This document shows, piece by piece, positions 1-64,000 of a stretch of DNA of 64,000 nt. The translations under genes and the position numbers were made by a program. Positions within the stretch are counted from its first letter, which is position 1. The number at the start of each line of letters is the position of its first letter. The stretch is from Ostrea edulis. Taxonomy: Eukaryota. The stretch is from NCBI RefSeq assembly GCF_947568905.1, contig NC_079168.1, positions 19,778,001-19,842,000 of the forward strand. The letters run 5' to 3'. The notes beneath the pieces are model-generated. The model saw only the letters and a program-made list of their open reading frames with translations, did no database searches and had not been told where the DNA came from.

Positions 1-3000
1 CATGATTTATAAAGCCTTTTCTCAATGAGAGAAGGCATTTTCGAGGTCAATAATACCATGGCGAAAAATAAAAAATAAAATCCTCCCACCCGCCCCATTT
101 TTTTGTGAAGTTTGAATGATAATCTACTAATTAATTTTACTTGGCCTTATGTTGTAATGAATTTTATAGACCATTCAATAATTTCTTTCTGCTCCAAAGA
201 TGGAGTCGTCCACTACTTATTTCATGACTGATGTGATAAAGAAAAGTATATTTCTAGTGGCTGCGCTTTACTTTCAGTTATTGATATATGAACATCTTCA
301 TGCTACCTGTATATCTTTAAAAAAAACATACATTGAACACCATAATAGCTTTCTTTTAAGGTTTTGTGGATTGAAACTATAATGTTAATGTACTTGCATG
401 TACATGTATACATTAGATCAAGTTAAGTGTATGTCTACTATAGCAAATGACAATGATAAAAGATATAATGTAGTCAGTAGTTAAGAAACGTTGGCCAGTA
501 ATTTGGAATCGCAAATACCATCATCTATAGTATTGTTTAAGATTTGTATTTGTGTAACTTACATTTTATGTAATGTCTTTTAGGTCAGAATATGTTTTGC
601 AATGGAGAAAATAATTCTTGTGTATATCTATAGTGGAGCTCTTGTAGTTTATGAAATTGATGGAAGTAAATGGATAAATCTTGCTTGATGGATACTTGTT
701 TTTGCAACATTTAACATCTCCAATGTGAAATTATGTCTTGTAGTTAGTTTAATAGATGTATATGTGCAAATTATTAAGACAAGGTACATGTGCTCTCAAA
801 TAATGAAGTACAGGTACTACTGAAAATTCATTTGTTTTCTTGCATGAGATGTAACTCACACCATTGTCTCATAACATGTTGATTTTCATCTTTCTCTCTC
901 TGTGAGAGAGATCCACATTAAGTGTAGGTGTCTGAAGATGATCTTATTCAAGGAACACTGTATGTGATAACTTTATTATACAAATGAAATTTGATTTGTT
1001 GATATTAAGAATTCTTTAATATTTTTGGATATGGGAATATTTAAAAATTTAAGAAATGCCTGTGATTTTTTATATCCATAATTTGAATTAGATAAGCAAT
1101 GAATAGTAAAATGGCACTCCTTAAAACTTACCCATTGCTAGATGCTCTATGTAATGCATTGAGTACAAAGGTGTATTAATTAAAGAGTGTGCCATATGAT
1201 TGAAGTTGAAGTCATCTAAAATACTTCAAGGAGACGAGGATTGGGATTACAAATTTTCAATTCAATGTAAGCAATAATTATGCAATACTTGCTGATTATA
1301 AAGAATATGTTGTATAAGTTTAATATACAGCTCGTCAAATAAAGTACCAAGCTTTGGATGTACCCCATGGTGGATATTAGGACTGCGATTTGTGATAAAG
1401 TTCATTATTCTTACTTTTCCAGGGTATATGATATTTTTATCCTCTGTCTTTCAAGGTGAAAAATTTAATTAATTCATTTGTCTGGTACTGTCAACTGACA
1501 ATTCTTCTCCACATTTAACCCTTGCATTTTGTTTCATTTTCCCATGTATTTTATTCTTTAAGCTTAACGCCTGTAATTTACAATTTATGTGTAATTTGTA
1601 TAATTGGCAGAAAGTACCCCTACTTCCATCATTTATATATCCCTCATAATACATCCAACCTACAATATGTATTCTTATATCCATATTTTGTAATAGACAT
1701 AGGTTTTTATTAAATTGTGAGGGCAATGCTTCTATTGAGAAATAAAATACAGTGAAATTGCATAGGCTTATTAATTATTAACAAAATGTTGGTAAATGTA
1801 ATGATTGATGTACAGGGCATAAACGTTGTTTAAAAGTGGACTGGATGTACCAAATTTGGTGATGTCTCAAAATGAGCGAGATGTGAGAACAACAAACAAG
1901 CAAACAAAAGCTTTTTTAGTTTTTGCAAATATAATCTTATCTTAAGAATAGGTATTAATCAAAGACTGTCTGTGTTTACTTATTTATTGATTATCATAAG
2001 TATTAATTTATATAATAATTATGTCTCTAGTAATAAATAAAGTTTTACATGAATCAAGGTCTATTTTTGTCTTTCTATTTTTAAATCTATATTTTAGGTC
2101 GGGATCGTCCTCACCAATGTTTTGGGGACCTTTGAATAGTCGTTATTGGATGAAAGATTGTTTATGAAAAATTTGACAACTTACAAATTATAAAATTGTT
2201 GATAATTTTATGTGGTAGTAGTAGTTTGTAGAATACGACTTGCGGGAATTAAAAACACCCCATATTTCCATCGGGATCGGGAGTGTGGAAATACAATTTA
2301 TTGATAAAAATAGAATTTCTTACGAAATTATTTCAAGTCAAGTTCACCGCATGGATTTTTAGAAATGAGGAAAATTTGGACTCAGCAGATCATTTATTGT
2401 TAAAGTATTACATTGAAAAGAGTCAGAGGTCATATGAAAAGGAGCGGATTGGTAATATACATGCAACTACATGACCTTTAGTACACAGGATTTCCAGATT
2501 TGTCGGTCATCTTTAGTTTAGAGGTTTGTTTTGATTATCAGTATTATTGCCTGAATATGGACATTTCTTTATTTTGTCTTTTCTTTCTTGGTTTCTTCTT
2601 TTGGGCATACATTAGTGAATGAAAATATTGAACCTTTACTATACTACATGTACTTTGACAGACCACAGGCACCTGAATTTCTGTGCCTGTGGACAGACTG
2701 AGCTACATGATAAAGCCTAGATGTCGTGTATGTAATACCACAGGAGTCGGCAGTTTTATCTATAAAGGTCCACAATGTAAACAACCACTGAGCTTTATGC
2801 TTAACATCAGATTGACTGGGATGTTGCAGTTATTTCCCTTCCTGTTACATTACACAAGTGCTTGTTTGATAGACTTTGTAACCTATGCTTTTGTTTTACT
2901 AAATCGCATAGGTTACGAAGTCTATCAAAAAGCTGTGCATCATCGTAAACCCACAGTTGATTACGCTTGATTTCCAATCAACAAAACGCTGTCAACCCAA

Positions 3001-3087
3001 TTTCGGTATACAATTGTTGTGAAAGCAAAGTTAAGTTAATGTTACCTTTAAAAACAGAAGAGTTTCGTTAATATAACGATTACTTTG

Positions 3088-3220
3088 ATTGGACGATATT
3101 TTTAAATGTTTATTCATAAGAACGAGCGAGTAGGAATGAATGGACCCACGGGTGATGGAGAGAGGAACGAAGTGTAATCAACCGTGGGTTTCCGACGATG
3201 GCTCCCGTGGTAATACCGGT
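3088..3220 (+). promoter_or_regulatory. Candidate HMGCR promoter / non-coding first exon
   Basis: CpG-enriched patch in AT-rich DNA; CCAAT at 2974-2978, inverted CCAAT (ATTGG) at 3088-3092, SRE-like ATCACCCGTG on - strand at 3147-3156; possible donors GTAATA (3210) and GTATAT (3219). The first coding exon has an acceptor just upstream of the ATG (AAAG at 4759-4762), which implies an upstream non-coding exon. Confidence 0.35.
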
Positions 3221-3335
3221 ATATTTTGTGCTGAAATTGTATAGATCTACTAATTGAAGAAATATTATATATTTAGAGCTATAGACTTATTTTATAATAA
3301 AAATTCATATGAACACCATATTCATGATATTGTAA

Positions 3336-4165
3336 GAAAAAGAGGAGGCATATATTGTTCTGCATCTGTTGGAGACAAGGTCTTGTTCACTCAATATCTT
3401 GAGAACCCTTTGCTTGACAGACATGTAAATTGGTACACTGATACATATTTTAAAAGGAGTAGATGACCCCTATTGATTTTGAGATCACATGGTGAAAGGT
3501 CAAGGGTAAAACTGGACATAGGAAGGTATTGTCCACTCAATATCTTGGGAACCCTTGACAGGGGTAAAAAATTCTTCAAGCAAGAAATCCAAAGGATTTT
3601 CCTATTATTGAATAAATAATTGATGAATGAAAATAAAAATGACTGCATTTCAGAATAAAATATCTTAACAAGTTAAAGCTCGACATAACTCTTTATTTTT
3701 TGTTCTTTTTGCATGTGACCCATTGAGATAGATTGCCGAAGATGCCAATTCAAATAAGATTGATATTGAAATACTGTTTTAGTTAGCCATTTGATGATGT
3801 AATATAAAAACAATAAAAAAATTCTAAATTCAACCTGGACTTGGATATTTCCTTGTGGGACTTGGCAAAAATTGGTCCCTCAAGTCCCTGACTTAAGCAT
3901 GTGAAAAAACTTTTTCCAACCCTGCTTGACAGACATCAAACTTGGTACACAGGTACATCTTAAGGAGTAGATGATCCTATTGATTTTGGTCACATGGTCA
4001 AAGGTCAAGGGCAAAACTGTCTCCTATATTTTGAGAATCATTTGATTGATTGACATCAAACTTGGTACACTGGTATATCCTAAGGAGTTGATGAACCCTG
4101 TTGATTTTGAAGTGATATGTTCGAGGGTCAAATTGGACATAGGAAGATACTGTCCGCTTGGGGCA
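3336..4165 (+). mobile_element. Degenerate, interrupted Helentron-associated (HINE-like) non-autonomous element
   Basis: Repeated blocks AAACTTGGTACAC...AGGAGTAGATGACCCCTATTGATTTT...GGTCAAAGGTCAAGGG; same family as 34460-35029. Confidence 0.6.
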
Positions 4166-4286
4166 CACAGGTTCAATTCTAACAACATTTTTTTTTTTCC
4201 CTTTCTGCCAACTCCGAGTTGTTCAGGCTGGAAAGAACTTGTGTTGTTGTCGACTATTTAAAAAGGAAGGAGTTGGACTGAATATT

Positions 4287-4360
4287 GGCCAAGGTAGCTC
4301 AGTGGTTAGAGCACTTTACTTGTAATGCACGGGTCATGGATTCGATTCCCAGTCCAACCA
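4287..4360 (+). pseudogene. tRNA-like (Thr-TGT-like) sequence, probably a SINE head or tRNA pseudogene
   Basis: A box GTAGCTCAGTGGTTAGAGC, CTTGTAA loop, degenerate B box GATTCGATTCC; acceptor and anticodon stems pair poorly. Confidence 0.45.
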
Positions 4361-4773
4361 AATATTTTCTACTTACCTACTACATTTATTTACTCCTAAA
4401 AAGGTAGTTTCCTCAGCAACATAAACTGAACCTTGAGATAATTTTGTACCCAGTATGGGGGCCTTTCCAGATACAGAAATTTCTGTAATTATGATGAATA
4501 AGAAATTGAAGGTTAAGGTACTTAACCTTTTTAATATATTCCTCTTTTTATCCTAAACATGTACAAGAGCAACACATTTTATGACAATTTAATCAAAGTT
4601 TTCCGGTATATGTAATGCAGTGTATAAAGACGGCACCTGTTGCTTCTCTTTTTCTTGCTGTTGCACACATAACAGTCAGTCATGATGATGTATTGTGCTT
4701 TTTGCATGGTTGTAGGATTGATGCTAACCTTGACTATTGTTGGAGTATTATATCTTTAAAAGGCGAGAATAGG

Positions 4774-4935
4774 ATGTTGAGCAGCCTTTTCTACAAACAT
4801 GGACATTTTTGTGCCAGCCGACCGTGGGAAGTCATTCTTGCGACATTAACCCTGTCAGCCTGCTTGGCCTCAGTTGGAATTTTCACAACCCCGGATAGAG
4901 TCTGTGGCTGGAACTATGAATGTGAAAAACATCAG
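4774..4935 (+). CDS. HMGCR: HMGCR coding exon 1
   Basis: [21 protein letters not shown]...[11 protein letters not shown]; donor GTAAAT. Confidence 0.95.
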
Positions 4936-7900
4936 GTAAATAGTAAACACTGGGATATCTTATAAATATAATGCAGGCATTTTGAAAATTTCATCATTTG
5001 AAACATGTGACACATTTGGTTCCAAATTTGTATTTGAAATGAATTTTTGATGACAGCACCAGGAGAAAGGTAACAGTGACCACATCTTCCTGTCCATCAT
5101 CAAACTCGCAGCTGTTCTGTCCACATACCTTCAATTTAGGAATCTTCGCAGATTTGGAACAAGATATCTCTTGGGTATGTATCAACTTGAAGATATTCAC
5201 ACAGTGAACAGCATGACTATTGCTGTGGGTTGTTTAAGGGTTTTTTTAAAGTAAGAAACTGAATATGAAAGGATATAGAAATTTATCATGAAAATGATGA
5301 AATATTAAAATAGTTATGCTCATTGCATGTTCAAATAAGAAAACGGATACTAGAAACACCAGGCTTGGATTTCTTAAAAAACTTGAAAAGTTTGGATTTT
5401 ATTTTAGCAGTCAAAATTTGAGTCAAATCTCCGACTTAAGTCCAAGTTTTGACTAAAGTTTATTCCTAGAAATGCAGGCTTAATATTATGATATATAAAC
5501 TTGCAAACGTTTTTTTCCCAGGTTGTTCTTTTCTATGTTTTCTGTATGGATTAAAGCACTATGAAATAATTTAACTTGGTGACTAATTTTCTGGGGGCAA
5601 TATAATGAAACAGGAATTTCATGCTTACAGGTATATCTGGTATATTCACTGTGTCTTCCAGCCTTGTGTTCAGTATTGCCATCATCAAAATGTTTGGAAA
5701 TGACCTATCAGGATTGACGTAAGTAAAACACATTTAATTTTGATGTATGCATATATTAACCATAATTTCTTTTTAGAAATTTTTCTATTAAAGATCTTTG
5801 CAAGTACACAGTGATTTTTAGTTGTCAGTTTTCAAACAAGAAATTTGCGAATTTGACGGATAACTGTCCTCACAAAACAAACAGGTGTGTTAGTAAAACT
5901 AGTTCTTATCTGCAGTGAAGCTCTTCCATTTTTCCTGCTGCTAATTGACCTCTCCAAAGCCTGTGCCCTGGCCCGATTTGCCCTGAATTCCAAGAGCCAG
6001 GAAGAGGTGCAGGAGAACATTGCCCATGGAATGTCCATACATGGTCCAGTCATGACATTAGATGCCATTTGTGAGATTCTAGTCATTGGAGTCGGCACTT
6101 TGTCAGGTATATAGGTTATCCATTCAATGTTTTACAAAATATGTTTGAATTTGTACAAGTAATGTACAGTATATTCTTGAAAAATCATTACAGGTTTTTT
6201 TAACACAAACTTGAGATGATTTACGCAATTTTTACCCCATGAAAACTACTTATAATGCATTTATTTTTTAAATAGAATGGTGGTAATTTAGAAATGATAA
6301 ACAAATTGTTTCATATTGCAGATGTCACCCACTTAGAAATGATGTGTTTCTATGGCTGTTTGGCTGTCCTGGCTAACTATTTAGCATTCATCATGTTGTA
6401 CCCAGCATGCCTAGCTTTGTTCCTAGAGGTACATAGTGTGGGAAACTCTTTCATCTTTAAATAGTATTCTCTTATCATCAGTATTTCTGTTGGAATTTGG
6501 ACTTCTCTGATATATTTGGCCACTCTGCTGCATACACATTTACATGTCATTCAGTGCTGAATATAACTATCTGCTGTGTATTTTAAAAGTTTTATTCATC
6601 CAATATATAATATGGGAAAACAGATACATGTATAGAATTATGTGTCCATTTTTAAAAATCAATAGGTAGTCAGAAAAAGAGGTAAAGGCCAGGGACTGAA
6701 GCACCTGCAGCATTTGGCTCAGATACTGCATGAAGAAGAGAAGGATAGCCGGCCAAACCCAGTCACCCAAAATGTCAAAATCATTATGGTCAGCTCAGTT
6801 TTATAACAATCGTAATGTGATTGAAACTGCACATCTATCATGAAACCAAAACATTACCTTGTTCAGATGTAGAAGAAAAAAAACTCAGTTATTGGATAAT
6901 GAATTACATTTTGTGTAGGCATGATTAATTTATGAAAGGAAAATGAATGTGAAAAAAAAAAGAATACTGGTAAACTTGTTTTTATTGATAGAATTGATGT
7001 ATTCTTTTTTGTAACATCATTTTGAGTTACAAGTTACTGTTGTAGTCTGCTGGTCTCCTGATGGTTCACTTTCACAGCCGTTTCCTAGCAACCAGGAAAA
7101 CTATGGACATGATTGACATGGCAGGCAGCCAGTATAGAAAACCAGACGTATCACTGTGGTACTTCTACATTCAAAGGTAGTTGTAATATATCAAAAATTA
7201 AAATTTAGTAAAGGAGAGTTAATATATTATAGGTTCAAGTCAGTAAAGAACCATTTCCATTGCAGAAAATTACTTTGATATTGATTCTTGAATTACCATC
7301 CCTTTTATTGAATAAGAAGCAGTACTTTAATTTTTTTCTTGTTTTACATAGATTGTTTACAGTCAAGGCAGATTCTACTTTCACTTTGGCTTTGGCCATA
7401 TTCCTGATTGTGAAGTATGCCTTTTATGATGACAACTCCATGGAGTACCAACTTTTGATGCCTCCCACGAACACAGAAAACACAGAGTCAACGACTCCTG
7501 AAATTGTGCCTAAAGTTCAGAGACAAGATAGTAAGTTGATCAACAGAGAAATACCAGTTCCAAAGAATTCTAATTTCATCAGATGCTTGAAGGTTCCATG
7601 CATACATTCTTATGACACTGGTTCACAACTGAATTCTTAAAAGAAAATCTTAAAGCTGAAAGATATTAGCTGCAAGCTTTCTTCAAGAATCCAGTGGCAA
7701 ACCATGTATCATGAGAATTAATTATTATGCAAGTACATTTATCATCTTTGCATAGATTGATATGTATTTGATAAATATTTGAATTGAAGGTTTAATAAAC
7801 GCTTACCTTTTGGGGGGGGGGGGGGGAATTTGACAGATAAAAGGTCTGTATACACATAGTCTTTGTTATGCATTATAGATTTCACATCAGAGAAGGTGGA

Positions 7901-10900
7901 TAAGGTTGAATTTGTAGTTGGGGAAGATTCTTCAGACTCAGAACCTGAGAACTCAATGACGCATGTAGAAACACAGACTGATTTAGATTCATCCATGTAC
8001 TCACCACTGCAAAAAATTCCCCCCTTCCAACCTCCCAGGACTACCGAGGAGTGTGTACAGATCCTAAAATCTGAGGTACTGATGTATGTCTGGTTAATAT
8101 GTGTATGTCCTTCCATTAAAAAGCTGAAAGGTCCCAAGAATCATTTCTGAAAGAGCATGAGAAGAAAACAGTTTGTGTATTACATTTCAGCATAAATCTA
8201 CATTTATGTGTATTTAGCTTTTGCACAATTTTTATTTTTAGGCGGGTCCAAAATCTCTTACAGATGAAGAAATTTCAAATTTAGTCAAGAGTAAACACAT
8301 TCCATCATACAAAATAGAATCCATGATTGGAGATGAGTGCAGAGGTGTTAAAATAAGGTCAATATTTCAATTTCCCTTTTGATGTGATTTATGAAATCGA
8401 TTTTATGATATGTAAAACATTTTGTCAGTAACTTACAAACAAATTTAACGAGTGTGCATGCATTTTGACTCATCTTTATGACCGAGTTGTTTTATCTCTC
8501 CTCAGGAGAAAGATGTTGACAGAGGACTTGCCCTCCGCAGATGCTTTAGATGGACTGCCTTATGAGAATTATGATGGCTATGAATTGGTATCTATGATGC
8601 TACGTATTTTAACTTTAAAAGGAAGTTTGTTCGTTGTAGTAAGGATTTGAAACATGTTTTCTGCAATGGGTGTTTTATTCTCTGCTTTAATTTCAACGAG
8701 TTGTGAAGGCAAATTCAATAACACTCCATTGGAAATGAATTCATGGATTTCAACAAATAATATGTTTTTTGCACATGATTTGGAGGTATTTTTGCAGTAT
8801 CTTGTCTCCCACTCATTTTATAATACTTACTTAACAAAGGGTAACAGCTTTTACTGCTATGGCTTGGATTTCTTGAAAAAATCTCAAAGTTAAGTTTGAG
8901 TTTTCTTTTATTTGAGCAGTCAAAATTTGAGTGAAATCTCAGATTTACAGCCAAATTTTGACTTCAGTTTGTTTCAAGAAATCCAGGCCAGTTGGTCTCT
9001 TTCTTTTTCGGTGGTTGAAAATATGTACATGAACTTATATCAGTGGGTTACAGATCAAGTCACAAATGGAAAATTTACCTAAACATTTACGTTTATAAGT
9101 TTGTTATAGTTCCCCAGTGGAGTTACATGAAAATTACAATCATTTAAGTTTTGAAATAAACGAAAGCTGAAATAAACTTTTAGCGTAAATTAAGAAAATA
9201 CAGATGAAGACGTCCCTGAGACAAGCATTGGTAAAACAAACAAAACTTGTCTATTTGTTCTAATAGGTAAATGGAGCATGCTGTGAGAATGTCCTGGGTT
9301 ACATGCCAGTCCCTGTGGGCAAAGCTGGACCACTCATACTGGATGGTCAGAAGTATTTCATCCCCATGGCCACCACAGAGGGTTGTCTGGTAGCCAGCAC
9401 TAACAGGGGATGTAGGGCCTTAGAGGTGAAGTAGTTTATTGGAAAGCATTTAATTTTTGCTGTTTTCTAAACTGTTAAGTTTTCTTTTAAGAAGAGTTGT
9501 TAAAATTTAAGGTATTAAGTACTAAGTACTACATGTGTACATATTTTAGCAAATCTTGAAGCAAGTGTAATAAGGGCTGATGTCTGACAGGACCAGGCCT
9601 GGAGGTTATAAAACTTTTTTGAGCATGTTTTCATACTCTAACTCGAACTCCATCCTCTAACTCATACTCAAAAGTGAAGGTTATAAAACTTTTATAAAAT
9701 CATTCTCATACTGAAATGGAGTACATGCTCAAGATTTTTCGAGTGTGTTTCGGAGCTTCCTCAGAGTTGTGCTTAAAACAAACATGGCCAAGTTTGAGTA
9801 TGAGTATGGTAAAAGTTTTATATCCTCCAGTCCTGGAGTTAGGACTTGTGTCATATACTACAGTGGATGAATAGAGGTTTTCATATTTTAACCAATAATT
9901 GAATTAAACTCATTTCAGCATCTTTAAAAGTAAATCCTGTTATTATAAGTGTACATACAGTATTCTGTTGAATTCTGCCACTGATGTAGTGGTGATTGAC
10001 CTATATAATGACATCAGACATATACTTTTACATTTGCAGTCCAGCAATGGAATTCGTAGTGTTGTAGTGGGAGATTCTATGACCAGAGCACCTGTTGTTC
10101 GTTTACCTAGTGCCGTAGATGCCAGGTTTGTTGAATATCAGAACTACATGCTCTTTAAAAAGCATCTTTGCTTAAAAGAAATTTTATAAACTGCATTATC
10201 TTTCCTCTTTGTAGCAATCTAAAAGTATGGATCGAGGACAATTTCTCTACATTAAAAACAATATTTGACGAGACCAGTCGGTAAGAACATGGTGATACTT
10301 TATTGCTATTATATTAGATTGTAATAAAGCTATTACAACAATTTAGTCAGCCTTCCAAAGTAGATATGTCATTTACTTTTCTCTGTATCAAATTTCAGGT
10401 TTGCTTTAACCTGTTTTTACTCTATTCCATATTAAATTAATACAAGTATACTAATACACATCTTTTCAGGTTTGCTCGGTTAAACAAGTTCCAGATTGCG
10501 CAAGCTGGTCGACTTCTCTATATACGATTTATAGCTAGTACTGGCGATGCCATGGGAATGAACATGCTCTCCAAGGTAAGTAGAGAAAATTTAGTCAAAT
10601 AAAATGACACTATCCAACTACAATGTAAATGAAGAGATACTTTAGGTGGATGAATACTTAAATGATATTCATGCTGTGTTTTAGGGCTCAGAGAGAGTTA
10701 TCATACTGTAATGATATTCATGCTGTGTTTTAGGGCTCGGAGAGAGCTATCGTACTTAAATGATATTCATGCTGTGTTTTAGGGCTCAGAGAGAGCTATC
10801 GTACTTTAATGATATTCATGCTGTGTTTTAGGGCTCGGAGAGAGCTATCGTACTTTAATGATATTCATGCTGTGTTTTAGGGCTCGGAGAGAGCTATCGT

Positions 10901-13900
10901 ACTTTAATGATTTTCATGCTGTGTTTTAGGGTTCAGAGAGAGTTATCTTGCACATAAATGAACTGTTCCCAGAGATGGAACTTCTAAGTCTGAGTGGTAA
11001 TTACTGCACAGACAAAAAACCTGCTGCAGTCAACTGGTAAGTTTTTGGTAGTGGTAATATTTCAATAATTAGTACACTTGTTAAACTGATCAGTCGAAGT
11101 TGTGCTTGCAGAACATGAACTATGGCAACATGTGTAAGTGCATGCATGGATATCTCACGTGGAGATTTTTTAAGAAATGAATTTTATTTTTGAAAATGCG
11201 TTGGCACTTCATGAAGTTTTCGTGAAGTGTTGCAGTGCATTCCCTCATGCATTTTCAAATATGAAATTTATTTTATGCCCCCATAATCAGAGATTCAGGG
11301 GCATATAATTTTTTATCTCTCTGTCTGTGTGTTTGTCCACAAAACCTTTAGCCCTGACCATGACTTTAAAATGGATGGTGATAGGGCTTTCATATTTCAC
11401 ATGTGTATTTTTTTTGGCAAGACCTATCTTTAGGTAGCAAAAATTTTGACCTCACGACATTTGCCTTGGGGTTTGACTTGCTTATGAAAAACTATAACCT
11501 TGGCCACAACTTTTGAATGTTTAGTGCAAGGGCATTCATATTTCATATGTGTATTCCATGTGACAAAACCTTTCTTTGGGTTCTAAATTTTTTTTGGTTT
11601 CATCTCCTTCACCTCGGGGTTTGAACTATTTTCAAAAAACTTCAACTTTGCTGGCATCAGTGTTTCCCAAACACATCTTGTTTATATTTACATTCTACTG
11701 TCATTTTTGTCAAAAAAATTCCCAGCCATTAATATAGATATACTATATTTAGCAACATTCATACACACATTGTTCACAACTGCTTCTCATTCATGAGGAA
11801 ATAGCTATCATTACAATTGGTAAAGATATTGAATGCAAAAACATTGGAAATATACATATTCTACATTGCTCTGCCCTTGTTTTGGAGATAGAAGAAGTGT
11901 TTGCACTTTCTGAAAAGATAATTTTGGATATGGGACATGTTCCGGGTTTTACATTGGAAACAATAATGTAGGGATAATATTCTTTGTAGGATTGAAGGAA
12001 GAGGAAAGTCTGTCGTGTGTGATGCTGTCATTCCAAGTAAAGTGGTGAAGAATGTTCTCAAGACTAATGTCTCTGCCTTGGTAGATCTAAATGTAAACAA
12101 GAATTTAATTGGTTCAGCCATGGCAGGAAGCATAGGAGGATTTAATGCTCATGCTGCAAATGTTGTGTCAGCGATATTTATAGCCACTGGACAGGTACAT
12201 TTTTTTTTTTTAGAATGAAATGAAATTTACAATAAAAAAATAATAGATAAATGATATTTGTTACTTGCTTTGTGATATAATTACGAAGTATAAAATTTTC
12301 AAGAGAAAAGAATAATTATTTGCAAATGTGTATTTTTACAGGAATAAATTGATTTCAGCTTTTGATGTATGATTTACTGACATGTTAGTGATGTTGCAGG
12401 ACCCCGCCCAGTGTGTGGCCAGCAGTAACTGTATAACTCTGATGGAGGCCACGGGACCCACCCAGGAAGATCTGTACATCAGCTGTACCATGCCGTGTAT
12501 AGAGGTGGGGACAGTAGGAGGGGGGACTATTCTAACAGCACAACAAGCCTGTCTTAAGGTAAGCATTTCAAGAAAACTAATGAAGTTGCAAAGTGTATGT
12601 GGTAATACATGTACATGTATTATCATTAATTTGCATGCTTTTGTGTATCTGGAATAATATTTTGGACACCATAATTTTCTGAGGTCAATGTCAAAAATCC
12701 ACTTCATAATTGGTAAGTTAATGTTAGTGTGGTACATACTGAATCCTCTCATTCTTATGATTGCTAAAATAATGAGTGGCAAGAGGAACTGCAGGTTGAT
12801 TTCCAGGTTCAAGGGTCATGGTCGCATTGATCAAGTTATGTTTGGAAATCAGATTATTAACTGTGTTGTGGATAAGATACAAATTGGTACATTAATATAT
12901 GTTCTATATTTATTTATCATTTTCGTGACTTTAGCCTATGAATTAATCAACTTTGAACAGCGGTTTATTAGCTTTATGATGTATATTTGAGTGCCCTATT
13001 TTGTAGCTTTAGAACACAGGTTGAACAGTTTTATGATGGTATATTTGAGTGCCTTATTTTGTAACTTTATTAGTAAATACTGTAGTTATGACCATGTGTA
13101 AGGGATGCTCCATTGTTCAGTGTGGTTGTGATGTTGACTGTATTTTGAATATTGTTTAGATGCTTGGAATACAAGGACCAAATAGTGAGAATCCAGGAGA
13201 CAATGCTAAACAGTTGGCGAGGGTTGTGTGTGGGGCTGTTCTGGCTGCAGAGCTTTCTCTTATGGGGGCTCTGGCAGCAGGTCATCTAGTCAGGAGTCAT
13301 CTTAAATACAACAGGTATATATATGTACATGTAGAATGAATGGTATCCTGAAATCTAGAACTTCACATTGAAATCAATGATAATTGAAAGAGAATTTAAT
13401 TGCGTTAAGACTTGGTAGTACTGGATGTTTTATTTGGCATTCCCAGAAATTTATTGTCACGTTGTAACTTTTTCACATTATTCAAATACATAATGATATC
13501 ATAGAACACCTGAATGACTTGTCGACTGAAAATTCTAAGTATTACAATATGTATATCATACATGTACATGTTGAACTCAAAAGTTAGAAATCCACTATGA
13601 CATAAAGCACCTCTTTGATCACTGGAGTTGTGTCCCCTTTACAGATTCTCTATTTAACACTGTCAATGATTAATGAGTTGTGTCCCCTTTACAGATTCTC
13701 TATTTAACACTGTCAATGATTAATGAGTTGTGTCCCCTTTACAGATTCTTTATTTAACACTGTCAATGAGTAATGAGTTGTGTCCCCTTTACAGATTCTT
13801 GATTTAATACTCTATAGGTGATTAAAGATGTTTCCATGTTTTGTTCAAAATGATTCATAGTCATTATATGTTATATTCACAGGTCAAGTATGTACCTTGC

Positions 13901-14021
13901 ATCTAACAGATCAAGCATAGATAGTGCCCAGTCCCAGTCTCTGCTGCTACCCCAACATGGTAGCTCTACAAACAGTCTGCCCATCCCGTCAGTCAACACA
14001 GCTAAATGTAAACACAGTTGA
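4774..14021 (+). CDS. HMGCR: 3-hydroxy-3-methylglutaryl-CoA reductase (class I), complete, 20 coding exons, 889 aa
   Basis: All introns GT-AG and phase-consistent; exons sum to 2670 nt ending in TGA at 14019-14021. N-terminal sterol-sensing membrane domain ([26 protein letters not shown]); catalytic motifs [45 protein letters not shown]. Confidence 0.97.
5063..5174 (+). CDS. HMGCR: HMGCR coding exon 2
   Basis: [37 protein letters not shown]; 112 nt; CCAG/GTATGT. Confidence 0.92.
5362..5480. mobile_element. ~120-bp MITE, same family as 8861-8989
   Basis: GGCTTGGATTTCTT...AGAAATGCAGGCT imperfect terminal inverted repeats; shared core AGCAGTCAAAATTTGAGT. Confidence 0.6.
5631..5718 (+). CDS. 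HMGCR: HMGCR coding exon 3
   Basis: [29 protein letters not shown]; 88 nt. Confidence 0.93.
5916..6106 (+). CDS. HMGCR: HMGCR coding exon 4
   Basis: [14 protein letters not shown]...LVIGVGTLS; 191 nt. Confidence 0.95.
6322..6428 (+). CDS. HMGCR: HMGCR coding exon 5
   Basis: [35 protein letters not shown]; 107 nt. Confidence 0.95.
6666..6788 (+). CDS. HMGCR: HMGCR coding exon 6
   Basis: VVRKRG...[19 protein letters not shown]; 123 nt. Confidence 0.92.
7046..7176 (+). CDS. HMGCR: HMGCR coding exon 7
   Basis: [13 protein letters not shown]...VSLWYFYIQ; 131 nt. Confidence 0.92.
7352..7530 (+). CDS. HMGCR: HMGCR coding exon 8
   Basis: [25 protein letters not shown]...; last TM helix and linker; donor GTAAGT. 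Confidence 0.88.
7879..8075 (+). CDS. HMGCR: HMGCR coding exon 9
   Basis: Acidic linker [11 protein letters not shown]...[14 protein letters not shown]. Confidence 0.9.
8242..8357 (+). CDS. HMGCR: HMGCR coding exon 10
   Basis: [26 protein letters not shown]...RGVKI. Confidence 0.93.
8506..8587 (+). CDS. HMGCR: HMGCR coding exon 11
   Basis: [27 protein letters not shown]. Confidence 0.9.
8861..8989. mobile_element. ~130-bp MITE
   Basis: TIRs GGCTTGGATTTCTTGAAA / TTTCAAGAAATCCAGGCC. Confidence 0.65.
9267..9425 (+). CDS. HMGCR: HMGCR coding exon 12
   Basis: [18 protein letters not shown]...[20 protein letters not shown]; carries the catalytic Glu. Confidence 0.97.
9593..9836. mobile_element. 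MITE (~245 bp)
   Basis: TIRs CCAGGCCTGGAGGTTATAAAACTTTT / AAAAGTTTTATATCCTCCAGTCCTGG. Confidence 0.7.
10040..10125 (+). CDS. HMGCR: HMGCR coding exon 13
   Basis: [28 protein letters not shown]. Confidence 0.93.
10215..10280 (+). CDS. HMGCR: HMGCR coding exon 14
   Basis: [22 protein letters not shown]. Confidence 0.92.
10470..10575 (+). CDS. HMGCR: HMGCR coding exon 15
   Basis: [35 protein letters not shown]; 106 nt. Confidence 0.96.
10661..10947 (+). repeat. 49-bp minisatellite (~6 copies) spanning the HMGCR exon-16 3' splice site
   Basis: Unit AATGATATTCATGCTGTGTTTTAG|GGCTCRGAGAGAGYTATCRTACTKW starting at 10661, 10710, 10759, 10808, 10857, 10906. Confidence 0.97.
10930..11036 (+). CDS. 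HMGCR: HMGCR coding exon 16
   Basis: [36 protein letters not shown]; only the last of six tandem acceptors keeps the frame open. Confidence 0.93.
11271..11683 (+). mobile_element. HINE/DINE-like non-autonomous element
   Basis: 5' TTTTATGCCCCC...GGGGCATA hairpin, (TC/TG) microsatellite, two internal repeats (GGGCTTTCATATTTCACATGTGTATT-like), 3' GGCATCAGTGTTTCCCAAACACATCTTGTT. Confidence 0.7.
11990..12194 (+). CDS. HMGCR: HMGCR coding exon 17
   Basis: [15 protein letters not shown]...[23 protein letters not shown]. Confidence 0.97.
12400..12558 (+). CDS. HMGCR: HMGCR coding exon 18
   Basis: [16 protein letters not shown]...[19 protein letters not shown]. Confidence 0.97.
13160..13314 (+). 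CDS. HMGCR: HMGCR coding exon 19
   Basis: [21 protein letters not shown]...[13 protein letters not shown]; carries the catalytic His. Confidence 0.96.
13625..13810 (+). repeat. 50-bp minisatellite (~3.7 copies) in the last HMGCR intron
   Basis: Unit GAGTTGTGTCCCCTTTACAGATTCTCTATTTAACACTGTCAATGATTAAT at 13625, 13675, 13725, 13775. Confidence 0.95.
13883..14021 (+). CDS. HMGCR: HMGCR terminal coding exon 20
   Basis: Acceptor TTCACAG; completes the NRS motif; [14 protein letters not shown]...KCKHS*. Confidence 0.8.
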
Positions 14022-14930
14022 TGAAGGTTTTAGTTAGGTTTTAAAGGATGTGTGCCAAAGAATTGTCATAACAGGAGAGTCCATTACTGTGAATGAACAT
14101 TTAACACTGGTCAGTATTGATGATGAGTGGCCATGTGCTTGACAATCCCAAGGTGTCCATGAGTTTACAGGATTAAAGCACTTTTGTGCTACACATCTAA
14201 TATTATTCTTGGTGTATCCACAAGTAAATCTCAATTCCTTGAGAAAGTGAACTCACTGAGAAGAGACATGGCATGTTGAGGATTTTAAGCATTTACATCT
14301 ACCTTCAGCGTTAATTCACTGAGAAGAGACAAGGCATGTTGAGGATTTGAAGCGTTTATATTTACCCTCAGCATTAACAGAAAGGGATGTTTTAGTGTGT
14401 ATAGCTATTAAAGGTGCTGATTTTTTATACATTTTAGGTACTCTATTCATGTAATGTATGTACTTGCACTGCCTAGCAGTTGATTACATATTTTGTGTGA
14501 GATGAAGCTTTCATATTGGGCAGTCTTTAGTACAATGTATTGTAAAGGCATTACTTTAGCATTAAACATTTTAGAATTACTTTATTCTCTCTTTTGGGTG
14601 CATAGACACAAGCTATGAAAGATTTGACTTTATCTTTTACAGTGGTTTAATAGGTAATACATATCTGTATTGTAAAAGCACAGTACCTACTACATGTACA
14701 ATGAATACAATAGTTTGACAGTTTAAAGTACAAAATTATAATATCAGTTTGATAGGTACAATTCATCTATTGTGGTGAGAGAAAAAATAACCACCATGTC
14801 AAAATAGGTCAAACTTCTGCCTATACCAATGTGGGTGCATATTAGGGTAAATATGGTATCATTTATAATTTATGTTGCAATTGTTTTAATACCAAATATA
14901 TATAATTTACATTTGTATGTACAGTTTGCT

Positions 14931-14936
14931 AATAAA
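14931..14936 (+). terminator. Probable HMGCR polyadenylation signal
   Basis: AATAAA about 910 nt after the stop, followed by T/GT-rich sequence. Confidence 0.5.
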
Positions 14937-15153
14937 ATTTTATGTGCATCAATTCATGCTTTGGCAATTGTAATATAGATCATTCATTGAAGACAGAAAA
15001 CACAAACAGCAGTACTGGTGTTGAATTCTCTGCACAGGAAGCTGTCAGAATTCACAACAGTGATGTCATGAAATGGTTACCTTGAACTTAACTTGGTATT
15101 GTGAGTTTTCAGTTGAAGGAATGATCTTGCAGTTAAATCTGTCACTGTAAATA

Positions 15154-15320
15154 CAGTCAAACCTCATTATCTCAAACTCAATGGGACCAAGAAAAAAAAG
15201 ATATCCAAGGATTCAAAATATCGGGGTAATATACTTTTTAAAAATAAGTGGTTAGGACTTTAATATATATAATAATATGGTATTCGAGATATCGGTGTTC
15301 AAGTTACCGAAGTTCAACTG
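15154..15320. mobile_element. Tc1/mariner-type MITE remnant
   Basis: TA|CAGTCAAACCTC...GAAGTTCAACTG|TA; TA target duplication. Confidence 0.6.
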
Positions 15321-15470
15321 TACATACTAGTTCACTTCAAACAAAAATATATCTGAGGCTCTGGGACTAGAATGATCTTGTAAATGACCTATTCTTTGGA
15401 TCATATGAACATTGTATTTTTCATGTTCTATAAAGGAAATTAAGCAAGTAAAATGTATATTTTTAAACTT

Positions 15471-15476
15471 TTTATT
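15471..15476 (-). terminator. Possible CFAP161 polyadenylation signal
   Basis: AATAAA on - strand about 450 nt past the CFAP161 stop. Confidence 0.35.
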
Positions 15477-15925
15477 ATATATGTATACATATACTTATTT
15501 ACAAATTCTTAAATATTATATTACTGCACAGAAAGAATAAAAAGGCAGTTTGTTGACAAGAAGTACATAAATCAAGTTCAAAGTGTGTTTGCATGATTAG
15601 TCATAACTGCAATAACCAAAAAAAAAAAGCATTTTTCATAATTTCCTAAAATGCCCATTTTGCATAATTCAATTCTGCAACCAAAAGTAAGATATTAACC
15701 TTGTTAAATTTGGTGTATGAGGTTGGCCTCCTTCAAAAATACAACACCCATACTCAAAGGATGAAGAACAAACAAAAATATCACAAGAGTTGTTTATAAA
15801 AACTGCAGTATGCCAAAATAATTTTAAAAAATGCAGGTGCCAAGTCATAAAATCCTTTGATGGCACCTGAATTTGGCTGTATGTATTTCTTGGAGACTGG
15901 TTACTATATATAGGTGTGACGTTCT

Positions 15926-16061
15926 TTAACTTGCGACGGGGTAAACGTCGTCACCAGGTACACCCATCATAATCACAAAGTAGTTGACGTCTTTTTCTGC
16001 TCGATGGGAATCTAAATATGTGTGACATGACACTTCGTATTCCTGGGATCCAAATGGTGTT
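15926..16061 (-). CDS. CFAP161: CFAP161 coding exon 7
   Basis: TPFGSQEYEVSCHTYLDSHRAEKDVNYFVIMMGVPGDDVYPVAS*. Confidence 0.92.
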
Positions 16062-16911
16062 CTGTAAGTCGGAAACAAGAAATTTAGTAGACATAATGTA
16101 CTACACATGATTTGTACATTTACGGGTAACTGTAGGACTGATGGTGTAGATGCACAATTTCATACTGTAGGTACTTCTGGTGGAATGCTTTTACTCATTC
16201 AACTTACGATATACAGTCTGCTATTATCTAACCTGATAACGAAATTCTCTTCCACAGCCAAATCATTGTTGGTGTATTTGTGGTTAATTAGGACAATACC
16301 ATTGGCCTGAAAAAAATAAAGAACAAAACATTGGATGCTATCGTACATAACTGCCATAGAGTTTATGGTATTCATTGCTTTTGCAGCTGACATACGTCAT
16401 TGAAATATTCAACAAAGTAACAAAAATATTGTATATTTGTATGTTAAATGACATGTCACATTCTAACATAATTCTTGAGCACTGTAGTACATGACTTACA
16501 TGTAACAAAACTTTACTTGAAGCAGTTTTAATCAAAACCTTCAATCCTCTAAAGAGTTCCCAGTTTGTAGCAGACGAACATAAATTACTTACTGGGACAG
16601 GGATGCCTTCGTACTCCATCCTCATTTGTGGGTTGTAGTGTAAAATTCTCCATTCTGTCATAAAAGATGGCTCGCTGACAAATGTTACCTCCTGTTTCCG
16701 TGATTTGGCAGCGGCCTTCTCCAGAGTCGCACGGCAGCTCGACAAATACAGCTGTAAGGGATCAGAGACAAGCTTATGTAAACCTTTGTTAAAATTAAAT
16801 CAAAATTTATAGAAAAGATTATTGAAATCAAAAACATGTTTTAATATGGGGAAAATTTACATAAATATGTTTGCTTATATAATTTTTGTCAAAGTCTGTT
16901 TGAACAATACT

Positions 16912-16951
<40 letters not shown>

Positions 16952-18712
16952 GCGTGTTTATGTTTTAAACCCAACATGGCAGGTGTGACCAGAAAATCAA
17001 TAGGGGGTCATACACGTTGTAAATATGTGCATTAAGTGTGTAATTATAACAAATGAATGCCCTTCAGTCAAAGATTTTTGGTGCCAAGATTAATGATATT
17101 CACCAAATTGTTCAAAAGGAATCGACGGCGAGTTTTCTTCTTCTTAATTTATAAATGAAGACAAAAATGAAATTATATCACTAGATTTATTTGGATGCAA
17201 AATTAACAAGAGCAGAAAAAATTGAAAATTTATCTACATTTACAAACATGTAGGTCAAAATTGTTTTTGTAAAGTGATCTGATGGAACAGGTGAGCCTTT
17301 GAGTTTACAAGTGTATATAAATAGTGGTGATCAGTCCACAGGCTTACAACTGAAAAAATATTTGTTTTTTTAATTTTTTGGAAGTTTACCCAGTATATTT
17401 GAATGAAAAATGGAGATCAACAAAATTCAGTACATAGATGCTTTGAATAGAAATGATAATCATAAACAAGAAATTGTTTTGAAAATAAAAAATGAGCATA
17501 AATGGATTTAAGTGTATTATCCTTAAGTTTGTATCTTAACATAGAGGGTACCTTGGACATCAATATTTTTAATCAAGTGGTTGTGCATGAGCTTACAAGT
17601 ATTCCAGTAAAAATTACGTGGGTGGGGTATATTGCTGGGGTTTTTTTTTCTGTGGGTGGGGTTTTGTTTATATTTTTGTTGTAGAGTTATCAAGTCCTGA
17701 TGTTTTTAATAAGAATATTTTAAACATTTTTTCCTATATATTCCCATGTAAAATTTCTTAAACACTCCTCCTTATATATTCCCATGTAAAAAAAAAAAAA
17801 TCGATCTTCTATGTGGCCCCAACCTTCGCCAGGGGACCATGAATTCCACAAATTTTAATCTGCACTACTTGATAATGCTTTTACATTAAAATGACTAATC
17901 ATTACTATGCTCTTCTTGAGATAAAGATTTTTGAACATATATTTTTTTAAATATTTCAATGTCAAACTTTGAACCCCTATTGTGGCCCCTCCCTACCCCC
18001 TGGGGGCATGACTTGAACAAACTTGAATTTACACTACCTGAAGATGCTTCCATATAAATATGATTAATCACAGCTTTGCTATTCTTGAGAAGAAGATTTT
18101 TAAAGATTTTCCCTATATATTTGTGTGTAAAACTTTGATCCCCCCTTGGGGCCCCATCTTATCCCTGGGGGCCATGATTTGAACAAACTTGAATCTGCAC
18201 TATGTCAGAAAGTTTTCATGTAAAAATCAGCTCTTCTGGCTCAGTGGTTCTTGAGAAGAAGATTTTTAAAGATTTTTCCTATATATTTGTATGTAAAACT
18301 TTGATCCCCTATTGTGGCCCCATTCAACCCCAGGGACCCATGATTTGAACAAACTTGAATCTACATTATGTCAGGAAGCTTTCTTGTAAATCTCAGCTTT
18401 TCTGGCTTAGTGGTTCTTGAGAAGAAGATTTTAAAAGTTTTTCCCTATATATTTGTGTGCAAAACTTTGATCCCCCCTTGGGGCCCCACCCTATCCCCGG
18501 GGGCCATGATTTGAACAAACTTGAATCTGCAATATGTCAGGAAGCTTTCAGGTAAATTTCAGCTCTTCTGGCCCAGTGGTTCTTGAGAAGAAGATTTTTA
18601 AATGACCCCCACCCTATTTTTGCATTTTTGTGATTATCTCCCCTTTGAAAGGGACATGGCCCTTCATTTGAACAAACTTGAAAGCCCTTCACCCAAGGAT
18701 GCTTTTGGCCAT

Positions 18713-18750
<38 letters not shown>

Positions 18751-18752
18751 TC

Positions 18753-18783
<31 letters not shown>

Positions 18784-21700
18784 AGACAGATGGACGCCGG
18801 ACAAAATGTGATCAGAATAGCTCACTTGAACCTTCGGTTCAGGTGAGCTAATAATATATTTTGGTTATACGATAATGATTTCAAAATGTTAAACTAACAG
18901 CATCCCGACCATGACAATCACTTTCACATTGTTTATTATTTTACATCCATTTGAGTATTTTTCACTCATGTAGAGACATCACCAACTTCATGTGAAGTGT
19001 CACAAATTGACATGCAAGGCGCAGAAGTGAAAGTTCTTTATAAATGTGCCACAAAACAAGAACTGTTTTTAAGGTCTCATCTGAAAAACCCTTAACTCTC
19101 ACTTCTAATTAAGTTGTAAGTGCCAAGCATTAGGTGAGGGAGCAATCACTGCCAATATGTTTACGTCTTGGGTTTGCTGCAGCGATGGAACAAGTGGGAC
19201 TTAAAGCCTTGACCTCTATGTCTTGAGGCGAATGCTCAATATTCTAACCACTGAGCCACATATCAGTTACAATACTGGAATGCATTCCTAGACATATCAC
19301 AGTTGCAAGTTGGTCAATGCTGAGATCATGGATACAATGTACTAATATAATTGATGGTAGACATGTTCTAAAACTTTCATCCTTATCACACACATACCCA
19401 GAAAATAACTGATCTGGAAACATCTTCCATGAAAGATCTTCCAATCATTGTTAGACCTATTGAATGATTTTGATAACAAGGACCTGACCCCAAAATATGT
19501 ACCAGTATCTGGTTAAGCTACTGAGTAAGTATGCAAGTTTGGACCTGGTACCATTAATATTCTAGAAGTGCCTTGGGACAATAATGTGCTGGAGACAATA
19601 AAATAAGCCCCCTTCGTCCCTTCACATCATTGAGGTTACTGAGGGGACATTACACTTACATCTCCTCCCTCATTGTCTAGAGTACACAGATAAAACAGGT
19701 CGCCATATCTCAGTGGTTCTCCTTTCTGTTTGCTCCCATCAATACTGAAATAAAAATGAGTATTTATCATATAGACCTTAACAAAAATTTGCATTCTTAC
19801 AGATATATGGAAATGTCAAGTTCAATAATGAAATACATGTATACATAAATTGTATGTCATTCACAGTTAGTCTATAACTGCATGGACTCGTCATATTTTG
19901 AATAATCTTGAATAGTTTAGCCTTGAAAAATTTAAAGTAGACTTTGAACCATTATTGTAATCCTGACCAAATCCAGAAGACGGGTTTAGCAAAGTTGAAT
20001 TGAAAGTTGTCAATAAAATTATCACGTTTTAAAACCATAGCATTAAACCAACACATAAAACTGAGCATAAATGAGTTATAATCCTAATTAAAAACTCAAA
20101 CTATATTGTGGCCTTGTGGTATGGAGTTTGAATATAAACTTGTATTAAATGTGAGGTTTTTTTTATTTCTAAATTCCTTAGTAAAACCACACTTGCCCTA
20201 ACCTTAGGGGTCATAGTTTGAACAAAGATGATTTTATACCACGCTTTTACACATATGGATGCTTGAATGATGAAAATTATACACTTGTTGCTCTTGCAAA
20301 GTAGAATTTCAAGTAATTTTCCTGTGTATTCTTATCATGTAAAGCTTTGGCACCCTACTGTGGTCCAGTTCTCGGCTCTTGAGTCTTATTTCCACACTAC
20401 AGAAGGATGCTTGCATATTGTAAACTTTGACAATTGTGCCTTTGTTTTTTTCTTGAGAAGATTCCTGGTTATTTCCACCAAGATGCACAATAAAAACTTG
20501 ATATGGCCTCAGGTATTGGACTGATGCTGAAAATGACTCAAGATGATGTGGATTGAAAAATTGTTCCACTGATTCCAAAGAAAGTAACATGTGTCTTAAT
20601 TAGGTGTGTAAAGTTTTAACGAGTCTAAGGAACATTGCTGAATATGTGTATTCTAAATTTCCAACCTTACATTTTATATTGGGGCTCCTATTGTCACAAT
20701 GTTTTGGTCCCAATGAGGGGTCATAGTTTGAACAAGTTTGAAACTAATCAAAATGAAGACCTAGGGGCTTGCTTATGATAATTTGTAACCCTTATGATTC
20801 TTTCAGAGAATTTTTTCGAAGAATGAGCTGCTGGATATTTGTATGTAAAACTTAAATGTGTGAACAAACTAATCAATTTACATTATATGAGCCGATGCTT
20901 GACAAATTGTCAGTGACAAGGTCATGGCAGAAATCAGTTACATGATTGACAGCTCGATGATGTATACAAAATATTGTTTCGTCACTGCACACTCAGGAAG
21001 CTCTGTCTCCTCGTGTGCAATAACTCAACAATATTTTGTAAACATCATCTCATGTCATCATGTGACTATTACTTGAGTGTGATTGGCAACACAATTTCAG
21101 TGATATGTTGTAACTGTTTATGCTTTCATAAAGGTTTGCCTCTAACCTTTTTATTACAAAGGAGCTTCTGAGATTGGAACAGAGGTCCTTAGATGCAGAT
21201 ACTTGACAGGGCCCTTCAAGTTTTTGAGCTTCAAGAATTTTGTTAATAGCTGGTGTTACACAAAGCTGACAAGCATCTCGTGGGTCTTTGTTGGCCGTGT
21301 ACTTTGTACGATCTTTTGTTGCTGGACATCGCAAACTCACAATATCCCCAAAGTGAACACAACCGTCTCTTGATATACTAAGGTCCAGCTTTAACAAAAG
21401 AAAAGAAAATTTATTATAAGAATAAGAATGTTTCAAGTTATATGCATGGTTCAGATTTTTTGACAAACAGTGATACCCAATACATAAATCATGCTTACCT
21501 GCTTAAAAATAGTTTGTTCAAGTTTTGTTCTTTTCTGGCATAGGAGCTGTCCCTTTTCCCTCTTTTCTAAGAAATCTTTTAATGTGTCCTGTTAAGTTTA
21601 GAATATTAAGCACAATTACTTGTTCCGGAAATGAATTTTATCTTAATGATTACCTTCAAGTAACTCATATTTGTGCTGCTAAATTATGTATTTATATGCC

Positions 21701-34459: not shown

Positions 34460-35029
34460 ATTATGCACACACACACCCCCCCCCTTTCAAAGAAGAGGGG
34501 CATATTGCTTTGCACCTGTCGGTCTGTCAGTATGTGGGTCAGTTGGTAGACCAGACCACATGTTGTCTGCTCAATATCTTGAGAACCATCCAAGGGTCAA
34601 ACTGAACAGTGCAAGATGTTGTCTGTTTAATATTTTTAGAACCTTTTGCTTGGAAGACATCAATCTTGGTACACTGATACATCATAAAGAGTAGATGACC
34701 CCTATTGATTTTGGGTTCACATGGTCAAAGATCAAGGGTCAAACTGGACAAAGCAATATATTGTCTCCTATATTTTAAAAATCATTTCCTTGATTGACAC
34801 CAAACTTGGTGCACTGGTACATACATCCTAAGGAGTAGATAACCCCTATTGAGTTTTAGATCACATGGTCAAAAGCCAAGGGTCAATCCACTCTGGACAT
34901 AGGAAGTTATTGTCTGCTCAATATCTTGAATTCTTATTGTACTATCAATTAAATGATTCATGTGTTTACTAGTAACCCTTTTCAATCTTGCACCACAGGA
35001 GCATATATGCTTTACAAACTTTTCTTGTT
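34460..35029 (+). mobile_element. HINE-like non-autonomous element
   Basis: 5' CCCCC...GAAGAGGGGCATATTGC hairpin, GTCG/GTCT microsatellite, internal repeats, 3' GGAGCATATATGCTTTACAAACTTTTCTTGTT. Confidence 0.75.
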
Positions 35030-36824
35030 ATCTATTTAGCTTTAGGCAATGAAATTGATCTCTTTTAACTTATTACATTGTTTTCAATGTATTGGGTTGC
35101 ATTTGTATATTATCAGTTATTTACAGTTGTTGAAATAATTTCCCTAAAAGGTTTAAATACGAAACACTGTTCACAAAGAATCTCATATCTAAGGAAGATA
35201 AGTTTGAAGATGGGCCTGAGTTTGTTTTACCAGGAAATGTTTTCTTGTTCAGTTAGAAAAATAAGAGACTGTTCCTACCATGGCATCTATGTACATATTG
35301 ATGAGTAGCAATCTTAAGAAAATTCACTTTTCGATTAAACCCTGACAGCTGCTGTAAACAATAACCACTAATCCTCCATTGTTGGATTTCTAATAAGCAG
35401 CGCGCCATTGAACCTTGTTCAACCACCACCGCGTCGAAACTTGAAGAGTTCTGTTAGTAAATATGTAGATCTGTCTTTGAAGCAATATGTTGTGTTGAAC
35501 TACTCCCAATCAGCATCAAAGGGCAGAAAACAGATAAACTGTGCTGGAATAAGTTGTGTCTACTTGAACCTGACAACTGCACAAGATTTTCTGCGTATAG
35601 CCTTATAGCCTTATGTTTGACCGATGCCAGACTCCTCAGTATTGATTTGCTGTTGTTGTATCTGTCTTTCCCATGCTTATTCATTCCAACTCTTACTATA
35701 ATTTGTGTGTGTTTTCTCCTCTGACATTTTGTTTATTGAATGTTGACAATGGACTTGTTTGAGTTGCTGGTGGTGTCTTGTTATGGGGTGTATTATTTAC
35801 TGATCGAAAGGTTTTCCGTGAAAAGGTCAAAATTGTGAGTGCTGGTGTTTATACATGAATGGAATTTCACTTCACTAACAAACGGATCGCTGGTGTTAAC
35901 TGTTGGGATGACAATGTACTTTTGTTAAAGGTATATTATTGTAATTTTTGCCATAAAATAAGTATTGATTGTTAAACATTCAAATGAGCTCTTTATGCTG
36001 AGTTTATGTATTTAAATGAATTCTTTATATTGTTATATCTTGCTCATTTAACCAGAAATTTTAGGAGGACTAAGGTAATTGAGAAGGGTCTGTGCAAACG
36101 TTGACGTGGATTTTGTAAAACGTGTGTCATATTGCAAACATGGGGTATAGTCAAGTCATAAGTACACCATGACAATTTCCAGGACTATTTATAGACTACA
36201 TTACCGCCAGGAATTCAGGGACATGTGCTGATTGAGATAAAAACATTTTACAGGACTAAAGCTTTTTTGTAGGGCTCTTTGTAGGTAAGTAATGAATAGT
36301 CGAAGTGCATTGTATTATGTACCTGAAACTGTTGGATGAGTAGCAGAGTTGTTTAACAAGTTTGCACCCAGACTGCCAGTGTTAAATGAGAAGTGCAATC
36401 AATTGCTGGCACTATATATATGATATGTGGAAGATTTTAGAATATATATTCAGATTGTGTGGATGACATCCCTATTAATCTTGCAATGCTGAGTAAGGAC
36501 AGGAAGTTGTCGCCCAAGTATTGTGAATTTGTGGCTGGTTATTTGAACACTTTGTACATCATAACAGTGCAGTAAATTACAAAAGAAATATCAAAGCTAG
36601 ACAAAGAGTTTATATTCTGAAGGAATAAAGAGATGCATTTGTGATTAGGTTAGGATTGGTTGATAGCAGCAGAAGAGTTAAGGAGACCCTGAAGTTGGAC
36701 ATGAATGCTCATTTTCATTTTGCTTATTTTAATAACAAGTCTTTGTGGCATTTCCATTCAGATATTTTCCTGTGCAGCTGTTTGATGTATATTTTGTTTT
36801 GTTTGGTTTAGATTTTATTTTGAC

Positions 36825-36890
36825 CATAACTTAGAACCTAAGACATAACTTAGAACCTAAGACATAACTTAGAACCTAAGACATAACTTT
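36825..36890 (+). repeat. 19-bp tandem repeat (~3.5 copies)
   Basis: (GACATAACTTAGAACCTAA)n. Confidence 0.85.
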
Positions 36891-37985
36891 AAACTGTATG
36901 AAATAGATTCTTTTTTAATCTTTTTTTTTTGCATCATGGTGAGGTTGAAGGTCATACTCCGAGGTCATACAGGAATTTGCCACTACTTGGAGCTTTGTTT
37001 TTCATAAACACAATCGTGTTATCTGCCTGATATAGGTTTAATTACTTCTCATCCCTGTAGCTATAATGAAGCCCGTCTGTGATATACAAACTAAACATGG
37101 AATCTTCTGTCTTGTGGTCAAAAGTCAGGAATTGTAATGGGAAAATGATGGAAGTCGTGAGGGAATATGGTGATTAACTTTGTCAACCTAAACTTGCCTA
37201 ACATGGAGTAACAAAGTATGTCTTGGTGTGTAAATGGTAACGATCGTGATAAAACATCACATTACATCATTACCTAATCATACAATTGCTTCACATTCAG
37301 GGTATGTACGCAAAGACTAAATACATAATCTTTGTAGATTTACTAAGATTTCTCATAGAATGATAGATTTGCACACACTGGAAACTAACAAGAAATGATG
37401 CTCTTTCCTTCTCTATATAAATGAACAAAAATAGCAGACAGTTTTTGTCCTGTTAAGATTCCAGCTTAATTGGACTGATATATGATGTTAGTGAAAAATT
37501 ATTTTTAAGTGTGGGTAATGCAGGATTGTAAAGCATGGCAAAACTGCAGATGACTTAGCAAAGCTCATTAATTATGTGATATGTAAATGACTGACAGAAG
37601 TAGCACCAGAGGTAATCTCCTTATAGATATAAATCTATAATCTGTGTTTAAAATGTGTAGGAGCGCCCTTCCTTATATTTTGTCAATTCTCACTTTTAAC
37701 CATTGTGTTGAGTTTTGAGACATAGAATGCATACACATTGAAATTGTACAAAGCACTCAATCTATATCCATGAAATGAGATATACCGGTATATGTTGTAG
37801 TTTGACTGAAACTTTTTATTTATATTTTCAGAATTTACCATGGAATCAAACAGACATTTAATCATCTGGGGTTTAAAATTTCATCACATGGAACCATGAA
37901 ATGGCTAGGATTTGTGATGGGAACAGGAATGTTTACATACTTCAAAAAAGGAAATAAATATAAAAGAGTCAGTGAATAGTGTACC

Positions 37986-38873
37986 ATGATGGATCGTGGT
38001 ACCCTCACCCTATCCTCAGCGTCGGCTATCAGCCCGACAACTCATGTCGGCTTGGTGAGAAGGACTAGTATGGAAACCTACATGGTGCGTATTTATCCTG
38101 GTCCTTTATACGAGTGTGATTATACCTCGATTGAGGCTGAGAAATGCACAGCTGCAGTTGAGATCCTAAAAGTAGCTGTGAAAAAATTACAGCTTGGAAA
38201 TCCAGAGAAATATGAACTCGCCGAGGTCTTGTCTTCAGGGGGACAACTCTGTAAAGAACGACGACTAGAACCAACTGAAAACCCAGTGCGAATAATGCTA
38301 CTGTGGCCCAAAATGGCAGGGAGTAATGTTCCTGGGTATAAATTTTTTCTTAGAAAGAAAGATCATGAAAGTGTGAATCGAACCTCATCTTGGCGGGAAA
38401 TTTCTAGTGATCCCAGCCGTGTGGACTCTTTTCTTCTGACGTTCCTCAAACAGCCAACCAATAATAAGGAATATCCCGACTTATGCAATCTTCCAGATTT
38501 AAATGAAATGACACTGTTGGAAAACATCAAAAACCGTTTTGAGCACTCACATATATACACATATGTAGGATCAATCCTTATAGCTGTGAATCCTTTTAAA
38601 TTTTTTCCCATTTACAACCCCAAATATGTGAAAATGTACCAGAACAGAAGACTGGGGGAGCTACCCCCTCATATTTTTGCAACTGCAGATGCAGCATTTT
38701 ATACCATGCTCCGTAAAAAGAAAAATCAGTGTATTGTGATATCGGGGGAGTCAGGGTCTGGGAAAACAGAGAGCACAAATCTCCTTTTGCATCACCTTAC
38801 AGCACTTAGTCAGAAGGGGTCACACGGCAGTGGGGTGGAACAAACAATTTTGGGAGCGGGACCAGTTCTAGAG
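37986..38873 (+). CDS. MYO9: Myosin IX coding exon 1 (RA domain to GAGPVLE)
   Basis: 296 codons; acceptor TTTTCAG at 37831, donor GTAAGT at 38874. Confidence 0.96.
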
Positions 38874-41800
38874 GTAAGTTTGTACCCTTAAGATTCATGT
38901 ACCTGCAAGACAATACAACTCACTCAATCTGTACATGATCTTTTGAAATTCATTTGATAAAAGTTAACATCTAGATTTGATACTGGCTGTCATTAGCTCT
39001 ATTTAAAATGTTTTACAATTAAATGCCTGTAAGAATTATAAACATATTGATGAACACTGCACTTGTCATGGCCATGATGTTACTCAAGTAATGATTATTG
39101 AAATTGTTCATGTGGATACATAAACAAAGTTAACTTGTGGGAAGTGTCATCTGTTGATTTGACAGTCGATTTCTCTAAGTACTAGTACTGCATACATATA
39201 TAGATAGAAAAGTTCAGCTGCCGAGTGTGCCTGTACAACACAAACATTGAGAGGATGATCATGTTGTGTGGTGTTTTTAAATTTGGCCTGATATTTCCTG
39301 CCACAGTAGGACAGAAGATCAACCCTGTCACTGTTAGGAAGGATACACACTTGAGTCACCATCAGCCAAAGGGAAAATCATCCTTACTGTGTTACATTTT
39401 AGTTACTATCATGTCACATGAAACTACATGTAGGAGAGATTGTCATGTTGCTCTGTCAAGAAGTCTTCCTTTATCAGATTTTCACAGTAAATTTCTGATC
39501 TTCTACGAGAAGTTTAATTCTCCTGTAGTTAGTTAAACAGTTAGATTGTGAATATTTACATATAAACATACATTTAACAAATGTCCTGCCTTGAAGAGGT
39601 GGTATTTTAATTTGTAGAAAAGGATGCACATTTTAATGTATGCATAAAATCATGCATTTTCTATGTGTCTGTGATGGTAATTGTGTAGTATTTGTTTACC
39701 AAGTAATACCTGTACTACTTGTTGACTGAGATCAACAATACAGTTAGGATTTTAATGACAAATTTATTGTATGAAGGTGATTGTGTTTGTTTTGATACAG
39801 TCAGTACACTTTCACGGTTTTCTTGTTTGTTATGAGAGTTTTACATATATACCTGTATTATGATTTTAGCAGATTTGGGGGATGATTTAGGGAGTTTATC
39901 TTTTGCTTGCACTGTTTTTTTATGTTCATCTTCCCACTGAAAATTCAATACCATTTTATCTGAGTCTGCAAGCATGGTGATATTATTAGGATGAAAACAC
40001 TGATAAATTTACGAGTGAAAGGTGATTTATTTACTTGCTATGTGGAGAATGCATTATGCTTTCTGTGTCGAAAAGATAAAATGCTGTCAATCAGGCAAGT
40101 TTGAAGGATTTTAAGTGAAACATGGTGACTGCGGAATTCCTTAATTAAGATACTGCCAGTGACAACATCAATGCCTCTCTAGGTACTGTCTATCTCGCTG
40201 CATCATGACTGCTGAAAAGCAGGTGTTTGTACTTAATGTTTTCATATATGTATTATGCACTTGCAGAATTTTCTATATGCATAATGCTAAGATCATTAGA
40301 TTTGATTAGATTTGTATGCAGCACTTGTGAAGTTGTGATAAAACTAAATTGATTTTTTTCTGCATTGTACCAATTGCTTCTCATAGTTGGAATATGGTTT
40401 TTGTAGACTATGGTTTTATCAGTATGATTGTGGACAATCATTGAATGTCAGCATTTTCTTTTCAGAAGTTTTTTAGTGTACATTGAAGAATAAAATCTGC
40501 TCTTTACATTAAGTCTCCCAGACGAAGTTTGGAAACTTTTAATTGTTTTTACTCAGTTCTTATTATTCTTGCACTTCTTTTTCTTTTTTCTTAAACCTGA
40601 AAATGTCGTCAGCTGTTCTCCGTAAATATTTAGTACTCAAAGATAATGATTGTTCATTGCATCTAGTTGTGCTGGCTTTTGTTTTCAGATTGAAGGGGAT
40701 TTAGATACTTTTTGGGGGGATCAAATAGGGGTGTGGTATTGCATAGAGGATAGAGCTGTGAAAAAAAAAATGAATTCCATATTTCAACAGATATAATAAA
40801 CATGAGAAATATCATAGATACAGTCTTAGAATTTTCAGCACTGGTAAGGGAATGATGACAACTACAACCTTGTATCAATGTCAACTAACTCCAGTGACCT
40901 TGAACATAAACTAGTGTAACTTCAGAACCTGGGACTATCTTCAACAATGATGATTGGATGATGAAGCCTGCAAACTATAGTGTCGAGGTCAAGTGATTAT
41001 CCACTAACCTTGACATTGGACCTTGGTCGTAAAAACTAGTATAACTTTAAAACATGGACTTATGAAGTCTTACAAACTGATTTACACAAATTGGTACGTG
41101 TATGTAAATTATAAAGATTTGTTTGGCAGACTTTATAATTTACATTCTGCAGAATATAATCATATTTTGATTTGTTTCTGATTTACCCTGTAGAAAGTAT
41201 GTGCACTAATTTAGGAACATATTTTGATGCACAATTGTTAGAATTTTCATAGTTCATTACCCAATGTAATATCAAAGCATTCTCTTGTCTTTTAAACTAT
41301 AATGTATAAATGTATACACAGGCCTTGGAAGTTGGCAAAATAAGATATAAAAAAGAGATTATCCAGATACCATGCTGGAAATCAAAAGTTCATGAATCTT
41401 GTGCAATACAAAAGAACTGATTAGATCAAAAGATGATTAAACAGCAGAGATGTTCTGGCTAGACACTAAACCTGGTGAACATGCTGAAGAGAGCTGTCAG
41501 ACTAAATGTGAGGTGAAGCTGAGAGAGATAGAGAGAAAGAGAGAGAGATTCAAAATAACAATTTCATTGAGAGAGAGAGAATAACAATTTTATTGAGAGA
41601 GAGAGAGAGAGAAATTCAAAATAACATAATTTTAGAGAGAGATAGAGATTCAAAATAACACAATTTTATTTCTATATTAAATCTCAAAATATGATGGTAT
41701 ATAATTGTTAAATGCAAAAATAGAGGGGACCAATTTCTTGAATAATGAAGTTTTTCCGTGCAAGTAAAATTCACTATAGTAATACACAAAAGAAGATTAT

Positions 41801-44800
41801 AAGGTCAACTTGTCCCATTGAATTTGTCTGTCTGATCTTGGGTTCTCTATTCATGGCATTGACAAAGGCTAGGTAAATACTGTCACTGTTATGTAGTCTG
41901 ATAAAGCCTGTCCATTGATACTAGGGTGTATGTTACCCTATTAAACGAACCTTGAAATTGAGAGTCATTGGATGGATCAGCGTACACCTCTATAGCCTGT
42001 TCATTTTTCATACTAGAGGAGTTTTGTCTCTCATTTTCTAATGCAAGTGACTGTGCTTGTGTTGAAAATATTAAAAATTGTTGGGGTTTATTTCCACATA
42101 AAATGTACACACATTGCTAATTTGTAATTTTAGAGACTCCAGCTCTGCTGTACAGCTGATAATCAAAGCCACCCACATATTGGTCCATAAAGCTAGGCTG
42201 ATATAAATCACTGTGAGAAATGACCCTGCTATATAAACATTTCTGAAGACTTCAGGGCTTATTACTATCCCCAGTATTTCTGGTTCAGTTCAAATTTCAT
42301 TCATGGATATTTTTTTTATTGACTTAAAGGGACTGATTCACGATTTCCCCCCAAATTTTTAATGATTCACTTGGTCTACTGTCTAATGTGTTTAAAAGGT
42401 TTCACAAAAAATTAAGGTTATCCATTATCACAGAAACTCATTTGTTTGTATTGTATACAAAGATTGCAGTGTGTTATTGTTTACTAAGTTTTCAAAAGAA
42501 ATGGATATCGATCTAAGTTTAGCTAAGTATATATCTATCACATTTTAAGTATTCTTTAGGTAAAATGTGTCATCTTTTTTCTTTTCTTTTCTTTTTCTTT
42601 TTTTTCTTTTTTTTTCTTTTTATTATCAATTGTAAATTTTAGTATGTTGTACAGCGCTTTAGAGTATTTTTAGATAAGGTGCTATATAAGTGTACTTTTA
42701 TTTATTTATTTATCTAAAAGTTAAATTTGTGACTATGCAAAATTAAGATGAATAAAAATTTCACTGGTTTGTTTGTATATATAGAATCGAGTGTTTATAC
42801 ATAACACAGAACTAAGGCTAAAATAATGCTTTTATTCTTACATTAGGTCAAAATTTTGGCTGTCAACATTAAATGAATTATATTTTTAATATTTAACATC
42901 AGAAATAAAAAAAAATATGTTTAATTAAATTGGGCTGGGGCCATTGGAACTGGTAAAAGAAGTGACATTTTGTTTCAGATTGGGAGTTCATATTAATCAT
43001 ATGAAAGAGTAATGAAATTAGATAATCTATAAGATCAGTGATGAGCATTATTTATAGGAAGTGAAACTGAATTTATCTGCAGCTGAGTTTTTGAAGTCAA
43101 TCTTGGGGACATATGCAATGTTTCTCAACAATATATAATATTTTATGACACTTCACGTATAATTCTATTCATCTCTTTTCTACAAATAATCTTGAGTATA
43201 TAACAATGTCTATTTTAGAGTTAGCATATTTTGATAGTTCCTGGTTGTTGCAAATAAAAATGTAAAAAAAAAAAAAAAAAAAAAAAAAGAGCACATCTTG
43301 TGTACAGTATTACTGTAAGTTGTATAAATAGACAATTATACTGTAAATAGCAAAGAAGGAGAGAAACATCATTGGAACAATTGGGTGTCAAATCTGGGAT
43401 CCTTGCATATTACTAGTTATCTAACCACTGAGTTACCGATATACAAGTATGAAAATATTACATGTACTAATATCAATATTGTAAAGTTTCAGCCTATTTT
43501 GATTTTGGAAATCATACAAGAAGTTTTATACTCTTCAAATTTTGGACGAGTGTCTTGTGGCCTTTTTTCACATTGGAATAAGGCCTTCTATTGGTTTCAG
43601 CTATAGAGAATCAAGTGCCTGGCTGGCTCAGTCACCCCCACCCCCCACCCCCACCCCCACCCCATCCCCAGTAGTTAGGCAGGTGCTTTTTCCCATTTTA
43701 ACACTAGCTTTCCTGCTTCTTTTTTTTTTTTGGTGGTGTGGCAAATAGATTAAGAACCGTCTTGATTTGCATACCACTTTTGGTTTGATTATGTAAACTT
43801 TTTAGCACCCTAGAAATTTGCTTGTATCAGTAGTTTAGGATGTGGTCTCTTTTGCTTTAAATTGATACTCAGATAATGCAGCATTCTTAAACCTCCTCTT
43901 ACTTTCTTAGTTTTAACACCCAGTTTGCCTTGTTCATGTTAGAAAATCTTTTTCTCCCCACCCCACCTTCACCCTCTCTAGAAATAGTTTATGGGAGATC
44001 ACCTTAGCTCATTACAAATGCTTTTAAATGTTATAGAGAATATTGTAAATAATCATATTGACGTTTTCATTTAGTAAATAGTCCTTCTTCAACAAATGAA
44101 GGTTTTAAAAAGAGAAATAAACCACAAAACAGGTACTTGGCTGGCATCATGAGTCATTTTAGTTTCCAATAAAGGGTTACATGCATTTCCATTTAAACAT
44201 TGTGGGCTAATTGTCTGACTGCATAAATTCGATTATCGAGGGACCATATGTACACAATTCATCTGTTACATGCAGTTAAGCTTGTTTGAGGACCCTTATA
44301 ATTTTATTTCATTTTTCAGTGTAAGCATACAGGCATGTTAGATATTGTTGTTTTAAGATAATTTATTGATTCTGATTTGTAAACACCATGAAGGAAGTAG
44401 ATCTGCATGGCATTTGTTTTGTAAGGAAATAGACAGGAAAACAATTGAATGGCTGAAGGTGGGGGAAAAAATCCTAGACGTTAAAGGTGCAGTGATGGTC
44501 TGTAGGTGACAAATCGTAGCCCAGAGTCAACATGTAAATAATGTATTTATGATGTCTTATGCCATGTTACAACAAAAACACTTGTCTGACACATTTCCCT
44601 TAACAATTGTGTGTAATCAGGAAGCTAGGTCTCTTCATATGTAGCTGTAAATATCTGTGTAAGGGTTTTCTCAAGACATTAAACTTGAGGATACCATGTT
44701 GTTGGTAGTTTTCTTCATCTACTCATGTTAGTATTCTATGACTAGAATCATTCATTGGGGGTGGGGTGGGGTGGGGTGGGGTGTGTGTTAGTTAAAATTT

Positions 44801-47800
44801 CCATCGTTTGAGAAAAAAAGAAGATAAAGATATTTTCATGGCTTATTCATATTCGGTAGAAGACTTGCCATTGTTTCTGGTAGTGCACTCTCTTCTGAGT
44901 GGGTTTTGATCTTCAACAACAACACAAAACAACAAAATTATTTCTCAAATAAATACAACATGTGTATTGTAGAGAACTAATTCGTAATATATAATACAAT
45001 ATTGTACATAGCATACAGTTAAAAAATATAAAAAAAATGGAACCCAAACAGATACCTTTCCAAAAAAAAGTTTCAAATTCTATTAGATATTGCATTGTGA
45101 AGAATATAACATCCTCACACCAATTTGTCTTTGCATGATTGTTACAGAGATTCAGTGTTGGGAGAGGAAGAAGAGCATAGGTCAAAGTCATACGTAGATA
45201 CAGGGAAAATTGTCTAATCAGGATATTGCACAATCACATACTGCACCAAATTTTCTGACCAACTATGATTTCTTTTCTATAAATTAAAACTATATATTCT
45301 AGGTGTTGTCAAAACCCAAGATGTTGTAGGGGAATATAAAGTATGTTCGGTTTGACAAGTTTCACTGTATTGTAGTAAATGTATCTCACAAGGGGAAGCT
45401 ACACCATGTTGTCTCAGTGTTACATATTTACTAATGTCTATATATATGTAGGACTCCAAAGTGCGATGGTCACTCCAAAGTACAATATGGTCACTCAAAA
45501 GTGCGATGGTCTACGCCAAACCCTGATGGTGTGACATGCCAAAATGCGATGGTCCACACTCATGCGCCAAAGTGTGATGGTCTGACACGCCAAAGTACGT
45601 TAGTGTGAGGCAAATGTGCTATAATGCGATGGTGTAGACACAACAAAGTTGGATGGTGCATACTAGTGCGCCAAAGTACGATGGAGTGTCACGCCAAAGA
45701 CCATTGGTTTGTAAACGACACAGTGTTTTGGTACATACTGTACCAACCTAGTCCCGAAATATCTGACGTTTTCCTGGCTTTTTGATTATTTTGATATTTA
45801 CCATGCCTGGCACGTTAAATATCAAAATCATAAAAAAGCCAGGAAAAGGTAAGATATTTTGGACTAGTACCAACCGTGTATTGTTTCACCAAAATATCAG
45901 TGCAAAATCCATGTACAAAATATAAGAATAAGAACTTATTTCATTGCCATTTAGTTGTCTTGTTATTAAACACAAAATTTTCCAACACAATATCATATAG
46001 AATGGTTTGCAATATAGCATACCCCCAGGAATTTATTACGTATACATCACAAGTAATAAATGATCACAAATTAAAGAATGTTTGGGCGAAGTAAATAATT
46101 CGAGAACAAATGTACTTTGCCGTTCTCACAATCCTCAACAGTGTAAACCTTGCCGTTGCTGTCATCCATGTCAATTTTAATCACCCGTGCCTTAATCCTC
46201 CAATACATCTTGAAGAAGTTGGTGTCAGCACTGCAGCAGAAAGAACCTTCATTGGGGCAAATGTTGCATTTCGTCGGTTTCATTTTGAAAGACGTTAAGA
46301 ATGACGTCACAATGACGTGATGTCACAAACGTTACTGAACCCCACACCATCGGGGTTTGGCGCAAAGCATTGCACTTTGGCTTGACCAGCGCACTTTGGA
46401 GCGACCATCACACTTTAGAGTCTGACATATATATAGTAATATATAATTTGTAATTTGTAAGTACAAATGTTAGTAAACATCTTAGATTGACTTCATGTAT
46501 GGTAATGTGAAAGTGTTTGTATTAAATTATGTAATATAATATAATATAATATATATGTAATATAATATATATATATATTGTATATATCTCACTATTTCAC
46601 ACGACTGGAGAAGACCGGTAACACGGTCTATATATATTATATATATCTCACTATTTCAAGTTTTAATGGCTTGTATGTGCCATGTTGATGTTATAGAATG
46701 GTATTGTGATAAATATACAATTTTGGTGTGAATCTGATCAATGCAGGGAATTTGACCTGTCCTTAATGAAATATTGAAAGGGTCAGTGGCATTTTGCAGC
46801 AGCAGTGACCTGTACAGTGTTAATGACCTGCACCCTGGGGCAGTCCTCTTCTGCGGTGTATGAAGTGTGCTGTTGTGTATTACTGCCAATTTACACCTTT
46901 GCAAGAGTTATAATGTCTTTAGTGGCCTTTTGTCATTGAAATTGTATCCTTAGGGCTGCAGTTTGTCACGCTGATGCTGAGGTAGAGCATGTTCTGTTAA
47001 TTGAGCGGAATGGTCAATTTCTTTACCTCTGGATTTATTAGTATGCAGGTTACTCATGGATCATGAAGATTTTGCCAAGAGATGGGCATTAAATGTGGTG
47101 ATATGTGGTAGTTGTTCAATTGTTCTCATTTATGTGCTTATTTATCTGACAAGATATCCATCCATGGAGACATTAACATTCTCAAAATATGAAACATTGT
47201 AGTGAAAATTGTTCCCTTGATTTTTGTGAAGGAAAACATTCCCGTGGTGCAGATCTTTGTAAATGGATCTGATTGCATTTCTGACAAGTTGTTGGAGGAG
47301 TTAGGGATTTTTATTTATGATAAAGGCATGTTCAAAAAGTAAAGTTTTTCTGGATCAGATACAATGTGTACAGAGGGGGAGGGATGTGGTGATGTTGACC
47401 TCTGTGACCTGTTGGGTGTATGGGGAGGAGCCTGTGGACTGATGTTCCTTCTGCTGACTAGTGTCAGTGTAACAATCAATCTGTCTGGGTCATGTTTGGG
47501 TATACCCACACATGGAGTAGGACGTGTCAAACTTGGAACATGCGGTCATTCATTAATCCCAATTTTAGATGAGACGCAGGTGAACTTATATTTTGGAATG
47601 CACATGCAGTCACATTTCAATATTCATGAAACAATGTATTCTTTGTAGAAAAGAAAGCCGATATATTTGGCATGATCTTTCACTGATTAAGAATGTTCAG
47701 TATATATTTTAGATATCAGGTATTTTGAACTTGAACTAGTCATGAAGTAATTGCGATAGAAAATGGTTCATTTGTGAGGAGATACTAGTAAAATATATTG

Positions 47801-50800
47801 CGCATTAGAATTTGAGATGTCAGGTAGATCAGTTGTATATCAGTAATTTGTTATCATGAGAATTCTTTTTACTCTTTTAGGAATGAACCTATAGCTTTAT
47901 GACAGCTGCATGTTCACTGGAATGGTGTCTTAAATTGATCACAATGGGCTGGGTTTTTTGGAGACTGAGGTCTAGCATAACACATATATATTAATACTGA
48001 ACATTTCTTTGACTCAATGTTTGTCTTTTTTAGGCTTTTGGGAATGCCAAAACAGTCCACAATAATAACTCCAGTCGCTTTGGAAAATTCATCCAGGTCA
48101 ACTACAAAGAAAATGGAATGGTCCATGGGTAAGGCTTAACATTTAGGAATGGTCCATGGGTAAGGCTTAACATTTAGTAGTCTAGGTCACCTACACGTTT
48201 GTCAATGCAGTGTTCTACGAGACAAACGTCTAGGAGCATTCTACGATAAACATTTACACTCCATAACGAGGCTTATCCGAATTCTGATAAAGCAGCTGAT
48301 TGGTTGATGCATAACGATGACGGACGCAGTCGAACAGAAGATAAACAAAGTTTTATCAGATTTTAAAATCGAATTCTCGCTGAAACCTTTACAGAAAGAG
48401 TGTTTACTTAAATTAGCAAATAGGTCAGACGTGTTGGAAGTATTACCAGCAGGTTATGGGAAATCGCTATTGTATACGATTCTACCGCAATTAATGTTTG
48501 AAGAAGACCTGCATAGTAATACTAGTTCTCATGAAGTCAGCATAATTCTGGTCATATCGTCACTGGTTTCTCTAATGAAGGACCAAGTTTCGAACTTGCA
48601 AAAACACAACGTTTGCTTTCTTTAGAACAAGCGACACATAAACTGACATTTGGAACAACAGCTGTGCTCTCTGTTTTCTTCGGTGTCGCCATTTCAGTTT
48701 TTTGATAGCGCCCCCTCGCGGTGTAATATTTTTAAATAGAACGCTCCAAGGCGTTTGAGTGGGAAGTCAAACGGCTTGCGTGACCTAGGCTAAACATTTA
48801 GGGACATGATGGAAAACTTGATATGCTGAAAACAAGAGATTAAAGCCTTGCGCTAATAAAATTTGCCATTATGTCTTTTGGAATACCATAGTGGATAAAG
48901 TTGTCTCTCTGTAGCATTCTAGTACGTGTAGTTTGTGGAAAATGATATGGCATGAGTTTTGTTTGAATGCAGATGCTGGAAAGTTAGTATTACATGATGT
49001 AAACTGACCTTTGCCAAAGTTTGCTGAGATATTGTTCCGTACATAAACACATCGTAGGTCTACAAGATATTGCAGTTATTTTCACGGAACACTTTATGAA
49101 AGTGTTTCATTTAGACCAATCTCTTATGGAAGCTCTTGAGTCCAATTTTAAGAGTTATTTTAATTTTCTGTTCTAATACTCTAGTGTGTATGAGGTGCAG
49201 AGGAGGAAGTAAATTGATGGCATTCCTGACACATTGTTATGATAATTTTTATTTACGACAATAGCTTGGTAGTGTTAACAGCAGTGCTTCAGTAACCATC
49301 CAGGGCACTAGTAGTCCTAATTATGTCAGTAGGCTGTCACCGTGTACAAGCTGCATTGCAGTCTAACTCTATTAACTATATATGGATTGGTTTGTTATCT
49401 AGTGGCAGTTTGGATTCCGGATGATAACACTTTCAGTTAAGACTTGCAGGTGTAGTTGCATGTTACTTGAGGATGATCTCCAGTGTAATTGCATTCACTT
49501 TTTATAAAGGCAAGGTCATTGCTACCAGAAACACACTACATTTTACTTCAAGAAATCAAGAGCTTGGAAAGATCTAATGTTGGAGAACAATGAGTTTGCT
49601 AAACTTTCCTATTTGGTCCCTTTTTAATCCTCAATTTCACCCCTTTTAAATCAGAGCTCTGTCATATCTTATTTAAATGCTCAAAGTATGTTAAAGATGC
49701 GTTTTGAAAGTTGCGTTCTAGAGAGATTCTCAATATATTAGTTAGGTACATAATGCAAACACGTAATTAGAAAAATAATGCAAGCAGGAATATTTATTTT
49801 GGTCACAGTGAGTTACCTCTCTTTGCTCCTGTTCATCAGTTACTCTCTCCTTCATTAATAACTCAAACAGGTTATTTTTAGTGAACTTCTTAACTCTATT
49901 TTGTATCAACCCCCTTCACTTCACACCATGTGCACCACTGATTCTTGCTAGTGCACCAAGACAAAGACAAATGTTTGTTTTTTTCATTTAAAAGCTTACT
50001 TAATCTTGGAAAAATATTTAAAGTCTTCGGAAAGTGTGGAAAATTGTTCATTTGTTGATGGAAATGTCACCCAAAAATGTAAATGAATTGTCAAAGTAAC
50101 GAGTAAAATTCTACTAGTCTACACCTGCTAAAGGTCTTCTACCACAACTGCTTATTTACATCTTACAATCCCAGAATGCATTATATATTGGCAGGAAATA
50201 CAATAAACAAATTTTAAAGATTTCAGTCAAAATCCATGACCCTAAAGGTCTTCCACCACAACTGCTTATTTACATCTTACAATCCCAGAATGCATTATAT
50301 ATTGGCAGGAAATACAATAAACAAATTTTAAAGATTTCAGTCAAAATCAATGACCCTTTAAGATTGAAAAAATGAAAATGCATTATTTAAAAAAAAAAAA
50401 TGGGGGTAAAATAACTTGTGTGCTTTATTTTTCAAATATTATTATGCATTATGGCCCTGGCTGATATATATACGTAATATTGATTGAGTTGAAAGGTATA
50501 CTTCAGTGGAAAATCTGACTTCGCAAATATGGCTCTGTAAGTCTTTGTATTATTTGAATGAGAAGATGTGCAATCAGTTTAAATATATTTGCTTGTAAGA
50601 CTTTTAACAAGTTCTCTAGAACTACATATGTATAAGAAAACTAAATGCATAGTGATGTAGAGCAGGAAGGCCTCTAACAAAATTGTAAATTTCATGATCC
50701 CTGGGGTAGGGTTCTGACCCCAGGGCAGGGCCAAACTTAGTATATAGTGTTTATGTGTAGAACACTTAAACATCTTTAGTGCTATTGATATTAAATTGAA

Positions 50801-53800
50801 ACTAAATGGATATTTAGAAAGAGCAGGTGGTCCTTTACCAAAATTGTAAAATTTTACTCTGGGGTAGGGGTTCTGACCCCAGGGTGGGGCCAAACTTAGT
50901 ATATACATGTAGTATTTATGTGCAAGTTTGCTGATACTGTATAAAATCTAAATGCATATTTAGGAATAGCAGAAAAGGACGTACAAAAAATGGTGAATTT
51001 CACAACCCAGGGTTTTGACTCTAGTATGGGCCCAAATTAGTCATATCTTTTAATGTTTTAAAGTTAATACACCTATTATATTATTTAAAGTCTTTCATCA
51101 CTGCATGCACTTTTGAGGGCATTGAAGTTTTAAGAACACGTCTTGTTTTATACTGTTGCTGAACATTAGAATTTAGCTTAGATATTCAGAACAGGAATTT
51201 TTTTTCCAGATTTCATAGCCCTTGGGAGTAGTGATACCTTTTCACTAGTACTCGGGTGAGCAATAAGGCCTGTGGGCCTCTTGTTACTATTGACAAACTT
51301 TCCTAATTTTTCAGAGCAATTGTGGAAAAGTATTTACTTGAGAAATCCAGAATTGTGTCGCAAGCCAAAAATGAAAGGTAAATTTTGTGTATGTCTGTCA
51401 TCTATAACAGAGTGAATAATTTCTCATAGTACCAACATCATGAGTATAGCATTGAAATAATTACTATTCACAATATCAGAAGTATGAAAATGGCAATATG
51501 TGGTGCTTTTAGAGGGCAGGATGGTTTTTTTTTAGTAGGAATTAGACAAAGATGGGCAAGTGCCCCATTGTATGATTCACACCACAGAAACAGGAGATGA
51601 GACAACTAGCCATATCACTTTTAAAATAACTACAGCTGCTTGATTTTGCAGGAATTACCATGTGTTTTACTACCTGTTGGCTGGAGCTGATGAACAGGAA
51701 CGAGAAGCCTTACATCTGCGTAAACCTGAGGAATATCACTACCTCAGACAGGTAACACTAGGCTTCAGAAATGATAAAATTGCATTCTGACATACTGACA
51801 TTTGACCCACTGTAATGCCATATTTACACAGATAAATTGGAATAATTAATTCCTTCTGATGTTTAAATTATGATACTTTAACATTACATTCCACCAATTT
51901 TGTTAATTTCTGTGGCAGGGCCGATTTTGACCCTTCATGGACCTACTTTTTACTCATCCTTTCAAGTTGTTGTCAATTTGAAGTATTTGATTTGATAGAA
52001 TTTGATAAGTGTTGTATTTAATCAGTGACACAAACATTAGCAATGGTTAGGACCAATGTTCACAACTTAACTGAACCAGTGGCCGTGTAAAGTTACTGGT
52101 CCTATACCAGATTTGTCTGTCCTACTGGTGACTCAAAACAAAATATATAATAATACTTAATATTTGCTATTAAAAGATATTCAAGTGCTAATTTAGATTT
52201 TTGATTTATTCAAATATTCAGAAATGTTAAGACAGTGATAAATCAAAGAAGTCGGGAGTCATCATCCTCAATTGTTTCTTTAAATCTACAACATCAGTAA
52301 CATCCGACTCTTCATCTAGAATATCATTAGGTACAAGGTGGGCATTTTGGAATTTAGGCTTCCGAACTCATTCATAAAACAATTTTCAAATAAAAATTGG
52401 AAGTCATATCTATTTATTTATTTTAAATTTTACTTTTTTACCTGGTCTATAATGGGTGAAGGTCTTGTTCTTTCCATGAACCAAACATGATTTTTTTTTT
52501 TGGCTCAATGCAACAGATGTTTTAGATCTATGTATCCCCCCCCCCCCTGATTTTTTTTGTCGGTCTCACGGCGATGGTAAGGTCCACCACTGGCTATGAA
52601 TTTCAATAGAGATGCAATCTGAAATAAATGGAATATTGATTTATTCTTAGAAAAGTAGAATGAACTGTTTAATTAGGTAAGAAGCGATAGCATTAGTAAT
52701 CCATAAAACAATTGTAAGATACAAGTACATTTATAAGATTTTGTGGTTTAAAAAAAAGTGGTTAAAAATGGATTTATTGGTAAAGAAAAAGATACTCTGT
52801 GATCTATTTTGCCTGCCAGTATTGTCAGTCTGTATCTTAGTTAAATAAAGTAATAAAAGAAGAGAAAAAATACTAACGATGTATCAACACTACCTGAATT
52901 CCGAGTCAAATGGTGTATACAGGTAAAAAAGATGAGTTTGATTATGTGACTCATCACATTTACTCGTGAAAATCAGGTTAAAGTCTTCAAGCTCATGGAC
53001 TACAACTTTGCTGAAAGTAGGTCAATTGGAGCAAAACTCTTAATTTGATCACTTATCAATATAGAATCTGCAAGCATTGGGAAAATGTTTGGAAAGGAGC
53101 AACTTACTATGATGGAAGGATGGAAAGGGACAACAATATATACTATGGCCATTTTACAATTATAAAAATATATCTTTTTTATTGATTCAGTTATGAATAC
53201 TCAATAGCAAAATATTTTAAAAGATGTGAATATTTCTCTTATTGTTGCCAACATCTCATTTTATATGACAGAGTGGCTGCTATACACTCGAGGGCGAGGA
53301 TGAAGTTCATGAATTTGTACGACTCAAACAGTCCATGGAAATGGTGGGATTCTCCAGTGTCACACAGAAAAGGTATTGTCAATAGATTATACAAAGGAAA
53401 AACCTAGCCCCCCCCCCTCCCCCCCTACAATTTATTACCTCTACAACAGAATGGAAGGGTATGGTATCAGGGCTGTGTATGTGTACAATGGTGTTCGAAT
53501 AATGATACTCAATGTGTTGTAATCAAAATTTTTCTTGAATTATACATTTTTTTGGATGGAAATTCCCAAACTTTGCAGAGCCTCATTAATTTTATTAAAG
53601 ATGAAGTTTAAAACGCATATTCGGAAGTTGTTTTACATGAGTGTAAAGATAATGATGTGATTTTGTTTCACAGGATCTTCTCCGTTATGTCTGCAGTCTT
53701 GCTTCTGGGAAATGTGGAGTTCAAAAAAGTAAGCCAGTCATGATATTCATTTTCAAATTAAGATTAAAAATTATGAGGACATGTTCTTTAAGAATTGTGT

Positions 53801-56800
53801 AGAGATTATATCTATTGACTTGGATTTTAAGAAAACCATGTGCAGTTAAGATTTTTGTAAATTTATCTGATTTTTTTTTTGCAGGAATCAAAATGTTACA
53901 CTGCATTAGGTCTTTTTGATATTATTTCTGTTGAAGACTTATTGTCAAAATAACTATATGTGGTATTTTAATGTAACAGCGTATATAAATAAGTAAAACC
54001 AGACAGATGATTTAATACTTTTCCCATGCAGATACAATAGGAGACAAAAAATTATGTCAGAATTTGAAGTGATTCCTGATTGATGAGTGTGCATCAATTC
54101 AATATGACTCAATGCATGGGTTTTGAGATAATGTCTATGGACTTTGACATTACACTGATATGAAAATCAGTTTTGGGTTGAACATGTCTGGCACTTCATT
54201 AGCTCCAAGTGTAAAATGCTATGTGTGGGTATGCATTGCCCTTTTACAATTGATTTAGAGTTTAATTCATGATAGCTAAATTTACTATTAAAAGTTCAAG
54301 AATCTCATTGATATATAGAAATTAGAAATTTAAGGATAGGTAGGAGAGTGGCATGAAGAAAGTGTTTGTTCATGAATTTTCCTCATACTTGCTAAAATTG
54401 TAGTAACACCCCCTCCCACCACCCCCCACCCCCCCCCCCCCCCCCACCCCACCTCGCAAATATATCCAAATCATGTGAATGTTCTTGAAAATTTACATTG
54501 CAAAACCCAATTAATTTTCACTATTGTCAAAGACACATCAAATTTTATTTTAAAAAATGTGTTGATGATTTTTTTTTCAAAATACCTGAAATAAGATATT
54601 TCATGGATTTGATATGTCATGGGATTATAAAGTACACAAGCTAACCTCAATGTTAAACAAGGATGGCATATAACTTTGTGCTCTTGCACTGATGTAACTG
54701 TCAATTATTGTCATGAATTATTTTTCAATGCTTATATTTGAAAATTCCTTAAGACTTTACAAATCTGAATATTTCATTATTTCATCAAATTTGAAGGCGA
54801 AATTCGAGAAAAATAGAAAACTTCGCAAAATCACACTTTGGTGATTTTCTAATTCACTCGGGTTGGAGAACCTTATCATTGTGACATCACAATGTACAAA
54901 CAGCTATAATGTCATAGCCTACTTAGGCTATGATGTTATGGATAATAAAGTAACATCAGTCACGATTATGATGTGGGGTTGGAGTCTCCGATGTATTATA
55001 TTTCAATCACATGATCAGTGTCCTGCCTATCCTTAAAGGACACATCGTATGTTTTCAAAGTATATAAAATTATATGCATTTTGTCTTTTTTATGCTTATA
55101 GTAATTAATTTTAATGGTGCGTTTGTCGAAATATTGCGATAATTAGCCACAATACAGATTTGAATATGAGCCCCGATATAAAAAAAAGTCTCGTTAATTA
55201 GTTAGGTAGTCACGTGGTACAGTGACGTCATATGCGACCTTCGACAATCAACTGATAGTAAAAATAGTGTTAAGAAGTTTTAAAAACTCAGCTTTTAGGG
55301 GCCTAATTTATTCACCATGGACACCATTTATTTTGATGTTGACAAATTTCCCGAAAGTTATATGTTTTAGCCACCAGTACATTCGAATAGCGATTTAAAT
55401 ACCTAAATGCAGCGAGGAAAGCGAGTATGAAATCGGCAATTGTGAGTAAATTATAGGCCTAATATTTACATGGGTCCAAATACTATTTGGTAATGTTATT
55501 CATTTAAATATCTGTAATTGGCGTTGTTTTTCTTCTTCTTTCAAACAAACAGTGCAAAATTTATTATTTTTGGATTAGACATATTATGATACATTACATC
55601 ATTGACAACAAGGCCTACTCAGTGTCACGGGTGCATTTAGAAAATAAATTAATGAAATAATCAAATTCAACGTGGAAATCGCAATAATTTATTTCGATAA
55701 AGCAATTTTATTATTATTACTATTTTTAGCTCTTCTGAGCCGAAGGCTCAAAGAGCTAATGCTATGGCCATTTGTGCGGTGTGCGTAAACTTTTTAGAAA
55801 AAGGGCTATAACTCAAGAACCCCTTGGCCAATTTTTTTCAAATTTGTTACAGGGTATCATTGGCCCAAGGGCTTTCATACATACTAAATAGAGGGATGTG
55901 ACCCTTTAACAAGGGGAGATAATCAGGAAAATACAAACAAAAGTAGTGGTTGCTAAAAAATCTTCTTCTCAAGAACCACCGGGCAGATTATCACCAAACT
56001 TACACATAAGGATGAGGATATGTTGTAGATTAAAAATTGTTCAAGGCATTACCCTGGGGCAAAGGGCGTGGTCTCAAGGTCACTTCAAAGTTGACCTAAA
56101 TTTATATTTCCTTAAATCTTTGATATTTTAGTCATTATAAGGACTAGGATCATCAAATTTTGACAGTTGATGCATCTTAGGACCTTGTGTCAAGTTGTCT
56201 CAAAAGTAGGTCACGGTGACCTACTTTTTGAATTTTGCAGGTATTTATTTTAAAATTAATTTTGATGCATATCTTGGACACTTTGAAGCCTATGATCATC
56301 AAAACTTGTCAGTTGGTGGATCATGGGACCTTGAAATGTGTCAACTGAAAAATAGGTCACCGTGACCTACTTCTGAATTTTATGGCTTATCATTTATAGA
56401 TATATTTCAAGTTGTCATTTCAAATACCGAGAGGTTTAGAATCATCAAATCTTGTAAGTTGATGCATCTTGAGGCCTTGAAACATATTTATAAAAAAGTA
56501 GGTCACAGTGACCTACTTTTTGAAATTTGCAGATATTCAAATTTCACATTTTCAATTTTAGATGCATATTTTGGGCACTGTAAAACCTAGGATCATCAAA
56601 CTTTGTCAGTTGATGCGTCTTTAGTCTTCGGTTTGTGTCGACCAAAAAGTAGGTCACCGTGACCTACTTTTGGTATTTGACAGCTAAATTACTATATTTC
56701 AGACACTATTTGACCTACAATCATCAAACTTTGTCAGTTGATGCATCTTGAGTCTTCGGAGTGTATCGACCAAAAAGTAGGTCACTGTGACCTACTTTTG

Positions 56801-59418
56801 GCATTTGACAGTTATATTTATATATTTCAGTCACTAATTGACCTACAATCATCAAACTTTGACAGTAGATGCATCTTGAGTCTACGGAGTGTGTCGACCA
56901 AAAAGTAGGTCACCTTGACCTACTTTTGGAATTTGACGGCTATATTTATATATTTCAGATACTATTTGACCTACAGTCATCAAACTTTGTCAGTTGATGG
57001 GTCTTGCATGTTCGAAGGGTTTCGACCAAAAAGTAGGTCAACTTGACCTACTTTTGGAATTTGACGGCTATATTTATATATTTCAGATACTATTTGACCT
57101 ACAGTCATCAAACTTTGTCAGTTGTTGGGTCTTGCATGTTCAAAGGGTGTCGACCAAAAAGTAGGTCACGTTGACCTCCTTTTGGAATTGGATGGCTATA
57201 TTTATATAATTCAGATACTATTTGACCTACAGTCATCAAACTTTGTCAGTTGTTGGGTCTTGCATGTTTGAAGGTTGTTGATGAAAAAGTAGGTCACCTT
57301 GACCTACTTTTGGAATTTGACGGCTATATTTATATATTCCAGATACTATTTGACCTACAGTCATCAAACTTTGTCAGTTGATGGGTCTTGCATGTTCGGA
57401 GTTCGCTGACCAAAAAGTAGGTCAGCATGACCTACGATTGGAATTTGACAGCTATATTTCAATATTCAGATACTAATTGGCTTAAAATCATCAAACTTTG
57501 TCAGTTGATATTTCTTGGGTTCTCAAAATGTGTAAACCAAAAAGTAGGTCACATTGACCTACTTTTTTGAATTCTTAGGATTTAACTAAAGATTTAGAAT
57601 ACTAAGAGGCTAAGAATAGAAATGGTGGGGTTGTACAATTTATCAGAAGAGCGATTCTAGGCCCTTGGGCCTCTTGTTGAATTTTGATCTACATGTCGTT
57701 AGGATCTGGGATCACGACACTATTCTCTATTTGATATTACGAGTTCATTAAAAAAAAAATTAAAGCATTATAATTTAATTTAAAGTTAGGAAATACAATA
57801 TTTTATTATTTATGATTGAAAGTTCACTATCTTTTATCTTTAAAATTTTTGTAAATCTACCAGTTGGTAGAAACTAGGAGCACAAGTTAGTTGTTAAAGG
57901 TGAAGGTCAGTTGGTGCATGTGTGTATTGAAGACCAAAACAAAATGCTGAACAGTGCTTATAGCTTCGATATAACCATTTCATCGCAATATATCTGGGTC
58001 TCTGTACAACTGGTTTTTGAAAAAGTATATGGACAAAGGCGAATGGCAAAGTCCTTGCACCGACAAAAAAACTGTCCAGATATTTCCCTCATACATTCCT
58101 TCGAAAAATGGAGAAAAACTCAGTCTAAATCTTTCTACTGACAGCTAGTACATCCTTAAATGGCACAAAACACCCCTATGCAATGTTATTTAGATGCTGT
58201 TAATGTGATAATTGGAGTTTTTTGTCATTAAATCTAATCTGTTTATGAAATGGCTAACAACTGTTTTCAAACCCTCTCGCTCGAGGTTACATATGACGTC
58301 ACACATAATGGTGTGTAAAATATCGAAATAAATATGTATATCATAAGATTTGAATTTCATCGCTTTCAAACTCAAAAACTACACTATATGTTTCATTTAA
58401 AACACATCTAACGTAGTTTTAGGCATGAAAAGAATTAATTTTGCTGAAAAAATAAAGTTTAGAAACCTGGGATGTGTCCTCTAATAGATCGAGCTTGTTT
58501 TCTTGTTTTAGAAAGGGGACCAGCATCATGATGAGAGTGTTACCATTAAACACCAGACTGTTATACAAACTATATCAAGTATTCTGAAGGTGAGTGTAAG
58601 TTAGTCACTGATGTTTAGACAAGGAACATCTAATTGCTATAGCTGCAATAATGTAGCCCTATCCAATTTTTTTTATTCTGACATTTTCGGGATAGGGCTA
58701 CAATTCCATAGGATCTCCGTAATGGTGCAAAATAATTTTATGAATAACCGATAATAAACTCTGTGTATTAGTCCCAAATGTTGTTTACACCAAAAGGAGT
58801 ACCAACTTTGTGCTCGGGCATGTCTAATAAACGTGTTTTTCATTAAATATAATGTACAGCATGCAAAATTCTTCGTCTGCTCCGCCATGCTTGTTATCGC
58901 GAGATCTCGTAGGTGGATCTAATGAAAAACCTAAACATTGACAATCAGCGCGAAAATGTAGTTACTCGAGCCACTTCGACAAAGAAAGGAAAATCATATT
59001 GTTGCAGAAAGAATTTACACTCTGCTGTTCGGTTTTTAACTTGATATTAAATTCAAACCTTTTCAATACCGACGAAATAGCTTTCGCCTCTATACTTGTC
59101 CATTGATGTAAATACTACCTTATATGGCATATGCAAATGACTTGACAATCGGAAGTTGAAACTTCAGTACATCAAACATGGCGCACAAATATGAATCGAA
59201 ATTGGAATTTATCGAAATTGTTGAAAACGGTAGAATAGAGCCTCATAAATCTAAAGTTGCAGGTTGTAAATTTATATATTGACTAAGAAACATAGAATAT
59301 CATTTTATTTACGTAAAGAAAGTCAGGAAATGTTTAGAATGAGCGCAAATGTTGCGGGAGTGAATCACTCCCGCATTTGCACCATTACGGAGATCCTAAG
59401 GAGTGGTAGCCCTCTCCC

Positions 59419-59450
<32 letters not shown>

Positions 59451-60707
59451 AAAAAAAAAAAACCCATCAGAGAGGGCTACATTATTGCAGCTACTAATGC
59501 TAGTACAAGTGGTCAAACCATTAAGTATTGTTGTTAGTTTCTGTGGAAGTGGTAGTTTTCATTGATTTCCTAGAATTGTGTAGTTTTGACCAATGGACTA
59601 TACGTCAACACATCAGTTGAGATTATATGTATGTTTTATTTCTTGGTTTAAGGAGGTATACTACGGCGTCATAATGACTGACTTCCTTTTAAAACATGGA
59701 TGAAAACATAAATATCAACAATATTTGTCTATTCCTTTTGGATTTAATTGCCTAGCTGAGTAGCTCAATAGGGTAGTGCTTTGACTGCTAATTTGTAGAT
59801 TGTGGGTTCGAGTCTGGCATGATGTTCATTTTTTTCAGATTACTTTCTACTAAAACTGCATTTTTTGACTAAATAAATAAAGTACATTTGAAAGTTTTCA
59901 AAATATTGTTGTACATACCCTCTATTTTTCATCCATATCAAATTTCACTGCTGTAGTATTCCTCCTTGAGCAAGGATTGCTTAGAATACTAGAAACAAAA
60001 ATTGCTATTATGTTTATACGGCAACACTATATTATTGATCACATTATTTTTGAGAATTTGTTTTTGATGTGACCTTGTGAGTTTACCTTGACAGCAAAAT
60101 AAAGTTATCTTTCATGAAAATCCTCCATAGAGTACGGAGTAAATCCATTAAGGCATGGTAATTGAAATTAAGAATAGCGAAATGTGAGTAATGTGAGGTG
60201 TGTATGCTTCATTTTCACGTGAGACTAGCGAAATGTGAGTAATGTGAGGTGTGTATGCTTCATTTTCACGTGATTAATTTTATGTATGTTGTGATGTATT
60301 GTTTTATCTGTTCAGGTGAAAGAGAAGACTCTGGTGGAAGCCCTCACCCAGAAGCGAGCTACCGCGGGCGACGAGACAGTGGTGATGAACTATAGGATGC
60401 ATGATGTGAGAAACAATGAAGTTACAACAAACTGTGCTTACTTGTCAATTTCATGCCAACAGTTTATAATCTCTTAAATCATATTCATTGGTTTGAATTA
60501 TGATGCTAAATTTCACTAAAATTTGTATCAAAAATTGTATTTAGTATGATGTACATCATAGAAAAATAAATATTTTCTTTTATGATTTTAAAGGCAATAG
60601 CAACGCGTGATGCCATGGCCAAATGTCTATATGGAGCCCTGTTCGATTGGATTGTTCTGAAAGTGAACCAAGCTCTACTGGCCAAGAGACACAACAGTGA
60701 CCATCAG
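37986..60707 (+). CDS. MYO9: Unconventional class IX myosin (MYO9A/B-like), 5' part: RA domain and first part of the motor; gene continues beyond the window
   Basis: Exons 37986-38873, 48034-48128, 51315-51377, 51652-51751, 53272-53372, 53674-53728, 58512-58589, 60316-60405, 60594-60707; all GT-AG and phase-consistent. N-terminal Ras-association domain, P-loop GESGSGKT, switch [30 protein letters not shown]. Confidence 0.95.
45439..46436. mobile_element. (TA)n-inserted non-autonomous DNA transposon with subterminal GCGATGGT repeats
   Basis: ~46-bp imperfect TIR CTATATATATGTAGGACTCCAAAGTGCGATGGTCACTCCAAAG / its complement at 46391-46436. Confidence 0.7.
45749..45866. mobile_element. 118-bp palindromic MITE with TAG..CTA ends and 9-bp TSD (Academ-like), nested in the previous element
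   Basis: GTACCAACC|TAGTCC...GGACTA|GTACCAACC; arms of about 50 bp. Confidence 0.75.
48034..48128 (+). CDS. MYO9: Myosin IX coding exon 2
   Basis: [31 protein letters not shown]. Confidence 0.96.
48116..48177 (+). repeat. 31-bp tandem duplication containing the myosin exon-2 splice donor
   Basis: GAATGGTCCATGG|GTAAGGCTTAACATTTAG present twice, exact match. Confidence 0.95.
48178..48792 (+). mobile_element. AcademH-like non-autonomous DNA transposon (615 bp) with a RecQ-type helicase fragment
   Basis: TIRs TAGTCTAGGTCAC / GTGACCTAGGCTA; 9-bp TSD AACATTTAG (48169-48177, 48793-48801); internal ORF 48317-48625. Confidence 0.75.
48317..48625 (+). pseudogene. Truncated RecQ-like SF2 helicase N-terminus (transposon-borne)
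   Basis: Q-motif-like LKPLQKE, motif I LPAGYGKS, motif Ia [13 protein letters not shown]; stops before the DEAH motif. Confidence 0.8.
50128..50357 (+). repeat. 114-bp tandem duplication
   Basis: CTAAAGGTCTTC...CAGTCAAAATCMATGACCC at 50128 and 50242. Confidence 0.85.
50580..51285 (+). mobile_element. 5'-truncated HINE
   Basis: Internal GGGGTAGGGTTCTGACCCCAGGG repeats; 3' end GGTGAGCAATAAGGCCTGTGGGCCTCTTGTT, 29 nt before myosin exon 3. Confidence 0.7.
51315..51377 (+). CDS. MYO9: Myosin IX coding exon 3
   Basis: [20 protein letters not shown]. Confidence 0.96.
51652..51751 (+). CDS. MYO9: Myosin IX coding exon 4
   Basis: [33 protein letters not shown]. Confidence 0.96.
53272..53372 (+). 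CDS. MYO9: Myosin IX coding exon 5
   Basis: [33 protein letters not shown]. Confidence 0.94.
53674..53728 (+). CDS. MYO9: Myosin IX coding exon 6
   Basis: [18 protein letters not shown]. Confidence 0.94.
55037..58480. mobile_element. TTAA-targeting (Kolobok-like) non-autonomous element interrupted by a HINE
   Basis: TTAA|AGGACACATC at 55033 and GATGTGTCCT|CTAA at 58471-58484; inverted GTGACGTCATATG motifs near 55222 and 58290. Confidence 0.65.
55723..57678 (+). mobile_element. Complete HINE with 11 tandem palindrome-containing units (128-151 bp)
   Basis: 5' TTTTTAGCTCTTCTGAGCCGAAGGCTCAAAGAGCTAA hairpin; subterminal IR TCAGAAGAGC; 3' AGGCCCTTGGGCCTCTTGTT; core AAAAGTAGGTCAnnnTGACCTACTTTT in each unit. 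Confidence 0.88.
58512..58589 (+). CDS. MYO9: Myosin IX coding exon 7
   Basis: [26 protein letters not shown]. Confidence 0.88.
58640..59493. mobile_element. 854-bp non-autonomous DNA transposon with TAG..CTA ends (Academ-like)
   Basis: Perfect 21-bp TIR TAGCTGCAATAATGTAGCCCT; subterminal inverted block GGATCTCCGTAATGGTGCAAA; near-TSD CTAATTGCTA / CTAATGCTA. Confidence 0.7.
60175..60273 (+). repeat. 51-bp tandem duplication upstream of myosin exon 8
   Basis: TAGCGAAATGTGAGTAATGTGAGGTGTGTATGCTTCATTTTCACGTGA present twice. Confidence 0.9.
60316..60405 (+). CDS. MYO9: Myosin IX coding exon 8
   Basis: [30 protein letters not shown]. Confidence 0.93.
60594..60707 (+). CDS. MYO9: Myosin IX coding exon 9
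   Basis: [38 protein letters not shown]. Confidence 0.95.
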
Positions 60708-60719
60708 GTAATAGTCTAC

Positions 60720-60985
60720 CTCACACATGTGGGCGTCTGTCAGTCCCTCAGACATGTGGGTGTCTGTCAGTCCCTCAGACATGTGGGCGTCTGTCAGTCC
60801 CTCAGACATGTGGACGTCTGTCAGTCCCTCAGACATGTGGGTGTCTGTCAGTCCCTCAGACATGTGGGTGTCTGTCAGTCCCTCACACATGTGGGTGTCT
60901 GTCAGTCCCTCACACATGTGGGTGTCTGTCAGTCCCTCAGACATGTGGGTGTCTGTCAGTCCCTCAGACATGCTGGTGTCTGTCA
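60720..60985 (+). repeat. 27-bp minisatellite (~10 copies)
   Basis: (TCAGACATGTGGGTGTCTGTCAGTCCC)n starting 12 nt after the exon-9 donor. Confidence 0.97.
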
Positions 60986-63900
60986 ATTTGTAGATGGGGA
61001 CTCCAAATAAACCAATGCAAAAAAGCCCGTGAGACTCCATGTTTTTCCATGTAAATCTGTTAATATTTAATTTAGGAGAGTAATTTTGTATGTTTACTGG
61101 TAGTGATCATGGATCAGAATACTTTTTAGTATTTCTCGCAACTTCCTTGCACTAGCATTTTGATCAGATGGCCAGATTGCTGTGTTGTGTTTGAGATTGA
61201 TGTCTAAAATGTTGGTTAAACTCGTAATTTACAACACACATTTTCTAGCTGCAGAAATAAAACTTGGTTGCCACTTAGATATCAGGCATTGCAATTGATA
61301 TTTGACATTTATAGTGTTTGTTACTTAAGAAATATCTGCCCTACAAAGGATCAAGATAAAAAGATCAACTGTAACATATACACATATATGCCGATCAAAA
61401 GCTTGTATGTGTTGATAAAATTTTCCACTTGCAATATGTTATCCAAAACACTGTATTTAGTACATTTTAATATTGCCCCCCCCCCCCCCCCCCCAATAAA
61501 AAAACCCAACAAAACAATGAAATTTGATTGAAACATCCATTTAGCTCACAACTTTAAAATGAATCAGAAATATGTAGGTATACATTGGCTGTTGATGTAT
61601 ACAGTTTTAATTACATCACAAAATTATTCATTCTTGTAATTTCTTTAGAATACAAAGAAAAGTTCAAAAGTTTAGCCAAAATTTGTTTTGGGAATGATAC
61701 AGCACAGGATTTATTCTAACATATTTGACTGATAAAACCATTTTACATTTTATCAGTAAACAGTATATGAGAATGTCTGTGCTGGATGTTTCTAAATCCA
61801 AAAACTAAATTAATGTATACAACTATATTTCACTTCAAATTATAAATGATGTGAAATAAAGTGGTGTTTTTTGGTAGGAATGATAAACATCTATTGTAAT
61901 TACTATCTCGCATAGCACTTTTGCTATATAGAAATATGAAATCGCATGCAGGATTATTTACCACATACTTTGGCTTCATAAATTTTTGTGGTTATTATAT
62001 TTCTTGGATCTGTCAACAGATACAATTTTCCTTCTTAAGCAGAAAATGTACCCCATTGATCACTTGATTTTGTATTCTGGCACAACCATGAAGACAATGA
62101 AAATTCATATTCAGCGAAAAATGATGAAGCCAGTATTTTTAGAATTGACTTATTCATTTTACACATTGTATCATCAAATGATGTTGAAGATGCATGCACT
62201 TTATTTTTCCCAATCAAAATGAAATGATTTTATAACTAAATACTTGTAATGACATCATAATGAATTTTTACATTTTGGAAATCAGGTGGTGCACATATTC
62301 TTTGTTTTAAATCGCAATATTTTATTCCAGAGGCCAGAAAATCATCATCACACATAACTCTTGATCGTTGAAATAGTAATAGAGCAAATAACAATGGAAA
62401 ATACGAATAATTTCAAAGTTGTGTAACAAATGTTTGTTACATGTAAAGATGATGAAGTGTCAATTTTAGGATTTGATTGCTGTAAATATATGTTGTTGTT
62501 TTCTTCTGTTATGTCCATATATGGTTTTCTGATCCATGTCTTAAAACCAATACATGTATTATGAGTCAGGAACACTTCTAGTATACCGGTCCCCAATGGG
62601 GCAAAAATAAGTGCCACCAAAGGCAGTTTATTTTATATATATATATATAAGTCCAAATATGAATTCATTGTGTAAAATGAAGTTTAAAAATTATGTTTTT
62701 AAACGAAATAAAAACAGAATGCTAAAAATGTACAGTTTATATTCCAAACTAAATAGAATCCATTGTTGAGGAAATTGTCGCATGTGTGTGGTATTTTGTG
62801 AAATTCTCATGTGTTCAAATTGATTTGTCAGGGGCTGTTGCCCCCAAGCCTCTGCTTAATTACACTCAAACACTGCTGGGCATTCTAACTAGTTATATAT
62901 TACACAAAGCATTAACAAATTTCACTTCAACTTTTTTTTTGGTTTGTTTTACATCTATATAGTTTAACTCAAATGATCAGCTTGACATGTTGGGGGCTGT
63001 GCTTAATTACGCCCAAGTGCCACTGGGCTTTCTGATAATGTTTTTACATGAAACATCGGTGAGATTCACTTCTCAGCCTCTGAGTCGAAAATGCAAATGG
63101 CGATGTGTTTACATTCCACTCAGCAACAAGAAGGGAAATAACTGCTCACGCAGTCACGTGCTACTGGGGACTGGCATACTAGAAACTTGATCTAATTCCT
63201 TGATTTGATTGCTGTAAATATATGTTGTTGTTTTCTTCTGTTATGACCATATATGGTTTGCTGATCCATGTCTCAAAACCAATATTATAAGTCACTAATG
63301 CACTTAATTATTATGGAATGATTCATTTGATTTTAGTCTGTATCTGTATGTGTATTCTGAATATGAAAAATACAAGCAATCTCATGTATTGAAGCTCAAA
63401 TGAATACTGAAATAGTAAGTCAGATAAATTTCTAAGAACTTGTCATCACTTCAAGGTGTAGATGTACTGGAATAAGAAGAATAACTGGGGAACTTGATAA
63501 CTATGTTTTGGAAATGACGGAGGATATTAGCTTGTAGATTTTGTCGTATCGAGGAACAACACTAGGTACCATTTTATGAGATGGGAATATTTTACTCTCT
63601 TTTAATTGTTGTGCTTGCAAGGTGTAGTCAGATTTGTATACCTGTTTGGACAAATTAGAGTTAGTGAGATCATACATTTTATGTTCAGGATGTATTTTCT
63701 GTGGTAAGTTATGCATATTTTCTGTTCAAAAGTACATGTTTTGTAAAACTGCATGATGTTGCCAGAACCTAGTTGAAGAAAAAAAAAAGAAAGATTGGAG
63801 ATTTAAATGCATGTGATCTATAATGTGATTGACATTTAATGGTAGTGACTGTGTAATGCATTATGATGTTTTACTGACATAGACAGTGGATGTTGTGATC

Positions 63901-64000
63901 TGTACTTAAAATATCAGTCTGACCTAGTTCTGTATGATGTGTGTAGAAGTTCTAAGAGGAATGGCTGTGTTTGATTTAGAATGAAGTAGTTCATGATTTG

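What the first reader, a model, noticed from the sequence alone, without database searches (positions are those of the whole stretch)
56202..57566. Transposon-borne array of 11 perfect AGGTCAnnnTGACCT palindromes (ERE consensus), most halves also matching the ROR/Rev-erb site
Seen: AGGTCA-nnn-TGACCT at 56208, 56354, 56500, 56651, 56779, 56907, 57035, 57163, 57291, 57419 and 57546. All 22 half-sites are invariant, while the 3-nt spacer varies (CGG, CCG, CAG, CCG, CTG, CCT, ACT, CGT, CCT, GCA, CAT) and the rest of the unit diverges. The period shifts from 146-151 bp to 128 bp. The usual context AAAAGTAGGTCA fits the RORE consensus WAWNTRGGTCA in most halves. Known: IR3 is the estrogen-response element; molluscan ERs are ligand-independent activators that bind it; ROR/HR3 and Rev-erb/E75 bind ROREs. 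Inference: a mobile homotypic nuclear-receptor platform, potentially a portable enhancer or receptor sink. Alternative: the stem is conserved for a structural role in element replication. GGTCA/TGACC motifs are common in bivalve HINE repeats, so the novelty of the motif itself is uncertain.
Basis: partly seen in the sequence, partly recalled or inferred. Interest (0 to 1): 0.72.

Follow-up and report, generated by a model that had tools for sequence, protein, structure and literature searches.

The report
Transposon repeat array of ERE palindromes
The eleven perfect estrogen-receptor-type binding motifs are real and far better conserved than their surroundings. They are the palindromic core of the internal tandem repeat of a known kind of oyster rolling-circle transposon, and sequence alone cannot say whether a receptor, the transposon's own machinery or a DNA hairpin keeps them intact.

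Summary
There are 11 perfect AGGTCAnnnTGACCT sites at the stated coordinates, against 0 expected by chance. All 22 half-sites are invariant, although the rest of the repeat unit has diverged to 53-94% identity. About 26 substitutions were expected in those 12 columns and none is seen.

Each site is the inner half of a longer palindrome, AAAAGTAGGTCA-nnn-TGACCTACTTTT. In five units the arms are 13-14 bp around a single central base. There is one palindrome per monomer: three units of 146-151 bp, then eight of 128 bp.

The array is the second central repeat of a 1.95-kb non-autonomous Helentron (HINE, like the published Cg_HINE elements) at 55727-57678, in a myosin intron. It has a 5' subTIR plus IR, a microsatellite remnant, Cg170-like monomers, a 3' subTIR, a 3' palindrome and T-rich ends. 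A sister element at 16913-18850 carries no such palindromes.

My best reading (0.5) is a cis-acting palindrome kept by selection in the transposon lineage, with the ERE match a by-product. The pattern of invariant arm sequence and a free spacer fits a dyad-symmetric protein site as well, so a nuclear-receptor platform stays open (about 0.25) and untested.

The scan had already flagged similar arrays elsewhere in this genome (s1-287440, s1-271633).

The parts
55727..57678 (+). Whole non-autonomous Helentron (HINE), about 1952 bp, in a myosin intron
   Evidence: Its ends are homologous to the sister element at 16913-18850. Contigs of runs X15 and X18 match up to 57678 and then continue into unrelated DNA. 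The 5' limit is good to about 2 nt.
55729..55741 (+). 5' subterminal inverted repeat, GCTCTTCTGAGCC
   Evidence: Its first 10 nt are the exact reverse complement of 57643-57652.
55745..55756 (+). Left-flank inverted repeat complementary to the 5' subTIR
   Evidence: Read from the sequence. It sits at the same position as the IR of the sister element.
55774..55786 (+). Degenerate microsatellite remnant
   Evidence: It occupies the place of the (GTCT)n tract of the sister element and is followed by the same GTAAACTTTT.
55800..56106 (+). About two degenerate Cg170-like monomers, the first central repeat type
   Evidence: 55955-56106 aligns with the 166-bp monomers of the sister element. The conserved CTTCTTCTCAAGAACC box draws about 200x read depth in run X21.
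56077..56097 (+). AGGTCA-9 nt-TGACCT inside the Cg170-like monomer, with TCAAGGTCA at 56074
   Evidence: It lies where the sister monomer has GGGGGGATCAAAGTTTTGCAC.
56138..57566 (+). Palindrome-bearing tandem array: 3 units of 146-151 bp, then 8 units of 128 bp, the last ending just after its palindrome
   Evidence: TRF, blastn self-hits and the unit alignment.
56150..56172 (+). Second conserved block, unit 1 copy (TCATCAAA..TTG..AGTTGATG); one per unit, about 58 nt upstream of each AGGTCA
   Evidence: TCATCAAA is invariant in all 11 units. The partner arm TTGATG is altered in 4 units.
56202..56228 (+). Palindrome 1, spacer CGG, 13-bp arms around one base
56348..56374 (+). Palindrome 2, spacer CCG, outer stem with 2 mismatches
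   Evidence: -5.1 kcal/mol
56494..56520 (+). Palindrome 3, spacer CAG, 14-bp arms
56645..56671 (+). Palindrome 4, spacer CCG
   Evidence: (-12.5 kcal/mol)
56773..56799 (+). Palindrome 5, spacer CTG
56901..56927 (+). Palindrome 6, spacer CCT
57029..57055 (+). Palindrome 7, spacer ACT; an A..T pair stands where units 1-5 have C..G
57157..57183 (+). Palindrome 8, spacer CGT, one outer-stem mismatch
57285..57311 (+). Palindrome 9, spacer CCT
57413..57439 (+). Palindrome 10, spacer GCA, two outer-stem mismatches
57540..57566 (+). Palindrome 11, spacer CAT, last unit
   Evidence: Run X21 holds the same arms with 2 nt fewer in the centre.
57643..57652 (+). 3' subterminal inverted repeat, TCAGAAGAGC
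57659..57672 (+). 3' terminal palindrome AGGCCC-TT-GGGCCT, followed by CTTGTT to the element end
   Evidence: The sister element has GGCCC-AT-GGGCC at the same place.
16913..18850 (-). Sister HINE of the same flank family, with (GTCT)n and 166-bp Cg170-like repeats and no ERE palindromes

Best explanation
The array is the second central tandem repeat of a non-autonomous Helentron (a HINE of the Cg_HINE type) that inserted into a T-rich site in a myosin intron.

Each monomer carries a 27-31 nt palindrome. Its inner 6 bp per arm happen to spell the consensus ERE, and its 11-12 nt arms fit the RORE pattern. The divergence among units (tree length 2.2 substitutions per site) is much older than the intact, mobile element. 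I infer that it built up in the transposon lineage, and that the palindrome was kept there by purifying selection as a cis-acting element. It would act either as a hairpin or cruciform on the single-stranded rolling-circle intermediate, or as a dyad-symmetric site for a protein the element depends on.

On this reading the receptor-site identity is a by-product. The sites would probably bind oyster ER-type receptors in vitro, but that is not why they are conserved.

Shown: the anatomy, the mobility of the family, the constraint and the hairpin potential.

Inferred: the level at which selection acts, and the role of the palindrome.
For: HINE anatomy is met feature by feature. Searches show the 5' subTIR, the IR, the microsatellite remnant, the central repeats, the 3' subTIR, the 3' palindrome and the T-rich ends. 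The defining features are taken from PMC4067079 and PMC7492417.

The two elements in the window differ at the subTIR (TT against AC). The IR and the 3' subTIR carry the matching changes (AA against GT), so the ends co-vary as functional HINE ends should.

The right flank plus the last unit occurs at 99-100% identity, joined to other DNA, in runs of other organisms. This shows a mobile and fairly young family.

Constraint: 0 of 132 half-site cells and 5 of 132 outer-stem cells changed, against 19% of cells elsewhere. About 26 substitutions were expected in the 12 columns and 0 are seen.

The spacer differs between neighbouring units while both arms are identical. Recent gene-conversion tracts therefore cannot explain the identity.

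Symmetry extends to 12-14 bp per arm, and five units are perfect to a single central base. In unit 7 an A..T pair stands where units 1-5 have C..G and neighbouring units have a C/T mismatch.

The units fold as single-stranded DNA hairpins at -5 to -12.5 kcal/mol, with z-scores of -3 to -7.

A repeat abundant in oyster run X21 has the same arms with 2 nt fewer in the centre (832 of 849 reads). That gives AGGTCA-T-TGACCT, which keeps an 11-bp stem with a 3-nt loop but not the ERE spacing.

An equally invariant TCATCAAA block is not a receptor motif, so conservation in the unit is not specific to the receptor site.

Hairpins are known cis signals of rolling-circle transposons. The Helraiser 3' hairpin acts as a transposition terminator (PMC4778049).
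Against: The conservation is at the level of sequence, not only of pairing. There is not one compensated pair in the inner 6 bp over a long tree, and outer-stem changes are uncompensated.

In Helraiser the stem sequence could be swapped with about 90% activity retained, while loop changes hurt. Here it is the reverse: the loop is free and the stem sequence is fixed.

The sister HINE of the same flank family moves without any such palindrome. There is no perfect palindrome of 9 bp or more in its repeats, so the palindrome is not a general HINE requirement.

The repeat unit shows no significant similarity to the element's own right flank and 3' palindrome.

Only one array could be analysed base by base. 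Other genomic copies were out of reach.
Confidence: 0.5

Rival explanations
1. Nuclear-receptor platform. The palindromes are kept because an AGGTCA-binding receptor binds them. Candidates are the constitutively active mollusc ER as a homodimer on IR3, or monomer-type receptors such as HR3/ROR and E75/Rev-erb on the A/T-extended halves. The element would gain open chromatin or timing of mobilisation, or the host would gain portable enhancers or a receptor sink.
For: There are 11 perfect consensus EREs, and 19 of 22 halves fit WAWNTRGGTCA. The spacing is fixed at 3 nt in all 11 units, the spacer sequence is free, the arm sequence is invariant and there are no compensatory pairs. That is the signature of a sequence-specific dyad-symmetric protein site. 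Given a palindrome, arbitrary 6-bp arms equal AGGTCA about once in 4096. A mollusc ER binds the vertebrate consensus ERE, and the oyster ER is a constitutive activator (PMC3778743 and PMC3886901, abstracts seen). Helitrons that spread transcription-factor sites have a precedent in the HSF-1 sites of Caenorhabditis (PMC6927752).
Against: There is no binding, accessibility or expression evidence of any kind. The finding was picked because of the motif match, from a very large scan, so a chance match of some transposon palindrome to some known motif is expected. Conservation extends beyond an ER footprint and includes an unrelated invariant block. The related abundant repeat in run X21 has a 1-nt spacer. 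A related-species contig has TGACAT in one half-site without compensation (56221 C>A). The lone third TGACCTAC in the 128-bp units is absent from the older units and decayed in unit 11. It is unclear why a non-autonomous DNA transposon would need a receptor.
Confidence: 0.25
2. No selection. The identity of the arms reflects homogenisation (unequal exchange, gene conversion, palindrome self-correction) or a mutational cold spot, and the palindrome has no role.
For: Tandem arrays evolve in concert, and the inner 128-bp units are 80-94% alike. Palindromes can template their own repair.
Against: The edge units are only 53-65% identical to the rest, yet they carry the same inner arms. The 3-nt spacer between the arms differs between neighbours, so conversion tracts spanning both arms are excluded. 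Self-correction should leave compensated double changes about half the time, and none is seen in the inner stem. Outer-stem mismatches stay unrepaired.
Confidence: 0.1
3. RNA-level role. Transcripts of the array fold into hairpins that feed a small-RNA or other RNA pathway.
For: Contigs of small RNA-Seq libraries (X15) cover 57392-57626 and parts of the flanks.
Against: The stems are only 12-14 bp, too short for miRNA-type precursors. No Rfam family reaches its gathering score; the best hit scores 29.5 bits against a threshold of 40 for an unrelated bacterial sRNA. The array lies in an intron, so the RNA reads may be pre-mRNA or DNA carry-over. Contigs cannot show strand or ends.
Confidence: 0.03

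Closest known systems
Cg_HINE elements of Crassostrea gigas (non-autonomous Helentrons carrying satDNA-like central repeats; Vojvoda Zeljko et al. 2020, PMC7492417)
   Same: The module order is the same: 5' subTIR, complementary IR, microsatellite, central repeats of 128-170 bp, 3' subTIR and 3' palindrome. The element also has T-rich insertion sites without target-site duplication, Cg170-related monomers, and two different arrays in consecutive order, as in Cg_HINE_10_13 and _11_12.
   Different: The palindrome-bearing monomer could not be matched to the stored part of that paper's array table. It also could not be matched to the 52 CgiSat consensus sequences (exact 8-12-mers). The published consensus figures are not held as text, so identity with cluster CL6 (147 bp) or CL12 (138 bp) is not excluded. 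GC content is 35.7% here, against 39.6% and 44.9% for those clusters. A conserved internal palindrome in the monomers is not described there.
DINE-1 / HINE of insects and mites (Thomas et al. 2014, PMC4067079)
   Same: The defining structure is shared: subTIRs a few nt from the 5' end, an IR, a microsatellite, central repeats, a 3' stem-loop, TT/T-rich targets and no coding capacity.
   Different: The lineage and the sequences are different. Here the central repeat itself has a long, sequence-invariant palindrome.
Helraiser/Helitron 3' hairpin (transposition terminator; Grabundzija et al. 2016, PMC4778049)
   Same: It is a short palindrome in a rolling-circle transposon that can form a hairpin with a 3-nt loop on single-stranded DNA.
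   Different: The Helraiser hairpin is single and terminal. Its stem sequence is exchangeable and its loop matters. Here there are 11 internal copies, the stem sequence is invariant and the loop is free.
Helitron-borne heat-shock elements in Caenorhabditis (Garrigues et al. 2019, PMC6927752)
   Same: A rolling-circle transposon family carries and disperses clustered consensus sites for a host transcription factor.
   Different: In that case HSF-1 binding and effects on nearby genes were shown experimentally. Here nothing beyond the motif match is known.
Consensus estrogen response element (IR3 of AGGTCA) and ROR/Rev-erb response element (WAWNTRGGTCA)
   Same: The sequence matches perfectly in 11 of 11 sites for the ERE and in 19 of 22 halves for the RORE.
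   Different: Response elements are defined by receptor binding and receptor-dependent transcription, and neither is tested here. The symmetry extends well beyond a receptor footprint.

Membership tests
HINE (non-autonomous Helentron) | 11-15 bp subterminal inverted repeats, with the 5' one a few nt from the end | tested here: met
   55729-55741 pairs with 57643-57652, with 10 of 10 nt complementary. The 5' subTIR starts 2-3 nt from the element end.
HINE (non-autonomous Helentron) | Short IR complementary to the 5' subTIR in the left flank | tested here: met
   55745-55756 lies 3 nt after the subTIR. It co-varies with the subTIR between the two elements of the window.
HINE (non-autonomous Helentron) | Microsatellite at the end of the left flank | tested here: inconclusive
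   Only a degenerate GTGCGGTGTGCGT remains at 55774-55786, where the sister element has (GTCT)n.
HINE (non-autonomous Helentron) | Central tandem repeats in one fixed orientation | tested here: met
   Cg170-like monomers are followed by 11 palindrome units.
HINE (non-autonomous Helentron) | Palindrome after the 3' subTIR, close to the 3' end | tested here: met
   AGGCCC-TT-GGGCCT lies at 57659-57672, 6 nt from the end. On its own the fold is weak (z -0.76), but the sister element has the same palindrome at the same place.
HINE (non-autonomous Helentron) | Insertion in T-rich/TT sites without target-site duplication | tested here: met
   The flanks read ...CTATTTT | element | GAATTTT..., and the element ends in GTT. 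No direct duplication is present. No empty site was available for confirmation.
HINE (non-autonomous Helentron) | No coding capacity; mobilised in trans | tested here: met
   The longest ORF is 61 aa. A 56-aa array ORF has no relatives. The right flank is found joined to other DNA in other runs. The autonomous partner was not identified.
Described Cg_HINE clusters CL1-13 / CgiSat01-52 | Monomer sequence similarity to a published consensus | tested here: inconclusive
   No exact 8-12-mer of the conserved blocks occurs in the held supplements in a matching context. The consensus figures are not held as text, and the species is coded.
Functional estrogen response element | Sequence AGGTCAnnnTGACCT | tested here: met
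   11 of 11 sites.
Functional estrogen response element | Bound by ER, and ER-dependent transcription of a linked gene | not testable with these tools
   No binding or expression data are available. The literature shows only that mollusc ER binds a consensus ERE in vitro or in reporter cells.
ROR/Rev-erb response element | WAWNTRGGTCA | tested here: met
   19 of 22 halves.
ROR/Rev-erb response element | Bound by HR3/ROR or E75/Rev-erb | not testable with these tools
   none
Helitron-type terminator hairpin | Single hairpin near the 3' end whose structure (and loop), not stem sequence, matters | tested here: not met
   The palindromes are internal and present in 11 copies. The stem sequence is invariant and the loop is variable.

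The most novel reading that the evidence does not exclude
A Helentron family of oysters carries, under sequence-level purifying selection, arrays of high-affinity sites for AGGTCA-binding nuclear receptors. The candidates are the constitutively active mollusc ER on IR3, or HR3/E75-type receptors on the A/T-extended halves. The transposon would use a host receptor for its own propagation, and it would seed receptor-bound enhancers or sinks across the genome. That would give a first handle on what the ligand-independent mollusc ER actually regulates.
Probability: 0.2. Interest if true: 0.8.

Novelty: new member of a known kind. Interest (0 to 1): 0.42.

Why it matters
As it stands this is one more tandem-repeat-carrying HINE, a class already known to fill oyster genomes. 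Two points go beyond that.

First, the repeat has a core under unusually clear constraint: 0 changes where about 26 are expected. That makes it a good system for asking what keeps motifs intact inside transposon-borne satellites.

Second, the core is a perfect consensus ERE/RORE in an animal whose ER is a constitutive activator with unknown targets. If receptors bind these arrays, any oyster ER, ERR, HR3 or E75 cistrome will be dominated or confounded by this transposon family, and the family could have rewired nearby genes. If they do not bind, these arrays are a warning against reading response elements from motif matches in bivalve genomes.

Tried and rejected
**More copies from public collections.**
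- A conserved non-palindrome block of the unit gave 0 hits in viral contigs.
- The same block gave 2 chance hits in metagenome contigs, with only 26 nt alike and no palindromes.
- The 27-nt palindrome gave 0 hits in viral contigs.
- It gave 1 chance hit in a bacterial MAG.
- So no unbiased sample of other copies was obtained.

**Protein-search route to other copies.** I searched a 56-aa ORF from the array in the hope that gene callers had translated other copies. No candidates came back.

**Raw reads of an 'oyster metagenome' run (X21).**
- They gave no depth on the unique flanks, so they could not serve for a per-position census.
- They did reveal an abundant repeat with the same arms and a 1-nt spacer.

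**Origin of the unit.**
- Derivation from the element's own 3' end (subTIR plus palindrome): local alignment is no better than shuffles.
- Derivation from Cg170 monomers: not significant.

**Known RNA families.** Nothing reaches a gathering score.

**Match to published oyster satellites.** Nothing matched in the supplements that are held as text. One further paper has no held supplement.

**ERR-type site.** TNAAGGTCA is not met by the palindrome arms. It occurs once in the element, at 56074, in the Cg170-like monomer.

**Literature.** I found no paper in the library linking oyster transposons and estrogen response elements.

Full report
**Observation.** None occurred in 100 dinucleotide-preserving shuffles. 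The spacers are those listed. Tandem Repeats Finder reports a 128-bp array of 7.7 copies at 56585-57566. It is preceded by older units that form a 297-bp higher-order period at 56145-56685. Site-to-site distances are 146, 146, 151, then 128 six times and 127 once. The RORE pattern WAWNTRGGTCA fits 19 of the 22 halves.

**What the motif is part of.** The ERE is the inner half of a longer palindrome, AAAAGTAGGTCA-nnn-TGACCTACTTTT.
- Pairing holds for 12 bp per arm in 7 of the 11 units, and often to 14 bp with one bulged A.
- A scan for perfect palindromes shows that units 1, 3, 4, 5 and 7 are perfect over 13-14 bp per arm around a single central base.
- The older form is therefore AGGTCAC-N-GTGACCT. 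The '3-nt spacer' became a true mismatch only after a G-to-T change shared by the later 128-bp units.
- In unit 7 the pair is A..T, where units 1-5 have C..G and the neighbouring units have a C/T mismatch.
- As single-stranded DNA the 39-nt segments fold at -5.1 to -12.5 kcal/mol, with z-scores of -3.2 to -7.1.

**How strong the conservation is.** I cut the array into 11 units and aligned them.
- Outside the palindrome the units are 53-94% identical. The edge units (1, 2, 3 and 11) are only 53-65% identical to the rest, apart from units 1 and 3 at 73% to each other.
- Of 126 ungapped columns, 45 are invariant, and these include all 12 half-site columns (hypergeometric P 1.5e-6).
- Cells off the column majority are 0/132 for the half-sites, 5/132 for the outer stem, 13/33 for the spacer and 19% for the rest.
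- The central spacer column ties for the highest entropy in the whole alignment.
- A maximum-likelihood tree on the non-palindrome columns has total length 2.2 substitutions per site. That predicts about 26 substitutions in the 12 half-site columns, and none is seen.
- The spacer differs between neighbours whose arms are identical, so recent conversion tracts across the palindrome cannot be the cause.
- A second block, TCATCAAA about 58 nt upstream of each site, is equally invariant. Its potential partner arm TTGATG is changed in four units without compensation.

**The carrier.** The array lies in a 1.95-kb element at 55727-57678 that has every module of a non-autonomous Helentron (HINE). The modules are as defined for DINE-1/HINE (PMC4067079) and for the Cg_HINE elements of the Pacific oyster (PMC7492417). 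In order they are:
- a 5' subTIR at 55729-55741;
- a complementary IR at 55745-55756;
- a microsatellite remnant;
- about two degenerate Cg170-like monomers at 55800-56106;
- the palindrome array;
- a 3' subTIR at 57643-57652;
- a 3' palindrome at 57659-57672;
- a CTTGTT tail, with T-rich flanks and no target-site duplication.

A sister element lies on the minus strand at 16913-18850. It has homologous flanks, a (GTCT)n microsatellite and 166-bp Cg170-like repeats, but no such palindromes. The two elements differ at two subTIR positions (TT against AC), and both the IR and the 3' subTIR carry the matching changes. This is the element-specific co-variation of ends that the Cg_HINE paper reports. 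Two consecutive arrays of unrelated monomers in one element are also described there. The longest ORF in the element is 61 aa.

The host gene is a myosin. An ORF at 60582-61007 on the plus strand hits the Myosin_head domain, below Pfam's own cut-off (26.5 against 33.3 bits).

**Organism and other copies.**
- Twenty public runs hold the stretch or part of it, fourteen of them half of its sampled words or more. One of these is labelled oyster metagenome. The species names are coded.
- Contigs of three other runs (X15, X17, X18) cover parts of the array and flanks.
- X18 and X15 contigs match the right flank exactly up to 57678 and then continue into unrelated sequence. This fixes the 3' end and shows that the family sits at other sites, so it is mobile.
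- One X18 contig over unit 1 differs at 19 of 156 positions. The differences include 56221 C>A, which turns TGACCT into TGACAT with no change in the partner arm. Half-sites are therefore not universally invariant.
- Raw reads of run X21 gave no depth on the unique flanks, so they are not from this species or carry little host DNA.
- About 145-fold depth from X21 piled on 57538-57571 only. 832 of 849 of those reads lacked 2 nt in the centre, and their flanks were unrelated.
- That abundant repeat therefore has the same arms as AGGTCA-T-TGACCT. This preserves an 11-bp stem with a 3-nt loop but not the IR3 geometry of an ERE.
- Pattern scans of viral, metagenome and prokaryote collections returned only chance hits.
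- A protein-search attempt on an array ORF found nothing.
- Earlier notes of this scan report further arrays of perfect ERE palindromes on other pieces of the same genome (s1-287440 with eight sites, and s1-271633). I could not see those sequences.

**Interpretation.** Two things are solid. The array is the central repeat of a HINE, and its palindromic core is under real constraint.

The units are far more diverged from each other than the intact ends of the element or the near-identical right flanks in other species would allow for an in-situ history. The divergence, and hence the constraint, most likely belongs to the transposon lineage rather than to this locus. That is an inference. What the palindrome does for the element is open.

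In favour of a structural role:
- the length of the symmetry;
- the stability of the hairpins;
- the single-stranded, rolling-circle life style of the superfamily, in which a 3' hairpin acts as terminator (PMC4778049);
- the IR1 variant in run X21.

Against a purely structural role:
- the inner arms are fixed in sequence with no compensated pair;
- the loop is free, the opposite of what was found for the Helraiser hairpin, where the stem could be exchanged and the loop could not;
- the sister element does without any such palindrome;
- the unit is not detectably derived from the element's own 3' end.

This pattern is what a sequence-specific, dyad-symmetric DNA-binding protein would produce. 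A nuclear receptor is the obvious candidate, because the match is perfect and extends into the A/T-rich 5' extension used by monomer-type receptors. Mollusc ER binds the consensus ERE and is constitutively active (PMC3778743 and PMC3886901, seen). Helitrons that spread HSF-1 sites are a precedent (PMC6927752). The finding was selected for its motif match from a very large scan, and no binding, accessibility or expression evidence exists.

My probabilities are:

| Reading | Probability |
|---|---|
| Transposon-lineage cis element, with the ERE identity a by-product | about 0.5 |
| Receptor binding is the selected function | about 0.25 |
| Homogenisation without selection | about 0.1 |
| RNA-level role | a few percent |

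In-vitro binding by oyster ER-type receptors is likely in any case, and that alone would not settle the question.

**Comparison with the known.** The element passes the HINE membership test on six of seven features; the microsatellite is only a remnant. It works like the Cg_HINE double-array elements. The palindrome-bearing monomer was not found in the stored part of the Cg_HINE array table or among the 52 CgiSat consensus sequences. The published consensus figures are not available as text and the species is coded, so 'undescribed monomer family' is provisional. It fails the test for a Helitron-type terminator hairpin. It meets the sequence criterion of an ERE and a RORE, but the functional criteria cannot be tested.

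**Limits.**
- One array was analysed base by base.
- The read-laying table was truncated (63 further differences not shown), so the count of half-site changes in related contigs is a lower bound.

Noticed in passing
window 16913-18850 (minus strand): A second HINE of the same flank family, with (GTCT)n, 4.7 Cg170-like 166-bp monomers and about 900 bp of non-repetitive internal DNA. Its subTIR, IR and 3' subTIR differ from those of the studied element by matching (compensatory) changes.
   Followed up: partly
run X21 laid on window 57538-57571: An abundant repeat in another oyster-labelled run has the same 11-12 nt arms with a 1-nt centre (AGGTCA-T-TGACCT) and unrelated flanks. About 800 reads came from 1.9 Gb read. 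It is possibly a different transposon family sharing the palindrome.
   Followed up: partly
window 56074-56097: TCAAGGTCA, an ERR/SF-1-type extended half-site, and AGGTCA-9 nt-TGACCT lie inside the Cg170-like monomer just upstream of the array. The sister element has an unrelated G-rich box at that position.
   Followed up: partly
window 60719-60985: A 27-bp minisatellite of 9.9 copies at 95% identity, overlapping ORFs next to the myosin-head exon hit at 60582-61007.
   Followed up: no
window 31520-31566: A perfect palindrome with 21-bp arms and a 5-nt loop, the longest in the window. A 67-bp tandem duplication lies nearby at 31249-31381.
   Followed up: no
   Followed up: partly
window 10655-10947 and 13625-13811: Two young minisatellites: a 49-bp unit in 6 copies at 94% identity, and a 50-bp unit in 3.7 copies at 97% identity.
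   Followed up: no
window 55773-55925 (run X15): A contig from a small RNA-Seq library matches the left part of the element exactly and then ends in a run of A. This could be a polyadenylated or A-primed transcript ending in the element's A-rich stretch, or an artefact.
   Followed up: no
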